Shown here: positions 1 through 64,000 of the stretch, in pieces
Layout of the letters: the number at the start of each line of letters is the position of its first letter
Position numbering within the stretch: position 1 is the stretch's first letter
IMG/VR virus record: IMGVR_UViG_3300013094_000017
Coordinates: 62,001 to 126,000 of that record
Length of the DNA: 64,000 nucleotides
Reading direction: 5' to 3' (one strand)
Notes under the pieces: generated by a model
Told to the model about the DNA's origin: nothing
What the model saw: only the letters and a program-made list of their open reading frames with translations
Database searches by the model: none
Position numbers and translations under genes: made by a program

Positions 1-1
1 A

Positions 2-343
2 ACGAGATTTAAACCAGATTGGCGTCATTGGAAGAAATTAAACGCAAAAGATTCAGGTGGTGATCAGTTTAGTGATTGGGTTCCTCGTAATATATTGTAC
101 TTCAATCAATTCATTAAAGAATTGTTTAACACCCAGACTAAAGAAGAAGCGTTTGAGATGATTCAACAGGCTCGTCCATTCTTAACAAGTTTAGAAGGTG
201 CAAGGCTACAAGGTGGACCTGCTCAAAATACATTTACTAATTTATTTGATGTTGAAGAAATAACTACAGCAGAAGAAGTAGACTTAGAAAATCCAGACGA
301 TGACGAACTACGTGCATTAGAACAAGGACTAAATGATGAATAG
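2..343 (+). CDS. C-terminal part of a gene truncated by the window edge; context suggests possibly a DpdA/TGT-like transglycosylase
   Basis: The frame is open from base 2 (TRFKPDWRHWKK...WVPRNILYFNQF...) to TAG at 343, so the ORF-track start at 95 is not the true start. The identity is inferred only from its position next to deazaguanine genes; no catalytic motif is visible. Confidence 0.35.
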   Translation, partial: TRFKPDWRHWKKLNAKDSGGDQFSDWVPRNILYFNQFIKELFNTQTKEEAFEMIQQARPFLTSLEGARLQGGPAQNTFTNLFDVEEITTAEEVDLENPDDDELRALEQGLNDE

Positions 344-494
344 ATTAAATGAATTAATTCAAAGACAAACTGAGTTAGAAGAACAAATTCGTACAGGTAA
401 GAGTAAGTACTTAGATGATGCTAACTGCGGCAAAGCTGAACAAGAATTAATGATTGTTACTCGTTTAATAGAAGATATCAAAAATGCAGCGTGA
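333..494 (+). CDS. small hypothetical protein (53 aa)
   Basis: MMNRLNELIQRQTELEEQIRTGK...IEDIKNAA*. Fills the gap and overlaps both neighbours; AAGGA upstream; below the ORF-track length cutoff. Confidence 0.6.
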   Translation: MMNRLNELIQRQTELEEQIRTGKSKYLDDANCGKAEQELMIVTRLIEDIKNAA

Positions 495-1029
495 TTATAA
501 TACAGGTGTAGCAGATTCAGTAATATTCTTTATCGGTGACGAGATTGAACAAACTCCTGCATACGGATTACGAACATTATTTGTTGTAGGTGTTCACGAG
601 TCCAATGACATTCTAAAATTATTAAACACAAAACTTGCCCACAGCAACATTCAACATATCTATTTTGGGGCTAATCAGAGCTTTCCTAATCCGGACATAA
701 ACAATGCGATTGTTTGGAAAGAATGGGAAGATATGATTATCGCCTGTCTAGAAGCAGGTTATTGGTGTACTCTAGATTTAGATGTACGCTGTGCTGAAGG
801 ATTAGTAGAAGGTCCATTGGTAGAAAATCGTAGATTTATTCCACAGTTAAGTGTAAAGATTCCATACTTGACACAGTTGGGATATAATGCTACAATTAAA
901 TTAGACGACAAAGGATTTGAGGCAAGTAATCCCGGCGTCTGGTGTCATACATTACATTCATTAACTACTAGAGATTCATTCACAAGTTGGGATGAATACG
1001 GTAAAGACGAGATAATTAAACGTGATTAA
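484..1029 (+). CDS. hypothetical protein in the deazaguanine cluster
   Basis: 181-aa ORF overlapping its neighbours; no motif recognised. Confidence 0.75.
   Translation: MQRDYNTGVADSVIFFIGDEIEQTPAYGLRTLFVVGVHESNDILKLLNTKLAHSNIQHIYFGANQSFPNPDINNAIVWKEWEDMIIACLEAGYWCTLDLDVRCAEGLVEGPLVENRRFIPQLSVKIPYLTQLGYNATIKLDDKGFEASNPGVWCHTLHSLTTRDSFTSWDEYGKDEIIKRD
868..896 (+). promoter_or_regulatory. internal sigma70-type promoter upstream of the DpdL-like gene
   Basis: TTGACA-17 nt-TACAAT inside the preceding CDS. Confidence 0.5.
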
Positions 1030-1411
1030 TAAACGAATTTGGGTAACCTTTCAAAAAGAAGGCATTCATTGCTATCCTGCGGCAGCAACTGACCCTAACC
1101 TTAATACTGGAGATGCATATGATGTATCGTTTCTTGCTAGTCCTCACCGCCACATTTTTCATTTCAGGGTGTCAATCAGTGTGTTCCATAACGACAGGGA
1201 CATCGAATTCATCCAGTTCAAACGGTGGCTTGAAACCATGTATGTGGGTAGCGGTGCCACTTTAGAACTAAATTATAAGAGCTGTGAGATGATCGCAGAT
1301 GATCTTTACAAAGAGATCGCTCAAAAGTATCCTAATCGTGATGTTTGGATAGAAGTATCCGAAGATGGCGAGAATGGGTGTTATCATGAGTACATTAGTA
1401 CTCGTTCGTAA
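1022..1411 (+). CDS. dpdL: QueD-like T-fold protein, DpdL type (putative CDG decarboxylase)
   Basis: LASPHRHIF matches LxxxHRHxF rather than the canonical QueD CxxxHGH; SCEMIA and VSEDGENG are QueD-fold features; lies near folE and queE. Confidence 0.7.
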   Translation: MINKRIWVTFQKEGIHCYPAAATDPNLNTGDAYDVSFLASPHRHIFHFRVSISVFHNDRDIEFIQFKRWLETMYVGSGATLELNYKSCEMIADDLYKEIAQKYPNRDVWIEVSEDGENGCYHEYISTRS

Positions 1412-1437
1412 ACTGTCACAATCTAAGGAGATTTACC

Positions 1438-1677
1438 GTGGCTAATCCAAAATGGCTAAACAAATATCTAACAATAAAGCCAGAAGTACATAAGATCTAT
1501 GATGATCTTGATGCGTGGTTAAACTATTGCAGGTTTAACTTAACCAAGTTTGATCCAGCGGATCTATACAAGTCACCAGCTTGTAAAGAATGGCTAGAAA
1601 AACGCCGTCGTCGTCAGCAATGGCAACAACGTAATGGTCAGACCAGCAATGGTTATCAAGGTAAGAATCCACGCTAG
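1438..1677 (+). CDS. hypothetical protein
   Basis: 79 aa, GTG start with AAGGAG RBS, basic tail. Confidence 0.7.
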   Translation: MANPKWLNKYLTIKPEVHKIYDDLDAWLNYCRFNLTKFDPADLYKSPACKEWLEKRRRRQQWQQRNGQTSNGYQGKNPR

Positions 1678-2501
1678 GAACTGTGAGTATATTGTTCCAT
1701 TAGTTGAGATAGGGTAATATGGCATTTAGTATTTTTGATAGAATTATCTAAATGCCACAACATACGCAGATTTGTCCAATGCCCTATAACCTCAGGAGAG
1801 ATTCCTTGTTTGAATCCTTCCTCTACAGAAAATATATGATCTAAATGGTATTTGTATCTTGCTCGTGGTAAGTTACTAGGGTTGATTTTATAATAATGGG
1901 TATGGTAAGATTTAGCAGTAATCTTCTTTACAGCAAGTCTATAAAGTTCTAATTCGCTACGATGCTCGTCACTTACCCAATCACCTGTAGAAATACGAGA
2001 TTTTCTAATTTTAGCAGTTACATCTTTTGATTTAGAAGGATTATCTACTCCGTATTTTTCTATACAGGTTTCCTTGTGTTTGTTTTTTACCTGTTCAGAT
2101 TTGAATGGGTTGTCTACTCCATATTTTTCTATACAGGTATTTTTTACTGTATTCCTAAATTCAGTAGATTGAGAGGCAAACTCTGTTCCGTATTTTGCCA
2201 AACAAGCGGCTTTGTATTTTTTCAAGAATGCTGGATTACGATTCCTGCAAGAAGAAGAGCAGTTTTGGGTATACCCGCTCCGGAGTCCGGTAAATCTTAA
2301 AGGGTTAACACGGCATACTGGACATAATATCGGAATGACAGATCCTTCTAAATATAATTCGTGAAATGCTTTTTGAAACAACGGCCATTCTGAAGGATAT
2401 TCTGTTAAACAAGTTCCAATATAGTTCTTGATTATAGGTCGTAAATCTGTTATTTTATTTGGATAAGTTTCTATTAACTTTTTTATTTCATTTTTAGTCA
2501 T
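1674..2501 (-). CDS. free-standing HNH-type homing endonuclease with CIEKYGVDNP repeats
   Basis: CPVC...CSSSC zinc knuckle, three KYG repeats, C-terminal HLDHIFS...NLRML...N; antisense to the surrounding operon. Confidence 0.8.
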   Translation of the reverse strand: MTKNEIKKLIETYPNKITDLRPIIKNYIGTCLTEYPSEWPLFQKAFHELYLEGSVIPILCPVCRVNPLRFTGLRSGYTQNCSSSCRNRNPAFLKKYKAACLAKYGTEFASQSTEFRNTVKNTCIEKYGVDNPFKSEQVKNKHKETCIEKYGVDNPSKSKDVTAKIRKSRISTGDWVSDEHRSELELYRLAVKKITAKSYHTHYYKINPSNLPRARYKYHLDHIFSVEEGFKQGISPEVIGHWTNLRMLWHLDNSIKNTKCHITLSQLMEQYTHSS

Positions 2502-2506
2502 AATAC

Positions 2507-2535
2507 TTGACTCTCAATAATAAGTAGTATATACT
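2507..2535 (+). promoter_or_regulatory. sigma70-type promoter for the glycosyltransferase gene
   Basis: TTGACT-17 nt-TATACT. Confidence 0.65.
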
Positions 2536-2543
2536 TATTTATA
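2536..2543 (-). promoter_or_regulatory. T4-type late promoter for the HNH gene
   Basis: Perfect TATAAATA on the minus strand about 35 nt upstream of the ATG at 2501. Confidence 0.65.
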
Positions 2544-2567
2544 CATTATGGCACGGAGGCTTACTTA

Positions 2568-3674
2568 ATGAAACCTACAATTTGGATTTTCTCGCTTGAG
2601 CCAATTGAAACCAGATATACAGCACAATGGCATAAACATATTCCAAAACTACTCAAGAACAACTTAGGAGATAAGTTTAATATAGTTCAGGTTGATGGTA
2701 TCCAGAAAGACAGCCAACTTACTCCGGGTGCTTTCTTAAACTTTTCAGATACTAACTATTGGAAAAGTTCGCAATTATGTAATTTTTTAGAGCATCATAA
2801 TAGAGGAGAAACTTCCACCGACGATCACATCCTTTTTACCGACGCTTGGAATCCTACGGTTATCCAACTCAAATATATGAAGGATCTGTTAGGCTTTAAC
2901 TGGACCTTACACGGTATGTTCCACGCGGGGTCATATGATCCTCAGGACTTCTTGGGTAGATTAATTGGTCCTGCGGCTTGGGTTAGAAATGCTGAGAAGA
3001 GCTTCTTTGCAGCCATCGATCACAACTACTTTGCAACTAGATTCCATATAGATATGTTTGTTGACAATCTACTAGAAAATGGAGTACCGCGTGAGAATCC
3101 GTGGGCTGATGAAGATAAAGCAAGTTTGCTTATGAACTATAAGATTGTACGTAGTGGTTGGCCTATGGAATATATGGAACATACCTTAGATATCTATAAA
3201 GGTATGCCCAAGCGCGATCTTATCTTATTTCCTCATCGTATCGCTCCTGAGAAACAGGTTGAGATATTTAGAGATCTAGCACAGGCATTACCGCAGTTCG
3301 AATGGGTTATTTGTCAAGAACAACAATTAACAAAGAACGAATATCACAATCTATTAGGTGAAGCTAAGATGGTGTTTAGTGCTAACCTACAAGAAACATT
3401 GGGCATTAGTATGTACGAAGGTGCATTACTAGATGCTATCCCAATGGTTCCAGACAGATTGAGCTACAGTGAAATGTTTGCTAATGTTTGGAAATACCCA
3501 AGTGAGTGGACAGAATCATGGGACAGCTATCTTACCCATAGAAAAGAACTATGTGAGCTGATCGTTGATTATATGGAAAATTATAACGAGTATGTTAAAT
3601 TTATTAAGCAACAGGCATATAGTTTAACCAAAGAGTTTTTCAATGCTGGACAATTATTAGAGAGATTAAAATGA
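2568..3674 (+). CDS. GT-B fold glycosyltransferase (GT4-like)
   Basis: FPHRIAPEKQ and ETLGISMYEG (E-x7-E nucleotide-sugar-binding motif). Confidence 0.8.
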   Translation: MKPTIWIFSLEPIETRYTAQWHKHIPKLLKNNLGDKFNIVQVDGIQKDSQLTPGAFLNFSDTNYWKSSQLCNFLEHHNRGETSTDDHILFTDAWNPTVIQLKYMKDLLGFNWTLHGMFHAGSYDPQDFLGRLIGPAAWVRNAEKSFFAAIDHNYFATRFHIDMFVDNLLENGVPRENPWADEDKASLLMNYKIVRSGWPMEYMEHTLDIYKGMPKRDLILFPHRIAPEKQVEIFRDLAQALPQFEWVICQEQQLTKNEYHNLLGEAKMVFSANLQETLGISMYEGALLDAIPMVPDRLSYSEMFANVWKYPSEWTESWDSYLTHRKELCELIVDYMENYNEYVKFIKQQAYSLTKEFFNAGQLLERLK

Positions 3675-4441
3675 AGATTGGAATTATCGGATTAGGATTC
3701 GTAGGTGGTGCTGTTAAGGCAGCGCACGATTTAGTAGGTATTGAAACAGTTGATGTAGATCCTCATAAGGGATTGCCAGCAACATTAGCTGATGCTAAAG
3801 CGTGTGATGCTATCTACATCTGCGTGCCTAGCCCTATTGGATCAGATGGTGCTTGCGATACCAGCATCTTAGAAAACGTTATGGAACAGCTAACAGATTA
3901 CACTGGCCCTATCATTAGTAAGGTCACTGCGCCACCTAGCGTATATGTTCGCTTACAAGAAAGTCATAAGAATCTTATTCATGCTCCAGAATTCTTAGTT
4001 GCGGCAACTGCTAACGAAGATTACATCAACGGTACTTATGCCATTATCGGTGGATATGAACCTTATGCTACTCAGGCAGAAGCGGCTATCTTGGCAGCGC
4101 AACGCCGAGTAACTAACATTACTAAGATCGGAATAGGCGAGGCAGCATTAACAAAATATGCTATCAATACATTCTTATCTACAAAAGTTATCTTTATGAA
4201 TGAGCTAAAGGCACTTGCTGACGCTGCTGGAATTGATTACAATGTAGTTAAAGATACTATTCAGTTTGATTCACGTCAGGGTAATAGTCATTTTGATGTA
4301 CCTGGTCCAGATGGTAAGTTTGGATTCGGTGGTGCTTGCTTTCCAAAAGATACTTCGGCATTATTAAAATACGCTGAAGGATTAGGAGTTGAGTTAAGTG
4401 TATTAGCAAGTGCTGTGGCGAAAAATAAAATCATTCGTTAG
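3671..4441 (+). CDS. UDP-glucose/GDP-mannose dehydrogenase family protein, lacking the C-terminal domain
   Basis: GLGFVG Rossmann motif, CVPSP, PEFL, catalytic GFGGACFPKD; only 256 aa. Confidence 0.85.
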   Translation: MKIGIIGLGFVGGAVKAAHDLVGIETVDVDPHKGLPATLADAKACDAIYICVPSPIGSDGACDTSILENVMEQLTDYTGPIISKVTAPPSVYVRLQESHKNLIHAPEFLVAATANEDYINGTYAIIGGYEPYATQAEAAILAAQRRVTNITKIGIGEAALTKYAINTFLSTKVIFMNELKALADAAGIDYNVVKDTIQFDSRQGNSHFDVPGPDGKFGFGGACFPKDTSALLKYAEGLGVELSVLASAVAKNKIIR

Positions 4442-4470
4442 TTGACAGAGCCTAAATAACCCTATATAAT
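4442..4470 (+). promoter_or_regulatory. consensus sigma70 promoter upstream of folE
   Basis: TTGACA-17 nt-TATAAT; the spacer also contains a late-like CTAAATA. Confidence 0.8.
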
Positions 4471-4514
4471 ATTATTAAACATGGCAATCCATCTGCCTTA
4501 TCATCGGAGATAAA

Positions 4515-5213
4515 ATGGTAGCAAAATACACACCAGTTAGCGAAACTATTCGCAACAACTTAAAGAAAGACAACAAACGTTTCTGGGCTGGAGATAACAT
4601 CTCAGAATACATCACAGAAGAAAACAAAGCCCTATTAATTGACGAAGCAACTCTAGCATTTGAAGGTGTGCTTGATACATTGTTAATTGATCGTGAAAAC
4701 GATCCTAACAGTCATGGTACAGCTAGACGTTTAGCCAAAATGTACTTTAATGAGATCATGGCCGGACGTTATGAACCTAATCCAGATGCTACAGCATTTC
4801 CAAATGACAGCGAAGATCGTTATGAAGGTATGCTAGTAGTTCGCAGTGAACTACGCAGTATGTGTAGTCATCATCACCAACCGGTGGCGGGGGTTGCGTA
4901 TATTGGGATTATTGCCGCTCAAAAGCTCATTGGTTTGTCTAAGTACACTCGTATTGCTCAGTGGTGTTCTCGTCGTGGTACTCTACAAGAAGAACTATGT
5001 AATGACATTGCTAGAGAGATTATGAAAGCAACAGGTAGTGAGGATGTAGCAGTTTATATAGAAGCCGAACACGGATGTTGCGTTAATAGAGGCATAATGG
5101 CACATTCGAGCTTAACCCAAACAACTGTATTACATGGTGCGTTTAAGAATGACTCAAGTACCAAAAAAGAGTTCTTTGATAATATCAAACTACAAGCAAG
5201 AAACGGCAAGTAA
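4515..5213 (+). CDS. folE: GTP cyclohydrolase I
   Basis: MCSHHHQP, IGLSKYTR, LQEEL, EAEHGC zinc and substrate motifs. Confidence 0.95.
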   Translation: MVAKYTPVSETIRNNLKKDNKRFWAGDNISEYITEENKALLIDEATLAFEGVLDTLLIDRENDPNSHGTARRLAKMYFNEIMAGRYEPNPDATAFPNDSEDRYEGMLVVRSELRSMCSHHHQPVAGVAYIGIIAAQKLIGLSKYTRIAQWCSRRGTLQEELCNDIAREIMKATGSEDVAVYIEAEHGCCVNRGIMAHSSLTQTTVLHGAFKNDSSTKKEFFDNIKLQARNGK

Positions 5214-5858
5214 ACTAAATCCATTCTCTCTCCAAGTTTTAGAGGAATCGATATTTAGGTGATCAATTTTCTTGCTTGCCCTACCATTGGTCACAGGGTA
5301 AGCATCTAAATTATTATAGATAGTGTTTAATGTCCATTCGGGGATATTTAGAACTTTGTGTATTTCTTTCTTAGTTTTGAATATGCCGACTGGAGTAATG
5401 AATTTGTCTTTCAAAACACGAGGCGGGATGAAGTCTTTGGCAGCTCTATTTGCTTTCCAAGAGTTTAATCGTTTTTCCTGTATTGTAGGATTTTTCATAG
5501 GATTATTAATGAGCATACGCAGACGAACTTGCTCAATAAGTTTGGGGGTAGAAAAAATGTTTTCTTTTCCTCGTCGATATCTAGGGCCATTAAACGCACT
5601 TGATTTATTGAAGAAGCCATAAGCGTGACGCATTTTAATTTCATCTTGGAAATTATCCTGCATTTTGATTAGAAGGCAATGACACACTCGATGTTCTTTA
5701 TAGGTTAAATCTACTAAATTAGTAGGATCGTTTGTTCCACCTAACGATTTAGGAATGATATGATGGCATTGATTAAATTTAGAAGATTTTGTTCTATTTT
5801 CATTTAATGCTCTTGTAATTATTCTATAATATGTTATACTATATTTGTTAGTAATCAT
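5190..5858 (-). CDS. HNH homing endonuclease (MobE-like N-terminus)
   Basis: HHIIPKSLGGTNDPTNLVDLTYKEHRVCHCLL; ATG at 5858 is preceded by GAGG; late-like GATAAATA at 5885-5892. Confidence 0.85.
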   Translation of the reverse strand: MITNKYSITYYRIITRALNENRTKSSKFNQCHHIIPKSLGGTNDPTNLVDLTYKEHRVCHCLLIKMQDNFQDEIKMRHAYGFFNKSSAFNGPRYRRGKENIFSTPKLIEQVRLRMLINNPMKNPTIQEKRLNSWKANRAAKDFIPPRVLKDKFITPVGIFKTKKEIHKVLNIPEWTLNTIYNNLDAYPVTNGRASKKIDHLNIDSSKTWRENGFSLLAVSCL

Positions 5859-5919
5859 AATACGCCTCATAAATTCTATATTATTATTTATCTGGTTGAT
5901 GCGAAAATAGAGGTATTAA

Positions 5920-6135
5920 ATGAACGAGAAGATTAAACAACTTGCTGAACAGGCTGATAATTTTGCTGATGATAAAATTCGGATGCCTGGAGAATATCAC
6001 CCAGATTGGCATGATGTGCGAGATGAAAAGTTTGCCGAGTTGATTGTTAAGGAATGTAGTAATTTCTTGAAAGATACATTGGACGATCATTTTGCGGCAG
6101 AACAGTTAGAAGAACATTTCGGAGTTGAAGAATGA
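5920..6135 (+). CDS. small phage protein (MNE-IK-LAEQA...EKFAELIV-EC...EHFGVE type)
   Basis: 71 aa with GAGG RBS. Confidence 0.75.
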   Translation: MNEKIKQLAEQADNFADDKIRMPGEYHPDWHDVRDEKFAELIVKECSNFLKDTLDDHFAAEQLEEHFGVEE

Positions 6136-6233
6136 ACACAACTGTTCTTAAGGGTGCATTTAAATCTGATCCAGATACTAAGAAAGAGTTCTTTGACAAT
6201 ATTAAACTTCAACAGGAATTTGCTCCAAGATGA
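6132..6233 (+). pseudogene. folE: displaced second copy of the folE C-terminus (33-codon mini-ORF)
   Basis: Translates MNTTVLKGAFKSDPDTKKEFFDNIKLQQEFAPR*, versus TTVLHGAFKNDSSTKKEFFDNIKLQARNGK* in the intact gene. Confidence 0.85.
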
Positions 6234-6466
6234 TAGGCGCTGACGTAGTATGGTTTGGTGTAGGATTAGTCTTTGGAATATTCTTTGGCCTTAACCTTTA
6301 CAATGATCGCAAGGCTAGTGATAAACAAAAGGCCTACGAACAAATAGATGAGCAGGTACGTAAAGATCTTATTCGCTATAAGAACATGAGCGAAAGTTTG
6401 TTAGAAGATGTTAAATTTTGGCGTCATCGCGCTAATACATTAAGAGATATAAAGGAAAAGAAATGA
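6230..6466 (+). CDS. small membrane-anchored hypothetical protein
   Basis: N-terminal hydrophobic stretch VVWFGVGLVFGIFFGL followed by a charged helix. Confidence 0.7.
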   Translation: MIGADVVWFGVGLVFGIFFGLNLYNDRKASDKQKAYEQIDEQVRKDLIRYKNMSESLLEDVKFWRHRANTLRDIKEKK

Positions 6467-6669
6467 CACCTAGCGTAGAAAATATGAAACAAGGAACCTG
6501 CGGTTGTGGACGCAGTTTAAGTGGTGATTGCGATGGCAGTCATGCTTTGAGTGAAGAAATGTGGCAGAATAAACTAGATCAATTAATTCGTGAAGAAAAA
6601 GAACTTAAAGACGAATTAGACGATGACGATATTGACGATAATCACAATGTTAGCAACCAAGGAGGTTAG
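6463..6669 (+). CDS. CDGSH iron-sulfur (NEET-like) domain protein
   Basis: CGCGRSLSGDCDGSH motif with an acidic tail. Confidence 0.8.
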   Translation: MTPSVENMKQGTCGCGRSLSGDCDGSHALSEEMWQNKLDQLIREEKELKDELDDDDIDDNHNVSNQGG

Positions 6670-6672
6670 TAA

Positions 6673-7020
6673 ATGAGTACAGGAATAAGTGTAGGTTATA
6701 AAGAATCAAATCGTTCAAATCGTAGAGAAACCCCAACAGGTAGAGGCATGTTAAAGAACTTAATTATCAAATGGGCAGATGCTATCTATCGTAATGAAAG
6801 CAATAAACTAACTACAATCGAAATGTCTGATCCGAGCATCAATAGCGATAAAGGTATTAACTTTAGTGTGTATAAAGCTAATGGTGGTATGGTAATCGAA
6901 ACACGGTTCTACGATGATAGTAAGGATCGCAATCGTCGTGGCTTATATGTTATTACAGAAGAACAAGATATGGGTCAAGAGATTGCTAAGATCATCACAA
7001 TCGAATCATTAAAACAATGA
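6673..7020 (+). CDS. hypothetical protein
   Basis: 115-aa ORF with GGAGG RBS. Confidence 0.75.
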   Translation: MSTGISVGYKESNRSNRRETPTGRGMLKNLIIKWADAIYRNESNKLTTIEMSDPSINSDKGINFSVYKANGGMVIETRFYDDSKDRNRRGLYVITEEQDMGQEIAKIITIESLKQ

Positions 7021-7358
7021 GTCAAATATTTCTCCCCGCTGGTGCATCTGCTAACAAGTCTGGTAATAATACCGTGATTGGTGGCGCTATTAACAATATT
7101 ACCATAGCAAATGGTGGTACAGGATATGGGGCTGGAAGCAACACTACATTTAGCGGTGCTGGTACAGCTGGTACAGTAGGACCGACAGGAACTTTTGGAT
7201 GGTCTTATACCGATCAACAGCACGAGTGGATGTTAGAATATAAACTCGATCCTATTAAAATGGGCCTGATGTGTGAAAAATTTCCAGCACTAGCTAAGAG
7301 TTGGAGTCAGTTTAAAATGTTGTATAATCTATGTAAATCGGAAGAAGAGAATGGATAA
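7017..7358 (+). CDS. hypothetical Gly/Thr-rich protein
   Basis: 113 aa; ATGA overlap with the previous gene. Confidence 0.7.
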   Translation: MSQIFLPAGASANKSGNNTVIGGAINNITIANGGTGYGAGSNTTFSGAGTAGTVGPTGTFGWSYTDQQHEWMLEYKLDPIKMGLMCEKFPALAKSWSQFKMLYNLCKSEEENG

Positions 7359-7872
7359 GAGACGAATCAGTTTTGAAGAATATCGAGGATATGTTGGCGC
7401 TATCTGCCGAGATATCACTATTAGCGATTGGATGCCTGATTATGTAGTAGGTGTTACTCGCGGCGGATTACTGGCTGCTACAATGATCAGTCATTACTTT
7501 AAGATCCCAATGCATACATTAAAAGTAGCCTTACGTGATCACGCAGACACAGAAAGCAATCTTTGGATGGCAGAGGATGCATACGGATACAACGGCGAGG
7601 TAGGTGATCAAGTTGCTAAAAACATTTTGATTGTAGATGATATTAACGACACTGGCGAAACACTAAACTGGATTATGAAAGATTGGCAAACTAGTTGCTT
7701 ACCCAGCGATGCTCGATGGAATCATGTTTGGAATCAAAATGTAAAGTTTGCTACAATTGTAGATAACTTAGATAGTGATTGCAAGGTTAAGATGGACTAT
7801 GTTGGTTTTGAAATTAATAAAGCAGAGGAAGATGTTTGGATTGATTTTCCTTATGAATCTTGGTGGGAATAA
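7351..7872 (+). CDS. type I purine phosphoribosyltransferase (Gpt-like)
   Basis: VGVTRGG, PRPP loop ILIVDDINDTGET, C-terminal WIDFPYE. Confidence 0.9.
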   Translation: MDKRRISFEEYRGYVGAICRDITISDWMPDYVVGVTRGGLLAATMISHYFKIPMHTLKVALRDHADTESNLWMAEDAYGYNGEVGDQVAKNILIVDDINDTGETLNWIMKDWQTSCLPSDARWNHVWNQNVKFATIVDNLDSDCKVKMDYVGFEINKAEEDVWIDFPYESWWE

Positions 7873-7886
7873 CTAAAGGAACTATT

Positions 7887-8606
7887 ATGGCTACAAAGAA
7901 ACAAAAAGAAGAGTTAATGGAAACACTTAAATTCACTCCACGTGAATATAAAATTGAAATTGGCGCATATGGTGGCGAAGTTTATTTTGGTACTGTAGAT
8001 CGCAAGATTTATGATTTCTTTAAAGAAAAGAAAATTGACATTGAAGAATATGCAAGTGATTGGGATGATGAGAAATGGGCCGATATCCCAGAAGACATGC
8101 GTCCATTTGAACCAGGCAATGCTTACGATTGTTCCAATCTAGCACATAACAGTGGCGCAACATTTGATGAAGGTAACACTGTTGAAGTCTATGATGAAAA
8201 TGGTGACAAAGTTTGGGAGTGTGTATTAACTACCGAAGCACTTGAAGCCGAAGGGGTTACTGTGGTATGTGATGAAGAAACCTACATCAGTGAACAGCCA
8301 GAAGGCACTGTGGTATTCTATGGTGCTCAAGGTGAAAAAGGTCTTCTATTTGGCAATGACTTTCCATTAACCTCACCATTTGATCCTAAGAAACTTACAA
8401 TTAACTATGGTGACTTCGATGGTTGGGAAATGGTTATCAGTGTGTTGTATGATGGCGAAGACATTGACAACTACAATCTAGACACTACAGGTAAATGGGC
8501 TGAATCTAAGTGGATCATTGTTGGAGACGAAGAAGTCTACGAAGGTGAAACTCGCGGCGATGAAGAAGATGAGGATGAAGATGAAGAGGATGACAACGAA
8601 GAATGA
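7887..8606 (+). CDS. highly acidic hypothetical protein
   Basis: Start moved to ATG 7887 (AAGGA RBS); poly-D/E tail. Confidence 0.75.
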   Translation: MATKKQKEELMETLKFTPREYKIEIGAYGGEVYFGTVDRKIYDFFKEKKIDIEEYASDWDDEKWADIPEDMRPFEPGNAYDCSNLAHNSGATFDEGNTVEVYDENGDKVWECVLTTEALEAEGVTVVCDEETYISEQPEGTVVFYGAQGEKGLLFGNDFPLTSPFDPKKLTINYGDFDGWEMVISVLYDGEDIDNYNLDTTGKWAESKWIIVGDEEVYEGETRGDEEDEDEDEEDDNEE

Positions 8607-8776
8607 TCCTTAGCAACTATGCCCACGAAAATAGAACAGCAAATGTTTGCAAACAGAGCGGAGAGTATGTTATAATGTGTTATGAAGATGGGCATTACAT
8701 ACGTTCAGAAATAGCATTAAGTGAAACATCAGCTGATGATATTGCAGAAGATTGGGTATTTAAAAGTGATAACTAA
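8603..8776 (+). CDS. small hypothetical protein (57 aa)
   Basis: MILSNYAHENRTANV...DIAEDWVFKSDN*; ATGA overlap with the previous gene; missing from the ORF track. Confidence 0.65.
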   Translation: MILSNYAHENRTANVCKQSGEYVIMCYEDGHYIRSEIALSETSADDIAEDWVFKSDN

Positions 8777-9038
8777 CAAAACACAAGAAGCATTGATTAT
8801 TCTGCAGGAAGAATGTGCTGAAGTAATACAGGCAGCTAGTAAAATATATCGATTTGGGCTAGATAATTCTCACAAATCAGGCCTTACCCAACGAGCTAAT
8901 TTAGAAATGGAAATTGGCGATATGCTGTCCCTGGTAGATATTTTAGTTGAGCAAGGTGTTCTAGACCTAAATAATTTAAACACTGCTAAATTAAACAAAA
9001 TTGAAAAACTTAAAATATGGTCAAAATTATATGAGTAA
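8766..9038 (+). CDS. mazG: MazG-like nucleotide pyrophosphohydrolase
   Basis: EECAE...EIGD (ExxE...ExxD); GTG start at 8766 avoids a long overlap with the upstream small gene. Confidence 0.8.
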   Translation: MITNKTQEALIILQEECAEVIQAASKIYRFGLDNSHKSGLTQRANLEMEIGDMLSLVDILVEQGVLDLNNLNTAKLNKIEKLKIWSKLYE

Positions 9039-9873
9039 AATTAAAGTAGCAGAGCTGTTTTACAGCATACAGGGCGAAGGTCGCTATATGGGAGTACCTA
9101 GCGTGTTCCTTAGAACTTTTGGCTGCAATTTTTCTTGTAGGGGCTTCGGTATGGGTAAAGGGCAATTGAGTGAAGAATACTTAACTGTTAATCCAGAACT
9201 ATACACAAAATATGATGAACTTCCACTAGTTAGTACAGGGTGCGATAGTTATGCTAGTTGGGATCCACGCTTTAAGCATTTAAGTCCAATGTTAGAGTCA
9301 GATGCTATTGCAGAAGCAATTGCAGATATGTTGCCTTATAAAGATTGGAATGACGAACATTTAGTTATCACAGGCGGCGAGCCTTTGCTAGGATGGCAAC
9401 GTGCTTATCCAGATCTATTAGATCATCCCAAAATGAAGAATCTAAAAGAGATCACATTTGAAACAAATGGTACTCAAGAATTATCACCAGAACTTAGAAC
9501 ATATCTACTCAATTGGCAAAGTGAAAACTTTGATAGAGAAGTAACTTTTAGTGTAAGTGCTAAATTAAGTGCAAGTGGTGAACATCCAGACGAAGCAATT
9601 AAACCTGAGATTGTGTGTTCGTATGAAGAAGCAGGTTATACATATCTTAAGTTTGTTATTGCAACAGAAGAAGATGCAGAAGAAGCATTAGAAGCCGCAG
9701 ATATCTATCAACAAAATGGGTTTACTGGTCCAATTTATCTAATGCCAGTCGGCGGGGTTGAAAGCGTTTATGCATTAAACAACCGTCGTGTAGCAGAATT
9801 AGCAATGAAACACGGCTTGCGATATAGTGATAGGCTGCAAGTTCCGTTATTTAAAAATGAATGGGGTACATAA
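9031..9873 (+). CDS. queE: 7-carboxy-7-deazaguanine synthase (radical SAM)
   Basis: ELFYSIQGEG, FLRTFGCNFSC...CDS, ITGGEP, FETNG, RLQ. Confidence 0.92.
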   Translation: MSKIKVAELFYSIQGEGRYMGVPSVFLRTFGCNFSCRGFGMGKGQLSEEYLTVNPELYTKYDELPLVSTGCDSYASWDPRFKHLSPMLESDAIAEAIADMLPYKDWNDEHLVITGGEPLLGWQRAYPDLLDHPKMKNLKEITFETNGTQELSPELRTYLLNWQSENFDREVTFSVSAKLSASGEHPDEAIKPEIVCSYEEAGYTYLKFVIATEEDAEEALEAADIYQQNGFTGPIYLMPVGGVESVYALNNRRVAELAMKHGLRYSDRLQVPLFKNEWGT

Positions 9874-10968
9874 TTGAGTTATCTATTTACATCAGAATCT
9901 GTTAGTGAAGGACATCCGGATAAAGTAGCAGATGCTATTAGTGATGCTATTTTAGACCTAGTTATGGTACACGAAGATCCAAGTATGCGGGTTGCTTGCG
10001 AAACTTTAGTTACTACTAATCGTGTTGTACTTGCAGGAGAGTATAAAAATGTTGCCCTACACAATGCGCAGATCGATAGTGCTGTAAGAAAAGTTATCAA
10101 AAATATTGGCTACGAACAAGAAGGATTTGATTGGCGTACAGTTGAGATCACTAACTTATTACATGCACAAAGCGCAGACATTGCACTCGGTACTGATAAC
10201 TTCGGAGCAGGCGATCAAGGACTGATGTTTGGGCACGCTACTAAAGAAACTCCGAACTATATGCCTGCGGCGATTTATTACAGCCATAAGATTATGGAAT
10301 ATTTGACAACAATGCGTAAAGGTGGGCAAACTTGGTTAGGTCCAGATGCTAAAGCACAGGTAACATTAAATTACATTGGTAATAAAGCTCGTTATGCTAC
10401 TAAGATTGTATGTTCAACTCAGCATAGTCAAGGTGTAGAAGTTGAAGAGCTACGTCCTGTAATTGAAACTTATATTAGAGAGTGTGTTCCGGAGATTATC
10501 ACAGATGCTACCGAATTTCTTATCAATCCTACTGGTCGTTTTGTCATTGGTGGGCCCGACGGTGATACTGGCCTCACCGGACGAAAAATTATCGTGGATA
10601 CCTACGGTGGCAGTTGTCCTCATGGTGGCGGTGCTTTTAGCGGCAAAGATCCTACAAAAGTTGATCGTAGTGCCGCTTATATGGCTAGGTACTTGGCTAA
10701 GAACATTGTAGCCAGCGGTCGCGCAAATGTAGCAACTGTTCAATTAAGCTATGCTATTGGTGTTGCTGATCCAATGAGTGTGTACATTGACTGCGATGGA
10801 AATTGCGAAGGCATTAGAGATTGGATAATTAAACATGTTGATCTAACTCCAAAGGGTATTATAGATAGATTTAATATGTTTCGTCCTATCTATAGTCAAA
10901 CTACTAACTACGGACACTTTGGCAAAGATTTTTTGCCTTGGGAAGCTGTAGATTTATTTAAGGTGTAA
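9874..10968 (+). CDS. metK: S-adenosylmethionine synthetase
   Basis: FTSESVSEGHPDK, GAGDQG, GGGAFSGKDPTKVDRS; TTG start directly after the queE stop. Confidence 0.97.
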   Translation: MSYLFTSESVSEGHPDKVADAISDAILDLVMVHEDPSMRVACETLVTTNRVVLAGEYKNVALHNAQIDSAVRKVIKNIGYEQEGFDWRTVEITNLLHAQSADIALGTDNFGAGDQGLMFGHATKETPNYMPAAIYYSHKIMEYLTTMRKGGQTWLGPDAKAQVTLNYIGNKARYATKIVCSTQHSQGVEVEELRPVIETYIRECVPEIITDATEFLINPTGRFVIGGPDGDTGLTGRKIIVDTYGGSCPHGGGAFSGKDPTKVDRSAAYMARYLAKNIVASGRANVATVQLSYAIGVADPMSVYIDCDGNCEGIRDWIIKHVDLTPKGIIDRFNMFRPIYSQTTNYGHFGKDFLPWEAVDLFKV

Positions 10969-10969
10969 T

Positions 10970-11458
10970 ATGAATATTATTCAAACATTATTTGAAAAAG
11001 TTACGGGCATTGATAAGATACGTGCTAAAGCGGCTGCAGAAGCAGAAGCGGCTATTCAATTAGCCCTAGAAGCACAAGCTGAGGCAAAAGCATCTTCATT
11101 AGCAGCAGAAGAAGCAAAGGCAGAAGAAGTCGCAGCAAAAGAAGCAGAGCGTATTGCTAAATTAACGCCAAAAGAACTTGCTACAGAAAAGAAAGAGCCT
11201 TACATTGCAGTATTAGATACCAAAGTAAATCCAGAGAATCCTCGTAATGGATTTTTTGAGCTTGATTGGAATGAATATTTTATCATGCAATTGAAAGAAG
11301 CAGGCTATTATGGTGAAACAGATGAAGAACTAGCAGATCGTTGGTTCCAAGATTTGTGTCGCAATATTGGTGCAGAATCAGGTGTAGATATGGATCGTAG
11401 AGGTGCAGGATACATTAATGTAAATGATTTAGGTAATGGTAAGTCAGAGATTAGTTAA
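10970..11458 (+). CDS. hypothetical protein with Ala/Glu-rich coiled coil
   Basis: 162 aa; C-terminal NGFFELDWN domain. Confidence 0.75.
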   Translation: MNIIQTLFEKVTGIDKIRAKAAAEAEAAIQLALEAQAEAKASSLAAEEAKAEEVAAKEAERIAKLTPKELATEKKEPYIAVLDTKVNPENPRNGFFELDWNEYFIMQLKEAGYYGETDEELADRWFQDLCRNIGAESGVDMDRRGAGYINVNDLGNGKSEIS

Positions 11459-12117
11459 TGTCAAGATTAACAGAGTGGCTCTACGGTATTCAACAACTAG
11501 GTTTACAAATTGATACAGTATATGATATTGGTGCCTGCGTAGGCAACTGGAGCCGCGAGATACAAGATAAAGTTTGCCCCAATGCAGACTTTATCCTGTT
11601 TGAAGCTAACCCTGCATATAATGAAATTTTATCTAATAGCAAATTCCGCTATTTCAATACAGTCCTAAGCAATCCCGGTAGAGAGTTTGTCGAATTCTAC
11701 AATGGAACAAACACCGGCGATAGTTACTATAAAGAAAATACCACAACATACGACAATCAAACAACTGTTAGATTGCTCTGCTCCACACTTGATGCTATAA
11801 TAAATGAATACAACCTGCCAATTCCTAATCTTATTAAACTTGATACACAAGGTTCTGAATTAGATATTTTAGCAGGGGCTGAATCTATTGTAGATAAAGT
11901 AGATTTAATGTATGTAGAATGTCCAATTATAAACTATAATATTGGAGCACCTAGCATACAAGATTATTTAGATTACTTTAAGAACAAAGAGTTTGTGCCA
12001 GTTGATTTACTTGAAACGCATCAAAACGAGAATATACTATTACAAGTTGATATTATGTTTATGAAAAGAGAAACCAAAGAAAGGATCTTAACTCCAACCC
12101 GTCAGGTAAGGATTTAA
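11458..12117 (+). CDS. FkbM-family SAM-dependent methyltransferase
   Basis: YDIGACVG, FEAN, TLD, IKLDTQGSELDILAG. Confidence 0.88.
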   Translation: MSRLTEWLYGIQQLGLQIDTVYDIGACVGNWSREIQDKVCPNADFILFEANPAYNEILSNSKFRYFNTVLSNPGREFVEFYNGTNTGDSYYKENTTTYDNQTTVRLLCSTLDAIINEYNLPIPNLIKLDTQGSELDILAGAESIVDKVDLMYVECPIINYNIGAPSIQDYLDYFKNKEFVPVDLLETHQNENILLQVDIMFMKRETKERILTPTRQVRI

Positions 12118-12123
12118 TACAAT

Positions 12124-13110
12124 ATGACATTCATTTTAGTAGACACAGCAAATACATTCTTTCGAGCAAGACATGTAGTACGTGGAGACAATAGCGAAAA
12201 GGTAGGAATGAGTTTACAGATTATTTTAAACTCAGTACGCAAAGCATGGAAAGACTTTAACGGCACTCATGTTATTTTCTTCCTAGAAGGCCGCAGTTGG
12301 CGCAAGGATCATTATCCTCCCTACAAAAGACAACGTACAGAAGCTCGCGCAGCTCAAAGTCCAAGTGAACAAGAAGAAGATCGTATCTTTTGGGAAACGT
12401 TTGATGAATTTAAAGCATTTGTTACAGAAAAAACTAACTGTACAGTATTACAGCATGAACAGCTTGAAGCAGATGATTTAATTGCAGGGTGGATTCAAAG
12501 CCACCCTAATGACAATCATGTTATTATTAGTACAGACGGTGACTTTGCTCAATTGATTGCACCTAATGTTCGTCAATATAACGGTGTTGCTGGTGTTACT
12601 ATCACTCACGAAGGGTACTTTGACGACAAAGGCAAACCAGTAATTGATAAGAAAACTAAACTAGCCAAAGAGATTCCAAATCCAGAATGGTTGTTATTTG
12701 AAAAATGCATGCGTGGTGATACTAGCGATAATATCTTTAGTGCATATCCAGGTGTGCGCACAAAAGGTACTAAGAACAAAGTAGGGTTAATAGAAGCATT
12801 TGCAGACCGAGATAGTAAAGGTTGGGCGTGGAACAATTTAATGTTACAACGTTGGGTTGATCACGAAGGTGTAGAACATCGAGTGTTAGACGATTATCAA
12901 CGTAATCAACTATTATGTGATCTAACAGCACAGCCCAAAGAGATTAGAAAATTAATCAAAGAAACAATCGAAACTGGCATAACTGCTGACAAAAATGTCA
13001 GCCAAGTAGGTATTAGATTATTAAAGTTCTGCGCAAGTTATGATCTTGTTAAAGTATCAGAACAAGCGCAAAGCTATGCAGCCCCATTAAATGCGAGATA
13101 TACACAATGA
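12124..13110 (+). CDS. rnh: T4 RNase H-like 5'-3' exonuclease (FEN family)
   Basis: ILVD, SWRK...YK, EADDLIA, ISTDGDFAQL, GDTSDNI. Confidence 0.92.
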   Translation: MTFILVDTANTFFRARHVVRGDNSEKVGMSLQIILNSVRKAWKDFNGTHVIFFLEGRSWRKDHYPPYKRQRTEARAAQSPSEQEEDRIFWETFDEFKAFVTEKTNCTVLQHEQLEADDLIAGWIQSHPNDNHVIISTDGDFAQLIAPNVRQYNGVAGVTITHEGYFDDKGKPVIDKKTKLAKEIPNPEWLLFEKCMRGDTSDNIFSAYPGVRTKGTKNKVGLIEAFADRDSKGWAWNNLMLQRWVDHEGVEHRVLDDYQRNQLLCDLTAQPKEIRKLIKETIETGITADKNVSQVGIRLLKFCASYDLVKVSEQAQSYAAPLNARYTQ

Positions 13111-13586
13111 ATACAACAGCAAAAGTGCTAGTTCCAAATAAAGTTTGGATATTAGAAAATCGTGGTGTTAAGCTAGGTACTTTGAACAAAGAAAAGAAAG
13201 GTTATGCTTTCTTTAGACAGGGTATGAAAGTAGAATTAACTGATATAAATGAGGTTAAAGCTCGATTTGGCGAAGAGTTATTTAAAGACAGCATCAATAG
13301 TCTTAAACCTAGCAAACCCGCTGATCCAAAATCAATATACGATTTTCCGTGTAGTAGCAAACCATTTAATCCTGTATACAATGTAAAGAATAGATTACCT
13401 ATCTATGCCAAAAGTAGCAAAAGCAAGAGCTTGTACTGTGCGGGATATTATGTTATTCAGTTTCGTAAAGGATGGGTTAAATCATTCTGCCCAAAATTGA
13501 TCACATTAGAACGCTATCCATACCAAGGTCCTTTCAAAACTGAACAAGAAATGAAGACCGTACTTAACCAGGTGAACAAACTATGA
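13107..13586 (+). CDS. hypothetical protein
   Basis: 159-aa ORF with ATGA overlaps. Confidence 0.75.
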   Translation: MNTTAKVLVPNKVWILENRGVKLGTLNKEKKGYAFFRQGMKVELTDINEVKARFGEELFKDSINSLKPSKPADPKSIYDFPCSSKPFNPVYNVKNRLPIYAKSSKSKSLYCAGYYVIQFRKGWVKSFCPKLITLERYPYQGPFKTEQEMKTVLNQVNKL

Positions 13587-13810
13587 AACAATTAAACACA
13601 TTGCCCATCGAACAATTCCTAGACAAAGCTAAGATTGCCATTAAGAGCAATCAAAAGCACCTTACTCTGGATATCAAAGAAGTACAAGCATTAAATGACA
13701 GTCTTGCTGTAGCAATGACCCGCATTGCTGGTCAACTTGATGCTCAGCTACAGGCCGCTAGCACATTACCTGACACAATTTCTGTCAATGTAGACGGTGG
13801 GGGATTTTGA
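13583..13810 (+). CDS. hypothetical protein
   Basis: 75-aa ORF ending VDGGGF. Confidence 0.7.
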   Translation: MKQLNTLPIEQFLDKAKIAIKSNQKHLTLDIKEVQALNDSLAVAMTRIAGQLDAQLQAASTLPDTISVNVDGGGF

Positions 13811-13863
13811 GTTATATGCTGCTAAATACACGAGCACTATCGTTAAGTGCTACGGAGTCGTTT

Positions 13864-14148
13864 GTGAGCAGGCCAAAACCCAATATATTGTTAGAAATAA
13901 CAAACAAAAAGACTTATAAAACTGAACAGGTTTTAGAAGCTGATGCCATTTGGGCTGTTTTCTATAAAGGTAAACCAGTTAATTTGAAAACTAGTTCAAT
14001 TGTAGCACAGCAACTAGGTCCTAAATATAAGAAAGTATCATTTAGCAACAGCGGGCATGCACTTAATCTTGCAGAAAAATTAAACAAATTGTATAACTGT
14101 AATGATTTTGCTGTGTATAAACTAACTACCGGTGAACAATTATCCTAA
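13864..14148 (+). CDS. hypothetical protein
   Basis: Likely GTG start (MSRPKP...) after GGAG; late-like GCTAAATA at 13821-13828 and a short AGCACT/AGTGCT hairpin upstream. Confidence 0.7.
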   Translation: MSRPKPNILLEITNKKTYKTEQVLEADAIWAVFYKGKPVNLKTSSIVAQQLGPKYKKVSFSNSGHALNLAEKLNKLYNCNDFAVYKLTTGEQLS

Positions 14149-14538
14149 ATGGATACCAAAACTCTTCTAACTAAACAATTCCTTAAAGAATTAGGCTGGC
14201 CAGGCGAACCAATTGATGTAGAAAAAGCGTTACATACCTGGTGGCGTAATCCAAGATTAGGTGAAAGAAGTTTTGGATTAACACCTATAGGGTTTGAATT
14301 ATTATCAGAAAGCATTAAGCTCAAATTCTATAAAATAGATATCCCAGATAACACCAGTATCACTAATCAAATAACTATTTGGATGGACAAATACATCGAT
14401 TGTCCGTATTATCTAGACAAAAAATCCATTTATGTAAGCCGAGAAAAGGTTGCTGTACAACTGATCTTATTCAGCGGCGACTTATATAAGTTTGGAAAAT
14501 CTAAAGAAATATCTCGAAAAAGCGCAGAATCAGCTTGA
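14149..14538 (+). CDS. hypothetical protein
   Basis: 129-aa ORF. Confidence 0.7.
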   Translation: MDTKTLLTKQFLKELGWPGEPIDVEKALHTWWRNPRLGERSFGLTPIGFELLSESIKLKFYKIDIPDNTSITNQITIWMDKYIDCPYYLDKKSIYVSREKVAVQLILFSGDLYKFGKSKEISRKSAESA

Positions 14539-14563
14539 CATAGACCCCGTTTTGTCATATAAT
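14535..14563 (+). promoter_or_regulatory. consensus sigma70 promoter
   Basis: TTGACA-17 nt-TATAAT. Confidence 0.85.
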
Positions 14564-14612
14564 ATGTTTGTAGGTTACACATACACACTTAATTATGCAG
14601 AAAGGTTAGAAA

Positions 14613-15695
14613 ATGGCAGAGAAGATTTCAGCAAATCGTACAGTTAGCCCCAATGAAGCAAAGAAGAGCATTCGCAAATGCGTTAAGGTTAAACGTCCAG
14701 TATTCTTGTGGGGTGCTCCAGGTATTGGTAAATCAGATATCGTTAAACAAATCGGCGATGAACAAAATCGCGAAGTAGTTGACGTTCGTTTATCACTTTG
14801 GGAACCAACTGACATCAAAGGTATTCCGTATTACAACAGCGACATGGGTACAATGACTTGGGCTCCTCCAAGCGAATTACCTACTGATGCAGATAGCACA
14901 GCTATCTTGTTCTTAGATGAATTAAATTCAGCAGCACCTGCAACACAGGCTGCGGCTTACCAATTGATTCTTAACCGTCGTGTTGGTACTTATAAGTTAC
15001 CAGATGGTGTTTCAATTGTAGCGGCAGGTAACCGTGAAACAGATAAAGGTGTTACATATCGCATGCCAGCACCGTTGGCTAATCGTTTCTTGCACTTAGA
15101 ACTACGTACAGACTACGAAGATTGGTTAGGTTGGGCACTTGACAATAAAGTGCATGAACAAGTTGTTGGTTATTTGGGCTTTGCAAAACAAGACTTATAC
15201 GACTTTGATCCACGCAGTTCAAGTCGTGCTTTTGCTACACCACGTTCATGGTCATTTGTAAGTGAGTTGTTAAAAGATGACGACTTAGATGACGGTACAT
15301 TAACAGACTTAGTAGCAGGTGCAGTCGGTGAAGGTCTAGCAGTTAAGTTTATGGCACACCGCAAGGTAGCTAAACAAATGCCAAACCCAACAGACATTCT
15401 AATGGGTAAAGTAGGTAAGACTTCTATCAAAGAAGTATCAGCTATGTACTCATTGAGCATTTCAATGTGTTATGAATTACAAGAAGCTGATAAGAAACGT
15501 GCTGCCAACTGGAACGAAATGGCAGATAATTTCTTCCGCTTTATGATGGATAACTTCCCAACAGAGTTAACTGTTATGGGTGCTAAGATTGCACTTACTA
15601 ACTATAACTTACCGTTTGATGCAAGCAAGTTGAAAAACTTCGACGAATTCCACGATAAGTTTGGTAAGTACATTATCCAAGCAATGGAAGGGTAA
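14613..15695 (+). CDS. MoxR-like AAA+ ATPase
   Basis: Walker A GAPGIGKS, Walker B LFLDE, AAGN, LANRF, ATPRSW. Confidence 0.9.
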   Translation: MAEKISANRTVSPNEAKKSIRKCVKVKRPVFLWGAPGIGKSDIVKQIGDEQNREVVDVRLSLWEPTDIKGIPYYNSDMGTMTWAPPSELPTDADSTAILFLDELNSAAPATQAAAYQLILNRRVGTYKLPDGVSIVAAGNRETDKGVTYRMPAPLANRFLHLELRTDYEDWLGWALDNKVHEQVVGYLGFAKQDLYDFDPRSSSRAFATPRSWSFVSELLKDDDLDDGTLTDLVAGAVGEGLAVKFMAHRKVAKQMPNPTDILMGKVGKTSIKEVSAMYSLSISMCYELQEADKKRAANWNEMADNFFRFMMDNFPTELTVMGAKIALTNYNLPFDASKLKNFDEFHDKFGKYIIQAMEG

Positions 15696-15705
15696 TAAAG
15701 CAAAT

Positions 15706-15729
15706 AAAAGGCCCTACGGGGCCTTTTTT
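15706..15729 (+). terminator. intrinsic terminator
   Basis: AAAAGGCCC-TACG-GGGCCTTTTTT, with a C(UACG)G tetraloop and a U-tract. Confidence 0.9.
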
Positions 15730-15732
15730 CAC

Positions 15733-15761
15733 TTGTGTTATGGTAAAGAAGAGTGTATAAT
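15733..15761 (+). promoter_or_regulatory. sigma70-type promoter
   Basis: TTGTGT-17 nt-TATAAT immediately after the terminator. Confidence 0.65.
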
Positions 15762-15789
15762 ATATACATATTAAACAGAAAGGTATATT

Positions 15790-17043
15790 ATGTCAGTAAT
15801 GAAAGCAGAAAAAGTTAAGAAGCCAACAAAGACACGTGAGTATTCACCTGCTGAAAAGAACAAGATTATTGAAAAACTTGTAACTGCTCGGGTTGGGTTG
15901 CTATTACGACATCCTTTCTTTGGCAATATGGCTACACGTATGCAATTAATTGATGCAAGTGATTGGTGTAGTACACTTGCTACAGATGGTCGCAACTTCT
16001 ATTATAACAACGACTTTGTCAGCAAATTAAAGCCTAAAGAAGCAGAGTTCGGATTTGCACACGAAGTATTACATAACGTGTTTGACCATATGGGTCGTAA
16101 AGGTGACCGTGATCATCAATTGTCAAACATTGCCGCAGACTATGCTGTAAATCAAATTCTTAAAGATGAACGCATCGGTGAAGTTCCTAACTGGATCAAA
16201 ATTTTCCAAGACAATAAGTATCGTGGTATGAGCTACGAACAAATTTATGACGACTTGTATCAAAATGCCGAAAAGATCGACATTAGTTCGTTAGGCGAGA
16301 TGTTAGACGAGCATTTAGATGACGGCGAAGGTGAAGACGGTCAAGGCAACGGCGGCGACCAAGAAGGTAAGAGCGGTCGTCCTAAACTAACAGCAGAAGA
16401 AAAGAAAGCTATCCGCGATGAAATCAAAGAAGCTATGGTAGCGGCTGCTCAAAGTGCAGGTGCTGGTAAATTGCCAGCAGGTATCCGCAGATTAATTACA
16501 GACTTTACAGAACCGCAAATGGACTGGCGTGAATTGTTACGTATGAATATCCAAAGCATTATGAAAAGTAACTTTAGTTTTAGTCGTCCAAATCGTAAGA
16601 GCCAACATTCAGGTGCTGTATTACCAGGCATGACTAACGAAGAAACTATTGATGTAAGCGTAGCAATTGATATGTCAGGTAGTATCAGCGATAAGATGGC
16701 TAAAGACTTCTTAAGCGAAGTTAAAGGCATCATGGATGAATACGTTGACTTTAAATTAGACTTATGGTGTTTTGATACACAAGTTTACAACTATGCTAAA
16801 TTCTCAGGCGATACTGCTGACGAAATTATGTCATACGAAGTTAAAGGTGGTGGTGGTACAGACTTCGATGCAAACTACGAGTTTATGAAAGAAAACGAAA
16901 TTGAGCCAAAACGCTTTATTATGTTTACTGATGGATATCCGGCCGGATCTTGGGGGGACGAAAACTATTGCGAATCACTATTTGTTATTCACGGTAATGA
17001 TTCAATTATTCCACCGTTTGGGCAGGTTGCGTATTATAAGTGA
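15790..17043 (+). CDS. metallopeptidase + VWA domain protein (DUF2201-like), AAA+ partner
   Basis: ATDG, HEVLH (HExxH), MIDAS DMSGS, GGGGTDF, FTDG. Confidence 0.9.
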   Translation: MSVMKAEKVKKPTKTREYSPAEKNKIIEKLVTARVGLLLRHPFFGNMATRMQLIDASDWCSTLATDGRNFYYNNDFVSKLKPKEAEFGFAHEVLHNVFDHMGRKGDRDHQLSNIAADYAVNQILKDERIGEVPNWIKIFQDNKYRGMSYEQIYDDLYQNAEKIDISSLGEMLDEHLDDGEGEDGQGNGGDQEGKSGRPKLTAEEKKAIRDEIKEAMVAAAQSAGAGKLPAGIRRLITDFTEPQMDWRELLRMNIQSIMKSNFSFSRPNRKSQHSGAVLPGMTNEETIDVSVAIDMSGSISDKMAKDFLSEVKGIMDEYVDFKLDLWCFDTQVYNYAKFSGDTADEIMSYEVKGGGGTDFDANYEFMKENEIEPKRFIMFTDGYPAGSWGDENYCESLFVIHGNDSIIPPFGQVAYYK

Positions 17044-17632
17044 TTCCTAAACTGAAATCTTCATACAATTGTTCTTTGGACTTGTGAGAAGTTTTGCTTT
17101 TAGCATAGTTTTCTGTACAATGTACAAGACGAAGGTTAGTAATATCCGAGACAATATTAGCAGGTATAGAGTTTCGAAATCCGTCTGCTACACTATAGAT
17201 ATGATCAATATGCCATTCTCTACCTCGTAATCCTTGCGGATCTAACATACCTTTATGTCGATTGTACATTGTATCGGCATATTGATGACACCGATCTATA
17301 TACTGTTTTAGAGTTAATCCCTCAACAGAATAATCTTTGTGGTTATGATATTCATTCCAGTATTCTTTTTTGTTAGCTTTGATTTTAGCACGGGCTTCGG
17401 GTATATGAGCAGCATTAGATACTCCGTAACGTTCTTCCATAACTTGTTGACGTTTTTCTTTAATAGTAGGACTAGAACTAGCATTAGGTACCCCATATCG
17501 TTTAATAGAAGTTGCTTGCATCTTAGCCTGAACCGCCGGGCATCGTGCAGGAATTTTAGAGCATTTATGTTTTCCATTCCAGGTAATATAAGTAGCTTCT
17601 TGGCCGCAGTTATTTTCGCATAGTATTTTCAT
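17006..17632 (-). CDS. free-standing HNH-type homing endonuclease with RYGV repeats
   Basis: N-terminal Cys cluster, KRYGVPN/ERYGVSN repeats, HIDHIYS...NLRLV...N; same C-terminal domain type as 1674-2501. Confidence 0.8.
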   Translation of the reverse strand: MKILCENNCGQEATYITWNGKHKCSKIPARCPAVQAKMQATSIKRYGVPNASSSPTIKEKRQQVMEERYGVSNAAHIPEARAKIKANKKEYWNEYHNHKDYSVEGLTLKQYIDRCHQYADTMYNRHKGMLDPQGLRGREWHIDHIYSVADGFRNSIPANIVSDITNLRLVHCTENYAKSKTSHKSKEQLYEDFSLGITYNTQPAQTVE

Positions 17633-17637
17633 AAATG

Positions 17638-17645
17638 TATTTATA
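17638..17645 (-). promoter_or_regulatory. T4-type late promoter
   Basis: TATAAATA 5 nt upstream of the HNH ATG. Confidence 0.65.
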
Positions 17646-17707
17646 TAAAGTAGCCGTCAGTAAACAAAATATAGTATCAACTAATTAATTCATCACTTCA
17701 TAAATGG

Positions 17708-17755
17708 TTGACAATTATCAAAATATGTATTACACTAATTACTAATATATAAATA
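17708..17755 (+). promoter_or_regulatory. sigma70-type promoter followed by a late promoter
   Basis: TTGACA-17 nt-TACACT (17708-17736) and TATAAATA (17748-17755). Confidence 0.65.
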
Positions 17756-17768
17756 AAGTAGGTATTTA

Positions 17769-18050
17769 ATGTCTCTAGCCAAGGAAATAATAAATCCATT
17801 GAACGTATTAGGGCAACGCAGGTTGAACTATATACCATCTCACTTTAGTACAATGTGTATTAGTAATACTCGTATTTTTGCAGAGATCGATCAATGGATT
17901 TATCATAACCTAGATAGTAGATATTGTGTTCGGGTTAAGCAAGGGCTCGATGCACAAAGAAGAATAGTAGACGTGATTGAGATCGGAATAGAAGATCATA
18001 AAGAATTAACTATGTTCAGTTTAGCATGTCCACTCTTGCACAAAAAATAA
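17769..18050 (+). CDS. hypothetical protein
   Basis: 93-aa ORF. Confidence 0.7.
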   Translation: MSLAKEIINPLNVLGQRRLNYIPSHFSTMCISNTRIFAEIDQWIYHNLDSRYCVRVKQGLDAQRRIVDVIEIGIEDHKELTMFSLACPLLHKK

Positions 18051-18067
18051 TTAGGAGAACCAGAAAA

Positions 18068-18316
18068 ATGGCACAAGAAGATCAAGTAGTAGATACACCA
18101 GAAGTAGCACCAGAACAAGCAGCACCAGCACCAGAATTAACTATTGTTGATTTACAGAATTTACGTTCAATTATTGATGTAGCATCACGTCGTGGTGCAT
18201 TTGGCGCAGCTGAAATGGCAGCAGTAGGTGGTGTATTTAATAAGCTAGATGCTTTCTTAGCAGTAGCAGCACCACAAGCACCAGCTGACGCACCTGCTGA
18301 TCAACCAGCAGCTTAA
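18068..18316 (+). CDS. hypothetical Ala/Pro-rich protein
   Basis: Start moved to ATG 18068 (AGGAG RBS); strongly biased codons. Confidence 0.75.
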   Translation: MAQEDQVVDTPEVAPEQAAPAPELTIVDLQNLRSIIDVASRRGAFGAAEMAAVGGVFNKLDAFLAVAAPQAPADAPADQPAA

Positions 18317-18327
18317 GGAGAAATAAA

Positions 18328-18915
18328 ATGAAACATATTGGTAAGATGAAAAACAATTCGGCTAGATTAGCCATTGTGTATCGTACAATACCGGGCGAGC
18401 CAAATAACTGTTTAGTTGTTGGCACACAAGGATTAGGTGATAGTTATCACGATTCACTAATGTCATTGTTAGAAAGCGATGCGGCACAACAAGCAAACGA
18501 ACTAGCAGATGCATTAGCAGTACGCAAATTCCCAGATGGTAGCGTAATGTTAGGTTATCTACATTCATACGGGCATTTGAAGAAAGTTCCTACTAATATG
18601 GTTCTTATGACTCCAGATAGTCAAACACAGATCCAGTTAGATGAATTAAATCGAATCATTGCTGACCAAAAAGGTATTACAGTTGATCAATTGGCAGTAA
18701 ACGATGGATCAGCTCCTGCTCCAAAATCTACCAAAACAGTTGAAGTAGATACTACAGATACTGCCCAAGGTAAGAAAGAGTCATTCGAAATGACTCCAGC
18801 AGAAATGCGTAGTCGTGCAGATGCTTTATATAAAGAAGCTGCTAAATTACGTAAAGACGCAGACACAATGGATCCTCCAAAAAGCAAGAAAAAAGTTGCT
18901 GCTGTAGAGGTTTAA
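18328..18915 (+). CDS. hypothetical protein
   Basis: 195-aa ORF with AAGGAG RBS. Confidence 0.8.
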   Translation: MKHIGKMKNNSARLAIVYRTIPGEPNNCLVVGTQGLGDSYHDSLMSLLESDAAQQANELADALAVRKFPDGSVMLGYLHSYGHLKKVPTNMVLMTPDSQTQIQLDELNRIIADQKGITVDQLAVNDGSAPAPKSTKTVEVDTTDTAQGKKESFEMTPAEMRSRADALYKEAAKLRKDADTMDPPKSKKKVAAVEV

Positions 18916-19404
18916 TTGATAGCGGGCGTCGTAGCAGTAGAACGTAACCAGGGCATTGGATTTGAAGGTCAGATGCCCTGGCCGCACCTTAAAGGTGATA
19001 TGAAATCATTTGTTAGATTAACAACAGATAAGATTGTAGTAATGGGCTCAACTACATGGAAGGGATTAGGTAAGCAATTGCCAAATCGTATCAATGTTGT
19101 TATTAGTTCAGAACTGCATCCAGGTGCTCATCTTACTTTTACAGATCCAGTAGAAGCTATCACAGAATTACAAGAACGGTATGCAAATAAAGATATCTTC
19201 ATCATTGGTGGTCAACAGTTATATGATAGCGTTAAAGATCTAATCAGCGTGTATTATGTAACCGAAATTGACGCAGCCTATACCTGCGATAAATTCTTTA
19301 ATCTAACCTATGTAGAAGATCACTATCCGTTAGTTGAGGAAATTGAACATTTTGAAGCCACTGACACAACCCCAGCATATACTATTAAAGAGTACAGAAA
19401 ATGA
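18916..19404 (+). CDS. folA: dihydrofolate reductase
   Basis: GIG...MPW..LKGD, VVMG, LPNRINVVIS, IIGG, CDKFF. Confidence 0.95.
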   Translation: MIAGVVAVERNQGIGFEGQMPWPHLKGDMKSFVRLTTDKIVVMGSTTWKGLGKQLPNRINVVISSELHPGAHLTFTDPVEAITELQERYANKDIFIIGGQQLYDSVKDLISVYYVTEIDAAYTCDKFFNLTYVEDHYPLVEEIEHFEATDTTPAYTIKEYRK

Positions 19405-20273
19405 AACAATACCTAGCAGCACTTAAAGATGTTTTAGAAAATGGTGATCATCGTCCTGATCGAACAGGCGTTGGCACTATTAGTAAATTTGGAGTACAAC
19501 TACGTTTTGATCTTGAAAAAGGTTTTCCAGCAGTTACAACAAAAAAACTTGCTTGGAAAAGTGTAGTTAGCGAACTACTTTGGTTTATTGAAGGTAGCGG
19601 CGATGAGCGCAGACTAGCTGAGATCCTATACGGTGATCGTATGGTAGAAAAGAAAACCATATGGACAGACAATGCTAATTCAGATTATTGGGTTGAGAAA
19701 CGCATGAAACGCAGTCCAAGTGATCTAGGTCGTATCTACGGAGTACAATGGCGCAAGTGGCGTAAACCTATAGTACGCATTAATAAGGTTATCTTACAGA
19801 ATCACGATCAATTGATAGAATTAATCGCTGGTATAAAGGAAGATCCCTACAGTCGCAGACACATCTTATCAGCCTGGAATCCCGGAGAACTTGATCTAAT
19901 GGCATTACCGCCATGTCATGTCATGTGTCAATTCTATGTAAACAATGGTCGATTAAGTTGCCAAATGTATCAACGTAGTGCTGATATGTTTTTGGGATTA
20001 CCATTTAATATTGCCAGTTACGCATTATTCACTCACATGATTGCTCAAGTTTGCCATCTTGAAGTCGGCGAGTTAGTTATTGTAATCGGTGATGCTCATA
20101 TCTATGAAAATCATATCGAGCAGGTTAAAGAGCAATTAACTCGTAAACCTTTAGCTGCTCCTACATTGAAATTAAATCCAGAGATTGATGTTATCATGGA
20201 TTTTGAAATGGATGATATTACATTAGAAGGGTACGAAAGCCACGACGCTATCAAAGCGCCGATGGCTGTTTAG
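19401..20273 (+). CDS. thyA: thymidylate synthase
   Basis: DRTG, ELLWF, YGVQWR, MALPPCH, YQRSADMFLGLPFNIASY, GDAHIY. Confidence 0.97.
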   Translation: MKQYLAALKDVLENGDHRPDRTGVGTISKFGVQLRFDLEKGFPAVTTKKLAWKSVVSELLWFIEGSGDERRLAEILYGDRMVEKKTIWTDNANSDYWVEKRMKRSPSDLGRIYGVQWRKWRKPIVRINKVILQNHDQLIELIAGIKEDPYSRRHILSAWNPGELDLMALPPCHVMCQFYVNNGRLSCQMYQRSADMFLGLPFNIASYALFTHMIAQVCHLEVGELVIVIGDAHIYENHIEQVKEQLTRKPLAAPTLKLNPEIDVIMDFEMDDITLEGYESHDAIKAPMAV

Positions 20274-20276
20274 TCT

Positions 20277-20504
20277 TTATCCAGGGTTAGCCAGCGCAGT
20301 TAGTTGAGCCTGTATTGTTGCTAACTGTGCCTGTAGATCAGAAATTGTCGGTGGTGCAGGAGGAGGTGGCGGAGGTGGAGGTGTCCATGTGCTGGTTATA
20401 TCCTCCCATCCATTGTTAATTGCTGTTTGCATGTAAGGCAGTTGATGTGATATTGTCTCATCGTATGCATATACATCGCCGTTTGGGTTTTTGAAATATC
20501 TCAT
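20277..20504 (-). CDS. putative tail fibre assembly/chaperone protein with a polyproline linker
   Basis: Directly downstream of a fibre gene; MRYFKNPNGDVYAYD, a run of eight prolines, short coiled coil. Confidence 0.55.
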   Translation of the reverse strand: MRYFKNPNGDVYAYDETISHQLPYMQTAINNGWEDITSTWTPPPPPPPPAPPTISDLQAQLATIQAQLTALANPG

Positions 20505-20513
20505 AATTTATCC

Positions 20514-22373
20514 TTAACTTAATTCTGCCCAGAAGGTACAATCTGCTTCACCTTGCCCACCGCCAACATAATATGTTGCGTCAACTGGTACAATGAAAGA
20601 TACTGCATTACCATTATTATTGTTATTATCATGAGACACGTTAAAGAAATATGTGCCATTTACATAAATTTGATAATTCCCACTTCTACCGTATCCTAAC
20701 ATAACCATTATAGGTTTTCCAGTTGAATTTGTATACGTTACTCCACAAGATCTGCTTGGGTTTGACCAAGTTTGTCCTACTCCTAATCCAGAATTAGGTG
20801 CGCTTACCCAAGTAGTACCATTAGATGTTAATACACGCCCACTTGCACCGGGTGCTACTGTCTGTAATGCAGATGTACCGTTACCTAATAATACTGAATT
20901 AGCAGTTAACGAGTTAGTTCCTATACCACCATTTGCCACAGTTAATGCAGATGCTAGGCTAGATACAGTAACATTGCTAATAGTACCTCCATTAATTGCA
21001 GCAGTTGAGGCAATTAACGAATTAACATTTAATGTGCTGCCTGAGCCAACTGTCCAATTTCCAGTAAGTGTGCCAGCCGTTGTTGGACTACCTGTGGTAA
21101 TATTTTGTGAAATAATATTTAAAGTGCTTCCAGCATTAACTGACCAATTCCCTGTTATTGTTCCGGCAGTTGTTGGCGATCCGCTTGTGATAAATTGACT
21201 AGTAACATTGCCTGCAACATTGCCTGCAACATTACCTGTAACATTGCCTGTTACATTACCTGTTAGGTTTCCGGCAAAGGTTGCTGCTACGGTATTAAAT
21301 GTCCCAGCATTGGCTGTAATATTAGTAGCAGTTACCGTAACTGCGGTCATTGTAGTTGCATAAATCCCTGCAAATTTATTGTTAGGATTACCAATATATA
21401 CCGGCGGAACATTTGATCCTGAGCCAGGCAATAATGAATTACCATCAATCATTAAGATGTTAGTTGTGGTATTATTGTATTGTAAATTGAAAGATATTTT
21501 AGTAGCATTTACTCCGGTCATCTTACCTTCAGAGTTACCGTGATCTGCGTGGAATCTAAATACCCCGCCTACTCCAACCAAAATACCATCATCAGTCGGT
21601 ACATTTAATCCGATTGAAAAATCATTTTGGTAAGTTGATTTTAACAAGAAATCACCCGGAGCATAACTTCTAGTATTATCTACTAGTCCTAATGCAGAAG
21701 ATGCAGTACCCCACAAATAATATCCAGATCCGTTCATGGTGCTGTTAGCTGATATACCAGAAGCATCAGTATCCGCTAATGTGATTCCTTTTCTAAGGGT
21801 AGGAAAATCTCCGTAGAACGATGTGGCAGTATTTACGCTGATATCTTCTGATGCCAGCACTGCTACTACAACATTAGAAGATCCGATTGGAACAATATGT
21901 TGTTCTACATAATGATTATTACCCAAGGAATCTTGTATAGTGGTTAATCCTTGACTTCCGCCACTTCCGCCGCTTCCGCCCGATGTAGACGGACCTACTG
22001 CTAGCCATTTTTTGCCAGTGTAGACATTTAACACGCTTTGGCTTTGATCAAACCATAGATCCCCTGTGGTTAAATTAGTAGGAGAGCTGCCGTTACTTGA
22101 ATATGAAGTATATGCTAGTGACACAAAATTTGTACCGTCAAATACTTTTAATTTTTTGTTAGTAGAATCATACCATAATTGGCCTGTAATAGCCTTAGGT
22201 GGTTGCGCTTTATTAGCAAAGTTTTCTAATAAATGTAAGAAATTTGTATCAATGAATCCGCCGTATCCAGCATAATTCTTACCAACAAATGTCAGGTCAG
22301 TTGATTGATTTATCGAACCGTCTTGAACAGTTGCTAGTGTAGATCCATTTGTTTTATTCAGTATGTATGGCAT
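20514..22373 (-). CDS. tail fibre protein
   Basis: Shared N-terminal VGKN..G...LLENFA...GQLWYD domain, GNVT repeats, C-terminal GVGQTW...YTNSTGKPIMV domain. Confidence 0.75.
   Translation of the reverse strand: MPYILNKTNGSTLATVQDGSINQSTDLTFVGKNYAGYGGFIDTNFLHLLENFANKAQPPKAITGQLWYDSTNKKLKVFDGTNFVSLAYTSYSSNGSSPTNLTTGDLWFDQSQSVLNVYTGKKWLAVGPSTSGGSGGSGGSQGLTTIQDSLGNNHYVEQHIVPIGSSNVVVAVLASEDISVNTATSFYGDFPTLRKGITLADTDASGISANSTMNGSGYYLWGTASSALGLVDNTRSYAPGDFLLKSTYQNDFSIGLNVPTDDGILVGVGGVFRFHADHGNSEGKMTGVNATKISFNLQYNNTTTNILMIDGNSLLPGSGSNVPPVYIGNPNNKFAGIYATTMTAVTVTATNITANAGTFNTVAATFAGNLTGNVTGNVTGNVAGNVAGNVTSQFITSGSPTTAGTITGNWSVNAGSTLNIISQNITTGSPTTAGTLTGNWTVGSGSTLNVNSLIASTAAINGGTISNVTVSSLASALTVANGGIGTNSLTANSVLLGNGTSALQTVAPGASGRVLTSNGTTWVSAPNSGLGVGQTWSNPSRSCGVTYTNSTGKPIMVMLGYGRSGNYQIYVNGTYFFNVSHDNNNNNGNAVSFIVPVDATYYVGGGQGEADCTFWAELS
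21024..21272 (-). repeat. coding repeats: a 90-nt duplication plus a 12-nt GNVT/GNVA tandem array
   Basis: ITSGSPTTAGTITGNWSV / ITTGSPTTAGTLTGNWTV; GNLT-GNVT-GNVT-GNVA-GNVA-GNVT. Confidence 0.8.
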
Positions 22374-22387
22374 TGTTTTAACCTATT

Positions 22388-24169
22388 TTATCTAAATTCT
22401 ACCCAATTAATAATTGTTTGACCATCTGAGAGGTTGTTTACTGGTTCATCCGGGCAATAGATATTAATATAGTACGATGCTCCGGGAGGAACAAAAAACT
22501 GTAATGTCATCCATCCTAAATAAGTCGGTCTCCCTGTTTGATTTACGGCCTCTCTCGTGACTTCTACTCCATTTACGTAAGCAATGGACCAAATAGCAGC
22601 ATCTTCAGTATCAGAAGTAATATCAGCTGAACTTACAGTAGCATTTACCCAAATTACGTTACCAGTTCCATTAGTGTAGGGTGTTCCAAATGTCCTAGCT
22701 CCGGTTACATTCTGATAAGATTGTCCTACTCCAAATCCAGAATATGAATAAGATCCACCTAGAGGTACTGGAATTCCATTCATTGTAATACTTGAATTGT
22801 TTAAGGATGTGTTAGGTATACCAGTAACTTTTGTTCCTGCTAATCCTGTAATCCAACTTGGATTATTATACGAGCCGTTAGTATAAACACCGTAAGTAAC
22901 TGTACCGGCGTTACCTGATACATTGCCTGTCACATTGCCTGTTACATTACCCGTTACATTACCCGTCACATTGCCAATAACACTGCCTGTGTGTGTACCA
23001 CTGGTATCACTCCAAACTACTCCTGCGCCGGTGCGTTGAACAATTTTATCTGCCACTGGAGGTACCGATGCGTTAGGTAAATTGTTTATTTGATTTTGTG
23101 TATTGCTAATTGCATTATCGATGTATAATTTAATAGCTTTTTGCGTTGGGATCCTATCATCGCCATTATGAGCAAATGTAGGATCAGTGTCCCAGCGTGC
23201 TATACTCAACAGCGTAGGATCTGTTAATGCTGTGAAACTAACGCTATTGGCATTTACTGTAGGTGCATCAATTGCGTAGGTCCAGATAGTGTTCCATCGT
23301 AATCCCGAACTGCCTAAATTTGCACCATTGTTTGCTACTGGACTCAGTCCATTTAATACATTCCATGTTCCAGCTAATTGGCTTGAATTAGTAGGTGATA
23401 TTAATTTGTTAGCAGTTACAGAACCTGCTTGAATATTTCCGCTTCCGTCTCTTTGTACAATGGTATTAGCCTGAGTTGATGTCGATGCTAGAACATAAGA
23501 TGTAGCACCATCATTTAACAATGCGTTAGCATTAGTAGCATATAGACTAGTGCCAGTTAATGTAGCATCTGTATTGCCCGCAATGTTACCATTTTTAAGT
23601 GTTATACCTTTATGTATATGAGATATGCCAGAGATTAAATTAGTAGATGACGTAACAAAGTCATCGCCACTTATTACATAAATTACTTGATCATTTACTA
23701 ATGCTTCAATAACAGGATGTGCTACATCAGCAGTGTCTAATAATGATACAGATATAAGTCTTGTAGGATTAAATCCCGGAGCTTTCTCTGGTCCAATTAA
23801 AGTAAATCCTGTACCAGTGTTAATGAATAATTGATTGTTAACGCTATCATACCACAAATTACTTGCCGACGATGCTCCGGAGGTAGATGTACTATATGAC
23901 ATCACTGCCAAAGTTTGCCATTGTGTTTCGTTATAAACTTTCAATACATTGTTAGTTTTATCAAACCATAATTGGCCTGTTAGTTTATTTGCTGGTTCTG
24001 TAGCAGCCGCAAAATTTTCTAATAAATGTAAGAAATCATTGTTCTGTATCTCACCAAACTTTGAAACATTTTTACCAACAAACGTGATACTAGACGAAAC
24101 ACTGTCAGTAAATCCGTCTGCTAATTCTAATAGTATCGTGCCGTCTGATTTTGTAATTTGGTATGCCAT
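22388..24169 (-). CDS. tail fibre protein
   Basis: Same N-terminal domain; GNVT repeats at about 22910-22990; C-terminal GVGQSY...YTNGTG domain. Confidence 0.75.
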   Translation of the reverse strand: MAYQITKSDGTILLELADGFTDSVSSSITFVGKNVSKFGEIQNNDFLHLLENFAAATEPANKLTGQLWFDKTNNVLKVYNETQWQTLAVMSYSTSTSGASSASNLWYDSVNNQLFINTGTGFTLIGPEKAPGFNPTRLISVSLLDTADVAHPVIEALVNDQVIYVISGDDFVTSSTNLISGISHIHKGITLKNGNIAGNTDATLTGTSLYATNANALLNDGATSYVLASTSTQANTIVQRDGSGNIQAGSVTANKLISPTNSSQLAGTWNVLNGLSPVANNGANLGSSGLRWNTIWTYAIDAPTVNANSVSFTALTDPTLLSIARWDTDPTFAHNGDDRIPTQKAIKLYIDNAISNTQNQINNLPNASVPPVADKIVQRTGAGVVWSDTSGTHTGSVIGNVTGNVTGNVTGNVTGNVSGNAGTVTYGVYTNGSYNNPSWITGLAGTKVTGIPNTSLNNSSITMNGIPVPLGGSYSYSGFGVGQSYQNVTGARTFGTPYTNGTGNVIWVNATVSSADITSDTEDAAIWSIAYVNGVEVTREAVNQTGRPTYLGWMTLQFFVPPGASYYINIYCPDEPVNNLSDGQTIINWVEFR

Positions 24170-24179
24170 TCTTTATTCC

Positions 24180-26036
24180 TTATGAGACAATGCTGCCGCC
24201 TTGCCATACTAATGTTCCAGACTGATTAATCACAAGGTATTCTCTAACTACTCTAGTAACTGTTGGAACAATTATTGTCGAAGCCGGAATAATACCAGCT
24301 AGGCCGGATTGTATTATCACTGTCTGTGTATTATTGTTAATATCTTTTACCTGAACACCGCTTGAATTTAATGTAATCAATTGTTGAGGACTAGCAGGTA
24401 CAGCAATTGATAAATTTGTACATATTACTCGTACTCGTGTGCCTTCACCTAAATTAAGGTATTCGTACGGTGATGGGTTATAAATTGGAAGAGCTAGATT
24501 TAGATATGGTAGAATATCTATTGCCGGATCAGCCATGCCTGTTGTATCAATTGAGAATGTAAATCCTTTTGATCCTACCAATTGTAGTCCAGCATCAACA
24601 TAGGTTTTATTTGTAGCATCATATGGGCCTGTTGGGATTGCTACGCTAGTAATTCTATTACCGGTAGCATCTACTGTGCCCGTGCCTGTTCCTGATAGAT
24701 ATAATGTTTTATTAGTTCCAGTTGCTTGAACGGTACTGTCATGTATCGTTACATTAGTAACTGTTAGAACAGACAGTATACCTAAACTCGTTAATCCTGG
24801 TGCAGACTTGATAACATTGCCCAGCGATGTTGCATTAACTACTGCGTTACCGCCAATTAAGTACGAACTAGCAGTTGAGGTAATGTTAGTATTATCATTA
24901 AAGTTCCACCCTGACCCGTTATTAACCCAGGTAATGGTATGATCAGTTGTGCCGTGTAAGGTAATACCGCCGCCTGTGGCTACGCTATCACTTGGACTAC
25001 TTTGTCCGTAGGCTAATTCTATATTCTTATCATTAATCTGTAAATTTGTAGATTGTACATTAGTAACATTACCTTGTACAACTAAATTGCCTTGTATGCG
25101 AGTATCGCCATTAATATCTACAGGATACTGAGGAATTTCTGTAAATAGGCCAACTCGTTCATTTAATGAGTCTACAGCCAATGCTGTGAAATATGCCACA
25201 GTGCTGTTTTTACTGCTAACTCCGCGAATACGTAATAGAGAATCAGTAGTATCATGCACTATGTTAGTACTGGTACTATCAACATAAATTTGTAAGTTTT
25301 GATTATTGCCAACATACAATCCAGGATTATCACTTCTAATACTTAATCCGCCAACTAAGGTTTGATCTCCTGTGTTTGCTAGATATGAATTTGGACTAAA
25401 TCCCTGCACTGAATCTGCGCTGGTTGCTGTACCTACGAATCGTATTCCCGGAATAGATTGATTTAGATTAAATCCAGGTTGTACTGAATTCATTCCATTA
25501 TGTGCAACTTCAAAGGTAAATGGTATTGCTGAGGCAATTCCCAGCAATGCGTTATTACTGTATAATGAAGCAACCACTTGAGAATTTTTAGCAGTGTCTG
25601 TTATAGTTTCTACTAACCATCCAGATTTTCCGCTGACTGCTGAATACTGCGGTCCTACTAATGTGAAGTTTGTACCATCTGGGGTAAAGTATAATTGATT
25701 ATTTCCAGAATCGATCCACAAATCGCCTTGATTAGCAATAGTAGGTTGTGTTGGTGTAACCTGCGCACCTGCTACTGGTTTGAATACTTTATCCATACCA
25801 TATACATACATACGGCCGTCAACTTTGTTGTACCATAATTGCCCAACGATCGGACTGCGCGGTTGATTTAATCCGGCAAAGTTTTCTAACAATCCTACAA
25901 GATCATTATTAAGATACTGACCGTATGAATCTACGTTCTTTCCTATTAATGCTAAACTGGTAGTAAGTTGATCAACCTTAGTATCACTCAAGGTTAATAA
26001 GATTGTTCCATCTGTTCGTGTAATTGTATATGACAT
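24180..26036 (-). CDS. tail fibre/baseplate-associated structural protein
   Basis: Same N-terminal domain; DATNKTYVD fibre motif. Confidence 0.7.
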   Translation of the reverse strand: MSYTITRTDGTILLTLSDTKVDQLTTSLALIGKNVDSYGQYLNNDLVGLLENFAGLNQPRSPIVGQLWYNKVDGRMYVYGMDKVFKPVAGAQVTPTQPTIANQGDLWIDSGNNQLYFTPDGTNFTLVGPQYSAVSGKSGWLVETITDTAKNSQVVASLYSNNALLGIASAIPFTFEVAHNGMNSVQPGFNLNQSIPGIRFVGTATSADSVQGFSPNSYLANTGDQTLVGGLSIRSDNPGLYVGNNQNLQIYVDSTSTNIVHDTTDSLLRIRGVSSKNSTVAYFTALAVDSLNERVGLFTEIPQYPVDINGDTRIQGNLVVQGNVTNVQSTNLQINDKNIELAYGQSSPSDSVATGGGITLHGTTDHTITWVNNGSGWNFNDNTNITSTASSYLIGGNAVVNATSLGNVIKSAPGLTSLGILSVLTVTNVTIHDSTVQATGTNKTLYLSGTGTGTVDATGNRITSVAIPTGPYDATNKTYVDAGLQLVGSKGFTFSIDTTGMADPAIDILPYLNLALPIYNPSPYEYLNLGEGTRVRVICTNLSIAVPASPQQLITLNSSGVQVKDINNNTQTVIIQSGLAGIIPASTIIVPTVTRVVREYLVINQSGTLVWQGGSIVS

Positions 26037-26048
26037 AGTCTTCTATTC

Positions 26049-27800
26049 TTAATATTTAATCATGTATCTAACCACATAGGTCGAAGTGTTCACCGAGTTC
26101 GATGGAACAATATTGTTTAAGTTTGGAACATTAAATGACGCAGGTCCTGTCTGTCCGTATGGCAGAGTTGTACCTCCTAATGCTGTATATAGCGCACTGT
26201 AAATTCCACTTGAACTATAAGAGGCACCATCACACCATAACCATCCGGAAGGAGGAGTTGTACCAATAGTAGGAGATAACATTATAAATCCAGGATACAC
26301 TATATTAGTATATACATCAGATAAGAAATTTTGTTTATTAATCTTATACGGTGTAGCAGTAGGTGATTGACTTGGATCTGATATAAGCATTGTCCAAGTT
26401 CCCGCAGCGGAAGTTGCCGTTGTCTGCGCAGAAATCGAAGAATTATTTAAGGTAGCAACTAAATTAATCGCTTGTGTTCCGTTAAACGCCTGTTGATCAG
26501 CAGTAACCTGTCCAGATATTGAAAATGCTCTCGGGTTGGTTAATTGGTCAGCAGTGTATGCCGATCCTTCTAATCTTGTTGTGCCTGTTCCGATGTAATC
26601 AACCCACACTCTACGGAAGTGATTATCAATTGTTCCTAGATCATAGGTTGACGGTGTAGAAGGAATTATTGCTGCGCTGGTATTGGTTGATGATACTGAT
26701 ATTGTGTCAACAAACGTTGAATTAGCAGTAACCGTTAGGTTACGATTAAGTTGTACATCACTGCCAACTGTTACTGAGCCAGTAACCTTTAATGCATTTG
26801 TAATTGTAGTAATTCCAGAAATTAATACAGTTCCATTAACATCTAATGTAGCATTTGGATTAGAATTAACGCTGTTAATACCAACACGTTGATTTTGTCC
26901 AGATATCGTTAATATACTGTTACGTATACCATTACTATCAATCTTAAAGATAATATTAGCAGAATCAGCAATATTTGTTATAACTGCATCTTGCCCTGTT
27001 TTGGTTAACAGGAAAGTAGACGAAGTTAATCCAATGCTTAGGCCGCCATTATTGTTTATTGTTAGTACTTCAGTTAATGATTGTGGTATATCTTTTCTAA
27101 AGAAACTATTAGCTGAAATTACCTGTGTAGCAGGCACCGTTACCGCCAATGCTGCTGCCTGAGTAGCAACACCATTAAATGTTGGTGCTATTCCGTTGTA
27201 TAATTGTGTGCTTAGATTCACCCCCGGAGTTAATAAATTAAATCCTTCAATAACCGCAGATGGTCTAAATGAATCTTGAGCAATAATAGTAAGCACATTG
27301 CCATTAAGATAATTTTTGATTACGTAATGATATGCTCCGTCGGTTCCTAGAATCGAATCTGGATAATTACCAGTTTGATATGTTGAACTAAAACTTGGTC
27401 CAACTAAGGTAAAACTACTACCATTCCAAATGTTTAATTGATTATATGTTGTGTCAACCCAAATATCACCCAATCTAGCATTAGTAGGTGCTGTTAGTGT
27501 TCTAAATACTCCGCCTAGTTCTGGCGAATTGCTGTTTAAACCAGACCCGTCATTGATACGTAATCTTTTGTTTACACTGTCTGATGTATCATACCAAAGT
27601 TGTCCTTCAGTGGTGTTAGTTGGAGGTGTAGGTGCTGCAAAATTTTCTAATAAATGTAATAAATCACTAGCGATCACTGGTCCAAATCCAGAAGCATTGC
27701 GGCCAACTAGGCCTATACTGGTACTATAATCAATAGTACCTGTATTGATGGTAATAGGTGTTTTAGAAAGATCTGAATGATTTATTGTATATGCTGACAT
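26049..27800 (-). CDS. short tail fibre protein with a tail-collar domain
   Basis: Same N-terminal domain; C-terminal PSGWLWCDG...YSALY...FNVPNL...YMIKY collar motif. Confidence 0.8.
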   Translation of the reverse strand: MSAYTINHSDLSKTPITINTGTIDYSTSIGLVGRNASGFGPVIASDLLHLLENFAAPTPPTNTTEGQLWYDTSDSVNKRLRINDGSGLNSNSPELGGVFRTLTAPTNARLGDIWVDTTYNQLNIWNGSSFTLVGPSFSSTYQTGNYPDSILGTDGAYHYVIKNYLNGNVLTIIAQDSFRPSAVIEGFNLLTPGVNLSTQLYNGIAPTFNGVATQAAALAVTVPATQVISANSFFRKDIPQSLTEVLTINNNGGLSIGLTSSTFLLTKTGQDAVITNIADSANIIFKIDSNGIRNSILTISGQNQRVGINSVNSNPNATLDVNGTVLISGITTITNALKVTGSVTVGSDVQLNRNLTVTANSTFVDTISVSSTNTSAAIIPSTPSTYDLGTIDNHFRRVWVDYIGTGTTRLEGSAYTADQLTNPRAFSISGQVTADQQAFNGTQAINLVATLNNSSISAQTTATSAAGTWTMLISDPSQSPTATPYKINKQNFLSDVYTNIVYPGFIMLSPTIGTTPPSGWLWCDGASYSSSGIYSALYTALGGTTLPYGQTGPASFNVPNLNNIVPSNSVNTSTYVVRYMIKY

Positions 27801-27804
27801 TTAA

Positions 27805-28461
27805 TTAACTTCCGTTAGTTAGACTTTGAATTCTAACTGTGTAATCTATCTGTATCATTCTGTTCAATGCTTTTTGTACAGGATGGAAAATAACATGAGT
27901 TAGCAATGGGCCTGTATTAGCACCAGCTGAACTGTATCCTCGCAATCCTAACTCATCAAACACAAATGTACCGTCTTGGTTTACGCTGGTGTCAAACGCT
28001 GCTTGACCACTTGGTTCGCCAAAGTCCAATAAGCAAGTAACTAATACATCCGAATAAGGTGTACCAGGTACATGACGAACTTCCATAAAGTTCCTAGATG
28101 GGTCAACATCATACGGACTTTGACCATCTACTATTTTGTAATATTGTTGGTTGTATAAGGCTGCATTAGATCCAACAGTGTTTGGTGTCAAATATGTAAT
28201 AATGCCAGTTGGATCAACTCTACTACCACCGTTGCCAAATGCCATTTCAGAAATAAATCCACCGTTGTTTGAGATGCTGTTAGCCAATGCTATTGAAAAG
28301 TTTTCATAGTGAATAGCATTACGCTTGTCTACGAATACTTCCTTAGTCTCAGGATCATGTATTTTGATGTGTCCTTGGATACGTACTGTTCCCATTTCGT
28401 TAGGTTTTTTTGTATTATTTTCCATAGTTTCTTTCATCTTTTCAGTTTTAGACTTGTCCAT
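27805..28461 (-). CDS. virion structural protein
   Basis: 218 aa within the tail module; FDELGL...LTHVIFHPVQK; late-like GATAAATA at 28467-28474. Confidence 0.6.
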   Translation of the reverse strand: MDKSKTEKMKETMENNTKKPNEMGTVRIQGHIKIHDPETKEVFVDKRNAIHYENFSIALANSISNNGGFISEMAFGNGGSRVDPTGIITYLTPNTVGSNAALYNQQYYKIVDGQSPYDVDPSRNFMEVRHVPGTPYSDVLVTCLLDFGEPSGQAAFDTSVNQDGTFVFDELGLRGYSSAGANTGPLLTHVIFHPVQKALNRMIQIDYTVRIQSLTNGS

Positions 28462-31400
28462 AGTGATATTTATCCGGAAGGGCAGCCTGTCTATCTCGCA
28501 AGAACGTAGCTACTGCGCCAGTATCGTTCAATAGAGATGTTGCGGTACTTGCGTACCAATCTTTAGCGGTTTGTTGTACAAGGGTGATTGCAGTACCTGT
28601 GTTTAATCTGCCTGCAGGCACATTTAATGTCAGAACATTATTTGTGCCGGACGATGTGATAGTAAATTCAGGTGGTAGATAATTTAATCCCTGATACACA
28701 AATCCGTTTACCGCAGATAAATCTAGCGAGTTAGTATATACCCATACTTGGTTTGTTGATGTAACCAAATAAGCATTACCTATCACAGTTGTATTAGGTA
28801 GCGCAGTTGAAGTAGAAATTGTTCCTACAATAGTAGCAGTTACATTGTCGTATAATACCGACATATCGTGAACATACATTCCATCTTTACGTAGTGGTAT
28901 ACCACCTTGATATACGCGAACTTGGTGTACAGATGCAGTTGACGTATTGAATACTATGCCATTACCTTTGGTGTTGGTCATATTCTCAATTACATAGGCA
29001 ATATCTAATGGGCTTGGAACTACAGCAGTACTAACATTCACAGTTTCAGTATATGGCATTATTTGACGCACACCCTGATCTAATACCTCAGTACCTACTG
29101 GATAACCATCTCTTGCTCCGGTTCCTAATGTAGCACGTTTAAGTCTTGATAATGTATTGCCACTCATTGCCATATATTCAATACGTTCGCCAGCAATTAA
29201 TATAACGCCTGGAGCATTTTTTGCTGGATTAGGCACTGATAAATCGCTTGCCTCATCTACCACAATTGTAGTAGAAGTAGTATATAACGGCTCAGCTAGA
29301 TTTGTACTATTTGTTTCGCTTATGCGTTTGAATGTTGTACGATTTAATATATCTTTAAATTGACGATATGCTATCACTGTGTTATCTGACACATCAGTCA
29401 TACTCATTACAACTATTGTATCAGTAGATTGAATTGGATAATTATCATCAACAACTACTGTTTTATTATCAGTATCGATATAATAATCAAGACCGTTAGT
29501 TAACGGTGTTCCGTTAATTGTTACCCATACATAATTGTCATTAAGTACCGCACGATTCATTGTGTATCTTCTTAATGTTCCTGATGTGAATACTTCTGTT
29601 CTAATCATATCACTATCTTGATTTGTGTACGTTGTGACTTTAAGTATTCCGCCTTCTGGAATTGCAAGTCTGTTGGTATTCAATATAATTTGACCATTAT
29701 CAAAATAGTACTGACTATAAACAGTATTAGTAATTGCAACCGCATCACCTGTTTTCAAGATGCCTGGACGGAATACAATTAATTTATTAGGTTGATCTAA
29801 AATAAAATCAGCACCATTTTGAATTTGTATTCCGTTGACAAATACCTGCAATGCGCCTAATGAAAATACGCCTGCTGGATAATTGCTGTTTGGATCAATT
29901 TCAAATACCGTTTGATTAGCTGCCGCAGAATAATATGCAGTGTTTGGTGGTATTAATCTAAGTTTATTCAATTCAACAATTGCTTGAGCATTAATTGGTC
30001 CAATCACGCCAGGATACTGGGTAAGAGTATACGCAGTAGTAGCAGATGATGTAACAAATATTTGGTCTTTTACTTCACTGTAGCCTTTGTATGCTGCTTC
30101 GAATACCCACACCTGTAATGTATTTGTACCTGTTAATCCCGAAACAGTAACACCTTTACCATTTAATTTATATTGGTCTGATGTTATTGGATTACCATTT
30201 AATGTTACATATAGACTTCCAATATCTGCCAATGGTACTCCTACTGGGACTGTAATTGAAGATTTAGTTGATGTAGCATAATCGTAAGACGAGTACGCTG
30301 CACCTCCAATTCCTACGTTAGTCACAGCAACTACTCCTGTTGAAGTTTGTGTAGATATTGTAATAGTATTATTATTGAAGTCAATAGTATAATCGGTACC
30401 GTAGTTTAATATACCGCGATTATATGATACCATTAATGATGATGTATTTGCTGGTAACATAGACAACGAAACAGTAGTAGAAGTTGTTGTTGTGCTTACT
30501 AAGAATGTATTCTGTGAGATCATAGGTGATCCACTCGGCACTCGGGTGTAAACACTAATACCAACACTTTCAACTACTTCGCCTGGTACTAATTCTTCAG
30601 GACCGTGGCTTACATTTGGCGATAAGAATTGATCTCCATCAACAATTAGATCTTCTGGATTTAAACCAGTTGCCATTGTATAGGCTAGATCACCACCGTC
30701 GATAATAGTATCAAGTGATGCTTCACCATTGCCACCATCGTCCCATGCTGCTTCAGTAAATGGTAACATGTCCCAGTTTGAAGTGTAGGCAAATGGCAAT
30801 GTTTGAATTTGTGTACCTGGATAATCTACTCCTGTCATTACTTGAGCAGGATCTGCTCCTGGCATACCATCCGTCGGTGCATAGTAATCTTGAATACGAT
30901 CAGCAGCATGGTATAAATTAATATTTTTGTTGTAGGTAATATCTAATATCTGTCCTTTATTAGGAACAGATGTTAGTACCAATGTAGAATATAATTTATG
31001 ATATCCGTTAGATACTTGTGTATAAGTTACTATATCATAATCTAAAGCAAAAATCTTAATACCATCTAATGTGATTTCAATTTCTGATTTTTTGTTTTCA
31101 GCTGCCCAAGATAGAGGGAATTGATAAGTGCTGCCATCACAGAAGAACTGATCTGCGGCCTGCTTATTACCAATCTCTCTAAGACCAGTAACACGGTCAA
31201 ATCGTATATCAATTTTATTAGTACGCACTTTTCCGTTGGCTAATTGAGCATAGGCACGAGCTTGTACAACACCAGTCGACCCGCCGCCAGTTAATACCAC
31301 AGTAGGGGTTTGTGTATATCCACTGCCGGGATTGGTTACCTCAATTTCAATTACCTTGCCTAATGATATATAAGCAATTGCAGTAGCAGGGTCTGTGATT

Positions 31401-34400
31401 GTATCTCCTGCTGCTGGAATAATCTGTACATTAGGTACTGATGTATATGTTCCGCCACCGTCGGCTACAATGATGCTACCAACTGTGTACTTGTAGTTAT
31501 CGGCCCATCCCTTACGTGGATATACATTAAGAGAAGCATCACCTAATTCAATAGGAACAAATGTATCTGTAATATTATCGTATATTGCAGGTAGGTCGAA
31601 GTCAGTTGTATAACTTTGTGTTGGTTCTACAACATCATATACTACTTGGAAGTTACGTATTTTAGTATGGTAAGGTTTAACTTCATTTAGATAATCTTCA
31701 TAGTATTCACTATTTTGGAATTTAAATACCGAACGTTGATCCAGCGGACCTGCTAGATTACTTACATTTATAAACGCAGTTTTGAATGCCCAGTCTAAGA
31801 ATATTTGTTCGCTCATAGCATAGCGTACTGCTTTAAAGAAGAATTTATTCCAATAGACTTTTAATGGTCCAACGAAGATATCTTCTTTGATTGCCAGTAA
31901 TACGTTTTCTAATTCTGATTCTGCACTTTGGTCATATAATGTTTGATCAAATGTATATAGGTAGTCAAAGTTGTATGTTGAATCTGTAGTATTCCATAAA
32001 GATTCTTTAAATTGTATTGTACCTTTTTCGCTGTAGACTAAATCATAAGCATCATCAAATGTTCCATTTGAATCAACCTTGGCTAGAATAATATATCTAC
32101 CATTGCCCTGATTATTAACTTTAACATAATCACCAGTAGATGGAGATATTGTAGCTAATAGGTAAGGTTGGTCAACAGTTGTTACCAAAGGTTTCAATGG
32201 ATCAAACGAGGTAGCTTGCCAGTCAACATAATCCCAAAATAATGTAGTATCGTAATCTTGGGTATGTGATCTATTCCATTGGTTATTATACCATTGATAT
32301 TCTGCCCATCTATTTCCGCTGGTCGCATCAACTGTTACTATTACAGTATACGGTCTTACCACCAGTATTGGTGTTTCTGTGTAGCCGTATCCAGAATTAA
32401 CTATTGTAGTGCTAACTACTCTACCTACAGAATCAATCTCAGTAGAAATAACAATACCGCTGGTGTCATTCAACACAGCGATAGTTGGCGCAATTAGGTA
32501 TCCATATCCAGGATCTTCTATGCTTACACCTGTTACTCTACCATCAGTAATTTGACAAGATACTGCTGCTTGTTTAAAGTAGATAGTTGTAATTTCGTAC
32601 AATGCCTGTTCATTATCAACTTGTTGATCATATAATCCAGTTTCTACATCAGGTATAGGATCTTTAGAATTTAGATTTGTAAAGTTAATAACATCAGTTA
32701 CAATATTTTGAGATAATACTGTGTTGGTGTAATCAATTGCGTTACGTAGCGCACCAATTCTATCTTTAAATAATCCTTGGCGAGGACGAATGCTTACACC
32801 ATATTTGATGCGATCTGATAAACTAGGATCAGGTACAGGATTGCCAAGACTATCACGCCCTAATAAACTATCCATTAATTTCTTTTCAAGCAATGCGTTA
32901 GGCATACTGTTAACATCGCCGTCTGCTAATAACATCCATTCGGTGTGTTGATTAATATCATTATCGATATCATCTTCGGCTATGTTAAGATAGATATTAT
33001 TTTGTGATAATGTTGAAGTAACATTAGTAACCGCAATACTATCAGCAGCTAATACAGAAATGTATTTCATTCCGTATGCTGAAGGATTGTAAATTAAATT
33101 AGCAACATCATTTGCCGAAATCTTACGGAAATCTGCTGCAGGAATTGTTACTTTATTTTTTACCCAATAGAAGTAAACATTAGTAGTACCACCTGTTGTG
33201 GCATTATAATATTGTTTAACGCTGATTACTGAATTGTCTGCGTATTTAGGTTGACCGCTAATTCCTTTAGCAAGGCCGTCTACAGTATCAGCTAGTGAGC
33301 TCCACTGACTCGGTAAGTACTCGCTGCTTACCCATTCGTAAACATCAATACTTGCTCCTGGGAATAAAGTACCCCAAGAGTTTTTTCTATATTCAAGATC
33401 ACTTTGCTCGTACCAGGTGTATTTTACAGTGCTTAGATCCCACCATAGTTCTCCTAGGTGATCTTCAATCCAGCTGGTATTTGTATCTACTACTACCCCT
33501 TGAACCCCAATACTGTATACCGCAGGGTCAAAGGCTGTTTTGTATCGTACTTCTTGATCAGCAATACCTACAATACGACCTTTTGCTGGATCAACTATAT
33601 CTAGATAATCAAGAACCTGCTGACTTAATGTGTCAATAGTGATAGCACGTTTAACTTTAGATAGATCAACAAGGTCATCTTGTGATCTATAAACATTCCA
33701 ACTGTTAATAGTTACGTCTTTTTTAGCAAATACATACGCACTACCGATTGTGCTATTTGAAACAAATTTGCCAGGAGTTCCTACTAATACTGTGCCGTTG
33801 TTAACTGCAACACTATTACCGTATTGACTGTTGGCCACAGGGGAGCCTGTTGCAGGATCTATGTTAAGAACATTGTCATCAAATAATTCTTCAGCATAGA
33901 TAAATTTATCATTGTATCTATTGAATACATAGACAGCACCTGATCCTTTAGCGGTATCACCAAAATGGCAAGTTCCATTATCTAAAGTAGTTGCACCTTT
34001 ATCAAATGTTATATCAATAAATTTATTATCACCGTGACCAGTTACCGTTAATAATTGTCCTAGATCATCGATTGCCAATGCTTGACCAAAATTAAGATTA
34101 ACATCAGTAGATGGATTATCTAATGTTTGATTTAATACATATTGTGTAGCAGTATTTTGTTTATAGATGAAAACCTTGCCTACATTAGTTTTGCCATCAT
34201 TAACACTAGTAGATGCCACAAATAGGTAAGTGCCATCATCTGACATTAATACTGTCGATCCAAATCTGTCACCAGTTTTACACACGCTAGGTGCTGATAT
34301 AAATTGTGCTTGTACAAGATTAGTAGTTCCGCTGGTAGCAGTTGAGTAAACATAAACACCGCCGATATTACCGTTTGTTCCTGGAGCAGAAATTGCTACC

Positions 34401-37400
34401 ATTGTACCGTCTGCGCTACCGCAAATTGAAGCACCTACTCTATCACCTTGTGTATTTGATGGAGTTATTGTAATTGGGGAAGATTGTACTATCGTTGTAT
34501 CAGTTGACACAATCGACACATTATAAGCATATATCGCACCAGTTGAGGTATTTTGACCAGGTGCGCCAACTACTAATAATTTATTAGTTGAAGTAGTTTT
34601 GCTTACATATAATCCGGCACCGTATTCGCCAGGGTGAACGTTTGGATTTGTTATCACTGCACCAGTGCGGTGGATTTCACTTTTTGTAGTTCTGTTAATT
34701 CCAGAAATCTTTATTAAATCAACAGCAGGGGCGCCGGCAAATATAGAATCTGTTTCGATGTCATATATTAATGTTGCGCCAAAGTTTGTTGCTACAGATT
34801 TGCTGACTGTATTATTAACGATAGTATCATCAATACCATAATTTGTAATAGGAGTTAATATGTTATCTGAATATCCGTACACAAATATGCGACCATATCC
34901 GTACGATGCACCGTAATATCCTGTCGGAGCAGAAATTGCCACAATATTTGCAGTGTCTTGAGTAGCAACACGAGATCCAAATCCTTGACCAGTTATTGAT
35001 AGACTAGGAAGTGTTTCGGTAGATGTGCTATAATTGCTAGCTTTTTCATATACTGCCCATTTGCCAGAATTATCACTGTCAACCCAAACTAAATCACCGT
35101 TGTTAAATGATATTGTTTTTTCTAGTTCAGCAATATTATCAAATTGTGCAGCACGCACGCTAACAAATTTAAACATCAATGCCTGCACAGTTGAAGGATT
35201 CACTGAGGCTAATGTAGTTGATATTGTAAATGTTGTCAATGACGGAATAGTTTTAATTACATAAACTCCGTCTGACCCGTTGTCTAATCCGTGAATAGAT
35301 ACCACATCACCCACTGATAAATTATGGAATATATCAGTTGTAAATGTTAATTCTGACGATGGAATTGTTACAGCAGAATCGACTACTTTTGGTTTTTGAA
35401 TAGTATAGCGATACACATCCCATTCACCGTCATTGCGGAATCCTAACCAAATTGTATTGCCATCTTGGATGTTTCCATTGTTAGCAATATCAAGTAAACT
35501 GTTTGTATTATAAGCAGTAGCAGTTACATCATCAGTACGAACATATCCTGCCACAGGCATTATAATGTTGTTGTCGGCATAGGTAGATGGTGTTGTAGAA
35601 AACGCAGTGTCCGAAGTGTATGTATCACTTTCCATGGTTAAATCAGTAGGAACAATATATGATATTACATCATTTGGTAATACTGGCGCTGTATCCACAA
35701 ATTTAATAATCTGTGAATTTTCGCGGAAGTCTGCTTCACGTAGAGGAAACTCTAATTCATTATAAGAAACAAAATTACCATAATTACCAACACGGAATGC
35801 CCACTCTTCTTTATATTCAATTTGCCCTTGTAGGTTATGAATACTTGCTTTAGCTAATTTAGTAATAGCATTTTGTGTGCCTTTTTCTCGAATAAATCCT
35901 TGATAGAATTTATATTGTGCAATCGGATTAACAAAGATATTATCTAGATAAGTACGTGGTGTATAGCCAATCAAATGTTGTGCCATACGTTGCTGAGCAA
36001 CATCAAAGTTATCAATATCTAAACTATAGAAATCTTCAAACTGATTAATTTTATAATCAAAGTTTGGTAGTAATTGTGCTACTGGTTTAGATCCTAGTAA
36101 ATTCCAGCTGTTGAAATCAAAAGATGGTGCACCAGCAATATTAACATTAGCTGAATAGTAATTACCTACATACTTAACAATATCAGCAACTTGATAGTCA
36201 GTATACTGTGCCCAATCTGAAATCTGTGCATCATCGTAAACAAAGCCCGGACTTAGGAATTCTCCGTTCCAATCAGCAGTTCTAAATCCTGTCAATTTAA
36301 TACGACTTTGACGGTATCCTGTTTCAATGTCATATATAATATCATTAAACATACTTTTATTATTCATTACAATTGCATGTTCTTTTTGTACAAGATTTAA
36401 TCTAGCAAAGAATATTCCATCTGTTGTATTCTTAGTCTTAATAGTACATATACCACCTTCGCGGCTTAATGAAAAATTAGCTGCTGGAAATACCTGTCCA
36501 GTGGCTTTGATTAAACTATATTCATAGAAACTGTTAAGAACATTGTCAACTACAGCATCTGTAAATTGATACTTAATAACATCTGCAAAAGGACTTAAAG
36601 TGATTACTGAACCGTCTGCCCAGTTTTGTGTAGACCAATATAGAAATTCTTTTCCAGTGAAATTCCAATCAATGACTTGATTTAGATCAGCATTGTATTC
36701 ATCAAATATAAATCCCTGTGACATTAGCCACTGACCATATCCCATTATTAAATCATATACCTGTTGAATAGTACTATATTGTGTGCCGTATGGTACTATT
36801 GTTTCTGCCGGATCGTACTGTTTAGTAACTAGAACCGATGCTCCGCCTACTGTAGACAGTTGTTTAATTGCGGCATAATATGTTGAAGTAAATGTTGCTC
36901 CAGAATTATGACTGCTGATTACTCTATAATAAACATTGCTATAGAATACAACCTGTCCTGCTTGATAGAATGAATTAGCAGTCCAAACTAAGAATGTTTC
37001 TGATTTGCCACCAACTGTGATCGCACTACCATTTGCCTGATGCAAAGGTTGATTAATAGTAAAATACGGATAGCGTTTATCATATCCCTTAACTGCAAAA
37101 TAACCGTTCTTTTTCTCTACAATAATTCCAGATATTGCAGCAGATTTAACAGGGGTACTTACATTGAAATGCAAGGTGTAATCTTCGTTAGGTAGTAATA
37201 CTCCAGGATTTGCTGTGTTAGGACTGATAGAATCAATTGTGATTTCTAATTTATCTTTACTTAAGAATCCGCCTGCTTTGTAAAATAAATTAAGATTAAC
37301 TGATGCTAGATCATTCTTAAGAGTGGTTAGATAATTTGAATTACGTTGACGACCATTTTCAATTAGCCAAACACTGTATCCCGATGCTAGAATAATATTA

Positions 37401-40400
37401 CCGTTAGAATCTGTATCAGTGTATAACAACATTTCTGATGGGTTTAAGAATGTTTCATTTGCACCGTAGTTATATTGTCCGGTAATATCCAATTCCATTC
37501 TGCTGGTATCAAACATCATTGCGGCATAGTCAGCTGGCTTGGTTAATGCCATGATAATCTGCATGGCAAATGGCCAAGCACTAGAACGTCTCCATGCTGT
37601 TTCAGCAGGACCGTGATCGCCAAATGCCCAGTCTTGTTCAGTATTCATTATAGAATCATTTAGAGCAATACCTGCCCAGTTACGTATATCAATAATATTT
37701 CCGCTATCATCAACTGGAATGGCCTGACTCAATCCAGGACGAGCATAGGTTGGATCTACAACGATTCCAGATGGAAAACGTTTAATACCTGCTTCAAGAT
37801 CTTGCCATAGGTTTAAGTTACCAGCAGTATACGGTGCGGCACCATATTCTGCATCCCACCATGTTGGTTTAATTGTAAACCCAAGCATTTCCCAAGGGCA
37901 GGTGTCTGGACGATCTGTATCAAAATACAATTTGTAAATTGCACGCCAGTTACCAGGTAATGCATTACCTAATACCAGATCACTGACAGATTTGTAATTG
38001 TATGTCTTATGATTGTTTACATCATACGTACTATTTGTAGCAAAGTCTATTCCGTAGATACTTGCCCACTTCAAGAAATCGCCCTGTACAAGATTATAAA
38101 TTTCAGCATAGTTATATTCCGAATTTCTAAATACGTTTGGCAATAGATCGTGAATATCTAAAAGATTTGAATCGTAAGTTACCTTTAAATTATTGTAGAT
38201 TCTTGTTTCATATTCTAATAATGCTAGATCGCGATAATCATCTGCTTCGTTGTAAGCAGAAAATGCCACTGTTAAACTTCCATCGTGGCCTTGGATAACT
38301 TTTTGCGGACCATTGGCATAGGTGTTATCAATATAAATTTGTGGTTCATATTTTGGGAATAGACCTAATTTAGTCGGTGTAGGCGGAATGTATGATCCTA
38401 CTGTAGATACATAATCTTTAATTGTGATTACATCACCTTTGTTTAATGCTGTGATGATATTCACTCCAGATTCGTATGCTGGAAAATTATAATCTTTACC
38501 ATATACTAATTGTTTGGTTACACCGTTAGAAGTAAGATATACTAATACAGATCGATCACTCAGTGCAGTCGCTGAAAACGCAGAAGTAATCGAATAATGT
38601 GTGTTGCGAGAATCAGTTACTGTATAAGTGCTGGTAATATTATTATTGCCGTAGCCTAACATATCGCTATGAGCATAAGGGAATGACGAATTCTTATTTG
38701 AATTCATTTCAGTTAACGCTTGATCTAACACTTGAACTGGCATTGTATTGCCAGGTGCTTTGGTAATAAAATTAATTAGATTTAATCTAAATTGATAGTA
38801 ATCGTCAGATGCTTTTCTTGTAGCATTAATTAAATTATGTTCAGCATCGGTTATAAAGCATTGAGCAAATGTTAGTGGATTTTGATTACTAATTAATCTA
38901 GATCCATATTTTGTAATATTAGGTAAACTCTTTAGATTGCTACCATTATATTCCGGATCAGCATCAGTCATTGATGTAACGTGATCTGTTAATTCTGTAA
39001 GTGTGAAACTTGATATAAATCCGTTCAAAGGATTATTGGTTAAATTAATTGGTGTTTCATACACCCCAGTGCTATTAGGACTAGATGCAGAATAACATTT
39101 AAACAATACACGCACTGGTGTAGAGGTTCCATCTAATGCAGTGGTAAATGTTACGAATAATTTCTTACCACTAGTAGTAAGTGTATAATCGGTTCCTGCT
39201 TGTTGTTTGGTATTATTAACAAATACAGATACCGCTAGATCAGATATACTAGTTGGATTATCAAATACAGTAACTTCAATACTAGATTGTACGGTGGTAA
39301 TAACTTGGAACTGTTCCACAGGGATAAGATATTCTGCACCAGCAGTCCACGCATTTTCATAAACAGGTGTGCTATTGTTAATGCGAATGTATGTTTCTAC
39401 AGTAGGAATAGTAGTGGTAGTTCCTACTAGTGTAATTGTGTCATTATTTAGATAATTGTCAAATAAGTAGGTACCAACTGTACTAATACTTTCGGATGTG
39501 TATTGTAATGGAAAGCCTAGAATAGAATCCGCTGTGCCTGAGCCTACCGCATATCCAAATATTTGATTACCATAAAAGTCAGAATTGTAATATGTTGGAT
39601 CGCTATAACTATGGCCGTTTTCATCAAACAGATCAAATAACGGTGCTTGATTTATTGCAGTACGTTGTTGACCTTTAATCCAGATAGTGCCATTGTAATA
39701 CCAAGATGTTCCTTCATTTACTGTGCCTGATTTAACAACAACCGCATCACTCTTAGAAGGAGATAATATCTCAGTTAATCTTGTTTTTTGTTTTCCATTA
39801 AATGTTGCAATGTTAACTTGGAAAATCTTTCCCTGCACCATTGGATCAGGATCAGCATTGAAAATAACCTTGTTGCCATCTTCTAATAATACACCATCGA
39901 TATAATATCCGTATGTACCTTCTATGATAGAAAATGCATCAGTGGTTACTTCGTCAATGAAATCAACTGTATCAATAGCTGTTGAACCAAAATTCCAAAG
40001 CTGGATATCTGGTTTGAATTCAATAATAGGACGGGCACCGCGTTTATCTGCAGGATAGTTTGCGGTAGTCCCATTAGCTGCTGCTGAGGCTGTTATTACA
40101 TCAGTATGTACCCAACGATTATATCTTGACCAAGGATTTAAGTCTTTGCTTGCTTTGTTGATTGTGATATAATCAGGTGTCTCTGGAATATTCTTAAAGT
40201 TGTCAAACGGAAAATCATCAAAAGGTGTTCCGTCAAAATTTGTATCATAGGTTGTATTAAGATTTAACGGAGTTGTTAATTTAGTAAAATCAACTAGACG
40301 AATTCCCGAGCCAATGCCTTCTACAATATATTCGTTATTAGCATAAGTTGACGGAGTTACATTGCCAACAAATTTCACTTTCATCCCATTGATAAATTCA

Positions 40401-41260
40401 ACACCGTTTCCTGATTTGTATTGTAATTTTCCAATAATATCAGCATCAACATCAAGTGAAGAATTTTCTACGATAGATTTCACTAGAATACGTCCGCTGG
40501 CCAATTGATTGTCGCCGGCTGCATAGAACAACACGCTAGGTGTTTGTTCATCTATAGTGATAATAATCTGTCCTTTGCTGGTGCCGTTGCCTGTTACACC
40601 GTGAGTATATTGTGATCCTGCCCCATCAGTAGGCTCTGTCTTAATATATAATTTATGGTTAGAATTAATATTAAACACATAGGTGATACCTCTATAGAAT
40701 GTTAACATAGGATCAGGTGTTAGTCCGTCCGGAGTAAACACAAAGAAATTATCATCTGCTGAATCAGTTATAGTGTATGTGCTAACTGCATTTTTTTGTA
40801 GACCGGCAATAGAAATTGCGTCAGGCCCGTTTGGTAACCAATAGTAGTCACGGAAGTTAATAAATTTATCCCAATCAATATGTGGGTCATATGAATTAAA
40901 TTTAGGACGGAACAATCTATCAAGATTATCCACATTACCACCATAGTAACTTATCTGATTAACTAAGTCGTCAAATCCGTAGGCTGCTTTAATACTTTGA
41001 TCAATATTCTTTAATATTACCGCAGGCTCTAGTTGATAGTTTTCACGCACCGGTAATGATTCCGGAATATAAACATCAGTTGATGGATTATAATTAGGAC
41101 TTAATTTACTGCCCACAAATCCATCTATTCGTTCCAGCGAAGGAACTTTAATTAGTTGGTCAAGTGTGCTTGATAAGAATTTATTATTCTTATCTGTTCT
41201 GAAAAAAGCAGGTAATAAATTTGCTGATTTTCTAATATTCTTTGATGTGTTGTTAGCCAT
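28448..41260 (-). CDS. giant baseplate wedge protein (gp7 position)
   Basis: 4270-aa uninterrupted ORF directly after gp6; beta-propeller-like repeats, G-GY...P repeats and EVKPYHTKIR. Confidence 0.65.
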   Translation of the reverse strand: MANNTSKNIRKSANLLPAFFRTDKNNKFLSSTLDQLIKVPSLERIDGFVGSKLSPNYNPSTDVYIPESLPVRENYQLEPAVILKNIDQSIKAAYGFDDLVNQISYYGGNVDNLDRLFRPKFNSYDPHIDWDKFINFRDYYWLPNGPDAISIAGLQKNAVSTYTITDSADDNFFVFTPDGLTPDPMLTFYRGITYVFNINSNHKLYIKTEPTDGAGSQYTHGVTGNGTSKGQIIITIDEQTPSVLFYAAGDNQLASGRILVKSIVENSSLDVDADIIGKLQYKSGNGVEFINGMKVKFVGNVTPSTYANNEYIVEGIGSGIRLVDFTKLTTPLNLNTTYDTNFDGTPFDDFPFDNFKNIPETPDYITINKASKDLNPWSRYNRWVHTDVITASAAANGTTANYPADKRGARPIIEFKPDIQLWNFGSTAIDTVDFIDEVTTDAFSIIEGTYGYYIDGVLLEDGNKVIFNADPDPMVQGKIFQVNIATFNGKQKTRLTEILSPSKSDAVVVKSGTVNEGTSWYYNGTIWIKGQQRTAINQAPLFDLFDENGHSYSDPTYYNSDFYGNQIFGYAVGSGTADSILGFPLQYTSESISTVGTYLFDNYLNNDTITLVGTTTTIPTVETYIRINNSTPVYENAWTAGAEYLIPVEQFQVITTVQSSIEVTVFDNPTSISDLAVSVFVNNTKQQAGTDYTLTTSGKKLFVTFTTALDGTSTPVRVLFKCYSASSPNSTGVYETPINLTNNPLNGFISSFTLTELTDHVTSMTDADPEYNGSNLKSLPNITKYGSRLISNQNPLTFAQCFITDAEHNLINATRKASDDYYQFRLNLINFITKAPGNTMPVQVLDQALTEMNSNKNSSFPYAHSDMLGYGNNNITSTYTVTDSRNTHYSITSAFSATALSDRSVLVYLTSNGVTKQLVYGKDYNFPAYESGVNIITALNKGDVITIKDYVSTVGSYIPPTPTKLGLFPKYEPQIYIDNTYANGPQKVIQGHDGSLTVAFSAYNEADDYRDLALLEYETRIYNNLKVTYDSNLLDIHDLLPNVFRNSEYNYAEIYNLVQGDFLKWASIYGIDFATNSTYDVNNHKTYNYKSVSDLVLGNALPGNWRAIYKLYFDTDRPDTCPWEMLGFTIKPTWWDAEYGAAPYTAGNLNLWQDLEAGIKRFPSGIVVDPTYARPGLSQAIPVDDSGNIIDIRNWAGIALNDSIMNTEQDWAFGDHGPAETAWRRSSAWPFAMQIIMALTKPADYAAMMFDTSRMELDITGQYNYGANETFLNPSEMLLYTDTDSNGNIILASGYSVWLIENGRQRNSNYLTTLKNDLASVNLNLFYKAGGFLSKDKLEITIDSISPNTANPGVLLPNEDYTLHFNVSTPVKSAAISGIIVEKKNGYFAVKGYDKRYPYFTINQPLHQANGSAITVGGKSETFLVWTANSFYQAGQVVFYSNVYYRVISSHNSGATFTSTYYAAIKQLSTVGGASVLVTKQYDPAETIVPYGTQYSTIQQVYDLIMGYGQWLMSQGFIFDEYNADLNQVIDWNFTGKEFLYWSTQNWADGSVITLSPFADVIKYQFTDAVVDNVLNSFYEYSLIKATGQVFPAANFSLSREGGICTIKTKNTTDGIFFARLNLVQKEHAIVMNNKSMFNDIIYDIETGYRQSRIKLTGFRTADWNGEFLSPGFVYDDAQISDWAQYTDYQVADIVKYVGNYYSANVNIAGAPSFDFNSWNLLGSKPVAQLLPNFDYKINQFEDFYSLDIDNFDVAQQRMAQHLIGYTPRTYLDNIFVNPIAQYKFYQGFIREKGTQNAITKLAKASIHNLQGQIEYKEEWAFRVGNYGNFVSYNELEFPLREADFRENSQIIKFVDTAPVLPNDVISYIVPTDLTMESDTYTSDTAFSTTPSTYADNNIIMPVAGYVRTDDVTATAYNTNSLLDIANNGNIQDGNTIWLGFRNDGEWDVYRYTIQKPKVVDSAVTIPSSELTFTTDIFHNLSVGDVVSIHGLDNGSDGVYVIKTIPSLTTFTISTTLASVNPSTVQALMFKFVSVRAAQFDNIAELEKTISFNNGDLVWVDSDNSGKWAVYEKASNYSTSTETLPSLSITGQGFGSRVATQDTANIVAISAPTGYYGASYGYGRIFVYGYSDNILTPITNYGIDDTIVNNTVSKSVATNFGATLIYDIETDSIFAGAPAVDLIKISGINRTTKSEIHRTGAVITNPNVHPGEYGAGLYVSKTTSTNKLLVVGAPGQNTSTGAIYAYNVSIVSTDTTIVQSSPITITPSNTQGDRVGASICGSADGTMVAISAPGTNGNIGGVYVYSTATSGTTNLVQAQFISAPSVCKTGDRFGSTVLMSDDGTYLFVASTSVNDGKTNVGKVFIYKQNTATQYVLNQTLDNPSTDVNLNFGQALAIDDLGQLLTVTGHGDNKFIDITFDKGATTLDNGTCHFGDTAKGSGAVYVFNRYNDKFIYAEELFDDNVLNIDPATGSPVANSQYGNSVAVNNGTVLVGTPGKFVSNSTIGSAYVFAKKDVTINSWNVYRSQDDLVDLSKVKRAITIDTLSQQVLDYLDIVDPAKGRIVGIADQEVRYKTAFDPAVYSIGVQGVVVDTNTSWIEDHLGELWWDLSTVKYTWYEQSDLEYRKNSWGTLFPGASIDVYEWVSSEYLPSQWSSLADTVDGLAKGISGQPKYADNSVISVKQYYNATTGGTTNVYFYWVKNKVTIPAADFRKISANDVANLIYNPSAYGMKYISVLAADSIAVTNVTSTLSQNNIYLNIAEDDIDNDINQHTEWMLLADGDVNSMPNALLEKKLMDSLLGRDSLGNPVPDPSLSDRIKYGVSIRPRQGLFKDRIGALRNAIDYTNTVLSQNIVTDVINFTNLNSKDPIPDVETGLYDQQVDNEQALYEITTIYFKQAAVSCQITDGRVTGVSIEDPGYGYLIAPTIAVLNDTSGIVISTEIDSVGRVVSTTIVNSGYGYTETPILVVRPYTVIVTVDATSGNRWAEYQWYNNQWNRSHTQDYDTTLFWDYVDWQATSFDPLKPLVTTVDQPYLLATISPSTGDYVKVNNQGNGRYIILAKVDSNGTFDDAYDLVYSEKGTIQFKESLWNTTDSTYNFDYLYTFDQTLYDQSAESELENVLLAIKEDIFVGPLKVYWNKFFFKAVRYAMSEQIFLDWAFKTAFINVSNLAGPLDQRSVFKFQNSEYYEDYLNEVKPYHTKIRNFQVVYDVVEPTQSYTTDFDLPAIYDNITDTFVPIELGDASLNVYPRKGWADNYKYTVGSIIVADGGGTYTSVPNVQIIPAAGDTITDPATAIAYISLGKVIEIEVTNPGSGYTQTPTVVLTGGGSTGVVQARAYAQLANGKVRTNKIDIRFDRVTGLREIGNKQAADQFFCDGSTYQFPLSWAAENKKSEIEITLDGIKIFALDYDIVTYTQVSNGYHKLYSTLVLTSVPNKGQILDITYNKNINLYHAADRIQDYYAPTDGMPGADPAQVMTGVDYPGTQIQTLPFAYTSNWDMLPFTEAAWDDGGNGEASLDTIIDGGDLAYTMATGLNPEDLIVDGDQFLSPNVSHGPEELVPGEVVESVGISVYTRVPSGSPMISQNTFLVSTTTTSTTVSLSMLPANTSSLMVSYNRGILNYGTDYTIDFNNNTITISTQTSTGVVAVTNVGIGGAAYSSYDYATSTKSSITVPVGVPLADIGSLYVTLNGNPITSDQYKLNGKGVTVSGLTGTNTLQVWVFEAAYKGYSEVKDQIFVTSSATTAYTLTQYPGVIGPINAQAIVELNKLRLIPPNTAYYSAAANQTVFEIDPNSNYPAGVFSLGALQVFVNGIQIQNGADFILDQPNKLIVFRPGILKTGDAVAITNTVYSQYYFDNGQIILNTNRLAIPEGGILKVTTYTNQDSDMIRTEVFTSGTLRRYTMNRAVLNDNYVWVTINGTPLTNGLDYYIDTDNKTVVVDDNYPIQSTDTIVVMSMTDVSDNTVIAYRQFKDILNRTTFKRISETNSTNLAEPLYTTSTTIVVDEASDLSVPNPAKNAPGVILIAGERIEYMAMSGNTLSRLKRATLGTGARDGYPVGTEVLDQGVRQIMPYTETVNVSTAVVPSPLDIAYVIENMTNTKGNGIVFNTSTASVHQVRVYQGGIPLRKDGMYVHDMSVLYDNVTATIVGTISTSTALPNTTVIGNAYLVTSTNQVWVYTNSLDLSAVNGFVYQGLNYLPPEFTITSSGTNNVLTLNVPAGRLNTGTAITLVQQTAKDWYASTATSLLNDTGAVATFLRDRQAALPDKYHYGQV

Positions 41261-41275
41261 TATTACTAATTATCC

Positions 41276-44200
41276 TTAGCTAGTAGTTACTATTGTAGAT
41301 GCTGCTTTTAATTCAGATGCTGTTAAACTTGTGATGATTTGTATATCATTTATTGTTGCACCATTGATGAAAATCTCATTACTTAAACAGGTAATTTGAT
41401 ATAAACTACCAAACCCATTATCCTGTTTAGGTACTAACACAAAATTGGTTATATCAGGAGTCATTATGTTCATTACATAAGTCGATAATTCACTGAAGTT
41501 AAATGTTTGACCAAAATCCCAATTTTGAATAGCAAAGAAATCTTCAATTGCTGCCAAAATTCTTGTTTGTAAATCTGTAGTACTTACGGTTCTTGCAGGA
41601 TTTACCACAGCTTTAAATGTACCCTGTAATGGACCAACTGCTTGACCACCAAACAATACTTTGTAATTTACTGGATGATAAATTAGCTCATCACTAATTG
41701 CCTTAATTGGCTCTAATGTAGCAGCGTAGTTTTCTTCTAAACTTTGTGTTGTAGGAGGTAACGGTGCTGTTCCTGTGCCACTTGCTAGCCAATTTCTGTA
41801 ATCCGAATCATATGCTTTGGTTAATAGATAGATATCTATAATGTTCGATTTGCTAGGATCAATTCTACGTTCATTGCCACTGTTATGTACATAATGGAAT
41901 TTTAATCCACTACGTCCCGACTGTGCATAATATGTAGGTTCTAACACAAATCCGCCTAATGTAGAAGAATAGCTCTTAACCACATTTACTGTTGGATCAT
42001 AGAAATAATATAATTGACCGTCTATTCGATCTTCCGGTAATACTAGATCTTCTGTAGGGTATGGTAATATATCACCTGTGTATAAAGAATATCGTAATCC
42101 GTCAGCCGAGGTTTGGAAATAAACAAATTTGTTAAGATATCCAGTTTGTGTACTAGTGCTGGCAGACTGAACAATATTTTCAAACGCATCCGGGTCATCA
42201 ATTTGACCATCATCATTATGATCAAAGAAACTAACTGATACTTTCTTAGGTTCAATATAGCCATCTGGTTCTATTACAGCACTATCAACTTGCCATGAAT
42301 AATCTATACCTAAATATCCTTGACTAGTTGGAAGTTTATTAATTGATAATACATCTACATGGTCTTTAATAACAGTATCAGTAACAAAGTCATAATTCTT
42401 CTTAGAACTATCTATGAAAAACGCAGTTTCTTGCGCACTTTCAAATATGTATTCTGTAGTACGATATCTAACTACATATTTCTTACCTGTCCATTCAAAT
42501 GCCATCATCCAACTAGCATCTTTATTTGTATTAGATACATCTTGTTGGAATAGTAAACTAAATGGACTCTTCAAATCAATGTTAGCATCAGTGACTACAT
42601 ACCATGCTCTAGTTGTTGAATCAAAACTCAATCCAAAATTGCGTTTAGATAAACATAGATTTGTAATTTCAGTTTCTAATGAGGATGAAATTATATTATC
42701 AAATACCGGGATAACTGCCGCAGGGCTGGCACTCGATGCCGGAATACCTGTACCTGGAATTGTACCTGTTAAGATAACTGGACCTGTTCCGTCTGAAAGA
42801 TTTCCTGCGCCACTATTAGCCCCATCACCTACTACATTTACAATCTGTGTCCATATATAAGATCTAGTAGTATCATCTGATATAGATGTTAATTTACCAC
42901 TTGGTAGAAAGTATTGTCCTGTAGGTGGTATCATTTTAACCAAAGCACCTGGCACAAAAAACGACAAGTTATCACTAGCATAAGATCCAAGCGTTGCCGG
43001 ACCTGTGGTTAAATTTTTGAAATAACCACGTGTTTGATTTGTGGTCTTATTTGATTGATTCCATGATAGTGGATAGCTAGCAGAATCTAATACCAATTGC
43101 GGATATTTTGATAGATAGAATGATTTGAAACTAGGAGAATCAATAACTGGTTCAACTTGAGTTTTAATCACACTTAGGATTTCGTTTCTACTAGTAAACG
43201 TAAATTCAAAATTGTATTCTTTATCTTTTTTGTATAGAATACCATCATTGGCAAAGATATTAGTACTACTATATTTTCCACTCACATCACTTAATTCATA
43301 ATATTTGCTAATACCACTAGCAACACGATTAACACTCTTAACTTTAAGAATATCCGAATCAACAGTAATTGGAGCAATGTTATAATCTTCCGCAGTGATC
43401 ATACGATTTTGTGTATAATATGCCTGTGGTGCTTTTAATTGTATATCTGCATTAGATTCACTTGCGGCAGAATTTGTAACGCTGTATTGTAGACTTAATA
43501 CAATTGTTAATATATTTGACTGACCGTTACTGCTATAATAAGGAATCTGTACACTTACATTACTTAACTGTTCAGGCTTAACGGTATATGATAGGCCGTT
43601 ACTTTGACGATAGTACAGTCTGAATGGGCCGTTTGGTAAATTGCCAAAACTACCATCTGCGAATGACAAATCAATCTGATCAGTGTCTCTTGATAATACG
43701 CTATAGATATTGCGAATATTTTGGTTTAAACTGTTATAAATTACGTTATTTCCGGTGGTTGCGGCCACTTTTGTCCACAGATCTTGATGGGTTTTGCCAT
43801 CTGCTGACATTTGCCATAACCACACATCTGTATCATTAATATTAGAAACATTAACACCTATTAATTCATTAGGTACCGGATTTGCAACGTTGAAATTTTG
43901 TGCTGTTAATGATCCTTGACGGAATTGTATAAAGAATCCCGTATTGGCACTCGAACTACCTTTATTATCATTTTGAAATATAATACCAAAGTTATTTCCA
44001 GGCAACGGAGTATCTTCATAGATATAAGTTTGTCCGCTAAAGGTAGATGGCACCAATTCAAAACTCATTTGTGTACCAGCTATGTTCTTATTGAAAGAAT
44101 AGATAGGCACATCAGTAGTACTGGTATTGATTTTATATTGTTCTGTTGCGATGCCGTTGATAGTTGCCGCAGCAAAAGGCTTACCAAATACTGTAGGATT

Positions 44201-44692
44201 GGTCATCGCAGCATTAATGATAGAAATAAACTGTTGATACCAATTGCTGTTTGTAGGATCATTCCATCCTATAATTGAATTAGCAAGATTAATTCCGTTA
44301 TTATCTATTACACTTTCTGTAGTGGCAATAGATGTAATTTTTAATAGGCCGTTAGCTGGTGTATTGCGTTTAGCATTATAGTTAATTAGACGAGCAAGAC
44401 GCAGGATGCTGTCACGACGTTGCGCTGTTTCTAAGAAATTTTCACGAGCATTTAGGTCGATGCGGAAACTTAGGTTCTGACCTAAGAATGCAATTAAATC
44501 GATAAGGGCAACATATTCGCTACTGTCTATATAATCATTGAAATCTTCCGGATAATTCTCACGAAGATATGTGATCATAGTACGGCGTAATGTTTCAAAA
44601 TCGTAACTTTGGAATTCAGCGTTTTTGAAACTCTGATATATCTTGGTCCAGTCTTCTGCGACCAGTAATTGATTAGTTGTTGATGGTATCAT
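41276..44692 (-). CDS. gp6: baseplate wedge subunit (gp6-like)
   Basis: YDFETLR, ENFLETAQRRDS, TQNRMITAEDY. Confidence 0.85.
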   Translation of the reverse strand: MIPSTTNQLLVAEDWTKIYQSFKNAEFQSYDFETLRRTMITYLRENYPEDFNDYIDSSEYVALIDLIAFLGQNLSFRIDLNARENFLETAQRRDSILRLARLINYNAKRNTPANGLLKITSIATTESVIDNNGINLANSIIGWNDPTNSNWYQQFISIINAAMTNPTVFGKPFAAATINGIATEQYKINTSTTDVPIYSFNKNIAGTQMSFELVPSTFSGQTYIYEDTPLPGNNFGIIFQNDNKGSSSANTGFFIQFRQGSLTAQNFNVANPVPNELIGVNVSNINDTDVWLWQMSADGKTHQDLWTKVAATTGNNVIYNSLNQNIRNIYSVLSRDTDQIDLSFADGSFGNLPNGPFRLYYRQSNGLSYTVKPEQLSNVSVQIPYYSSNGQSNILTIVLSLQYSVTNSAASESNADIQLKAPQAYYTQNRMITAEDYNIAPITVDSDILKVKSVNRVASGISKYYELSDVSGKYSSTNIFANDGILYKKDKEYNFEFTFTSRNEILSVIKTQVEPVIDSPSFKSFYLSKYPQLVLDSASYPLSWNQSNKTTNQTRGYFKNLTTGPATLGSYASDNLSFFVPGALVKMIPPTGQYFLPSGKLTSISDDTTRSYIWTQIVNVVGDGANSGAGNLSDGTGPVILTGTIPGTGIPASSASPAAVIPVFDNIISSSLETEITNLCLSKRNFGLSFDSTTRAWYVVTDANIDLKSPFSLLFQQDVSNTNKDASWMMAFEWTGKKYVVRYRTTEYIFESAQETAFFIDSSKKNYDFVTDTVIKDHVDVLSINKLPTSQGYLGIDYSWQVDSAVIEPDGYIEPKKVSVSFFDHNDDGQIDDPDAFENIVQSASTSTQTGYLNKFVYFQTSADGLRYSLYTGDILPYPTEDLVLPEDRIDGQLYYFYDPTVNVVKSYSSTLGGFVLEPTYYAQSGRSGLKFHYVHNSGNERRIDPSKSNIIDIYLLTKAYDSDYRNWLASGTGTAPLPPTTQSLEENYAATLEPIKAISDELIYHPVNYKVLFGGQAVGPLQGTFKAVVNPARTVSTTDLQTRILAAIEDFFAIQNWDFGQTFNFSELSTYVMNIMTPDITNFVLVPKQDNGFGSLYQITCLSNEIFINGATINDIQIITSLTASELKAASTIVTTS

Positions 44693-44713
44693 AGTGTTTT
44701 CTCATTGATACCG

Positions 44714-44746
44714 TATTTATGGAAAATATAAAGTAGGTATATTATT
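44714..44746 (-). promoter_or_regulatory. late promoter plus a conserved 16-bp motif
   Basis: CATAAATA (minus strand, 44714-44721); AAGTAGGTATATTATT at 44731-44746, repeated exactly but inverted at 51749-51764. Confidence 0.55.
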
Positions 44747-45182
44747 GTGCGATTAAACCGAGCTCTTTATCAAATGCCAGCTGCATATTGGAGGTTTGGT
44801 CAGTACCAACATATAATAATGTTACTTCTAACAGCATGCCATACTCTTGTTCGTTGATATTGATCTGTATTGGAACAACTCTAGGATCTGAATTACATAT
44901 ACGACTTACATCGTCACTGATTGCCTGTTTGGTAGACTGTGTAAATGGATCAAATAGTGTATCCCAAACAATAGTGCCAAATGTTGGATTCATAACTCGT
45001 TCACCCCGACGAGTGTTAAATTGATTTACAATATCTTGTTTGATAAGATCAAAATCATATAACTTAGTTGTGCCAAGGGTGTCTGCGTTAATAGAACTAT
45101 AACCTACATAGAACTGACTCTGCTTGGTCGTTTGTTGTAGACTATTTTGTGACGGATTAAGTTCAATATTTTTGTATGCCAT
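44742..45182 (-). CDS. gp25: baseplate wedge subunit gp25-like
   Basis: TRRGERVMNPTFG...DPRV. Confidence 0.88.
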   Translation of the reverse strand: MAYKNIELNPSQNSLQQTTKQSQFYVGYSSINADTLGTTKLYDFDLIKQDIVNQFNTRRGERVMNPTFGTIVWDTLFDPFTQSTKQAISDDVSRICNSDPRVVPIQININEQEYGMLLEVTLLYVGTDQTSNMQLAFDKELGLIAQ

Positions 45183-45199
45183 AGTGTATTATTTATTGA

Positions 45200-47452
45200 C
45201 TAGACCGTCACTCCTGCTTTAGATAATACTTGTTCTACTTCGCGTTTATGCACAGATACCGTAGCTTCTACCATAGCAGGAGTAAAGTATCCTAATCTTT
45301 GAGGATCAAATCCTTTATTAGCACTATACCAAGACCCCGATTTAGGATCTCCAGCAACTGCAATTTGTTGATCAGCTGCGGCAAATCTAAATGCCGGTAG
45401 CAAGATTGTTAGATATATATTACCTAGGGTAGGATTAGGACATTTTGCATTTGGCCAGCCCCATAATTTATTAAAATATGCTTGCACATAATCCATTTGT
45501 CCAACACGAGACATTTGACGCAAGGCATCAGTGGTAGTCCCGAGTCCCTTAGCAGCATCTTTACCGAATTGTATTAATCCAGTAAATCCTAAATTATTTG
45601 TTATCGCAGGATCAAACGTCCTTGCACTTTCTAAGTTCATACATGCTAATAAATCAATAACAGGGAATCCCAATGCGCCGGCTACTGATTTAACTTTGTC
45701 TAAGAATGGTTGATCAGTACTCCACGGAAATGGTTGGCCTTGAAATGTACCACGGTCACTTGCTGGACCGTTCTTAGCAGGATACGGAGTATTTGCGCTC
45801 GGATCTGCCGGAACAACCACACCATTTTTAGTAGTTTGTGTTGCTTGAATTCCACTGTTTGTTTTGTCTAATGTAAATTGATTAGGATTAATGTTTTCAT
45901 GTTGGTCCCAAGGTTCGTGCATCGGAACACGTTGCATAATTGTTAATAAATCACCGGCTTTATAGAAATGACCATTTGACCATCCTTGTGCTGGGTCTCG
46001 ACGAGGAACAGAATATAAATTTAATGGTATCGGAGATGCTGCACTCATTGCGGCAATAGCAGCAGTTGCAGAAGGAGCACCACTTGGATTATTATCGCTA
46101 CTACGTGAAATAGTTGAATAATGATCAGTTGCACTAGCCCACGTATTATGGGTATCAGCCCCAGTCCATGTAAATTTAGTACCTTGCCATCTATAACTTG
46201 ATGAGCCTGTTACAGTTTCGTTGTAGGTTCCTACTGTAAATTGTTTTGCCGATACTGTTTCTAGGTAGTTTACAGATTTTACATCAATGTCCTTTGCTGC
46301 GGTTGTATAGATGGTACCATTCGAATTTACATGAATATCCCCCGATACCAGCGTCTTAGATGTTTCGCCAATCGTAACATCACTTGTTCCACTAATTAAT
46401 GTACTCATTGTGTCACATATTGTATTATAATTTGATTTAACATTAATATTCATGTCACCTGTTACTGTGGCAACATTAAAATTTCTTCCTGCTTCGATAT
46501 TAAAATCTCGATCGGCTCTTAGATTAAAATCTCCTTCGGTATGGATGCTGACACTGTCTGCTGCATAGATATCAATTTTACCGTTTGAGGTAAGCTCTAT
46601 CCAGGCAGTTCCTTTGCTGTTGGCAATATAAACCAAATCTGAACTATTGTGTAACAAAATTTGATGGCCGGTTCTAGTACGTATACGCACTAATTCATTT
46701 TGACCATTCTGGTCACCATCATCCATTACGAACTGTGTTCCGCCAAGTCGACTGATAGGAACATTTGCTTTTGTTTCATATCCCACTATGCCCTGTTGTG
46801 AGCCTGCCGATTTATCCAATGGACCAGGTGTGCTAATACCAAATACCATACTAGGTACTTCACGACGAGCCGAACTAGAGGTAACTCCTCGAATGTTATC
46901 TAATAACAATCCTTGTGCTAGTAATCTATCAGCAAATGGATGTATAGGTTTAAGTTGTGCATTAGGATTTACATTATCTTTCAATGAACGTTTATGAAAT
47001 TCTGCCACTGGGAGATTTTTTGTTCCGTATTTTAATTCTTGTTCAGGAGTAATGTAAACATTTTGACTGGCAGCAAGTCCCGGAATCATTTGGTCTTGGA
47101 ATTGATCTGCAATACAGCCCATCCAATATCCTTGGTTGGGATCTCCGTCAACAAAAATAACTAGAACAGTGGTACCAATATCTGGAGGTACCATCCACAT
47201 ACCGTAGGATTTTTGTACAGAATTGAAATCACGAGGATCTGTTCCTTCATATTTCACATTGGTAACACCGTAGAAAGGACTTAAATATTTTACAATATAG
47301 GTTTGGCTTTGTATATTTGCATCGCCGACAAATCCTTTTTCAATTACCACTTCTATCGATCCCATATATGTTGGATCTAACAGATTGGTTATCCTAGCTA
47401 TGTATGGGCCAGGTCCTGGTAATTTTCCTCTAACTCGTTGATCAATTGGCAT
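45200..47452 (-). CDS. gp5: central spike protein (gp5/VgrG-like) with a C-terminal lytic transglycosylase-like domain
   Basis: OB-fold GMWMVPPDIG, RTRTGHQILL, beta-helix repeats, RVPMHEPW, then LES...GLIQF. Confidence 0.8.
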   Translation of the reverse strand: MPIDQRVRGKLPGPGPYIARITNLLDPTYMGSIEVVIEKGFVGDANIQSQTYIVKYLSPFYGVTNVKYEGTDPRDFNSVQKSYGMWMVPPDIGTTVLVIFVDGDPNQGYWMGCIADQFQDQMIPGLAASQNVYITPEQELKYGTKNLPVAEFHKRSLKDNVNPNAQLKPIHPFADRLLAQGLLLDNIRGVTSSSARREVPSMVFGISTPGPLDKSAGSQQGIVGYETKANVPISRLGGTQFVMDDGDQNGQNELVRIRTRTGHQILLHNSSDLVYIANSKGTAWIELTSNGKIDIYAADSVSIHTEGDFNLRADRDFNIEAGRNFNVATVTGDMNINVKSNYNTICDTMSTLISGTSDVTIGETSKTLVSGDIHVNSNGTIYTTAAKDIDVKSVNYLETVSAKQFTVGTYNETVTGSSSYRWQGTKFTWTGADTHNTWASATDHYSTISRSSDNNPSGAPSATAAIAAMSAASPIPLNLYSVPRRDPAQGWSNGHFYKAGDLLTIMQRVPMHEPWDQHENINPNQFTLDKTNSGIQATQTTKNGVVVPADPSANTPYPAKNGPASDRGTFQGQPFPWSTDQPFLDKVKSVAGALGFPVIDLLACMNLESARTFDPAITNNLGFTGLIQFGKDAAKGLGTTTDALRQMSRVGQMDYVQAYFNKLWGWPNAKCPNPTLGNIYLTILLPAFRFAAADQQIAVAGDPKSGSWYSANKGFDPQRLGYFTPAMVEATVSVHKREVEQVLSKAGVTV

Positions 47453-47454
47453 GG

Positions 47455-50400
47455 TTAACTAACACTCTTCATTAATGTAGTTAGCGGACTTGAGGCATTG
47501 GCGCTAACACTTCCGAATTTACTAACTACCGACGAACTAATACTTGATACATCTGGCAATCCACTTGGCACCATTGAACTAATATTGCCAATTGATGCTT
47601 CTACACTTAATGATTGTCCAGTAATGCTGCCCAGGCCTGCTTGAGCTGTTGAAAGTTTTCCAGCAATACTCGAAGCATCTAATCCCAATCCGCTAGGTAA
47701 ATTAATACCGCTTGATGCTAACAATTTGTCTACGCCCGGTATAGAACTTGCTCCTGGAATATTTGCTAAACTTCCGCCTCTATCTAACACTGCTTTGATA
47801 TCAGTAAGATTATAAGACGGCAACGGTGCTATTGCTATAGGTTGTGTACTAGGAATATTTGCCAGTGCTGATTTAGGAATATTGTTTAATATCAATCCAG
47901 ATTTTACTGCTTGATTTACATCTACACCGTCTGGTATAGTTTTAATAGCATCAGTAAGTGCTCCGGCAACTTTAGATTGTAGGTTAGGACTTAATCCTGA
48001 TAGACTGCTAAGGTCTACTCCTAGATCTCCTGCAATATTTGCATTGCCTCCAGTTATTCCACTAATTTTGGCGCCAACCCCTGATATTAATCCAGCGGCA
48101 CTACTGCCTAAACTAGTAGCAGCCGACATAGCACTAGTGCCAATTGTTGATGCTGATCCTAATCCTGATGCTAATGCAGTGCTGGCTAATGCATCTGAGG
48201 TAACATTCGGTACACCTGCAGATGCAGCAGTTTTGCCCCATTGTACTATACCTGCAGCAGCCGAAGAAACTGCGCCCGATGTTCCAGCTACGGCGTTGGT
48301 AACTAAATTAGTTACATTGCCTAACGATAGATTACCTGCTAGACTACTAATTGAACTAGGAACCAACTGTGATAAACTACCTGGTAATCCTGCCACTGGT
48401 AACCCTGCGGTTATTGAAGATAATAAACTATTTGGATCTGCTCTCAATGTAGAAACTGGAGCAGGAGGAACTGGAGTCGGAGCATCAGCAGCGTTAGGGG
48501 CAGTATTTACTAGTGGGGTTCTAGGTTTAATAGGCACATTAGTATCTATTAGTTGTGCTGGTAAACGTACTAACGATAGCGTTTGTTTAAATTCGCCATC
48601 AGTAAACTTGCTACTAACTTGAATAACTCTAAATACTCCACTATATGGAGCAGTTGCTTGATCAAAAATTGCCTCACCTGTGGTAAGATCAATATCACTG
48701 GGGTTACGGAATGTTACGATTACCATAACATCCTGCGTGGTGTAAGGTGCTTCACCTTCTCCTGCTTCTTTTGTGTCTGGATTAATTTTTGGTTTATAAT
48801 TTCCCATGCTACCTGTTACAAGATAGAACGGATCTCCAATAATTTCTATATCCGCTGTACATTGGTCAACGTTGTTAAGAATAGCTTGATGTAGGTTTTT
48901 TGCCAAGGCTGCAAATGGATCACTCTGCGGCTGCCCAGAATTTGCTATTCCTTTAGGGTTTACCTGTGTAAAGTCAGGGTAGGCTCTTACTGGCTGTACA
49001 CCAAGTGACGATTCTTGAGATTCGCCCGGTGGTTTACCCAACAATGTAGGAAATGTATTACCTTCTGTTTGAATTCCGCTGGTTGCCGATGGCATACCTT
49101 TTTTATTACCCATTGCCGCAGGAATTGCTTGGAAGAATAATGTATTAAATTTCAAATTAAATTTTAATATATCAACGTTTGCACCAGTATAGATATAATC
49201 ATATTCGCGATTAACCATTGTAGATAATTTGCTAGTATCAACAGTACCGGATACTACAGAATTAGGAATTCTAGTATAATGCATCTTATACGGAATTACC
49301 ACATATCTATATTTGTAGAACGGTTTATTTGTTGTGCTATCTACTGTGCCTAGGTCTTCCATTTCAAGATGAACCATGAAGTAATTTACGAATCCTGTGT
49401 CAGGATCAACATTATTAGGAAAATCTTTTAATAGTTTTTTAGTATAATCACTGTCACGGATAATTGACACAATACATTCATGTATATTTGCATTTTCAGC
49501 AAAGAATATTGCCGGTGCCTTTGGATCATAATGCACAGTGTTTGTAGCAGTATTGGCCATTACGCCCGGATCTTCAAATTTATAAACTGCTGGATCTTTT
49601 AATAGGTTGATTCCTTGACAGGTATCCCATGATCCGTCAGTTGACCCGGCAACTATGCCAGTCTCGTCAACCTTAGGTAATACTATTTCATATTGATCAC
49701 ATTTATTTGCGCTAGTATCGCCTTTGGTATTCTTGGCATCGGACTGTATCATTTTATTCAATTCATTTGAAAAATTTGATAAGATCTCCCCAACAGTATT
49801 ACCTACTAATTGTATATTAGATTTTAATACCGCAGGTTCTCCAAAGCCTTTTTCATTAAACGGCACACACTTACAATGATATTTTGCGCCACTTTCGGTG
49901 ACCTCTATATCTAGTGAAGTAAACCCTAACACAAAATATCTTGTTGAATTAGGCACCGGAATAGCAGTATCTGGCAGATATTGATCATCTGGATATCCTA
50001 CGAACTCCATCTTTAATAGGTATGGACAATTAGTATACTGATCGTGGCCAGCAGCAACCGCAGAAACTTGTAATGCTTCTATGAATCCTGTCATACTGTA
50101 GGGTTCTATTAAATCAAATTCTATATTAGTTGCCACACTTAGGCTGGTCTTTTCGTTTTGACCCATTACTGTGTCAATACTAACATTGTTGATGTAGAAA
50201 TCAAATCTGCCTGGACTATTTTTGTTAAATGATGTTACTAGATCCGATACTGATCCGTCTATCGTGGTAATATCTGAAGTATTGGCATCTGTTGGAGGAA
50301 TAATACCAGTAGATCCTTTACCTCCAGATCTAGCTATTACGAAATAATCTTGATTGATGCGATAAGATTCAGGATCAGTTAACGCTGTTTTCTTTAATGA

Positions 50401-50493
50401 TGCAAGGGTGAATATATAATTGTATGACCGAAAAGAATTTAACGGATTCTTAGCTTTGGTCGTTTTAGCATTTAAGGTTGCTACATCAGCCAT
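47455..50493 (-). CDS. baseplate hub protein (gp27-like) with a Ser/Ala/Gly-rich C-terminal extension
   Basis: IIGDPFYL and YSGVFRVIQVSSKF..G.F.QTL.L.R hub motifs; low-complexity last ~330 aa. Confidence 0.65.
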   Translation of the reverse strand: MADVATLNAKTTKAKNPLNSFRSYNYIFTLASLKKTALTDPESYRINQDYFVIARSGGKGSTGIIPPTDANTSDITTIDGSVSDLVTSFNKNSPGRFDFYINNVSIDTVMGQNEKTSLSVATNIEFDLIEPYSMTGFIEALQVSAVAAGHDQYTNCPYLLKMEFVGYPDDQYLPDTAIPVPNSTRYFVLGFTSLDIEVTESGAKYHCKCVPFNEKGFGEPAVLKSNIQLVGNTVGEILSNFSNELNKMIQSDAKNTKGDTSANKCDQYEIVLPKVDETGIVAGSTDGSWDTCQGINLLKDPAVYKFEDPGVMANTATNTVHYDPKAPAIFFAENANIHECIVSIIRDSDYTKKLLKDFPNNVDPDTGFVNYFMVHLEMEDLGTVDSTTNKPFYKYRYVVIPYKMHYTRIPNSVVSGTVDTSKLSTMVNREYDYIYTGANVDILKFNLKFNTLFFQAIPAAMGNKKGMPSATSGIQTEGNTFPTLLGKPPGESQESSLGVQPVRAYPDFTQVNPKGIANSGQPQSDPFAALAKNLHQAILNNVDQCTADIEIIGDPFYLVTGSMGNYKPKINPDTKEAGEGEAPYTTQDVMVIVTFRNPSDIDLTTGEAIFDQATAPYSGVFRVIQVSSKFTDGEFKQTLSLVRLPAQLIDTNVPIKPRTPLVNTAPNAADAPTPVPPAPVSTLRADPNSLLSSITAGLPVAGLPGSLSQLVPSSISSLAGNLSLGNVTNLVTNAVAGTSGAVSSAAAGIVQWGKTAASAGVPNVTSDALASTALASGLGSASTIGTSAMSAATSLGSSAAGLISGVGAKISGITGGNANIAGDLGVDLSSLSGLSPNLQSKVAGALTDAIKTIPDGVDVNQAVKSGLILNNIPKSALANIPSTQPIAIAPLPSYNLTDIKAVLDRGGSLANIPGASSIPGVDKLLASSGINLPSGLGLDASSIAGKLSTAQAGLGSITGQSLSVEASIGNISSMVPSGLPDVSSISSSVVSKFGSVSANASSPLTTLMKSVS

Positions 50494-50494
50494 A

Positions 50495-50797
50495 TTAGAA
50501 TCCCAACGCTTTCTTTAATGTTGTTATCTTAGGAAGATATATTGTTTGTCCGGAATATAAATCATATATTGGATCTTGAATTATTGATGGATTTCTTGTG
50601 GCAAATACCCACCATAAATCAACGTTTCCGTATAAAGTATATGCTAATAAGTCAGGACGATTTTCATATTGGCTTGTTATTGTATATTGAACATCGTCTG
50701 CTTCAAAAGGAAAATCGCGTGATGTAAGTACATCAAGGTAAGATCCATTCAACGGAGTGGTATAATATGGACTTAATTTAGGATAATTTGATGGCAT
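50495..50797 (-). CDS. gp53: baseplate wedge protein gp53-like (LysM-like)
   Basis: RPDLLAYTLYG..DLWWVFA..N; start at ATG 50797 (TAATG overlap with the upstream gene). Confidence 0.8.
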   Translation of the reverse strand: MPSNYPKLSPYYTTPLNGSYLDVLTSRDFPFEADDVQYTITSQYENRPDLLAYTLYGNVDLWWVFATRNPSIIQDPIYDLYSGQTIYLPKITTLKKALGF

Positions 50798-51714
50798 TAT
50801 AGATATCCTTGTACTCGTTGGGTAGATGATAACCAACCATCTACTGTTCCTTTTAACATTTCGCCTCTACTGTAGATTGGAAGTAATGTTAACTGTACTG
50901 TACTGATTGTTGGAACTGAACTATTTCCGTATGCAGATATTGTCTTACCTGTATTGAAATAATCTACGTTATCTGGTAAATCTAATCTAAATCCCGAAAC
51001 TGCAACTGGTGTGTTGTTGAGCATAAAGTCACCGTAGGCTAATAATCGGCATACTGGAGGTGGACTACCGGCATTTGTGTCATCACCAAATCGCATTTTT
51101 GTCAAAGCACGCAATAGATGTATTACACTAAGGAATATTCCGGCTTCGTTTTCATTCTGTACAGTAAATTTACCACTTATAGTGATTTCACCTACCTGAC
51201 TATTCTTATAAAAGTACTGTGTATAATTAGAATGAGGTACATTTAATCCATTATAGTTTGCTTTATGTTCAAGATTTATCGTAGGTGTATATGGAAAAAT
51301 TATTCCGCCAGCTTTGACCAGTTCGTTCTTAGGTCCTGTTGCATGTCCTATCAAATAAGTTTGAGGAATAAGCAATTTAGTTCGGGTATCGGGTGATCCA
51401 TTTATTACCGGAACTGCTGGTGTTGCAGTGCTAGGCATCGAACTAAGAGTTGTTGGTCCTGCAGAAGGAGTAGCGCCGCCACCTGTATAGTAATCCGATG
51501 GATTATTAGGATCATAACCGCCCGCTGGTTGCGTAGTATAATCAGGCCCGATATTTGTAGGGTCAGCATATTTTGCGGCTGTGTCAGCGGCTGAAGCATC
51601 TGCACCGGGAACATATCCGCCGCCGATTGATTCTTCTTGACCAGGAACATATCCGCCTGCGACAGAATAGTCTGGTACGTAGTTAGCTGCTGGTGAATTT
51701 GGATCTGTAGCCAT
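50797..51714 (-). CDS. tail tube initiator/baseplate-tail junction protein (gp48/gp54-like)
   Basis: GIIFPYTP, GSPPPVCRL.AYG tube-fold motifs; N-terminal GGYVPG repeats. Confidence 0.6.
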   Translation of the reverse strand: MATDPNSPAANYVPDYSVAGGYVPGQEESIGGGYVPGADASAADTAAKYADPTNIGPDYTTQPAGGYDPNNPSDYYTGGGATPSAGPTTLSSMPSTATPAVPVINGSPDTRTKLLIPQTYLIGHATGPKNELVKAGGIIFPYTPTINLEHKANYNGLNVPHSNYTQYFYKNSQVGEITISGKFTVQNENEAGIFLSVIHLLRALTKMRFGDDTNAGSPPPVCRLLAYGDFMLNNTPVAVSGFRLDLPDNVDYFNTGKTISAYGNSSVPTISTVQLTLLPIYSRGEMLKGTVDGWLSSTQRVQGYL

Positions 51715-51770
51715 ATTTGTTTATATCCTTATGACATATTTAGCAATAAATAATATACCTACTTAATTGG

Positions 51771-51800
51771 TTGACATTCTGTTAATCAAACTGTTATACT
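51771..51800 (+). promoter_or_regulatory. sigma70-type promoter for the late sigma factor gene
   Basis: TTGACA-18 nt-TATACT with an extended TG. Confidence 0.65.
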
Positions 51801-51823
51801 TAACAAAAGGAGTTTCGCGCCAC

Positions 51824-52738
51824 ATGACAATAACAATAACACCAACTGGCCGCAAAGTAAAATATCTTAATAATAGAGACTTACTAGCAGAAATACATAA
51901 AAGTAAATGTACATACAGTAGTTTTACACTTCCGGAATACAAGCAACACGACATTATTCTAACAAATCTTGATAAAATCAATATCAGGACTATCGCAGAT
52001 GCCAAACGAGCCCGTGCTAAACGCATGGGGTTAGAAGCATTTATGAATGCCCGCATTGCAGGTGATAAGAAAATCAAATTAGGAGAGTGTACGCCAGACT
52101 ATACCACTATTCCTAAGACAGATATTGTTATCCGCATCATGACATTCGATCATATTCCGCTCTCTCCGGGCAGAAAAAAAACAACCAAAACAGTAGCAGA
52201 CGCACACGAAAAAGTTAATTTTCCTCCATTCCAACATTGGAAGTTTAACGAGAACGATGAACTCATTTGTGTGGCAAAAAGCCATTGGAAAGGCCCTGTA
52301 GATACAGGATACTTTAGTAAAGACCATGGTCGTATTACAGAAAATCTAGGCAAGATGTATATTAAACTGTCAGAGCGTTACGCACAGCGTAGTAACTGGC
52401 GTGGCTACACCTACATTGATGAAATGAAGGGACAGGCTATTCTACAATTAAGTCAAATTGGTCTACAGTTTGATGAGTCGAAATCAGAAAATCCATTTGC
52501 CTACTACACCGCAGCAGTCACTAACAGCTTTACTCGTGTGCTGAACATAGAGAAGAAGAGCCAAAATATCCGTGACGACCTATTAGAAACAGCAGGACTT
52601 ACTCCAAGTATGACACGTCAGAATCAAACAGAATTTGCTGACGAGATTGCCCGTCAAGCTGAGATTTACAAGAACTTACGCATGCCAAAGAGTCAATCGG
52701 GCGACTTTACCGAAGATGATTCAGAGGAAAGTGCTTGA
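51824..52738 (+). CDS. gp55: late-transcription sigma factor (gp55-like)
   Basis: YLNNRDLL, NWRGYTYIDEM, FDESKSENPFAYYT; start moved to ATG 51824 (AGGAG RBS); lies upstream of gp47/gp46 as in T4. Confidence 0.85.
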   Translation: MTITITPTGRKVKYLNNRDLLAEIHKSKCTYSSFTLPEYKQHDIILTNLDKINIRTIADAKRARAKRMGLEAFMNARIAGDKKIKLGECTPDYTTIPKTDIVIRIMTFDHIPLSPGRKKTTKTVADAHEKVNFPPFQHWKFNENDELICVAKSHWKGPVDTGYFSKDHGRITENLGKMYIKLSERYAQRSNWRGYTYIDEMKGQAILQLSQIGLQFDESKSENPFAYYTAAVTNSFTRVLNIEKKSQNIRDDLLETAGLTPSMTRQNQTEFADEIARQAEIYKNLRMPKSQSGDFTEDDSEESA

Positions 52739-52786
52739 TCTTTGGTCAAATAAGATGTTAAACTTAATGTAGGAGAGTACCTATTA

Positions 52787-53800
52787 ATGGCATTGTTTAA
52801 GAAAGTAGCATGTTTTACAGATTTACACGTAGGATTAAAGGGAAATAGCGCAGCGCATTTGAAAGATTGCGAAGATTTTGTAGATTGGTTTATTCTAGAA
52901 GCCCAGGCTGCAGGTTGCGAGACCTGCATCTTTCTTGGTGACTGGCATCATAATCGCAATAGTATCAACTTGATTACCTTAGACACCAGTATTCGCTGTC
53001 TAGAAAAATTAGGTGCTGCCTTTGAACAGTTCTACTGGTTTCCCGGTAATCACGATCTGTACTATAAAGATAAACGCGATGTACACAGTTCAGCATTTGG
53101 AAAACATATTCCAGGTGTAACTGTCGTAGATGGTGTGCAGACCTTAGACGATGTTACTCTTGTGCCTTGGTTAATAGGTGACGAGTGGAAGGACATGAAA
53201 AAGGTCAAAAGCAAATATGTGTTTGGCCACTTTGAACTTCCACTATTCTACATGAACGCTATGGTACAGATGCCAGATCACGGTGAACTACAGGGCACAG
53301 ATTTTGCAGGCCCAGACTACGTGTTCAGCGGTCACTTTCATAAACGACAGGCTAAAGACAATATTGTGTATATTGGTAATGCATTTCCACATAATTTTGC
53401 AGATGCATGGGACGATGAGCGCGGTATGATGGTATTAGAGTGGGGCGGTGAACCCAAATATATCAACTGGCCGGACTGTCCTAAATTCCGCACACTTAAA
53501 CTCAGTCGCTTAATTGACGAAAAAGACTCAATTATGAAGAGCAAGATGTATCTGAAAGTTAATATGGATATTAATGTTAGCTACGAAGAAGCAAACTACA
53601 TCAAAGAAACATTTATGAAAGACTATGACATTCGCGAGATCAGTATGATCCAAGAAAAGATTAGCATGGATACCGTTATCGATGACACAATTGACAGTAA
53701 ATTTGAAAGCGTCGACCAGATAGTTACCGAAGAATTAATTAAGATTAACAGCGAACAATTTGAACAAAAGATGTTGTTAGACATTTACAATAACCTATAA
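52787..53800 (+). CDS. gp47: recombination nuclease (Mre11/SbcD-like)
   Basis: DLH, GDWHH, GNHD, GHFH phosphoesterase motifs. Confidence 0.92.
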   Translation: MALFKKVACFTDLHVGLKGNSAAHLKDCEDFVDWFILEAQAAGCETCIFLGDWHHNRNSINLITLDTSIRCLEKLGAAFEQFYWFPGNHDLYYKDKRDVHSSAFGKHIPGVTVVDGVQTLDDVTLVPWLIGDEWKDMKKVKSKYVFGHFELPLFYMNAMVQMPDHGELQGTDFAGPDYVFSGHFHKRQAKDNIVYIGNAFPHNFADAWDDERGMMVLEWGGEPKYINWPDCPKFRTLKLSRLIDEKDSIMKSKMYLKVNMDINVSYEEANYIKETFMKDYDIREISMIQEKISMDTVIDDTIDSKFESVDQIVTEELIKINSEQFEQKMLLDIYNNL

Positions 53801-53862
53801 GAGAACCTATGGTAAATACTTTTGTTGTGTTAGCAACAAACAAGTATATAGGAAATCAAACA

Positions 53863-54699
53863 ATGTTAATTCAAGTAGAGAAGTATATTAATCGAAAATC
53901 AGTTCGCCAACAAGTTACAAAAATTGACGATGATATTATTATGTCATTAAGTGAAGTGGTGAACCACTTTGGTGATAATGTATTCAATAGGAATAAATCA
54001 ATCTTTTCTCAACAAATTATTGAAAATACAATACCCACTATGATAGTAAACGGGGTGAAAGATTTAAAAGGTAATTTAATAAAATTACAGTCTGTTAAAA
54101 GAAACACCTTAGAGCATTACATCTTAATATATAACAACAATGCTAAAGACATTTATAAAGAAAAAACTGATAAAAGTCTACAAACTAAGGAAAATTTTAT
54201 AAAGAGGCATGGAGAAGAACAAGGCAATATGTTGTGGAATCGCTACTCTCAAAATAAAAGTAAGCAGAATACATTAGAAGGATTCAAAGAAAGATTTGGA
54301 AGTACTACAGGCGAAGAAAAATTTAAAGAATATAGTAATCGACAAAGATATACAAACAGTATAGAATATTATATTGAACAATACGGCAACGATCTTGGTG
54401 AAGAATTATATTTACAACGGTATCCGGCATACGAGTACGGTGGAGATTACAAAGATTATAAAAATGCTGTTTATCGGTTAAGCCAGAAAATATATGAAGA
54501 AAATATCAAAATTATTAATCCTAACAACTATACTAGGACTCGAATGGGAGTTAAAGATGGGTGGCAACTAGATCATATCAAACCAGTAATAGAATGTTTT
54601 AAAGAGGGGTTAACTATTGAAGAAGCATCTAATATTAAAAATTTACGAATGTTGCCTTGGAAAGAAAATTTAATGAGGAATTTTAAGTGTTTAAAATAA
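53863..54699 (+). CDS. free-standing HNH-type homing endonuclease
   Basis: Three F/Y...G...G repeats and C-terminal QLDHIKP...NLRMLPWKEN; inserted between gp47 and gp46; likely ATG 53863 after AGGA. Confidence 0.75.
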   Translation: MLIQVEKYINRKSVRQQVTKIDDDIIMSLSEVVNHFGDNVFNRNKSIFSQQIIENTIPTMIVNGVKDLKGNLIKLQSVKRNTLEHYILIYNNNAKDIYKEKTDKSLQTKENFIKRHGEEQGNMLWNRYSQNKSKQNTLEGFKERFGSTTGEEKFKEYSNRQRYTNSIEYYIEQYGNDLGEELYLQRYPAYEYGGDYKDYKNAVYRLSQKIYEENIKIINPNNYTRTRMGVKDGWQLDHIKPVIECFKEGLTIEEASNIKNLRMLPWKENLMRNFKCLK

Positions 54700-56486
54700 A
54701 AAATTTGATTGTGAAAAATTTCATGTCAGTAGGAAATGTTTCACAGGCTGTTGACTTTGATAAGGAACATCTCACATTAGTCCTAGGTGAGAACTTAGAT
54801 TTAGGTGGAGATGACAGCGGCTCACGCAATGGAACCGGCAAGACCACTATTGTGAATTCTCTAAGTTATGCTCTCTATGGGCAGGCCTTGACAAATATCA
54901 AGAAAGAGAACTTAATCAACAAGATCAATCAAAAAAATATGTTGGTCACTGTTGAGTTTGAGAAAGATGGTACCAAATATCGTATCGAACGAGGTCGTAA
55001 ACCTAATATCCTTAAGGTTTATATCAACGATCAGGAGCAACAAGATCAGTCTGAAGTAGATGAGTCACAAGGTGATAGCCGCGAAACACAGAGATTTATT
55101 GATCATGCATTAGGTATGAGCCATACTATGTTTCGCCATTTAGTTGCATTGAACACATATACTGAACCATTCTTGAGTATGCGAGCCGCCGAACAGCGCG
55201 AAGTAATTGAACAACTGTTAGGTATCACTTTGTTAAGTGAAAAGGCAGAAGTGTTAAAGACATTGGTTAAAGAATCTAAAGATGCTGTACAGGTTGAAAC
55301 ACTTCGTATTGACAGCATTAAGAATGCCAATATTAATGTTCAGAAGAGTATCGATAGTTTGGCATTAAAGAGTGCCGCTTGGAATACCAAGAAGGAACAA
55401 GATATCGAAAGCCTTGCTAAGGCCATGATGCGATTAGAGAATGTTGATATCGAAGCCGAGTTGGAATCACATGCTGCTCTTAAAGTATGGGACGAGCAGA
55501 ACAGCAAACTAAAAGATTTAATCAAACAGAAGTCAAGTTATGACACTGCGCTAGGTCAGGCTGAGAAAACTGTTAAAAAGTACGAACGTGATGTCATAGC
55601 CTTAGCAGATAAGAAATGTCCACAATGTGAACAGGATCTGCACGATCACAAACATGAGCTATTGATAGATGATGCTACTAAAAACCTAGAGGATGCATTG
55701 GCATATCAGCAGTCAGTGACTGCACACTCAACTGCATTACAGGAACAGATTGCTGCGATCAACGATTTGCCTGTTAAGCCTATGACGTTTTACGACACAC
55801 ATGCAGAAGCACTTGGCCATAAAAACAATCTCGATAACCTAGAAAGGGCGTTGACTACAAAAATAGAAGAAGTTAACCCTTATGCTGAGCAGGTTGAAGA
55901 ACTAAAAAATACAGCTCTACAAGAAATCACTTGGGATACGGTAAATGCACTTACTCGAGTCAAAGATCACCAAGAGTTCTTGCTTAAACTATTAACCAAC
56001 AAAGATAGTTTCATCCGTAAAAAGATAATTGATCAAAACTTAAATTATCTAAACAAACGATTGAGCTATTATATCGAAACCCTAGGATTGCCGCATAGTG
56101 TAGTATTCTTAAATGATCTAACTGTTGAGATTACACACTTTGGTCAGGACTTAGACTTTGATAATCTAAGTCGCGGCGAACGCAATCGATTAATATTGTC
56201 TATGAGTTTTGCATTCCGCGATGTTTGGGAAAACTTATACCAAAGTATTAACTTACTGTTTGTAGACGAGCTCATGGATTCCGGTCTTGATTTAGCAGGA
56301 GTAGAAGCGGGGCTAGGAGTTCTTAAAAAATTATCTAGAGAGAGAGATAAGAACGTTTATTTAATTTCTCACAAGGAAGAATTAATTGGCCGGGTTAACA
56401 ACATACTCCGCGTTGTAAAAGAAAATGGATTTACTCATTATGCTACAAATTCTGAATATATAGAACCAAATATAGTCACGAACTAA
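54687..56486 (+). CDS. gp46: recombination ATPase (Rad50/SbcC-like)
   Basis: Walker A NGTGKT, zinc hook CPQC, signature LSRGE, Walker B LLFVDE, ISH. Confidence 0.93.
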   Translation: MFKIKNLIVKNFMSVGNVSQAVDFDKEHLTLVLGENLDLGGDDSGSRNGTGKTTIVNSLSYALYGQALTNIKKENLINKINQKNMLVTVEFEKDGTKYRIERGRKPNILKVYINDQEQQDQSEVDESQGDSRETQRFIDHALGMSHTMFRHLVALNTYTEPFLSMRAAEQREVIEQLLGITLLSEKAEVLKTLVKESKDAVQVETLRIDSIKNANINVQKSIDSLALKSAAWNTKKEQDIESLAKAMMRLENVDIEAELESHAALKVWDEQNSKLKDLIKQKSSYDTALGQAEKTVKKYERDVIALADKKCPQCEQDLHDHKHELLIDDATKNLEDALAYQQSVTAHSTALQEQIAAINDLPVKPMTFYDTHAEALGHKNNLDNLERALTTKIEEVNPYAEQVEELKNTALQEITWDTVNALTRVKDHQEFLLKLLTNKDSFIRKKIIDQNLNYLNKRLSYYIETLGLPHSVVFLNDLTVEITHFGQDLDFDNLSRGERNRLILSMSFAFRDVWENLYQSINLLFVDELMDSGLDLAGVEAGLGVLKKLSRERDKNVYLISHKEELIGRVNNILRVVKENGFTHYATNSEYIEPNIVTN

Positions 56487-56511
56487 TAGATTGTTTATAA
56501 ATACATATATA

Positions 56512-57306
56512 ATGTCAAACACTGTTACTTCTTTTGTCTATTGGATACATCTGCAATCGCATCAAGATATGCTGCTACAAGGATACATTGGAGTTTCAAT
56601 TAATCCAGAAATTCGATTAAATGATCACAAGAGCGAATCTACCAAATTAAATCCTATTAATCCTGTGTTAGCTAGTGCTTTTAAAAAATATTCAACTCAG
56701 ATTATTCAAGATATTGTATTTACGGGGTCAAACACCGAATGTTATGCTTTTGAAGAGCGTATTCGCCCCACCCCACACATAGGATGGAATATCAATAAGG
56801 GCGGAGTATGCCCTCCTTCACAAAAAGGAAAGCATCGGTCGGCATTAACAAAAGAAAAAATAAAAAATAATAGCTTAAAGCAGGGAACAAATAGAACAAT
56901 AGAGTATGTTAAAACCCATCAAGATGTTATTTACAAGGTGTTATCTATGATCTTAGAAAGAAATCGATGTGTTACTATTTTAAGAGAAACTGGAATAACT
57001 CGAGATTTATATAACAAAATTAAAAAAAAATATCTAACATATATTGAGTTATTAAACACCCATACCGATTATACTTTAATAGCAGACCATATTAAAAAAA
57101 CAAACGGAATGCAGCAAAAGGTATTTTCTGATAAAAAAGAGCTTTTAATAGAATTATATAGATTAATAAATCTCAATATTAAACGAAAAATTATTCTATC
57201 TGAATTGGGCATCTCTCCTGCATTTTATGGGAGATTTAGAAACAAAGAGTTAGAATTTATATCGTATTACAACTCACAATCTACTACCGGCGGTGATACA
57301 CAATGA
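56512..57306 (+). CDS. GIY-YIG homing endonuclease
   Basis: VYWI...GYIGVS...R..H, GWNI..GG, NUMOD3-like KGKHRS..TKEKI, HTH-like tail; TATAAATA at 56496-56503. Confidence 0.82.
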   Translation: MSNTVTSFVYWIHLQSHQDMLLQGYIGVSINPEIRLNDHKSESTKLNPINPVLASAFKKYSTQIIQDIVFTGSNTECYAFEERIRPTPHIGWNINKGGVCPPSQKGKHRSALTKEKIKNNSLKQGTNRTIEYVKTHQDVIYKVLSMILERNRCVTILRETGITRDLYNKIKKKYLTYIELLNTHTDYTLIADHIKKTNGMQQKVFSDKKELLIELYRLINLNIKRKIILSELGISPAFYGRFRNKELEFISYYNSQSTTGGDTQ

Positions 57307-57548
57307 TAAACAAGTATGTAGAATTACATGAGAAGTTTATGGACCTGCTGGCCAAGTATCATAATGCTCATGTAGTGTTTATCAATAAACCAAACTTCTG
57401 GAATACTCGAGAGTTCCTTGGTATTATGATAAGCATGAGTAAGGTAGTTAAAGAAATTAGAAAAAATAATATCGCCATGCGCAAAGAAATGCAGATAGCG
57501 ATAAAGGCTAGAAAGAAAGTTATAGCAGAACATAAAAAGGAGAAGTAA
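57303..57548 (+). CDS. basic helical hypothetical protein
   Basis: 81 aa with a Lys/Arg-rich C-terminus. Confidence 0.65.
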   Translation: MINKYVELHEKFMDLLAKYHNAHVVFINKPNFWNTREFLGIMISMSKVVKEIRKNNIAMRKEMQIAIKARKKVIAEHKKEK

Positions 57549-57550
57549 AC

Positions 57551-57745
57551 ATGAGTTCAACCCAAGCAATCCAAGACGCAGTAGTAGCATTCGTAGCAGA
57601 AGACGCAAAGTTCACAGCAGGTAATTCAGCAGCAGGTACTCGCGCTCGTAAAGAGTTAGCTGAGTTAGGCAAGTTAGTTAAAGCTCGTCGCAATGAAATT
57701 ACCGCAGAAAAAAACGCTCGTAAAGAAGCTAAAGCTGCCAAGTAA
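57551..57745 (+). CDS. histone H1-like (Hc1 family) nucleoid protein
   Basis: KF.AGNSAAGTRARK.L.EL.K....R and a Lys/Ala tail; highly biased codons. Confidence 0.8.
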   Translation: MSSTQAIQDAVVAFVAEDAKFTAGNSAAGTRARKELAELGKLVKARRNEITAEKNARKEAKAAK

Positions 57746-57748
57746 TAG

Positions 57749-58195
57749 ATGTCTTGGACGTATCAAGGCATATTAGTCGAAACGCTACCTGAAGATTGTG
57801 TTGGTTATGTATATCTTATAACCTGCATACCTTCGGGGCGCAAGTATATTGGTAAGAAGCTGGCTAAGTTTGCAAAGACTTCTTACAAAACAGTAACATT
57901 AAAAAATGGTACTAAGAAAAAGAAAAAGATCCGCAGCAAGATTGACAGCGACTGGCAAGAATATTTTGGATCTAGTGTAGAGTTATCTGCTGATGTCTTA
58001 ACATTAGGGGTTGACCAGTTCACTCGAGAAATATTATACTACTGTAAGTCAAAAGCAGAATGTAGCTATCTTGAAGCACGCGAACAGTTTGAAAGAAAAG
58101 TTTTAGAATCCTCTGATTATTACAATGGTATAATCAGTTGTAAGATACATCAATCACACATTAAAAATTTAGACACCAAGTCACACTCCTACTAG
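57749..58195 (+). CDS. compact GIY-YIG-like nuclease
   Basis: GYVYLIT...RKYIGKK, YFGSS, FTREIL, YLEAREQ, YYN. Confidence 0.75.
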   Translation: MSWTYQGILVETLPEDCVGYVYLITCIPSGRKYIGKKLAKFAKTSYKTVTLKNGTKKKKKIRSKIDSDWQEYFGSSVELSADVLTLGVDQFTREILYYCKSKAECSYLEAREQFERKVLESSDYYNGIISCKIHQSHIKNLDTKSHSY

Positions 58196-58233
58196 AAAAC
58201 ACCAGCTAACGCAGTAAAATACAGTATAGACTA

Positions 58234-58657
58234 GCACCGGTAAATTTCGGGTGCCTTTAACCTGGATCTAAGATCTCAGGGGCGGAAATCTTTGCGCTGT
58301 ACAGAGTACTCAACCACTACCGAAAGATGAAGATCAGATATGCCTACACTAACTGATTTGGTTGTTTGAACAGGATAAATTAAAGGCTAAAAGAAGGGAG
58401 AAAAACCCTACGTTTGTGTGTATGTTTACGTATATACACAAGCCGCCGTCGTTATAAAGACGCAGCTCGAGGTACCGGACGACCGCCTCTGTAATGCTGT
58501 AACGTGAAGTGATTGCGATACTCAGATAATGCAATTTATGATCTTTGCCCGCCCTGGGCAAAGAGTGACCACTTAATCTAGATAATATCTTATGTCTTTC
58601 TTCGAAAGAAAAATTGCTCTGAGTGTTAACGAAAGAGCAAATGAGCGCAAGCTCATT
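58234..58657 (+). ncRNA. candidate large structured non-coding RNA (or structured DNA element)
   Basis: At least ten nested or tandem stem-loops across a ~500-nt intergenic gap; G-U pairs and a GCAA tetraloop favour the + strand. Confidence 0.6.
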
Positions 58658-58663
58658 ATAACA

Positions 58664-58671
58664 CATAAATA
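58664..58671 (+). promoter_or_regulatory. late promoter
   Basis: CATAAATA upstream of the gene at 58700. Confidence 0.55.
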
Positions 58672-58699
58672 AATTCATATTACCTATTAGGAATCGGAT

Positions 58700-59452
58700 A
58701 TGAGAATCGAAGAATTATTAGCTGAACAACAATTAGATGAGTTAGGTTGGAAGAATGGTACTCCCACAAATGATGATGGAACTCCTTTACCTAAGAGTGG
58801 TATTGCTCAGGGTGTAAACAAAGTAGCTGGTGGTATAGGTAAAGCTGTAGGAGGAGTTGCAGGTGCATGGCAAGCTGCTAAACAAGGATATCAAACAGGT
58901 AAAGCTGCTGTATCAGGGCAAGGATCAAATACTCCCACGCAACCTAATGCCCCTGCTGGTCAAGGATCTAATGTAACTACTGGTAATCAAACCTCACAAG
59001 GTGATACCCAAACAGTTGGTACTACTAAAACTGTAGGACAAACACAAACAACTCCCCAACCTAACACTGCAACTGCGCCTAGTGCGCCTGCTGGTCAAGA
59101 ACCTGCACCACCTGCTAATACAGCACAAGCTGATCAACAGGCTAAAGTTGGAGTAGGTCAAATCAATAAGATTATTCCCGGATTACGTACTCGTGATCTA
59201 CAAAGTCTTAAGAAAACTATTGATCAACGTATGCAAGCAATGAATAAAACTCCTAATCCTACTGGACAACAAACTCCTAATCAAGGTAATCAAACAGTGA
59301 CCGCTGCTAATACTGTAGCAAATGCACCTGCAGGACAACAATCTAATGTGGGTAAATTTTCTGGACAACCGGCGAATGTAACACAAGGCAATCCGTTAGC
59401 AATGGCAGAAAGCGCAGAATTCTACAGCAAGTTCCTAGGAAAGAATATTTAA
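58700..59452 (+). CDS. low-complexity protein, probable internal head/virion protein
   Basis: Late promoter, MRIEELLAE..LDE start, Gln/Thr/Pro-rich. Confidence 0.6.
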   Translation: MRIEELLAEQQLDELGWKNGTPTNDDGTPLPKSGIAQGVNKVAGGIGKAVGGVAGAWQAAKQGYQTGKAAVSGQGSNTPTQPNAPAGQGSNVTTGNQTSQGDTQTVGTTKTVGQTQTTPQPNTATAPSAPAGQEPAPPANTAQADQQAKVGVGQINKIIPGLRTRDLQSLKKTIDQRMQAMNKTPNPTGQQTPNQGNQTVTAANTVANAPAGQQSNVGKFSGQPANVTQGNPLAMAESAEFYSKFLGKNI

Positions 59453-60694
59453 ATGAGAATGTCGCAAATTATCAGCGAGTCGTATCTATACGAAGGGTTA
59501 GATAACAGTGCTACTCACACTATGCGTCTATGGGAAAATGCCGGTCGTAAGATTGTAGAAGCAAACTTAGACGCAGCAACTATTCAAAAAATATTCACAG
59601 CAGCAGAACAAGGTGCAAGTGCAGGTGGTGATAATCGTACCTTACTTGGCCTAGGTAAAGATGCTGCTACCGCTGTAAAATCAGCCTATGACGATCTAGT
59701 AAGCAAAGTACAAAATAGTGGCCCAATTAACGGCATTGATGCCAAATACGATCTGGCTGCTGAAAAATTAAAAGCTGCTACTGGTGGTGATCAAGGTGTG
59801 ATGAAGTATGTACAAAAGTATAGAGACTTTGCTAAAGCACACCCTATTGCACAAAGTTTAATCTATTCAGCATTAATAGCAGCCGCAGGTATTAGTGGTG
59901 CAGGAGCAGGTGGCGCAGCAGCACTAGGCTTGCTAAAAATGACCGACAAATTATTACAAGGTGAGAAATTTAGTACCTCAGTTGGTAAAGGTTTAGCCAC
60001 AGGCGGTATGGCATTTGCAGCTAGTAAGTTAGGTGATCTAATCAAAGGAGTTAAACCTGGCGAACAAGTTCCTCCACCAAGTGCAGGTGCAGCAGGTAAT
60101 CCAAACTATTCTAAGCTCGATTTTGCTCATAACGATTATTATCTAAGTCCAAGAGGTGATATGACGGTAGCAGTGCCTAAAGGATACGGTAGTCCTTGGC
60201 AAGAAGGAACAAAAGCGTTTGATATTCGCCAACAATTAGCAAATGCTAATTCAGCAAACGAAAGCATCAATTTATCTAAAGATGCCCTTGCAGAAGTGTT
60301 TGCCGCAGTTACAGTTAATATGATTAACGAAGGATTGTGGGATGCTGTTAAATCTAAAGTAGGCCAAGCAGCAGATGCAGTAGCAAGTAAAGCACAGCAA
60401 GTTGGTCAAAACTTAACTAACAAAGTTACAGCAGACAAGCTAAACAGTGCATGGCAAGCAGCAGGATCGCCTACCGATAGTGAACAGGTTAAACAGGTGT
60501 TAATCAATGCAGGTGTACCTGAAAATGTTGTTGCAGATGTTTATAAACAAATGAAGATTACTTCAGGTAACGATCGACCTAAATTAACTGTTAAACAGAT
60601 TAATCAAATTATTCTTAAATTAAGATTAAGAGATTTACAAAGTCTACAAAAATTTGTTAATGCTGCATTACAACAGCGAACAAAAACTTCTTAG
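59453..60694 (+). CDS. Ala-rich probable internal head/virion protein
   Basis: MRMSQIISE..LYEG start, internal INEG; shares the LR.RDLQSL motif with the upstream gene. Confidence 0.6.
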   Translation: MRMSQIISESYLYEGLDNSATHTMRLWENAGRKIVEANLDAATIQKIFTAAEQGASAGGDNRTLLGLGKDAATAVKSAYDDLVSKVQNSGPINGIDAKYDLAAEKLKAATGGDQGVMKYVQKYRDFAKAHPIAQSLIYSALIAAAGISGAGAGGAAALGLLKMTDKLLQGEKFSTSVGKGLATGGMAFAASKLGDLIKGVKPGEQVPPPSAGAAGNPNYSKLDFAHNDYYLSPRGDMTVAVPKGYGSPWQEGTKAFDIRQQLANANSANESINLSKDALAEVFAAVTVNMINEGLWDAVKSKVGQAADAVASKAQQVGQNLTNKVTADKLNSAWQAAGSPTDSEQVKQVLINAGVPENVVADVYKQMKITSGNDRPKLTVKQINQIILKLRLRDLQSLQKFVNAALQQRTKTS

Positions 60695-60909
60695 AAGAAC
60701 GGTAAACCACTTTCTTTAGTGGTTTCGAGATTGCTTTCGATTATCTTACTGATAGCTTCTCGATCTTGTAGGTCTAATTCGTAGGCTTCGGTTATAGTCA
60801 CACCTCCCCGCATAAACCAGCATATTCTAAATAAATCTTCTTTAACGGCTCTTGTTTCGTTTTCCATGTCCTTGACAAGCTGGTTGATCTCGTCAAGGGA
60901 TAATAACAA
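60691..60909 (-). CDS. gp51-like baseplate/tail assembly protein, possibly expressed by a -1 frameshift from the upstream gene
   Basis: 72 aa, CWFMRGG; TTG start without an obvious RBS; in the -1 frame of the gp26-like gene. Confidence 0.65.
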   Translation of the reverse strand: MLLSLDEINQLVKDMENETRAVKEDLFRICWFMRGGVTITEAYELDLQDREAISKIIESNLETTKESGLPFF

Positions 60910-60914
60910 AAGCC

Positions 60915-61781
60915 TTATGCGAAAAAATTTGATTGATCAAATATAATAGGAATTTCTATTTCCTCCGGAGAACCTGATGCAATCATATCATCTGTTGCAC
61001 GGACCTTTATCGGTTTAATAGAGTTTTTTTCTCTTAAATTATCTAATCTGTCTTTAATGGTATTAAAAATCTCTCGGTCACACTGATCGAAAAACTCTTT
61101 AATAAAATCAGTATCAGTGACCTGCCCAGAAGCTGTATCAATCCTGTACACTGATGATGTTACAATTCCTAACGTTACTTCAGTTAATTTATTAAAACTG
61201 TCTTTAAATAAATTTAGTTTTTCAGCTTCTGAAATAGTATCATCACTGACAATATTCATAATGCGTTGAGTTTCAAAAGTCTCTACTCCGGCCTTAGATA
61301 TTTCTTGATAAGTTAACGGTCGTACATAAGCAACTATGTTATCTCCTACTGTGATTTGTTCTTCCCAGGTAATTGTATTATATAAATTATCTAATAATAA
61401 TTGTAAATTAATTGAATAAGAAGCATCTTGCCCGAATACTGTTACTGTAGTCTCCATTTCTTCTCCGTAGGTAGCCATTCGAATTGCTATTAATAGTGCA
61501 TCGAGATCTAAATTTGGAGTTTTCCAAGCATCTTTAATATTAGGAATACAACTTTCCAATACATTAACAACTGCCTGGCCATTAAGCAATGCATCGGGAG
61601 TCTTTAATATTAGTTCATCTTTAGCTGTCATAGAATATACCGGGTATTCTCCGTTAGTAGAAATTTCTAAACTCCCCTCAGGCCAATATTGTCCGTTGCT
61701 TGGTAATTTAACATAAATCTTAGGTTGTCTCATTAAACTAGCCAATGGATTTACTTTAGGTTGTTGTGATGGGTTTTGCAT
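60915..61781 (-). CDS. gp26: baseplate hub assembly protein (gp26-like)
   Basis: YVKLPS.G, MTAKDELILKTPDALLNG, DLDALLIAIRMATYGE, C-terminal NFFA. Confidence 0.8.
   Translation of the reverse strand: MQNPSQQPKVNPLASLMRQPKIYVKLPSNGQYWPEGSLEISTNGEYPVYSMTAKDELILKTPDALLNGQAVVNVLESCIPNIKDAWKTPNLDLDALLIAIRMATYGEEMETTVTVFGQDASYSINLQLLLDNLYNTITWEEQITVGDNIVAYVRPLTYQEISKAGVETFETQRIMNIVSDDTISEAEKLNLFKDSFNKLTEVTLGIVTSSVYRIDTASGQVTDTDFIKEFFDQCDREIFNTIKDRLDNLREKNSIKPIKVRATDDMIASGSPEEIEIPIIFDQSNFFA
60921..60930 (-). promoter_or_regulatory. candidate -1 ribosomal frameshift site
   Basis: A AAT TTT TTC contains two overlapping X XXY YYZ heptamers, one codon before the stop. Confidence 0.6.
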
Positions 61782-61793
61782 ATATTATACTCC

Positions 61794-61827
61794 GATAAAT
61801 AACTATTGTAACGTATCTTTATTTATA
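61794..61827. promoter_or_regulatory. face-to-face late promoters for the tape measure gene (+) and gp26-like gene (-)
   Basis: GATAAATA (+, 61794-61801) and TATAAATA (-, 61820-61827). Confidence 0.6.
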
Positions 61828-61853
61828 TACATACATAACTCAAGGATTTAGCA

Positions 61854-64000
61854 ATGGCTAATGTAACAGGACAAATTGGACAAGAATCGGTAGTATTAGA
61901 AAACGCAGCCACAGAAGCTACGCTAAAACTACTATTACAAGCAGCTCTAGCCACTACCAAAGCACAAAAAGATGCGGTTAAAGATCTTGCTACTAAAGTA
62001 ATCGGTGATCCTGCTAAAGTTGAAGAATTTAATCAAGAGGTAAGTAAATCCGGAGGAGTTATAAGAACTACTGCTGGAGCTTTTGGCGGGCTTACTGCGG
62101 CTGGACAACAACTACAAGTTGGGTTTAACAAAACTGTTGACGTTGTAAGCAAATTAGTATCAGGAACAAACCAAGCAAGTGATGTGTTTGGTGCTATGAA
62201 AAATTTACCTCTCGGTATAGGATTAGTAGCCTCTGGATTTGAAATATTAGCAAAATATCAAGAACAACAATTAAAAGCATATCAATCGATGTCATCAGCA
62301 GGAGTAAACTTTGGTGGCAGCTTAAATGCAATGAAACTAGCTAGTTTAGAGTATGGAATGACCATGGAACAATTCTCTAATGTGATGAAAGAGAATGGTA
62401 AAGCATTTGCATTAATGGGCCCAACAGTTGAAGCTGGAAAAAATCAATTCTTAAAAATGAATAAGGAATTGATTAACGGTGATATAGGATTACAATTAAA
62501 AAATCTAGGATTAACCGCTGAGGATATATCAAACGGATTTGCAGGATTTATACAAATGCAAGGTGGGTTAGGTGCTACTCAGATTAAAGATCAAAAAGCA
62601 TTAGAAGAATCATTTCATAATTATACAAACGAATTAGATATGATGACTCGATTAACAGGTGAAACAAGAAAAGAACAACAAGATGCACAAGCCCAACTTA
62701 AAAATGATGCAGTCTTCCAAAATGAATTAAGCAAACTAGTTGCCTCTGGAAAAATAAACGAGGCAAATCAACTTAAATTCTTAGGTGAACAAGCTAAAAT
62801 AAAAGGTGCCGGAGCTTTTGATAATCTCATCGGCACGTTAACCAATACTCAACCAGTGACTGCTGCAGGAAGAGCATGGGCAGGGGTTCAGAGTGAACAA
62901 ACTAGGTTACAAGGGGAATCTGTTAAATTAGCTCTTGAAGGAAAATTAAATAGTCAACAAGCAGTTAAAAGCCAGTTAGAACAACAGGCTGCGATGGCAA
63001 AAACAACTACTGCGTTCGGAGCATCAGCTTCGGTAAACGCTAGAATGAATAATGAATACACAGAAGCGATGACTGCTGGGTTAAAAGCCGAATCAAATGT
63101 TAGATTGAAAGGGCTTAATACCCAAGAAGGTATAAACGCTGCAATGGTTGCGGCACAAAAAGAACAAGAAGATATTGCAAAAAAAGCCACAGAAGTTAAA
63201 GCCGCTAATGAACGACAAGAGGAAATGGCAAAACTATCTCAACATATAATGGAAACTTTAATCCCTATCATTAATCAAGCATTACCTCAAATGAACAAAT
63301 TTATTCAAGGATTTAGTGATGCAGTAAGTTGGATGAGTAAGAATGCTAATACATTAAAGTTGATAGGTGAATCTTTATTAGCAGCGTATGTTACTGCTAA
63401 AGCAGTTCAAGGAGCAAAAGCCGCATATGGAGTCGGATCTAAAGTAGCAGAATTTATTGGAGGTGGTAAAGGTGCCGCAGGAGTAGCAGAAGGAGCAATA
63501 TCAAAAGGACCGTTAGCCGCAGTTGAAGGCGCAGCAGGTGGTGGCGGAGGTATAGCAGGATTTATACGCAGCATGGGTATGGCATTAGCAGCACTTGGTC
63601 CCGAGGCTCCGTTAATTGCAGCCGGTGCAGCCGCAGTTGGAGCAGCTATAACATTAATCGGCGCAGGCATTGCAGGTGCAACATGGTTAATGGGCAAAGC
63701 ATTACCGTCACTAGCCTCAGGATTAAAAGCGTTTGGAGATATTGACGGAGTTAATTTAATCAAAGTAGGCGCAGGAATTGCAGCACTTGGATTAGGATTA
63801 GGAGCATTCGGTGCAGGCAGTGCATTAGCCGGTGCAGGCGGAGTAATTGAAGGATTAACATCTGGACTTGGTAAGTTATTTGGTGCTAAGAGTCCTATTG
63901 ACAAGATTAAAGAATATGCTGCATTAGGTCCAAGTTTAGAAAAATCTGGTATAGGTATAATGAAATTTAACACAGGATTAGCACAACTACTAGCCACCGA
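61854..64000 (+). CDS. tape measure protein (partial, runs off the window)
   Basis: ATG after AAGGA; MANVTGQIGQESVVLENAATEATL...; frame open at all positions checked up to the window end; Ala/Gly-rich helical and hydrophobic segments. Absent from the ORF track, presumably because there is no stop in the window. Confidence 0.8.
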   Translation, partial: MANVTGQIGQESVVLENAATEATLKLLLQAALATTKAQKDAVKDLATKVIGDPAKVEEFNQEVSKSGGVIRTTAGAFGGLTAAGQQLQVGFNKTVDVVSKLVSGTNQASDVFGAMKNLPLGIGLVASGFEILAKYQEQQLKAYQSMSSAGVNFGGSLNAMKLASLEYGMTMEQFSNVMKENGKAFALMGPTVEAGKNQFLKMNKELINGDIGLQLKNLGLTAEDISNGFAGFIQMQGGLGATQIKDQKALEESFHNYTNELDMMTRLTGETRKEQQDAQAQLKNDAVFQNELSKLVASGKINEANQLKFLGEQAKIKGAGAFDNLIGTLTNTQPVTAAGRAWAGVQSEQTRLQGESVKLALEGKLNSQQAVKSQLEQQAAMAKTTTAFGASASVNARMNNEYTEAMTAGLKAESNVRLKGLNTQEGINAAMVAAQKEQEDIAKKATEVKAANERQEEMAKLSQHIMETLIPIINQALPQMNKFIQGFSDAVSWMSKNANTLKLIGESLLAAYVTAKAVQGAKAAYGVGSKVAEFIGGGKGAAGVAEGAISKGPLAAVEGAAGGGGGIAGFIRSMGMALAALGPEAPLIAAGAAAVGAAITLIGAGIAGATWLMGKALPSLASGLKAFGDIDGVNLIKVGAGIAALGLGLGAFGAGSALAGAGGVIEGLTSGLGKLFGAKSPIDKIKEYAALGPSLEKSGIGIMKFNTGLAQLLAT

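Follow-up and report, generated by a model that had tools for sequence, protein, structure and literature searches.

Does the sugar-transfer enzyme that lies among the 7-deazaguanine genes of this jumbo phage act on the modified base, or does it serve an unrelated function? The DNA analysed, hereafter called the window, is a stretch of 64,000 nucleotides (positions 62,001 to 126,000 of IMG/VR record IMGVR_UViG_3300013094_000017), and it is 100% identical to a 259-kb IMG/VR jumbo-phage contig, designated L007. An earlier note, made from the sequence alone, had described nine genes in one co-oriented block (a DpdL-type QueD paralogue, a GT-B glycosyltransferase (GT), a UDP-sugar dehydrogenase, FolE, a PRTase, MazG, QueE, MetK and an FkbM methyltransferase), with no queC or queF. 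It proposed that a uronic acid or other oxidised sugar could be added to a deazapurine base and possibly O-methylated by FkbM using phage-made SAM, the alternative being decoration of virion proteins or of the host surface.

We first asked whether the genes are real, using Pfam, PHROG, NCBIfam and PDB searches, tblastn, profile alignments (hhalign) and structural models. The nine genes were all found where the note placed them (Table 1), and its observation is therefore confirmed, with four corrections. The block is not strictly co-oriented, since two homing-endonuclease genes on the minus strand interrupt it. The dehydrogenase is a 256-aa 'mini-UGDH', which keeps the catalytic Cys/Lys/Asn motifs but lacks the whole C-terminal UDP-binding domain (PF03720). 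QueD, which is needed to make 7-carboxy-7-deazaguanine (CDG), is absent from the 64-kb window, although it is present in 27 related loci. Finally, the note had suggested inspecting the upstream sequence for dpdA, and a dpdA-like gene is indeed present, cut by the left edge of the window. No QueC (PF06508) or QueF hit was found among the window ORFs that were scanned, as the note had claimed; on these ORFs, the pathway stops at CDG or a CDG derivative, as in phage phiST.

Table 1. Features of the deazaguanine block, in window coordinates
Position	Strand	Feature	Evidence
2..343	+	3' end (last 113 codons) of a 543-aa TGT/DpdA-like DNA transglycosylase gene; full gene at L007:6145-7776	tblastn with PA5oct EST35_0316, E 1.6e-11; family alignment with invariant DSGGxQ, D148, QG, HxLG and FD294CA; Atlas neighbours carry PF01702 (TGT) and PF23859 (DpdA)
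484..1029	+	Conserved 181-aa core protein, predicted alpha/beta fold	Present in 104 of 110 DpdL loci; model pLDDT 90, no significant PDB match; best match QueE at Z 6.4, below the noise level; hhalign against QueE negative; 766 family clusters in a library of 1.8e9 proteins
1022..1411	+	DpdL, QueD/PTPS paralogue and proposed CDG decarboxylase	LASPHRHIF motif; 58% identical to ACP17 DpdL (E 1e-36) and 33% to phiST DpdL (E 2e-8); family defined in PMC10516641
1438..1677	+	79-aa ORF, commonly between DpdL and GT in relatives	tblastn hits in 52 loci, at the same position
1674..2501	-	Homing endonuclease (DUF7487) inserted between DpdL/79-aa ORF and GT; not part of the pathway	PF24308; phrog_3339
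2568..3674	+	Predicted GT-B, GT4-like (probably retaining) glycosyltransferase, clade A	No Pfam hit; AlphaFold model pLDDT 91; Foldseek top hits glycogen synthase, BshA, MshA and PglA; EX7E motif at E284-E292, E284 invariant; best BFVD hit ACP17 GT
3671..4441	+	Mini-UGDH, NAD-binding and central domains only; start overlaps the GT stop codon (ATGA)	PF03721 and PF00984 only; aligns to residues 78-293 of the 450-aa chain 3gg2; GLGFVG and GFGGACFPKD present
4442..4470	+	Perfect 12/12 sigma-70-type promoter consensus in the 74-nt gap before folE	Promoter count in the region not above shuffles
4515..5213	+	FolE (GTP cyclohydrolase I), first step from GTP	PF01227, E 1.3e-40
5190..6212		HNH homing-endonuclease cassette (HNH gene 5190-5870, minus strand), followed by a duplicate of the folE 3' end at 6138-6212	Pfam HNH; self-tblastn
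7351..7872	+	6-oxopurine (XPRT/HGPRT-like) phosphoribosyltransferase	PF00156; PDB and NCBIfam purine PRTase hits; found in 41 related loci
8721..9038	+	MazG-like NTP pyrophosphohydrolase (weak match)	PF03819, 20.6 bits against a cut-off of 22; homologues before QueE in 10 loci
9001/9031..9873	+	QueE (CDG synthase, radical SAM)	phrog_2076, E 1.6e-55; Cx3Cx34C cluster motif; NCBIfam QueE models match below their cut-offs
9874..10968	+	MetK (SAM synthetase), accessory	All three S-AdoMet synthetase Pfam domains; after QueE in only 6 loci
10970..11458	+	Conserved 162-aa protein between QueE and the 5'-3' exonuclease	Found in 39 loci; homologues PA5oct 0324 and Phosso gp235
11458..12117	+	FkbM-family SAM methyltransferase	PF05050, 51.8 bits against 22.7; TIGR01444, 69.8 against 37.7; only in this phage's own contigs, L007 and L008

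For the DpdA-like protein, Pfam and PDB sequence searches were negative, and the identification is supported by the invariant catalytic motifs and by the Atlas neighbours. In DpdL, the LxxxHRHxF motif takes the place of the CxxxHGH motif of QueD, and L38, H42, H44 and F46 are invariant in the family alignment. Its comparison with the QueD family by hhalign gave a probability of 62% (E 7.7e-5) over 40 C-terminal columns, and there was no PF01242 hit. The GT model returned 397 PDB matches at E<=1e-3, the listed top hits being GT4/GT5-type GT-B enzymes; T4 AGT and BGT were not among the top 50. In the alignment of the 16 mini-UGDH family members, GxGxVG, PEFL, E..K..N and GFGGxCxPKD are invariant, and every member ends about 25 aa after the catalytic Cys, so that all are truncated in the same way.

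We then examined whether the GT is linked to the deazaguanine genes in other viruses. The core order DpdA-like, 181-aa protein, DpdL, GT was seen in about 100 IMG/VR loci, and the DpdA-like gene was present in 104 of 110. The GT lies next to DpdL in 51 of 51 unique DpdL-seeded loci with enough flank, and in 87 of 87 of all loci with at least 2.5 kb downstream of DpdL, a clustering far beyond chance. It should be noted that these counts come from related contigs and are not independent events, and that the loci sampled were those closest to this window's own proteins. The linkage survives five different gene orders in cultured phages, among them 181, DpdA, GT, DpdL, QueE in ACP17; DpdA, GT, DpdL in Pseudomonas phage PA5oct; GT, TGT, DpdL, QueE in X1; and DpdL, GT in Phosso. 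The module sits in the replication gene cluster, and no structural genes are nearby.

The sugar genes, in contrast to the GT, vary between lineages. Two GT clades carry mutually exclusive sets: in clade A, mini-UGDH (16 of 39 loci), GFO/IDH/MocA (21 of 39) and ADH (21 of 39); in clade B, a 4,6-dehydratase/epimerase (34 of 40), a DegT aminotransferase (30 of 40) and a methyltransferase, with UGDH and GFO both at 0 of 40. This cargo is inserted inside the core, between the DpdA-like gene and the 181-aa gene. On the DpdL tree, the GT clade changes about 8 times (at least 2 changes being forced by starred branches), but the GT is never lost.

The interpretation given in the note is thus supported in part. 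Its central inference, that the GT belongs to the deazaguanine pathway rather than to virion or host-surface decoration, is strongly supported by comparative genomics, and the dehydrogenase is linked to this GT clade. However, the dehydrogenase is not a canonical UDP-sugar dehydrogenase, and the same mini-enzyme accompanies QueE in Campylobacter phage CP220, which carries plain dADG; a UDP-uronic acid donor is therefore uncertain. Since FkbM is private to this genome and MetK is rare, O-methylation is at best a private decoration.

The best explanation, which we hold with moderate confidence, is that the block is the core of a phage DNA-hypermodification module producing a glycosylated 7-deazaguanine derivative, with a sugar that varies by lineage. 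What the analysis establishes is genomic only, namely gene identities, motifs and linkage, and the successive steps are grounded to different degrees. Established enzymology supports the conversion of GTP into CDG by FolE and QueE, with a QueD supplied from elsewhere in the 259-kb genome or by the host. From homology it is inferred that DpdL, together with the 181-aa protein, converts CDG to the base that is inserted (as the proposed CDG decarboxylase, DpdL would give 7-deazaguanine), and that the DpdA-like transglycosylase swaps this base for guanine in phage DNA. From linkage alone it is inferred that the GT adds a sugar, on DNA or on the base before insertion, and that the cargo genes determine which sugar; donor and acceptor specificity can only be inferred from the co-varying sugar genes. 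In this phage, the mini-UGDH would most likely oxidise a sugar CH2OH that is not presented as a UDP-sugar, for example after transfer, giving a uronic acid. More speculatively, FkbM may methylate the sugar, MetK would supply SAM, the PRTase would recycle guanine released by DpdA back toward GTP, and MazG would trim the dNTP pool. We found no report of such a base.

Published data on relatives agree with this view. PA5oct DNA resists enzymes with G in their sites and is hit by nucleases that sense hypermodified DNA (PMC12191111). ACP17 dpdL plus dpdA alone gave no dDG in E. coli, and the authors suggested that other enzymes may be needed (PMC10516641). In addition, ThyA (356 bits) paired with DHFR in the window argues against a hydroxymethyl-pyrimidine acceptor. 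On the other hand, there are no chemical data for any member of the clade, and 7-deazaguanine has no obvious hydroxyl to accept a sugar. The CDG decarboxylase activity proposed for DpdL is also unproven in the literature, where heterologous expression of the phiST and ACP17 genes gave no dDG. phiST (100% dDG) and RHph_I1_18 carry DpdL without an adjacent GT, so DpdL does not need one; the GT is acidic (pI 5.5) and not structurally close to T4 AGT or BGT; and CP220, with unglycosylated dADG, also has the mini-UGDH next to QueE.

Other explanations appear less likely. The DNA could carry plain 2'-deoxy-7-deazaguanosine or dCDG, with the GT and sugar genes acting on a replisome or virion protein, a host lipid or polysaccharide, or another base, and linked only because they share an early-gene block. 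phiST makes dDG with DpdL and DpdA3 and no GT; the GT is acidic and most like small-molecule or polysaccharide GT4 enzymes; and a distant GT homologue in PhiXhv-12 sits with GlmS and a BshB-like deacetylase, without DpdL. We consider this unlikely in view of the adjacency, kept through at least 5 gene orders in phages of hosts from different bacterial groups, of the position of the cargo inside the core, and of the absence of structural genes nearby.

A pre-replicative route, in which the PRTase converts the free deazaguanine base (glycosylated or not) to a nucleotide that is reduced, phosphorylated and incorporated by the phage polymerase while MazG removes dGTP, the DpdA-like protein being secondary or acting in repair, is more doubtful still. 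PRTase and the weakly matching MazG do lie inside the cluster, the ToyH and TubC PRTases use preQ0 or CDG in toyocamycin and tubercidin biosynthesis, and the ADG nucleoside was seen in the cytoplasm of CP220-infected cells (cited in PMC10516641). Yet the DpdA-like gene is nearly always present with all TGT catalytic motifs invariant, PRTase was seen in 3 of 40 clade-B loci (though the 10-kb flank limit may hide some), and salvage of the guanine released by DpdA explains it equally well. Least likely is a soluble glycosylated pterin or deazapurine, comparable to tetrahydrobiopterin glucoside or huimycin, acting on host metabolism. FolE, a PTPS-like protein and a GT4 enzyme resemble the BH4-glucoside pathway, and the BH4 glucosyltransferase 5zes is a structural hit at rank 23, but this match is no better than dozens of other GT4 enzymes. 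HuiG, with the GT4-type domain PF13439, N-glycosylates the 2-amino group of a 7-deazapurine (bioRxiv 10.64898/2026.04.15.718813). Against this reading, the DpdA-like transglycosylase is a core member, and PA5oct DNA is physically modified at G.

How does the module compare with described systems? The closest is the dDG system of Cellulophaga phage phiST (FolE, QueD, QueE, DpdL, DpdA3, MazG; Cui et al. 2023, PMC10516641), which shares a CDG-terminated pathway with no QueC, a DpdL with the LxxxHRHxF motif, a divergent DpdA that the Pfam TGT model does not detect, and a MazG-like gene, which is a weak match here. phiST has no GT, 181-aa protein, sugar-nucleotide genes or PRTase, and its DpdA3 is 259 aa long, against about 510-580 aa here, the two being only weakly alignable (hhalign 33%). 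The logic of a non-canonical base plus a GT-B enzyme, with a sugar that differs between lineages as expected in an arms race with restriction systems, recalls hydroxymethylcytosine glycosylation in T-even phages (T4 alpha- and beta-glucosyltransferases; arabinosyl-hmC in RB69-like phages). Here, however, the inferred base is a purine (deazaguanine), the GT is GT4-like, and no hydroxymethylase is present, ThyA and DHFR looking ordinary.

In vertebrate tRNA, queuosine, a 7-deazaguanine derivative already in a nucleic acid, is glycosylated to mannosyl-Q and galactosyl-Q by QTMAN/GTDC1 and QTGAL/B3GNTL1, QTMAN being a GT4-type GT-B enzyme; the sugar goes on the cyclopentenediol hydroxyl, a side chain that, with no QueC, QueF, QueA or QueG in the window, could not be made from the genes here. 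In huimycin and dapiramicin biosynthesis, HuiG and the O-methyltransferase HuiC act on preQ0, so that a GT4-type GT and a SAM methyltransferase decorate a 7-deazapurine made by FolE, QueD and QueE, and the exocyclic 2-amino group is shown to accept a sugar. Huimycin is nevertheless a secondary metabolite of actinomycetes with no DpdA, it needs QueC, and O6-methylation would be incompatible with base pairing in DNA. In CP220, G is completely replaced, reportedly through DpdA3; the phage has QueC* and makes the amide (dADG), and QueE is followed two genes later by a 256-aa mini-UGDH with the same domain truncation and catalytic motifs, but no GT of this family lies next to it, and the reported base carries no sugar. 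Finally, the HNH cassette in the window is followed by a 25-codon copy of the folE 3' end, 84% identical over 25 aa.

The plus-strand ORFs of the gene block match the list drawn up in the earlier note (a DpdL-type QueD paralogue, a GT-B glycosyltransferase, a UDP-sugar dehydrogenase, FolE, a PRTase, MazG, QueE, MetK and an FkbM methyltransferase), and its observation is confirmed, with four corrections described below. In DpdL, the sequence L-A-S-P-H-R-H-I-F fits the LxxxHRHxF motif that defines this family (PMC10516641), and the protein is 58% identical to the ACP17 protein tested in that paper and 33% identical to phiST DpdL. The glycosyltransferase (GT) ORF has no Pfam, PHROG or NCBIfam hit, and a phmmer search against PDB sequences found nothing. 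However, an AlphaFold model built on 44 homologues (pLDDT 91; alignments for the models contained no rows from GenBank loci) is a GT-B fold, whose best PDB neighbours are GT4/GT5 enzymes, namely glycogen synthase, BshA, MshA and PglA, and an E-x7-E motif is present at E284-E292. FolE, a purine PRTase, QueE, MetK and FkbM were confirmed, MazG only by a weak match below the Pfam cut-off, and, in line with the note, no QueC or QueF was found in the ORFs scanned across the 64 kb. In this QueE family, the radical-SAM cysteines are spaced Cx3Cx34C, with an insertion of ~34 residues between the second and third Cys, which differs from the CxxxCxxC and Cx14CxxC forms named in the NCBIfam QueE models. 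Megablast of the first 12.5 kb against GenBank phages gave no match. Coordinates are collected in the table below.

Coordinates of the features discussed (window positions, or positions in the fetched locus where a locus is named)
Feature	Position	Strand
3' end (last 113 codons) of the DpdA-like gene	2-343
Plus-strand ORFs matching the note's list	484-12117	+
DpdL	1022-1411	+
Homing-endonuclease gene	1674-2501	-
10/12 promoter match for GT and mini-UGDH	2507-2535
Predicted GT-B glycosyltransferase	2568-3674	+
Dehydrogenase (mini-UGDH, 256 aa)	3671-4441	+
Perfect promoter consensus, TTGACA-17-TATAAT	4442-4470
Probable homing-endonuclease cassette with folE duplication	5190-6212
HNH endonuclease gene	5190-5870	-
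Duplicate of the last 25 folE codons	6138-6212
QueE	9031-9873	+
Free-standing endonuclease gene	17006-17632	-
4270-aa ORF	28448-41260	-
Free-standing endonuclease gene	56491-57306	+
Free-standing endonuclease gene	57749-58195	+
Mini-UGDH, Campylobacter phage CP220 gp019 (locus L005)	8992-9762
DpdL-containing protein, Vibrio phage Bakedbeans gp176 (locus L120)	8212-9363
Distant GT homologue with GlmS-like and BshB-like genes, Xanthomonas phage PhiXhv-12 (locus L201)	4750-7984

The dehydrogenase matches only the NAD-binding and central domains of the UGDH family. It aligns to residues 78-293 of a 450-aa UGDH and stops there, and folE starts 74 nt later. The possibility that this 'mini-UGDH' is a pseudogene remnant was rejected: 16 homologues of 256-319 aa were aligned, of which all but the 319-aa C48C1 protein end at the same point, none extends into a UDP-binding domain, and all keep GxGxVG, PEFL, E..K..N and GFGGxCxPKD. 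The GT and mini-UGDH genes overlap by ATGA and have their own promoter match, while a perfect promoter consensus lies in the 74-nt gap before folE. The note had described the block as co-oriented, but homing-endonuclease genes interrupt it on the minus strand. One of them, the HNH gene, lies together with a 71-aa ORF between the end of folE and a duplicate of its last 25 codons (84% identical at the protein level), which looks like the footprint of a homing-endonuclease cassette inserted at the 3' end of folE. Besides the HNH gene, the window holds four more free-standing endonuclease genes (two DUF7487, one GIY-YIG and one SegE-like), one of which, the other gene interrupting the block, sits between DpdL and GT. 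Together with the HNH gene, this is an unusually high load of homing endonucleases in 64 kb.

QueD is absent from the window and may lie elsewhere in the genome or be supplied by the host; a search with a relative's QueD returned 80 other contigs, this phage's contig not being among them. The note had proposed to look upstream for dpdA, and a dpdA-like gene is indeed there. The window is 100% identical to the 259-kb IMG/VR contig 3300013094_000017, in which the truncated ORF at the left edge is a gene of 543 aa. This protein family has invariant DSGGxQ, D148, Q-G, HxLG and F-D294-C-A, which correspond to the substrate-binding and nucleophile motifs of TGT, and its language-model and structural neighbours carry PF01702 (TGT) and PF23859 (DpdA). 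A profile HMM of the family found nothing among PDB sequences.

We next asked whether the association between GT and DpdL extends to other phages. By tblastn, GT homologues were found next to DpdL homologues in the cultured PA5oct-like phages, ACP17, Phosso, X1 and BUDD, BCSR5 and BUCT-ZZ01. We then fetched 112 IMG/VR loci, seeded with either the GT or DpdL, and clustered all their ORFs. The recurrent order is DNA polymerase, clamp, DpdA-like, a 181-aa protein, DpdL, GT, then FolE, (QueD), PRTase, (MazG), QueE, a 162-aa protein and the 5'-3' exonuclease. A GT-family ORF is present in 87 of 87 DpdL loci with at least 2.5 kb downstream and, counting only unique DpdL-seeded loci, in 51 of 51; it usually starts within 1.4 kb of the DpdL stop codon. 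Loci that seemed to lack the GT by tblastn have a more distant member of about 400 aa at the same position. Cultured phages keep GT within one or two genes of DpdL or DpdA, despite different gene orders.

The GT family splits into two clades: clade A is at least 45% identical to the GT of the window, while clade B is about 22-27% identical to it. The clades come with contrasting neighbours, the three kinds of gene most typical of clade A not being found in clade B.

Genes neighbouring GT in the two GT clades (number of loci)
Neighbour gene	Clade A (n=39)	Clade B (n=40)
Mini-UGDH	16	0
GFO/IDH/MocA oxidoreductase	21	0
ADH-like protein	21	0
NAD epimerase/4,6-dehydratase	6	34
DegT aminotransferase	5	30
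326-aa methyltransferase	3	35

Some of this cargo sits inside the core, between the DpdA-like gene and the 181-aa gene. On a DpdL tree, the GT clade changes about 8 times (bootstrap range 6-9, at least 2 forced by well-supported branches, compared to 26 for shuffled labels), whereas GT is never lost; the tree rests on only 149 columns, so that its details are rough. Such a pattern, a fixed transferase slot with exchangeable sugar-nucleotide genes, is what one expects if the sugar is the variable end product of the pathway. Some clade-A loci (L025-L030 and L098 of the IMG/VR set) carry a 2OG-Fe(II) oxygenase, a ClpP-like protease or an extra radical-SAM protein inside the module, and the oxygenase could create a hydroxyl acceptor in those lineages.

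Other members of the block are not conserved. FkbM was encountered only in this phage's own contigs, and MetK follows QueE in six loci. The mini-UGDH is accessory and sits in three different positions. A 256-aa mini-UGDH with the same truncation and the same catalytic motifs lies two genes after QueE in Campylobacter phage CP220, in which G is fully replaced by dADG, with no sugar reported. This suggests that the mini-enzyme has a role in deazaguanine pathways beyond this clade, and this role may therefore not be sugar oxidation at all. Relatives annotated as UDP-glucose dehydrogenase also occur in Bacillus phage SP-15 and in many Microbacterium phages.

For the 181-aa protein, searches of Pfam, PHROGs and NCBIfam gave nothing. 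Its model is confident (pLDDT 90) but has no significant structural relative, although the family is large (766 clusters at 50% identity). Pairwise BLAST was negative when we asked whether it is a DpdA3 or the 'glycosylase' of Phosso. The idea of a cluster-less QueE paralogue was rejected as unproven, since the top VIA-align hits are QueE at Z 6.4, which is below the noise level of the method, and hhalign against the QueE family was negative. The long forms of the family were not found to be fusions with DpdL or with the 115-aa protein.

Published experiments provide some anchors. PA5oct resists restriction enzymes and is targeted by END nucleases that sense hypermodified DNA, including one that hits only G-modified phages, although the chemistry was not determined (PMC12191111). 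Phage phiST, which has DpdL and DpdA3 but no GT, has 100% dDG, while ACP17 dpdL plus dpdA expressed in E. coli gave no dDG, and the authors noted that other enzymes might be required (PMC10516641). The text of that paper does not mention a glycosyltransferase at all, and we found no report of a glycosylated deazaguanine in phage DNA in the literature searched, which did not cover subscription journals.

We consider a glycosylated 7-deazaguanine derivative in DNA to be the most likely product of the module, somewhat more likely than not. What the analysis establishes is the presence of the genes and their linkage; the biosynthesis of CDG rests on established enzymology, the roles of DpdL and of the DpdA-like protein are inferred from homology, and the GT step, including its donor and acceptor, is inferred from linkage only. 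The interpretation of the earlier note, that a uronic acid or other oxidised sugar could be added to a deazapurine base and possibly O-methylated by FkbM, is supported in part: the link between GT and deazaguanine is strong, whereas the uronic-acid and O-methyl details are weak. The acceptor is the weak point, because 7-deazaguanine has no hydroxyl. It might be the CDG carboxylate, the 2-amino group, as in huimycin, where a GT4-type enzyme does exactly this, or a group created by DpdL and the 181-aa protein. Since the TGT-type base-recognition residues are invariant, we infer that the base is inserted with a free Watson-Crick/N2 face, and that the sugar is added either at the C7 side or after insertion. 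The acidity of the GT (pI 5.5) is mild evidence against direct action on DNA, but the DpdA-like family is equally acidic. The loss of the UDP-binding domain fits a mini-UGDH oxidising a sugar that is not presented as a UDP-sugar, which is speculation. PRTase and MazG fit either salvage of released guanine and pool control, or a pre-replicative nucleotide route, and the two could not be separated.

We regard the module as a phage Dpd system which differs from that of phiST by the GT linked to DpdL. The known 7-deazaguanine DNA modifications (dPreQ0, dPreQ1, dG+, dADG, dDG, dCDG, mdPreQ1 and fdPreQ1) carry small substituents; none carries a sugar, and no glycosylated purine is known in DNA. If the module glycosylates deazaguanine, it adds a new chemical class of DNA base, could explain why dpdL plus dpdA alone failed in E. 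coli, gives a molecular basis for the restriction resistance and END-nuclease sensitivity of PA5oct, a candidate for phage therapy, and supplies three enzyme families of unknown chemistry (the 181-aa protein, DpdL and the mini-UGDH). A broader reading, possible but held more tentatively, is that hundreds of large and jumbo phages, including the cultured PA5oct, ACP17, Phosso and X1, carry glycosylated 7-deazaguanines as a previously unrecognised class of bases, the sugar being swapped between lineages by cassette exchange, with uronic or oxidised hexoses in one GT clade and amino-deoxy or methylated sugars in the other. This would be the purine counterpart of T-even hmC glycosylation, and would need new chemistry, from DpdL and the 181-aa protein to create the acceptor, and from a UGDH devoid of its UDP domain that acts on an already transferred sugar.

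Homologues of the core proteins were also encountered in other arrangements. In Vibrio phage Bakedbeans gp176, the DpdL domain forms the C-terminal third of a 383-aa protein, whose N-terminal ~260 aa match neither the DpdA-like family, the 181-aa family nor phiST DpdA3. In Xanthomonas phage PhiXhv-12, a distant homologue of the GT (25% identity) sits with a GlmS-like aminotransferase and a BshB-like deacetylase, without DpdL, which appears to be a different sugar pathway in 227-kb jumbo phages. Elsewhere in the window, the single ORF of 4270 aa sits among baseplate and tail genes, with gp25-like, gp53-like and T4 baseplate Pfam hits nearby.

What the first reader, a model, noticed from the sequence alone, without database searches (positions are those of the whole stretch)
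5121..6233. Homing endonuclease cassette appears to have replaced the folE 3' end and stranded the original
Seen: folE ends TTVLHGAFKNDSSTKKEFFDNIKLQARNGK* (5121-5213). About 1 kb downstream is TTVLKGAFKSDPDTKKEFFDNIKLQQEFAPR* (6138-6233), a diverged copy with many synonymous changes. Between them lie an antisense HNH gene overlapping the new folE end by 24 nt and a 71-aa passenger ORF. The stranded copy has an in-frame ATG (ATGA overlap at 6132) and its stop overlaps the next start (ATGA at 6230), so it may be kept as a translational-coupling peptide. Inference: intronless homing into folE, with a recoded 3' end conferring immunity to cleavage.
Basis: partly seen in the sequence, partly recalled or inferred. 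Interest (0 to 1): 0.62.

Follow-up and report, generated by a model that had tools for sequence, protein, structure and literature searches.

The report
Homing endonuclease displaced phage folE end
A selfish HNH nuclease gene has moved into the tail of a lake phage's folE gene, bringing a foreign folE end with it and leaving the original end as an orphan piece 1 kb downstream; this layout is known from fungal mitochondria, but I found no description of it in phages.

Summary
folE (4515-5213) ends in ARNGK. An antisense HNH gene (5190-5870) overlaps it by 24 nt. A 71-aa ORF follows, then a 75-nt, 76%-identical second copy of folE codons 203-227 that ends in QQEFAPR and overlaps the next gene's start.

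- **Empty site:** 68 nuclease-free relatives all end folE in the QQEFAPR type.
- **Chimeric folE:** the 5' part and the orphan copy match the same nuclease-free relatives at 87-94% nt. From about codon 150 onward folE is foreign.
- **Recent transfer:** the foreign part plus the HNH gene is 98% identical to a divergent phage (L082) whose flanks are only 55-75% identical.
- **One clade, one site:** all 20 close HNH relatives with enough flanking sequence sit tail-to-tail with folE. They carry orphan pieces of 8-46 codons, or decayed nuclease relics.

Two corrections follow. The duplicated stretch has no allele-specific recoding. The fixed differences lie upstream, in the catalytic motif (codons 183-192, 5061-5090), and in the last five codons. 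The 71-aa ORF is not part of the recently moved block. It belongs to a widespread small-gene family whose conserved 3' end supplies the orphan's ribosome site and ATG.

This is a new variant of a known kind.

The parts
4442..4470 (+). Promoter-like site in front of folE, a perfect match to the sigma-70 consensus (12 of 12 bases, 17-nt spacer)
   Evidence: Nucleotide homology to nuclease-free relatives L001-L006 starts exactly at 4442. This is a consensus match only; function was not tested.
4515..5213 (+). folE (GTP cyclohydrolase I), a chimeric gene with a resident 5' part and a foreign 3' part
   Evidence: Pfam PF01227 covers residues 59-224. Against five nuclease-free relatives, divergence roughly doubles to the right of a breakpoint at codon 120-180 (max chi-square, permutation p<=0.002). 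Nuclease-free pairs show no comparable doubling.
4970..5935 (.). Recently transferred block: the last ~240 nt of folE, the whole HNH gene, and the HNH-orf71 spacer
   Evidence: This stretch is 93-100% identical to L082 in 60-nt windows, against 55-75% in the flanks. The W/L082 breakpoint is at codon 150, with divergence 0.197 to the left and 0.020 to the right. Contigs covering 4988-5243 and 5214-5935 at >=99% identity occur in two further lake studies (X9, X10), where the window's flanks are not seen.
5061..5090 (+). Candidate target and immunity patch: folE codons 183-192, over the catalytic H-G-C-C-x-N-R-G motif
   Evidence: Apart from the new terminal codons, this is the only cluster of strongly differentiated columns in the aligned gene. 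Codon 183 is Q in 68 of 68 nuclease-free alleles and E in 18 of 18 nuclease-linked alleles. Codon 190 is E in 68 of 68 nuclease-free alleles and mostly T, V, I or L in linked alleles. Arg192 is CGN against AGR, and Cys189 is TGT against TGC. That this patch is the cleavage target is an inference.
5121..5195 (+). Live (donor-derived) copy of the repeat, folE codons 203-227
   Evidence: It is 99% identical to L082's live copy and at most 78% identical to any nuclease-free allele.
5196..5213 (+). New folE terminus ARNGK plus stop, read opposite the 3' end of the HNH gene and lying beyond the Pfam domain
   Evidence: The same type of end (SRNGK/N, ARNGN) is found in 16 nuclease-linked or relic loci and in none of 68 nuclease-free loci.
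5190..5870 (-). Free-standing HNH endonuclease gene (226 aa; 222 aa if it starts at 5858)
   Evidence: Pfam HNH and phrog_655 match. The motif positions H36, H37, N51, H60 and H64 are invariant in 7 relatives, and all 7 match PF01844. Of 21 relatives at >=42% identity, 20 lie tail-to-tail with folE; the 21st (L094) stops at its contig end before any folE could appear.
5920..6135 (+). orf71, a member of a widespread family of small phage genes of unknown function
   Evidence: No Pfam or PHROG match. The Atlas clusters it falls in are all viral. Homologues at 41-44% aa hold the same position in L082, L093 and L100; others lie away from folE in L010, L013 and L067. The family's ends are conserved, its middle is variable, and it is abundant in lake runs.
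6115..6135 (+). Conserved 21-nt 3' end of the orf71 family, holding GGAG, an ATG and the TGA stop in one ATGA
   Evidence: It is identical in W, L082, L093, L100 and L065 although the orf71 bodies are only ~42% aa identical. It is also present, with 1-3 changed bases, at orf71-family copies away from folE (L010:3164, L067:6588). In lake contigs, many different sequences follow position 6135 (table 7).
6132..6233 (+). Orphan native folE 3' end (codons 203-232 from 6138), kept as a 33-codon ORF
   Evidence: Over 78 nt it is 94% identical to L004's live end and 90% to L002's. It is contiguous with orf78, as in L001.
6230..6466 (+). orf78, the resident gene that follows folE in nuclease-free relatives
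   Evidence: It is 91% aa identical to the gene directly after folE in L001, and 92% to the one in L092.

Best explanation
A free-standing HNH homing endonuclease gene entered a resident folE gene of the QQEFAPR type by break-induced recombination with a nuclease-carrying phage. That repair copied the donor's folE from about codon 150 to a new ARNGK end, together with the tail-to-tail HNH gene. The resident last 30 codons were left intact downstream, in front of their original neighbour orf78. These points are shown: the empty-site allele, the chimeric folE, the recent horizontal sharing of the folE-3'/HNH block, the fidelity of this HNH clade to the folE site, and a full series from intact to decayed nucleases. 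These points are inferred. (a) The nuclease cuts nuclease-free folE at or near codons 183-192, in the catalytic motif ~110 nt upstream of its own insertion point, and the fixed differences there protect carrier alleles. (b) Orphan pieces of different length (46, ~38, 31-35 and 8-10 codons), all starting downstream of that patch, reflect variable resection of the right-hand broken end before it was joined. (c) In the window, a W-type HNH block replaced an older nuclease inside an existing orf71-orphan cassette, with the right-hand crossover in the 5' part of orf71. (d) The orphan persists because it carries the ribosome site and ATGA start of orf78, is itself translated from orf71's coupling signal, and may also give the cassette a right-hand homology arm that does not depend on which gene follows folE.
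For: - Empty site: window 6148-6466 matches L001 4424-4743 at 89% in one piece. All 68 nuclease-free alleles kept for the allele comparison end in a QQEFAPR-type terminus.
- Chimerism: max chi-square gives p<=0.002 against five nuclease-free relatives, and nuclease-free pairs show no comparable doubling of divergence. In the 5' third the nearest rows are the nuclease-free L005, L002, L003 and L004. In the 3' third they are L082, then L016 and L021.
- Horizontal transfer: window 4970-5810 is 93-100% identical to L082 against 55-75% in the flanks. UGDH is 63% aa and orf78 47% aa identical between the two. The same block occurs at >=99% identity in other lake studies where the window's flanks are not seen.
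- Site fidelity: 20 of 21 HNH relatives at >=42% identity lie next to folE. More distant relatives lie elsewhere.
- Life cycle: intact genes are seen in W, L082, L021, L083, L084 and L087. C-terminal relics are seen in L085, L007 and L053/59, a deletion in L065 and a decayed orphan in L098.
- Patch: strongly differentiated columns are confined to codons 183-192 and 228-232.
- Orphans look like local resident alleles and do not cluster with one another.
- Coupling signals.
- The phage has T4-type baseplate genes and the gp46/47-like recombination nuclease needed for break repair.
- No intron RNA family is found.
Against: - No cleavage data exist, so the target site is inferred from allele association only.
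- The 18 nuclease-linked alleles may share descent for this segment. The fixed amino-acid differences at codons 183, 185 and 190 could then be lineage markers held by protein-level selection rather than immunity.
- Three linked alleles (L087, L053, L059) keep E190, although they carry C189V instead.
- Nucleases of the second C-terminal type sit beside folE alleles that keep the nuclease-free form of the motif core (HGCCENRG) and, in four of seven loci, a QQEFAPR-like end (L080, L097, L101, L091). Their target, if any, must differ.
- orf71 is only 42% identical between W and L082, so one-step transfer of the whole cassette did not happen between these two.
- Short-segment trees were poorly resolved and the AU tests were uninformative.
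- The ratio of nonsynonymous to all changed codons in orphans (0.32) equals that of live ends (0.26). Selection on the orphan peptide is therefore neither shown nor excluded.
Confidence: 0.8

Rival explanations
1. The orphan copy is a neutral relic with no function of its own. It looks intact only because each invasion is recent, or because each homing event re-copies it from a live resident gene. It will decay like any pseudogene.
For: Orphans sit among live nuclease-free alleles rather than forming their own group. Their synonymous/nonsynonymous make-up equals that of live ends. Older examples decay: L098 has an in-frame stop, L084 has changes at otherwise invariant positions, L087 lost a codon, and L021 has an internal deletion.
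Against: All six orphans preceded by orf71 keep an ATG, an open frame and the terminal ATGA, although there are four different junction variants differing by 0, 3 or 6 nt. At least the last 8-10 codons, which hold the AGGA/AGGAG upstream of the next gene's ATG, are kept in most carrier loci.
Confidence: 0.4
2. The ARNGK/SRNGK allele is simply an old folE lineage with an HNH neighbour. The window's layout arose by ordinary illegitimate and homologous recombination between co-infecting phages, without nuclease-driven homing. The HNH gene may be inactive or may serve another role.
For: Phage genomes in this group are highly mosaic downstream of folE. No cleavage evidence exists. Sequence alone cannot tell a recombination patch from homing.
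Against: The HNH motif is intact and conserved. The clade is tied to one site across divergent genomes. The shared 98% block coincides with the nuclease gene plus the adjacent folE stretch. The new-type end never occurs without a nuclease in 11 of the 16 such loci, and 4 of the other 5 keep a relic of the nuclease, of orf71 or of the old end; only L010, L016 and L040 show little or none. Presence, relic and absence states follow the pattern expected for homing genes.
Confidence: 0.1
3. The nuclease recognises its own insertion point (folE codons ~225-230), as intron-borne HNH enzymes do. Immunity then comes from the disrupted junction.
For: The junction after ...LQ is constant in all W-type loci. 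Codons 228-232 are the most differentiated columns.
Against: The window's orphan holds an unbroken native copy of codons 203-232, including that junction with 75 nt of upstream context. Such an enzyme would therefore cut its own genome. This explanation also does not account for the second cluster of fixed differences at codons 183-192, or for orphans that start at codon 187 (L087).
Confidence: 0.15

Closest known systems
[quoted passage not shown]
   Same: The gene is a free-standing HNH gene lying between conserved genes of a T4-like phage. Its presence is sporadic, and flanking gene sequence is co-converted. The inferred cut lies at a distance (~110 nt) from the insertion point, in a nucleotide-metabolism gene.
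   Different: Here the insertion lies inside the last codons of the target gene, tail-to-tail and overlapping it by 24 nt, so it rewrites the protein's C-terminus. It also leaves a displaced native 3' end. A text search of the T4 review for 'duplicat', 'remnant' and 'pseudogene' found nothing. No cleavage data exist for this enzyme.
Mobile endonuclease ORFs (mORFs) with carboxy-terminal duplication in fungal mitochondria: Allomyces macrogynus atp6; Glomus atp6, atp9, cox2, nad3 (PMC3630166)
   Same: The anatomy is the same: a foreign C-terminus in phase with the host gene, then an endonuclease gene, then the native C*-terminus. The native piece is much closer to relatives (91-98% there, 88-94% here) than the inserted one (64-81% there, 74-78% here).
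   Different: Those are organelle genomes with endonucleases of another family, in most cases in phase with the host gene. Here the genome is a phage, the endonuclease is HNH and sits on the opposite strand, an extra small gene lies between the nuclease and the orphan, and the orphan is set up as a translated mini-ORF.
Gene splitting by homing endonuclease insertion (mobE in Aeh1 nrdA; mobA in T4 topoisomerase genes 39/60) (PMC2988022)
   Same: The nuclease gene is inserted within a coding region of an enzyme gene, leaving two coding pieces.
   Different: In the split genes both pieces are needed and reassemble into one enzyme. Here the upstream gene is complete by itself, with a substituted end, and the downstream piece is redundant.
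Replacement of one homing endonuclease by another at the same locus (SegH/Hef replacing mobC/mobE; Sandegren et al. 2005, known to me and listed among the references of PMC12724721)
   Same: Two nuclease variants with different C-terminal domains occupy the same site in related phages. The window's block looks like a replacement inside an older cassette.
   Different: Both variants here share the same HNH domain family. The replacement is inferred from identity boundaries only.

Membership tests
HNH homing endonuclease (free-standing) | HNH beta-beta-alpha metal nuclease motif intact | tested here: met
   Pfam PF01844 scores 23.3 bits against a cut-off of 21.4. All 7 aligned relatives match. 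H36, H37, N51, H60 and H64 are invariant. The best PDB sequence matches are HNH motifs of other enzymes, and only weakly.
HNH homing endonuclease (free-standing) | Sporadic presence at one homologous site, with an empty-site allele in relatives | tested here: met
   Of 80 folE loci, 70 are nuclease-free with a QQEFAPR-type end. L001 shows the empty site with the same downstream gene.
HNH homing endonuclease (free-standing) | Horizontal spread together with co-converted flanking target sequence | tested here: met
   A 98% identical block (the folE 3' ~240 nt plus HNH) is shared with L082 in a 55-75% background. Breakpoint tests support this, and other lake runs hold the block.
HNH homing endonuclease (free-standing) | Site-specific cleavage of the nuclease-free allele and resistance of the carrier allele | not testable with these tools
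   Only an association is available: the fixed differences at codons 183-192.
HNH homing endonuclease (free-standing) | Separate DNA-binding domain attached to the nuclease domain | tested here: inconclusive
   Residues ~100-226 are conserved among W-type relatives, and the second type has a different C-terminal part. No Pfam domain was detected there. No structure was predicted.
Mitochondrial mORF elements with C-terminal duplication | Foreign C-terminus in phase, endonuclease ORF, native C-terminus retained downstream and closer to relatives | tested here: met
   compared with PMC3630166.
Mitochondrial mORF elements with C-terminal duplication | Mitochondrial element whose endonuclease ORF lies on the host gene's strand, usually in phase with it | tested here: not met
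   The endonuclease here is of the HNH family, lies on the opposite strand, and is in a phage genome. This is an analogue, not a member.
Intron- or intein-borne homing endonuclease | Self-splicing RNA structure or an in-frame intein around the nuclease gene | tested here: not met
   No Rfam family matches 4300-6800 at E<=1. folE ends at a stop codon and the nuclease is on the opposite strand.

The most novel reading that the evidence does not exclude
The HNH gene, the foreign folE end, the orf71 gene and the orphan folE end form a self-contained homing cassette. The orphan would be a portable right-hand homology arm, letting the cassette enter any QQEFAPR-type folE whatever gene follows it. 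orf71's coupling end together with the orphan would restore translation of the downstream gene that the antisense nuclease cut off from folE. The nuclease would target the catalytic-motif codons, where carrier alleles show escape-type substitutions (E190 to T, V, I or L). In this reading the displaced gene end is a working part of the selfish element, not debris.
Probability: 0.3. Interest if true: 0.72.

Novelty: new variant of a known kind. Interest (0 to 1): 0.58.

Why it matters
The locus shows, with population-scale natural replicates, how a homing nuclease can rewrite the end of an essential-pathway gene without killing it. It records the whole life cycle at one site: empty site, invasion, replacement by a second nuclease type, decay and deletion. 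It also provides a concrete, cheaply testable candidate target, a 30-bp patch over the GTP cyclohydrolase I catalytic motif, and a candidate natural "homology arm plus expression repair" design. For annotation, it warns that short gene-end fragments beside phage HNH genes are footprints of homing, and that the neighbouring gene may be a chimera.

Tried and rejected
- **Segment trees and AU tests.** Trees of the folE 5' and 3' segments with AU tests were uninformative. The quick searches missed better trees and the segments are short and saturated. I relied on pairwise breakpoint statistics instead.
- **Public phage records.** Similarity search found only distant folE genes (67-68% nt) and a 75-nt HNH match. 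No isolated relative is available.
- **Solved structures.** The HNH alignment gave only weak matches to the HNH motif of unrelated enzymes, and nothing for the C-terminal half.
- **Selection on the orphan peptide.** The test could not separate selection from recent origin.
- **Other nuclease genes in this genome.** A search for similar flanking duplications around the four other HNH-type genes found none.
- **Population polymorphism.** A search for a nuclease-free variant of the window genome in public runs listed no joint from ~5195 to ~6212. Contigs drop rare variants, so this says nothing about absence.
- **Literature.** Searches for a phage precedent found none in the held library. Subscription papers are not covered.
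- **Tandem folE duplication.** A tandem duplication of a whole folE gene followed by decay is rejected. The orphan is contiguous with orf78 exactly as in the empty-site allele, and no upstream folE remnant precedes it.
Full report
**1. What is there**

The window comes from a 259-kb single-contig phage genome. It has T4-type baseplate genes and a gp46/47-like recombination nuclease. Its sequence turns up in lake and freshwater metagenomes from 14 studies. The features at 4515-6466 are:

- **folE**, 4515-5213 (+): GTP cyclohydrolase I, Pfam E=1e-40, behind a perfect sigma-70-like promoter at 4442-4470.
- **HNH gene**, 5190-5870 (-): overlaps the folE end by 24 nt. Its likely start is 5858.
- **orf71**, 5920-6135 (+).
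- **Orphan ORF**, 6132-6233 (+), 33 codons: codons 3-33 repeat folE codons 203-232.
- **orf78**, 6230-6466 (+).

The repeat is 75 nt at 76% identity. Of the 14 codons that differ, 10 are synonymous. Independent assemblies confirm the layout. No RNA family, and so no group I intron, is detected.

**2. The empty site and the chimera**

Eighty related folE loci were fetched.

- 70 of the 80 loci carry no nuclease and end folE in a QQEFAPR-type terminus, the type seen in the orphan. 68 of them entered the allele comparison.
- In L001 that end overlaps, through an ATGA, the start of a gene 91% identical to orf78. Window 6148-6466 aligns to L001 4424-4743 at 89% in one piece.
- The orphan is 94%, 90% and 87% identical to the live ends of L004, L002 and L005. 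These are the same relatives that are 86-88% identical to the window's folE 5' third.
- The window's live end is at most 78% identical to any nuclease-free allele.
- Max chi-square tests against five nuclease-free relatives place a breakpoint at codon 120-180 (p<=0.002), with divergence roughly doubling to its right. Pairs of nuclease-free alleles show no comparable doubling; in two pairs the 3' part is the less divergent one.

**3. Evidence for movement**

L082 is a 158-kb contig from another sample. It has the same gene order but a divergent background: UGDH is 63% aa identical, orf78 47% aa, and the flanks 55-75% nt. Yet window 4970-5810 is 93-100% identical to it. Identity decays across 5810-5980, into orf71, which is only 42% aa identical. 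Two further lake studies hold contigs of 4988-5243 and 5214-5935 at >=99% identity, while the window's flanks are not seen there. The unit that moved recently is therefore the folE 3' ~240 nt plus the HNH gene.

**4. A nuclease clade tied to folE**

A profile scan found 21 loci with HNH relatives at >=42% identity. Twenty of them lie tail-to-tail with folE, and the remaining contig ends before folE could be seen. More distant relatives share only the nuclease domain and lie elsewhere. There are two C-terminal types, "W-type" and "8-type". The carrier loci show every stage:

- **Orphans of different length.** 46 codons (L087/88, starting at GCCEN); about 38 codons (L084); 31-35 codons preceded by an orf71 homologue (W, L082, L093, L100, L091); 8-10 codons (L021, L092, L008, L053/59).
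- **Decay.** A decayed orphan with an in-frame stop (L098). Nuclease relics of 10-30 codons that survive where they overlap folE (L085, L007, L053/59). One deletion that removed the nuclease and most of orf71 but kept both folE ends (L065).
- **A neighbour with the other nuclease.** L092 is the closest backbone relative on the orf78 side (92% aa). It carries the other nuclease type with a short orphan and no orf71.

**5. Where immunity probably lies**

I compared 68 nuclease-free alleles with 18 nuclease-linked alleles column by column over the aligned gene (codons 12-232). Strongly differentiated columns occur in only two places: codons 183-192 and the new terminal codons 228-232. None occur in codons 193-227, which include the whole repeat. 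The patch (window 5061-5090) covers the catalytic H-G-C-C-x-N-R-G motif. It includes:

| Codon | Nuclease-free alleles | Nuclease-linked alleles |
|---|---|---|
| 183 | Q, 68 of 68 | E, 18 of 18 |
| 190 | E, 68 of 68 | mostly T, V, I or L (3 of 18 keep E) |
| 192 (Arg) | CGN | mostly AGR |
| 189 (Cys) | mostly TGT | mostly TGC |

From my own knowledge of the E. coli enzyme, the variable residues align with non-ligand positions next to the zinc-binding cysteine.

Two further points favour a target in or near the patch rather than at the insertion point.

- The orphan contains an unbroken copy of the insertion-point region. An enzyme aimed there would cut its own genome.
- Every orphan starts downstream of the patch (codons 187, ~197-201, ~223-225). 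That fits one break site with variable resection of the right-hand end.

This is inference from association. Shared descent of the linked alleles is a real alternative explanation.

**6. orf71 and the orphan's reading frame**

The 21 nt before the orphan (6115-6135) are identical in W, L082, L093, L100 and L065, although the orf71 bodies have diverged. The same motif, with 1-3 changed bases, ends orf71-family genes that lie far from folE (L010, L067). It contains GGAG, an ATG and the family's TGA stop. The orphan's start signals are therefore donated by orf71's native coupling end.

- Four junction variants, differing by 0, 3 or 6 nt, all keep the orphan in frame.
- In nuclease-free genomes the folE stop usually overlaps the ATG of whatever gene follows, with an AGGAG or AGGAA inside the last folE codons.
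- The minimal retained remnant can thus be explained as the next gene's ribosome site. The longer open frame is consistent with a coupling chain from orf71 through the orphan to orf78.
- Selection on the peptide itself is not shown.

Orphans resemble local resident alleles and do not cluster with one another. That fits either repeated new invasions or re-copying of the orphan from the recipient during homing. The second possibility is the basis of the "portable homology arm" idea.

**7. Comparison with what is known**

Intronless homing of free-standing HNH and GIY-YIG genes, with co-conversion from a distant cut, is textbook for T4 (PMC2988022). Gene splitting by such insertions is also known. 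The arrangement of a foreign C-terminus, an endonuclease and a retained native C-terminus is described for fungal mitochondrial mORFs (PMC3630166). I found no phage description of it in the held library.

I rate this a new variant of a known kind. The core history carries confidence of about 0.8. The target patch is at about 0.5, and a function for the orphan at about 0.4-0.6.

Noticed in passing
window 28448-41260 (-): A single 4270-aa ORF lies next to baseplate genes (41276-50493), presumably a giant structural or fibre protein.
   Followed up: no
window 20514-27800 (-): Four consecutive ORFs of 583-619 aa. Only the first was scanned; it has a virion-structural N-terminus. They look like a tandem paralogue array, possibly alternative fibres or receptor-binding proteins.
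   Followed up: no
window 5920-6135; lake runs X1, X3, X9, X10: The orf71 family has conserved 5' (~57 nt) and 3' (~21-38 nt) ends and a hypervariable middle. It is very abundant in lake metagenomes: word depth over 6017-6170 runs from the hundreds to the thousands in three of the four runs, with dozens of 'skip' joints between the conserved ends. This looks like a shufflable small-gene module.
   Followed up: partly
window 4442-4470: A perfect 12-of-12 sigma-70 consensus promoter lies before folE. Nucleotide homology to relatives L001-L006 begins exactly there, so the promoter-folE unit may itself be a module boundary.
   Followed up: partly
window 15790-17043 (+); genome C1 ~58.7 kb, ~132.6 kb, ~209.1 kb: The genome holds a 417-aa protein matching phrog_1314 ('HNH endonuclease') and three further paralogues of the folE-linked HNH nuclease domain. 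None has a flanking gene-end duplication.
   Followed up: yes
L091 (oriented 3193-4835); L080/L089, L097, L101: 8-type HNH genes overlap by 32 nt a folE end that still reads QQDF(S/A)PR. In L091 an orphan copy is present as well. Here the nuclease seems to have taken over the native end without changing the protein much.
   Followed up: partly
L021 7304-7435 against L087 (oriented 2947-3168): The short orphan of L021 looks like the 46-codon orphan of L087 with an in-frame internal deletion: both share the upstream ...GCC(E/K)NSGI junction. Orphans therefore shrink stepwise while staying in frame.
   Followed up: partly
window 52787-56486 (+): SbcD/SbcC-like (T4 gp47/gp46-type) recombination nuclease genes, the machinery that break-repair homing depends on in T4.
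   Followed up: no

What the first reader, a model, noticed from the sequence alone, without database searches (positions are those of the whole stretch)
58196..58699. ~430-nt densely structured non-coding element behind a histone-like protein and a compact GIY-YIG nuclease
Seen: this is the largest gap in an otherwise tightly packed genome, and it is almost entirely paired. Helices: GCACC/GGTGC (58234-58254); CCTG-GATC/GATC-CAGG (58261-58280); CTTTG/CAGAG; CAACCA/TGGTTG enclosing ATCAG/CTGAT (58311-58364); AGGG/CCCT; ACGT(T)/(A)ACGT (58410/58501) closing a multibranch domain of TTGTGTGTATG/TATATACACAA, CGTC/GACG and nested CAGC-GAGG-CGG/CCG-CCTC-GCTG; AAGTG/CACTT enclosing TCTTTGCCC/GGGCAAAGA; then TCTTTC/GAAAGA, TTGCTCT/AGAGCAA and AATGAGC-GCAA-GCTCATT. 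AGATAAT recurs at about 58524 and 58580. G-U pairs and the GNRA loop point to a + strand RNA co-oriented with Hc1 and GIY-YIG. It does not look like tRNA, tmRNA, RNase P RNA or an intron. Inference: an undescribed large phage ncRNA, possibly the RNA partner of the 148-aa GIY-YIG protein, which lacks the DNA-binding tail of normal homing enzymes. Alternatively a structured replication or packaging site.
Basis: partly seen in the sequence, partly recalled or inferred. Interest (0 to 1): 0.85.

Follow-up and report, generated by a model that had tools for sequence, protein, structure and literature searches.

The report
Large structured RNA beyond Polynucleobacter-1
The gap holds a real ~440-nt, multiply pseudoknotted RNA whose first third is the known orphan motif Polynucleobacter-1; the rest is undescribed, recurs in hundreds of uncultured freshwater phages and in bacterial islands, and displays two 7-nt boxes that always mutate together.

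Summary
Window 58196-58699 is the largest non-coding gap, and it encodes a + strand structured RNA of about 440 nt (58221-58657).

Novelty is only partial. Positions 58229-58367 match Rfam RF01718 (Polynucleobacter-1, 104 bits against a cut-off of 37), an orphan motif from 2010. The remaining ~300 nt match no Rfam family.

Over 100 IMG/VR phage contigs conserve both parts. Helices are 92-100% canonical with many compensatory changes, and three pseudoknots are supported. G-U pairs outnumber A-C by 752 to 214.

The most conserved module is two direct-repeat units flanking a hairpin. Each ends in a 7-nt box (AGAUAAU at 58524-30 and 58580-86). The boxes are identical in 99 of 102 RNAs, although the box changed about 33 times on the tree. 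No complementary partner was found in cis.

In phages the RNA almost always follows the Hc1-like and compact GIY-YIG genes. That protein family also occurs in hundreds of cultured phages; the four loci examined lack the RNA. The RNA also occurs in Comamonadaceae-type bacterial islands without GIY-YIG.

Best reading: an autonomous, modular, trans-acting RNA that presents two identical recognition boxes. A dedicated GIY-YIG ribonucleoprotein is not supported.

The parts
57551..57745 (+). Hc1-like (histone H1-like) 64-aa gene, first gene of the conserved Hc1 / GIY-YIG / RNA cassette
   Evidence: PF07432, E 2e-12. A tblastn homologue lies about 198 nt upstream of the GIY-YIG start in at least 98 related loci.
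57749..58195 (+). Compact, domain-only GIY-YIG protein (148 aa). It belongs to phrog_447 and to the cyanophage group 'T4-LIKE GC 213', often mislabelled 'NAD synthetase'.
   Evidence: PF19835 SegE_GIY-YIG, profile 1-123 of 123, E 2e-30. phrog_447, E 1e-35. Conserved residues among 90 homologues include Y22, Y33, G35, R93, E109, E120 and N126. There are 478 cultured-phage homologues below 60% identity.
58221..58367 (+). 5' domain, equal to the Polynucleobacter-1 RNA (helices P1-P5) plus a 5' extension. The extension forms pseudoknot PK1 (58221-25 with the P3 loop 58296-300). A 2-bp contact 58230-31:58240-41 is also supported.
   Evidence: RF01718 at 58229-58367, 104.2 bits, cut-off 37. PK1 is 97% canonical; pair 58221:58300 reads AU46/GC21/UA21. 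P1, P2, P4 and P5 are 94-100% canonical.
58368..58394 (+). A-rich junction between the domains, with the conserved AAGGC-AAAA segment
   Evidence: Conserved columns in alignment A1. No covarying partner was found.
58395..58508 (+). Central pseudoknotted domain. It holds P6 (58395-98:58406-09), P7 (58412-23:58432-43), PK2 (P7 loop 58425-30 with 58503-08), PK3 (58448-51:58480-83), P10 (58463-66:58496-99) and P11 (58470-72:58486-88). The core GGUACCGG-N-ACCGCC is invariant.
   Evidence: MI and helix statistics: PK2 96%, PK3 96%, P7 92% (12 of 12 pairs compensatory), P10 97%, P11 96%. No Rfam family matches; the weak cow-rumen-2 hit (20.6 bits) does not recur in relatives.
58509..58535 (+). Repeat unit 1: GUGAU, spacer 1, ACUC, then box 1 (AGAUAAU, 58524-58530). 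Box 1 sits in the loop of a local hairpin (P12b) in which spacer 1 pairs with the linker after the box (58512-16:58531-35).
   Evidence: Box listing. Native duplex energy of spacer 1 with the linker beats all 500 permutations. Identity covariation with box 2.
58542..58564 (+). Hairpin P13 between the two repeat units
   Evidence: Nine pairs, 81% canonical, G-U 68 against A-C 17. It is present in all RNA variants.
58565..58586 (+). Repeat unit 2: GUGAC, a hypervariable 6-nt spacer 2 (58570-75), AUCU, then box 2 (AGAUAAU, 58580-58586). It is predicted single-stranded.
   Evidence: Box 1 equals box 2 in 99 of 102 RNAs. Joint parsimony changes number 19, 10, 5 and 6 at the four variable positions. 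Spacer 2 has no internal partner.
58595..58609 (+). Variable hairpin P14, of variable sequence and often with a UUCG-type loop in relatives
   Evidence: Alignment A1; only 52% canonical in the fixed-column test because length and sequence vary.
58614..58657 (+). 3' hairpins. P15 (58615-20:58634-39) has a GA/GAA internal loop and an inner 2-bp stem. P16 (58640-46:58651-57) has a GCAA loop and is the probable 3' boundary.
   Evidence: P15 86% and P16 94% canonical, with 6 of 6 and 7 of 7 pairs compensatory. Equivalent hairpins occur in the bacterial-type RNA.
58664..58671 (+). CATAAATA, which resembles the T4 late promoter TATAAATA and probably serves the downstream gene. This is an inference.
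   Evidence: A conserved ATAAAT-A block lies just 3' of P16 in A1. The consensus is from established T4 knowledge; it was not tested.
58700..59452 (+). Downstream 250-aa low-complexity gene. It is a syntenic neighbour, not part of the RNA.
   Evidence: Homologues start about 420-470 nt after the motif in most loci.

Best explanation
The gap encodes one modular, + strand non-coding RNA of about 440 nt (58221-58657).

Its parts, in order:
- a 5' domain that is the known Polynucleobacter-1 motif, extended by a pseudoknot;
- a central double-pseudoknot domain;
- a presentation module, in which two direct-repeat units flank a hairpin;
- two 3' hairpins.

Each repeat unit reads GUGAY, spacer, A(C)UC(U), then a 7-nt box.

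Shown here:
- the fold, its strand, and its conservation in phages and in bacterial islands;
- that the two boxes are kept identical through dozens of independent substitutions;
- that box 1 lies in a hairpin loop and that box 2 and its spacer have no internal partner.

Inferred:
- In the phage the RNA is transcribed with, or just after, the Hc1-like and GIY-YIG genes, and it ends at P16.
- It acts in trans. The rigid pseudoknotted scaffold presents two identical single-stranded boxes. These bind two copies of one sequence, or one two-fold partner, encoded elsewhere in the phage or host.
- Box changes therefore re-programme specificity and must occur in both copies.
- The RNA works independently of the GIY-YIG protein. 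Their adjacency in phages is conserved synteny.
For: - Family match: RF01718 at 104 bits.
- Conservation: 106 of 119 motif-selected viral loci conserve both domains, with the 3' part 72-80% identical over about 300 nt.
- Covariation: RNAalifold finds 41 of 74 pairs with compensatory changes. MI-APC and the helix tests give 92-100% canonical pairs against 0-60% in slid controls, and G-U 752 against A-C 214.
- Boxes: identical in 99 of 102 RNAs, with about 33 box changes on a tree built without the box columns. Joint changes equal single-column changes.
- The same rule holds in two other phage RNA architectures (boxes ACAUGAA and GGAUGAU). It also holds in the bacterial type, where UCGAA, GCGAA and CCAAA covary identically.
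- No complementary partner lies inside the element or within several kb.
- Independence from GIY-YIG: bacterial copies lack it and are linked to DUF6641 instead, in 46 of 49 loci. Cultured-phage GIY-YIG homologues lack the RNA.
- In bacteria the RNA stands divergent from its neighbour gene, so it cannot be that gene's UTR.
Against: - No transcript data exist, so the ends are inferred.
- The trans partner is unidentified. The one candidate in the window failed a conservation test.
- In phages the RNA follows GIY-YIG in essentially every case with upstream sequence. A functional link cannot be excluded.
- No robust covarying helix ties the 5' domain to the 3' domain, and the 5' domain is swapped in variants B and C. 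The element could be two adjacent RNAs.
- Identity of the boxes could reflect a dimeric protein rather than base pairing.
Confidence: 0.5

Rival explanations
1. The RNA is a GIY-YIG ribonucleoprotein. It supplies the nucleic-acid recognition that the domain-only GIY-YIG nuclease lacks. Boxes and spacer 2 act as guide segments for RNA-directed cleavage or homing.
For: - Near-absolute adjacency in phages: 101 of 118 motif loci have the homologue ending 31-64 nt upstream. Every true RNA with upstream sequence has it, except L070.
- About 70 of 80 protein-selected loci carry at least part of the RNA.
- Three different RNA architectures all sit behind this gene.
- The protein is catalytic-domain only, with conserved catalytic-type residues.
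- Variable, unpaired, guide-like segments exist.
- Precedent: the single-domain GIY-YIG nuclease SsnA recognises structured repeats beside its gene (PMC11893778).
Against: - There are 478 cultured-phage homologues. Melnitz, phiM12, ACP17 and P-SSM7 have no gap and no RNA.
- Close relatives (about 75% identical) have a membrane-protein ORF directly after the gene and no RNA module in the locus.
- The complete RNA exists in bacteria without GIY-YIG.
- No protein residue covaries with the boxes above the level of control RNA columns.
Confidence: 0.15
2. The RNA is a precursor that is cut at the two identical boxes, by itself or by a host or phage endoribonuclease. Cutting releases a ~56-nt small RNA centred on hairpin P13, in the way P1 c4 and P4 CI RNAs are matured.
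For: - Two identical single-stranded sites flank a conserved hairpin.
- The phage boxes fit an R-N-A-U pattern similar to RNase E preferences (from my own knowledge, not tested).
- The complex pseudoknotted scaffold is compatible with catalysis.
Against: - A fixed nuclease specificity does not explain why variable box positions must match each other.
- The bacterial boxes (AUCGAAA) do not fit the same pattern.
- No known self-cleaving ribozyme model matches.
Confidence: 0.12
3. The element is cis-regulatory or stabilising. It would be a 3' UTR of the GIY-YIG mRNA or a 5' leader of the downstream late gene.
For: - Weinberg 2010 rated the 5' motif as possibly cis-regulatory.
- It is co-oriented and abuts the GIY-YIG stop codon.
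Against: - In bacteria it is divergent from its only tightly linked gene.
- A late-promoter-like box lies 3' of the RNA, so the downstream gene probably starts after it (inference).
- Insertions of ORFs between GIY-YIG and the RNA are tolerated in L066, L259, L293, L306 and L308.
- A size of 440 nt and three pseudoknots are excessive for a UTR element.
Confidence: 0.1
4. The element is a DNA-level site. The two repeats would be iteron-like or recombination/packaging sites for a phage or island protein, and the RNA structure would be incidental.
For: - Direct repeats that co-vary in identity are typical of protein-binding or crossover sites.
- The bacterial copies lie in islands that often carry a tyrosine recombinase, in 36 of 70 loci.
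Against: - Compensatory changes run across about 20 helices and 3 pseudoknots, with a 3.5-fold G-U over A-C excess on the + strand.
- The box sequence, or its complement, does not recur at consistent positions in the flanks.
- The phage loci examined carry no tyrosine recombinase next to the RNA.
Confidence: 0.05

Closest known systems
Polynucleobacter-1 RNA motif (Rfam RF01718; Weinberg et al. 2010, PMC2864571)
   Same: Positions 58229-58367 match the whole 141-position model at 104 bits. The same P1-P5 helices are present. The same gene linkage was noted in 2010 (downstream of the GOS11034 family). The taxa agree: Burkholderiales and fresh water.
   Different: The Rfam model covers only about one third of the conserved RNA. 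It misses pseudoknot PK1, the central pseudoknotted domain, the two-box module and the 3' hairpins. In 2010 the motif had not been found in any phage genome; here it is in more than 100 viral contigs.
Large bacterial and phage ncRNAs of unknown function (GOLLD, ROOL, HEARO/omega RNA, OLE, raiA)
   Same: Size class of several hundred nt, many conserved helices and pseudoknots, occurrence in phages and mobile elements, and no known function.
   Different: No sequence or structure match to any of them (cmscan). None is known to me to carry two boxes that covary in identity.
IS110 bridge RNA / seekRNA (bispecific guide RNAs of DEDD recombinases)
   Same: A structured ncRNA of a mobile element with two separate recognition segments. 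In those RNAs the two segments must share a common core sequence because two DNA partners are joined.
   Different: No DEDD recombinase is present. The boxes here are 7 nt and fully identical, not a 2-nt core. No complementary donor or target sequence was found near the element. The neighbouring enzymes are a GIY-YIG nuclease or, in half the bacterial loci, a short tyrosine recombinase.
P1/P7 c4 antisense RNA with its a1b1/a2b2 target repeats, and P4 CI RNA
   Same: Phage immunity RNAs in which short repeated boxes in one transcript must keep matching sequences, and specificity changes by coordinated substitutions.
   Different: In those systems the complementary partner lies in the same transcript. 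Here none is found. The RNA is five times larger, and the Rfam c4 models do not match.
SsnA, a single-domain GIY-YIG nuclease that recognises hairpin repeats flanking its gene (PMC11893778)
   Same: A GIY-YIG protein with no extra DNA-binding domain, encoded next to a structured nucleic-acid element that bears a conserved sequence beside a hairpin.
   Different: SsnA belongs to a different GIY-YIG subfamily (cd10448, 94 aa). Its substrate is genomic ssDNA repeats present in many copies. Here there is a single-copy element with RNA-type covariation.

Membership tests
Rfam RF01718 Polynucleobacter-1 | Covariance-model score at or above the curated gathering score (37 bits) over the full model | tested here: met
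   104.2 bits, model positions 1-141 of 141, at 58229-58367 on the + strand. Relatives score 70-122 bits.
Rfam RF01718 Polynucleobacter-1 | The model's helices are kept by compensatory changes in homologues | tested here: met
   P1 100%, P2 94%, P3 96%, P4 99% and P5 99% canonical, each with 3-5 compensatory pairs.
SegE-type GIY-YIG nucleases (PF19835; phrog_447) | Full-length match to the catalytic-domain profile, with conserved GIY / YIG / Arg / Glu / Asn positions | tested here: met
   PF19835 at 105.8 bits, profile 1-123 of 123. Y22, Y33-G35, R93, E109/E120 and N126 are at least 97% conserved. Activity itself was not tested.
Free-standing homing endonuclease (Seg-like) | A C-terminal DNA-binding domain, and sporadic presence or absence among close relatives | tested here: not met
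   The protein ends about 20 aa after the catalytic domain. The gene is present in at least 585 viral contigs and 478 cultured phage records as a conserved syntenic gene.
RNA-guided nuclease system (omega RNA or CRISPR type) | Obligate co-occurrence of the effector protein and its RNA | tested here: not met
   The protein occurs without the RNA. The RNA occurs without the protein.
RNA-guided nuclease system (omega RNA or CRISPR type) | A variable guide segment complementary to a nucleic-acid target | tested here: inconclusive
   Variable unpaired segments exist (boxes and spacer 2). No target was found in the flanks or in the 64-kb window. The one candidate failed a conservation test.
IS110 bridge RNA | Encoded next to a DEDD (RuvC-like) / Tnp recombinase, with loops complementary to the element ends | tested here: not met
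   Neighbours are Hc1-like and GIY-YIG genes (phage), or DUF6641 with or without a tyrosine recombinase (bacteria). No complementary sites lie nearby.
Group I / group II intron, RNase P RNA, tmRNA, tRNA | A match to the family model, and flanking exons for introns | tested here: not met
   No cmscan hit even at E up to 10. ARAGORN finds nothing. The flanking ORFs are separate complete genes.
Type III toxin-antitoxin antitoxin RNA | Tandem, fully identical ~34-36-nt repeats directly upstream of an endoribonuclease toxin gene | tested here: not met
   Only 7-12 nt of each unit are identical, the spacers differ, and no such toxin gene is adjacent.
Protein-coding gene on either strand | A conserved open frame | tested here: not met
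   Indels that are not multiples of three occur throughout A1. The 109-aa - strand ORF at 58349-58678 is not kept in relatives.

The most novel reading that the evidence does not exclude
The RNA is a programmable, two-site guide scaffold used by mobile elements. Its two identical 7-nt boxes, with differing flanks, would pair with the shared core of two DNA (or RNA) partners. It would then recruit catalytic-domain-only enzymes that lack their own binding domains. These are the GIY-YIG nuclease in phages and the ~190-aa tyrosine recombinase, which aligns only to the C-terminal half of Xer profiles, in bacterial islands. This would be a new class of RNA-guided DNA cutting or joining system.
Probability: 0.1. 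Interest if true: 0.95.

Novelty: new variant of a known kind. Interest (0 to 1): 0.7.

Why it matters
Classes of large, highly structured bacterial and phage RNAs are few, and several turned out to be ribozymes, guide RNAs or RNA cages.

This work turns a 141-nt orphan motif into a roughly 440-590-nt modular RNA shared by abundant freshwater phages and by islands of their likely Burkholderiales hosts. It corrects the RNA's boundaries and adds three covariation-supported pseudoknots.

It also exposes an unusual evolutionary signature. Two boxes, 56 nt apart, changed together at least 40 times. That signature defines a specificity determinant that can be tested directly by mutating one box, both boxes, or swapping boxes between variants. 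It also gives a sequence handle for finding the partner.

If the partner is DNA and the neighbouring minimal nuclease or recombinase is recruited, the RNA would define a new RNA-guided system. If not, it is still a new large phage-host RNA that needs a function.

Tried and rejected
1. Other Rfam families for the 3' part. The only candidate was a weak cow-rumen-2 hit (20.6 bits). It did not recur in 15 relatives, so it is chance.
2. Cultured phages. blastn with the 2-kb region finds nothing. nhmmer on Melnitz, phiM12, ACP17 and P-SSM7 is negative.
3. A solved-structure relative of the GIY-YIG by sequence: none.
4. TAGATAAT as a genome-wide motif. The 22 copies are a codon effect (Leu-Asp-Asn) with no shared flanks.
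5. A cis partner for the boxes.
   - There is no position-specific reverse complement in the flanks.
   - The only internal site (UG-rich 58360-68) pairs equally well with foreign boxes.
   - Spacer 2 has no partner in 11 tested regions.
7. GIY-YIG residue against box covariation is within the range of control columns.
8. The candidate target at 33592-33609, inside the giant 4270-aa gene, has 11 contiguous complementary bases (chance expectation 0.09). It is not complementary in three other phages that carry both loci.
9. The wobble-partner idea, rc(box)-GGG-U, shows no enrichment in the window.
10. Hc1-like protein against DUF6641 as a shared protein partner: no similarity.
11. A sigma-70 promoter or intrinsic terminator for the RNA.
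   - The scans are at background level, and P16 lacks a U-run on the + strand.
   - A consensus search for a bacterial promoter was inconclusive.
12. The genome contigs pattern scan gave 117 chance hits out of 120. Only three were true.

Full report
**Observation.** The 504-nt gap at 58196-58699 lies between a 148-aa ORF and a 250-aa ORF, all on the + strand. It is the largest ORF-free stretch in the window. The only larger apparent gap is a + strand ORF that runs off the window end. Pfam confirms the neighbours. The upstream gene is Hc1-like (E 2e-12). The 148-aa ORF is a domain-only SegE-type GIY-YIG whose profile match spans residues 3-129; PHROGs files it in phrog_447, a family with a 148-position profile. 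The + strand folds at z = -3.5 against shuffles, the - strand at z = -1.55.

**Known part.** cmscan places Rfam RF01718, the Polynucleobacter-1 RNA, at 58229-58367. The match is full length at 104.2 bits against a cut-off of 37. Nothing else in the 64-kb window reaches a gathering score, and there are no tRNAs. The only paper in the library that mentions the motif is its 2010 description. That paper reports 16 sequences from fresh or estuarine water and one Polynucleobacter genome. It notes that most lie downstream of genes of family GOS11034, with possible homology to P-SSM2 gene 218, and that none was found in a sequenced phage.

- Two contigs (229 and 259 kb) are identical to the window.
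- In 101 of 118 loci a 141-148-aa homologue of the GIY-YIG ORF ends 31-64 nt upstream of the pattern.
- About 100 loci also conserve the 3' 330 nt at 72-80% identity, and 106 have both domains by nhmmer.
- RNAalifold on 52 non-redundant sequences found 74 pairs, 41 of them with compensatory double changes.
- An MI-APC analysis of 102 sequences, plus a helix-by-helix test, supports about 20 helices at 92-100% canonical pairing. Controls with slid partners give 0-60%. G-U pairs outnumber A-C by 752 to 214.

**Pseudoknots.** Three are supported, each at 96-97% canonical pairing with covariation:
- PK1, 58221-25 with the P3 loop. This extends the RNA 5' of the Rfam model.
- PK2, the P7 loop with 58503-08.
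- PK3, 58448-51 with 58480-83.

The closing helix at 58410/58501, the local CGTC/GACG hairpin and AAGTG/CACTT are not.

**The unusual feature.** The best-conserved module consists of two direct-repeat units flanking hairpin P13. Unit 1 reads GUGAY, spacer, ACUC, box. Unit 2 reads GUGAC, spacer, AUCU, box. In the window both boxes are AGAUAAU, at 58524-30 and 58580-86.
- Across 102 RNAs the two boxes are identical in 99. The box differs between RNAs: GGAUAAU, GCAUAAU, GAAUAAU, AGAUGAU, GGAUGAA and others.
- On a tree built without these columns the box changed about 33 times. At each variable position the joint change count (19, 10, 5, 6) equals the single-column count, so both copies changed on the same branches.
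- Box 1 lies in the loop of a hairpin, supported by a permutation test at 0 of 500.
- Spacer 2 is hypervariable and has no internal partner.
- No complementary sequence was found in the element, in several kb of flank, or in the window.
- One candidate inside the giant 4270-aa gene failed a conservation test in three other phages.

**Variants.** Behind the same GIY-YIG gene there are at least two other architectures.
- Variant B has a wholly different 5' and middle part of about 380 nt.
- Variant C has a different 5' domain but keeps the GGUACCGG...ACCGCC core.

Both keep the two-box module, with boxes ACAUGAA and GGAUGAU, and neither matches Rfam. A regular expression for the module has no hits in 1.7 Mb of unrelated DNA.

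**Linkage to GIY-YIG.** Starting from the protein, at least 585 viral contigs encode relatives. Of the best 80, about 70 carry the RNA or its module. Sometimes an ORF is inserted in between. Six have a ~380-aa membrane-protein ORF directly after the gene and no module.

The family is far wider than the RNA. There are 478 cultured phage records, mostly cyanophages (T4-LIKE GC 213). The closest is Methylophilales phage Melnitz at 49% identity. The four loci I examined have no gap and no RNA.

The converse also holds. True Polynucleobacter-1 hits in a Comamonadaceae MAG and in a contig binned as Nitrospira carry the whole RNA, including a two-box module, with no GIY-YIG. The copy in a Limnohabitans isolate is truncated. 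A 17-mer from that bacterial type hit at least 120 metagenome contigs, of which about 99 are true.
- Their boxes are AUCGAAA, AGCGAAA and ACCAAAA, again matching between the two units at the core positions.
- The RNA is divergent from a DUF6641 gene in 46 of 49 loci.
- It is followed in 36 of 70 loci by a ~190-aa tyrosine recombinase that aligns only to the catalytic half of Xer profiles.
- No GIY-YIG residue covaries with the boxes beyond control columns.

**Interpretation.** The element is a genuine, modular, large ncRNA.
- The double dissociation from GIY-YIG argues against a dedicated ribonucleoprotein, although the synteny in phages is striking.
- The divergent orientation in bacteria argues against a purely cis-regulatory role.
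- The strand-specific covariation argues against a DNA site.

The identity constraint on two exposed boxes is best explained by recognition of one external partner at two sites. That partner could be two copies of a sequence or a two-fold symmetric molecule. This step is inference, and the partner is unknown.

The most novel reading still open is a two-site guide that recruits the neighbouring catalytic-domain-only nuclease or recombinase.

**Context.** The phage is a distant T4-like jumbo phage. Its gp46-like protein is 47-48% identical to those of Sinorhizobium phage Phosso and Pseudomonas phage PA5oct. A late-promoter-like CATAAATA follows P16 (inference).

Noticed in passing
L253:2918-3400, L282:1435-1920 (also L259, L293, L273): Variant B. 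A different ~480-nt structured region follows the same GIY-YIG gene. It shares only the two-box module (box ACAUGAA) and the 3' hairpins with the window RNA, and it has no Rfam match. In L259, L293 and L273 a small ORF sits between the gene and the RNA.
   Followed up: partly
L248:2921-3330, L246, L295, L267: Variant C. The 5' domain is not Polynucleobacter-1. The GGUACCGGUCAACCGCC core and the two-box module (GGAUGAU or AGAUGAU) are kept.
   Followed up: partly
L153:1-830 (- strand), L178:4780-5300, L324-L443: A bacterial-type copy of the whole RNA lies in Comamonadaceae-like contigs and at least 99 freshwater metagenome contigs. It is divergent from a DUF6641 gene and is often followed by a ~190-aa catalytic-domain-only tyrosine recombinase, a ~260-aa ORF and a clamp-loader-like AAA+ protein. 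This looks like an island or satellite context.
   Followed up: partly
L238:3772-3960: In the Limnohabitans sp. Bal53 isolate the RNA is truncated just after P6. The sequence diverges from L153 at ...GGGGCCTAGC, which suggests a rearrangement breakpoint inside the RNA gene.
   Followed up: no
window 56491-57306 (+): A second, larger GIY-YIG-like ORF (271 aa; weak PF01541 hit, E 9e-4) lies between the gp46-like gene and the cassette. Homologues occur in only 4 related loci, which fits a sporadic free-standing homing endonuclease.
   Followed up: partly
window 58700-59452 and 59453-60694 (+): The two low-complexity proteins downstream share a C-terminal motif (INKIIPGLRTRDLQSLKK and INQIILKLRLRDLQSLQK). 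They have no Pfam or PHROG match. Homologues with similar N-termini follow the RNA in many loci.
   Followed up: no
window 28448-41260 (-): A giant 4270-aa ORF. Its mRNA has 11 contiguous bases complementary to unit 2 of the RNA at 33592-33609. This is not conserved in three other phages, so it is probably chance.
   Followed up: yes
window 61840-64000 (+): A long + strand ORF (at least 720 aa) runs off the window end. The ORF listing does not list it, so the region looks like a 1.2-kb gap.
   Followed up: yes
L306:1766-2950, L308, L066:12889-13902: ORFs of about 1 kb are inserted between the GIY-YIG gene and the RNA in some contigs. This shows that the two are separable transcription or insertion units.
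   Followed up: no
window 58456 and 58560: A further pair of columns covaries in identity (AA40/GG23/UU11). One lies in the PK3 loop region and the other in the 3' strand of P13. It is unexplained and could be an alignment effect or a tertiary contact.
   Followed up: no

Follow-up and report, generated by a model that had tools for sequence, protein, structure and literature searches.

A giant freshwater phage, like its many relatives, very probably produces a short and a long version of a tail-baseplate assembly protein from one gene through a programmed -1 ribosomal frameshift, while phage T4 makes the equivalent pair from two separate genes (26 and 51). The analyzed sequence (the window) is a stretch of 64,000 nucleotides, corresponding to positions 62,001 to 126,000 of the IMG/VR record IMGVR_UViG_3300013094_000017. 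The evidence for the frameshift is comparative and does not include detection of the fusion protein. In literature searches, which do not cover subscription journals, no published report of this frameshift was found, and no proteomic report of a junction peptide was found. The features of the locus are as follows.

60915..61781, minus strand: gp26-like gene in the 0 frame (288 aa, ATG start); the short product ends ...DQSNFFA.
60921..60927, minus strand: slippery heptamer T_TTT_TTC in the X_XXY_YYZ phase, the proposed -1 slip site, with tRNA-Phe in both the P and A sites.
60924..60930, minus strand: a second heptamer, A_AAT_TTT, not conserved and probably irrelevant.
60915..60917, minus strand: 0-frame stop codon TAA, one codon after the heptamer, in the spacer before the stem.
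60691..60927, minus strand: -1 frame extension, FF plus 76 new residues (RIRLLLLSLDEI...GLPFF), with the stop at 60693-60691.
60905..60914, minus strand: 5' arm of the downstream stem (GGCUUUUGUU), starting 6 nt after the heptamer.
60847..60856, minus strand: 3' arm of the stem (AACAAGAGCC), forming 10 bp with 60914-60905.
60870..60898, minus strand: inner hairpin (CCUUGAC ... GUCAAGG) enclosed by the long stem, part of the MFE and centroid structures.
61854..64000, plus strand: divergently transcribed tape-measure-like gene, 821 aa in full, running off the window end.

The preliminary description proposed a -1 frameshift fusing the gp26-like gene to a 72-aa ORF with only a TTG start, through two overlapping heptamers, and everything it described is present in the sequence. 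The gp26-like gene ends TCA AAT TTT TTC GCA TAA. The -1 frame opens at 60936, 19 nt before the stop, and the 72-aa ORF (60909..60691) is in this phase and corresponds to the 3' part of the 78-codon reading frame that runs from the T-run to 60691. The predicted products are 288 aa and 363 aa (287 + 76). One correction is required: only T_TTT_TTC is conserved. The codons preceding TTT TTC vary (AAT 39, AGT 11, GAT 5, GCT 1, and CAT 1) and are themselves preceded by various bases, and therefore A_AAT_TTT was rejected as the functional slip site. The T-run is not an assembly error, as contigs from independent lake and freshwater runs cover it without any indel.

The heptamer is invariant and in phase in all 82 loci first analyzed, which represent 57 distinct junctions with 29-53% protein identity to the window, a median pairwise identity of 43%, and 22 clusters at 60% identity. 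Five further isolate phages also carry it in phase, as T_TTT_TTC in Cassandra, Phosso, Munch, and Serratia BF, and as T_TTT_TTT in Xoo-sp13. The 8-nt string TTTTTTCG is the only fully invariant run across the 57 junctions, while the flanking codons vary freely. The Phe-Phe codons and the preceding third position show no synonymous variation. TTTTTTC occurs only twice elsewhere in 47,043 nt of the same ORFs, and other Phe-Phe pairs in those ORFs use all four codon combinations (TTCTTT 9, TTTTTC 7, TTTTTT 7, and TTCTTC 1). From codon usage in these ORFs, the expected frequency of xxT TTT TTC is about 0.1 per independent lineage, and the conservation is far more than chance would give. One search pattern used to find the loci was IFDQSNFF, which biases the set towards the amino-acid motif, though not towards the synonymous sites, and many loci differ at those residues.

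The frame relationship is always -1. In the 57 junctions, the 0-frame stop falls 1, 3, or 4 codons after the heptamer, and in four further isolates it falls 3-11 codons after; overall it moves between 1 and 12 codons after the slip site, and the 0-frame tail is not conserved. The -1 frame, in contrast, keeps 78 codons (71-79 in the most distant isolates) and the motif FFRxR[LIV]L. An alignment of 49 sequences of the extension is conserved from position 1, with FFR, W37, and G41 invariant. The extension is predicted to fold as a confident helical domain (pLDDT 92.5). No start codon is conserved: 17 of 57 junctions have no ATG, GTG, or TTG in the first 26 of the 78 conserved codons, and five (L012, L024, L033, L044, and L046; L numbers denote individual loci) have none before codon 38. 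Gene callers begin the small ORF at profile positions 1, 4, 7, 8, 10, 12, 21, 35, or 39. In all eight isolate genomes examined (Rak2-like, PA5oct-like, Atu_ph07-like, and XacN1-like groups), the extension is annotated as an unrelated small hypothetical gene with an arbitrary start, or not at all.

A stem of typically 8-15 bp begins 3-6 nt after the heptamer in most loci. The median uninterrupted helix is 9 bp, against 6 bp at 4,527 control positions. The 3' arm sits at four different offsets and RNAalifold on all sequences gave no consensus structure; the structure was therefore analyzed by positional class. Two classes are both about 85% paired, and 0 of 500 shuffles reach the observed covariation score. 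In the class including the window, 84.6% of cells are paired and 5 pairs change on both sides; for example, Atu_ph07 has GGCUCUUUGU paired with ACAAAGAGCC. In the window, the MFE is -24.6 kcal/mol with a z of -3.79, and 0 of 200 shuffles fold as well. The stem is weak or displaced in some members, with 4-6 bp within the 3-10 nt search window in L008-type, L048, L056, L075, and CBB/GAP32. No upstream Shine-Dalgarno-like stimulator was seen by eye.

The gp26-like protein belongs to the T4 gp26/gp51 family. It matches PF12322 (T4_baseplate) with 42 bits against a cut-off of 24.5 (E 1.1e-10), and phrog_150 "baseplate hub" with E 8.3e-15. Its AlphaFold model (pLDDT 87.5) showed as top hits in BFVD "Baseplate hub assembly protein, bacteriophage T4-like" models (E 2e-21, TM 0.84/0.85), with 57 hits at E<=1e-3. 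Searches of the models of both parts against PDB (Foldseek and VIA-align) and Swiss-Prot AlphaFold models revealed nothing specific; weak hits to the HK97 tail chaperone and to Xylella/SPbeta prophage proteins are not evidence.

About 25 metagenomic PF12322 proteins of 319-351 aa carry the same extension fused in one frame, joined at the homologous ...F-R-x-K-L-I... position. One PF12322 gene is present in each of the complete genomes of Atu_ph07, CBB, and GAP32, and one in the window's own record. T4 has two (gp26 without the tail and gp51 with it), and the fused-type locus L084 has two in tandem, one without and one with the extension. The label "gp51-like" for the extension holds moderately, but homology of the extension to the gp51 tail remains unresolved. 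The fused family aligns colinearly with the T4-type gp51 family to both C-termini (hhalign E 4.9e-5, probability 68%), but the extension alone shows only weak similarity to the gp51 tail (E 2e-3, probability 13.5%), although at the right place. Alignments of the extension or of the gp26-like family against the single T4 gp51 were not significant. Pfam and PHROGs gave no significant gp51-type hit for the extension, with weak unrelated PHROG hits only, in libraries without PF28602, which gp51 homologues carry; the CBB/GAP32-type tail matches phrog_18291, which has no known function.

The neighboring gene is followed in the genome by the portal and prohead protease genes. Its tape-measure identity has no HMM support, but its protein-language-model neighbors are tape-measure clusters in 92 of 100 named hits. 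The synteny of portal, large protein, then gp26-like gene is conserved in GAP32, CBB, Cassandra, and L084. The CBB homologue, CBB_251, is an abundant virion protein with 29 peptides, while neither CBB_249 nor CBB_250 was detected by mass spectrometry of the CBB virion.

These observations are best explained by a single gene with two products. Most ribosomes terminate at TAA and make the 288-aa protein, whereas a fraction pause on T_TTT_TTC against the stem, both tRNA-Phe slip back one base, and translation continues in the -1 frame for 76 more codons. Confidence that a fusion is made by recoding at this site is high. It is inferred that the short and long forms correspond functionally to T4 gp26 (domain only) and gp51 (domain plus C-terminal tail), that the frameshift sets their ratio as in lambda G/GT, and that they act on the hub and the neighboring tape-measure-like protein. 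The T4 tail review lists gp26 and gp51 as hub assembly chaperones and states that gp51 is absent from the particle (PMC3004832). The function as a chaperone pair is only slightly more likely than not.

Transcriptional slippage cannot be excluded but is unlikely. The invariant element is a homopolymeric run (7 T here and 8 T in Xoo-sp13), and addition of one U by RNA polymerase would give exactly the same 363-aa protein. However, efficient slippage by bacterial RNA polymerases probably needs runs of about 9 or more, and the run here is held at 7 rather than lengthened. The run always sits in the X_XXY_YYZ phase, and a conserved, covarying stem 3-6 nt downstream is the classic ribosomal stimulator, with no known role in transcript slippage. 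Still less likely is the independent translation of the small ORF, from its own start or by termination-reinitiation coupling. Some members have an ATG overlapping the stop (ATGA in Atu_ph07, Phosso, L019, L021, L023, L031, and L081), and public annotations call a separate small gene. Against this, besides the absence of a conserved start, amino-acid conservation begins at the heptamer, upstream of every candidate start, and overlaps the 0-frame tail; the synonymous invariance of the heptamer would be unexplained; in-frame fusions exist in other lineages; and the TTG of the window lies inside the stem arm, only 3 nt from an AAGG. A decaying remnant of a formerly fused gene, with the T-run kept only because Phe-Phe is, can be practically dismissed: Phe-Phe is conserved even in T4 gp26 and fused ancestors plausibly existed, but the 78-codon frame is intact with constant length and a confident predicted fold in every complete locus examined at 41-63% identity, and T4 spells the same Phe-Phe TTC TTT, so that protein constraint does not explain the invariance at the nucleotide level.

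A broader hypothesis, about as likely as not, is that the gp26/gp51 hub-assembly proteins of T4-type contractile tails are the functional counterpart of the lambda G/GT pair. A "domain only" and a "domain plus tail" form would both be needed, in a set ratio, to assemble the tape measure and hub, and this need would have been met either by a programmed -1 frameshift in one gene (a large clade of jumbo phages) or by two paralogous genes (T4 and the L084-type lineage). It would offer a reason why T4 keeps two paralogues, and would extend the conserved tail-chaperone frameshift to the one major tailed-phage group in which it was thought to be absent. The tail-chaperone frameshift of lambda- and P2-type phages and the T4 gp26/gp51 proteins are already known; what is new is their inferred link with each other and with jumbo-phage tail assembly, and a deeply conserved U-rich heptamer with a "sliding" 3' stem partner, a useful natural series for studying how stimulator geometry evolves.

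The E. coli dnaX tau/gamma frameshift likewise appears to use a heptamer, a spacer of about 6 nt, and a stable stem-loop, but there the frameshift probably truncates the protein, whereas here it extends it, and dnaX probably also uses an upstream Shine-Dalgarno-like stimulator, which is not evident here. P2 gpE/gpE+E' also occurs in a contractile-tail phage, with a U-rich heptamer of the same type (probably T_TTT_TTG) and a -1 extension, but it is an unrelated protein family whose gene probably lies between the tube and tape-measure genes on the same strand.

With lambda gpG/gpGT (and the conserved frameshift described by Xu, Hendrix and Duda 2004), the present gene shares, by comparative inference, a short and a C-terminally extended product from one gene by -1 frameshifting near the 3' end, as well as adjacency to the tape-measure gene, and neither product was detected in the virion where examined (CBB). 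No homology to lambda G/GT is seen: no tail-assembly-chaperone Pfam or PHROG family was hit, and the HK97 chaperone 2ob9 ranks only 34th at Foldseek E 0.79. The gene is divergent from the tape-measure-like gene and is not placed between the tube and tape-measure genes; its far side holds unrelated ORFs and recombination genes. The lambda heptamer, likely G_GGA_AAG, also differs.

T4 gp26 and gp51 are encoded by two divergently transcribed paralogous genes without a frameshift, and gene 25 follows gene 26 directly. They group together in the tree, and thus the T4 duplication looks independent of the jumbo-phage events, although this is tentative because of long branches. Two Cys-x-x-Cys pairs (zinc-ribbon-like) present in T4 gp26 and gp51, CBB, Atu_ph07, and the fused forms are absent from the window protein and its subclade. 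The T4 proteins nevertheless belong to the same protein family, and their genes lie beside the hub and tape-measure gene block. T4 gp26 ends a few residues after the homologous Phe-Phe (...EFFELL), like the 0-frame product, and T4 gp51 has the domain plus a C-terminal tail, like the predicted frameshift product.

On the minus strand, an ATG-initiated ORF ends with TCA AAT TTT TTC GCA TAA and is followed by a small ORF in the -1 phase. The -1 frame is already open from position 60936. The features of this region are as follows.
61781..60915, minus strand: ORF of 288 aa, gp26-like
60909..60691, minus strand: ORF of 72 aa with a TTG start, in the -1 phase
60914-60905 with 60856-60847, minus strand: 10-bp stem downstream of the heptamer
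61854 onward, plus strand: divergent gene, 821 aa in full
58700-59452 and 59453-60694, plus strand: two adjacent ORFs of 250 and 413 aa
54687-58195, plus strand: block including recombination and homing endonuclease genes

The 288-aa protein matches Pfam PF12322 "T4_baseplate" (E 1.1e-10, above the curated cut-off) and phrog_150 "baseplate hub", while the small ORF has no family match. The coordinates, the two overlapping heptamers (A_AAT_TTT and T_TTT_TTC), and the predicted product sizes of 288 aa and 363 aa (287 + 76) in the preliminary description were all confirmed. The two plus-strand ORFs at 58700-59452 and 59453-60694 are rich in Q, T, N, G, and A, have no Pfam or PHROG match, and share a C-terminal motif (...I.KI.P.LR.RDLQSL.K...). 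The second converges on the extension ORF, so that the two stop codons overlap (TAG 60692-60694 on the plus strand and TAA 60693-60691 on the minus strand). The block at 54687-58195 includes a gp46-like recombination nuclease subunit (SMC_N/AAA_23), a weak GIY-YIG ORF (56491-57306), a histone H1-like Hc1 protein (57551-57745, PF07432, E 2e-12), and a SegE-type GIY-YIG homing endonuclease (57749-58195, E 2e-30). An Hc1-like protein is unusual in a phage.

Homology search with tblastn revealed the protein in 94 phage records, all large myoviruses, at about 26-33% identity. They include Atu_ph07, Phosso, the Rak2-like phages CBB, GAP32, Munch, and Serratia BF, and Cassandra of the Arenbergviridae; the small ORF as a query also found Xoo-sp13. 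A scan of viral contigs gave 79 loci at 36-53% identity, in addition to the window's own contig. The virus record to which the window belongs is 259 kb, and is estimated to be 73% complete. The DNA runs containing the window come from lake and freshwater metagenomes.

All 82 loci first analyzed, representing 57 distinct junctions, have xxT TTT TTC G in phase near the end of the gp26-like ORF. The preceding codon is AAT (39), AGT (11), GAT (5), GCT (1), or CAT (1), and thus always ends in T; the first Phe codon is always TTT and the second is always TTC. Elsewhere in the same ORFs, TTT makes up 77% of Phe codons, and T-ending codons make up 51-68% of the Asn, Asp, Ser(AGY), and His pairs. Other Phe-Phe pairs are spelled TTCTTT (9), TTTTTC (7), TTTTTT (7), and TTCTTC (1), and TTTTTTC occurs only twice more in 47 kb. 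The sequences fall into 22 clusters at 60% identity, with a median pairwise identity of 43%, and the expected chance frequency of this spelling is about 0.1 per lineage. The run TTTTTTCG is the only invariant one in the 185-nt neighborhood. One of the search patterns used to collect the loci was IFDQSNFF, which could enrich the amino acid motif but not the synonymous spelling, and many loci read SFF, DFF, AFF, or HFF at this place. Five more isolates have an in-phase heptamer: T_TTT_TTC in Cassandra, Phosso, Munch, and Serratia BF, and T_TTT_TTT in Xoo-sp13. In contrast, A_AAT_TTT, the other heptamer proposed in the preliminary description, is not conserved. In the lake run X1, other contigs match only the roughly 36 nt around the slip site (60907-60943), with 3 differences, and one of them has about 12-fold higher depth (119.6 against 9.5). 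More abundant related phages in the same lake therefore share this nucleotide island.

The 0-frame stop lies 1, 3, or 4 codons after the heptamer in the contigs and 1, 3, 4, 10, or 11 codons after it in isolates, and the 0-frame tail is not conserved. The -1 frame is always open through the heptamer. In the contigs it runs for a constant 78 codons from the Phe-Phe, except for two contig loci, L075 (77 codons) and L046 (cut off by the contig end). In the more distant isolates it is 72-73 codons (the CBB group), 75 (Cassandra), 79 (Phosso), and 81 (Xoo-sp13). It reads FFRxR[LIV]L...W[YF]MRGG...ER..I...N.E. Conservation therefore starts at the slip site, overlaps the 0-frame tail, and precedes every candidate start. 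No start is conserved; 17 of the 57 junctions have no ATG, GTG, or TTG in the first 26 codons, and five have none before codon 38, the Met of WYMRGG. Gene callers in public data start this ORF at nine or more different positions. The extension is confidently predicted to fold as a small helical domain (pLDDT 92.5).

In the window, the 10-bp stem starts 6 nt after the heptamer and encloses a second hairpin. The predicted fold is -24.6 kcal/mol with z -3.8, and 0 of 200 shuffles fold as well. Across the family, the longest uninterrupted helix whose 5' arm starts 3-10 nt after the heptamer has a median of 9 bp and reaches 15 bp, while the median is 6 bp at 4,527 control positions in the same ORFs. 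The stem is weak or displaced in a minority of loci: the L008 group, L048, L056, L075, and CBB/GAP32. The 5' arm is fixed in position, but the 3' arm lies at about +36, +54, +66, or +75, and this is why a single alignment-wide consensus fails. Within the +75 class, which includes the window and Atu_ph07, and the +54 class, about 85% of cells pair. Five and six pairs, respectively, change on both sides, and 0 of 500 shuffles reach the covariation score, whereas slid controls fall to 22-65% paired.

These comparisons support a programmed -1 ribosomal frameshift, with the 363-aa protein as its predicted product. No paper describing this frameshift was found, although the literature searched does not cover most subscription journals. 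Transcriptional slippage on the U7 run would give the same protein and cannot be excluded without RNA data, but the conserved downstream stem and the short, fixed run length favor a ribosomal slip. Independent initiation or reinitiation of the small ORF is contradicted by the missing starts, by the conservation upstream of them, and by the synonymous invariance. A dead remnant is contradicted by the intact, constant-length, well-folding frame.

A profile of the extension, searched against 1.8 billion representative proteins, found the small ORFs, and also about 25 proteins of 319-351 aa in which the extension is the C-terminus of a single frame. These proteins carry PF12322, and they join the two parts at the homologous place, ...LD..S..F-R-x-K-L-I...EEI. 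This shows that the two parts function as one polypeptide in related phages.

The complete genomes of Atu_ph07, CBB, and GAP32 have exactly one PF12322 gene each, as does the window's record, while T4 has two, gp26 and gp51. The fused-type protein P0162 lies on a 353-kb contig in the same synteny, after the portal gene and a 782-aa large protein, and there it is preceded by a second PF12322 paralogue. That paralogue lacks the extension, ends shortly after the ...GSDF... motif, and has no slippery site. An NCBI assembly shows the same pair. The two tandem paralogues at this locus (L084, 4983-7017) are of identical length (338 aa); the first has a 40-residue N-terminal addition and no extension, and the second has Cys pairs and the extension in frame. 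It is speculated that recombination between such paralogues at the shared ...D.S.F motif might be how the frameshift arrangement arose. In a tree of the shared domain, the paralogue without the extension falls inside the frameshift clade, the fused forms are separate, and T4 gp26 and gp51 group together; this is tentative, because the branches are long and the root is only a midpoint root. Thus, lineages with a frameshift have one gene, and lineages without it have a "domain only" gene plus a "domain plus tail" gene.

The divergent gene is followed by the portal and prohead protease genes. It has no HMM hit, but its nearest named clusters by language-model features are tape measure proteins, in 92 of 100 hits. 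Its homologue CBB_251 is an abundant virion protein, while CBB_249 and CBB_250 were not detected in virions. Homologues of this gene sit in the same place in at least 20 of the contig loci. It is probable, but not proven, that this gene encodes a tape measure protein.

T4 gp26 (208 aa) ends with ...KEFFELL. Its Phe-Phe is spelled TTC TTT, which is not slippery, and gene 25 follows with a one-base overlap. Gene 25 starts in the -1 frame relative to gene 26, with a TAATG overlap three codons after the Phe-Phe (3800-3830 of the T4 locus). T4 gp51 (249 aa) matches the whole PF12322 profile over residues 1-201 and has about 48 further residues, and phrog_634 "hub assembly catalyst" covers residues 147-246. 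The fused family aligns with a T4-type gp51 family alignment over 204 columns to both C-termini (probability 68%, E 4.9e-5). The extension alone aligns to the same C-terminal place, but weakly. T4-type gp51 homologues carry a second Pfam family, PF28602, which the fused jumbo-phage proteins are not recorded as carrying. The label "gp51-like" in the preliminary description is reasonable, and it is inferred that the 0-frame product corresponds to gp26 and the frameshift product to gp51. The T4 tail review lists both gp26 and gp51 as hub assembly chaperones (PMC3004832). The gp51 homologue of Acinetobacter phage Octan is annotated as "tape measure protein assembly chaperone", and thus at least one annotator has already proposed that role for gp51, although the basis for it was not found.

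The predicted structure of the gp26-like protein has no similar solved structure, and shows no meaningful similarity to lambda- or HK97-type tail assembly chaperones. The gene is not placed between the tube and tape-measure genes. By comparative inference it works like lambda G/GT, but it is not a member of that family.
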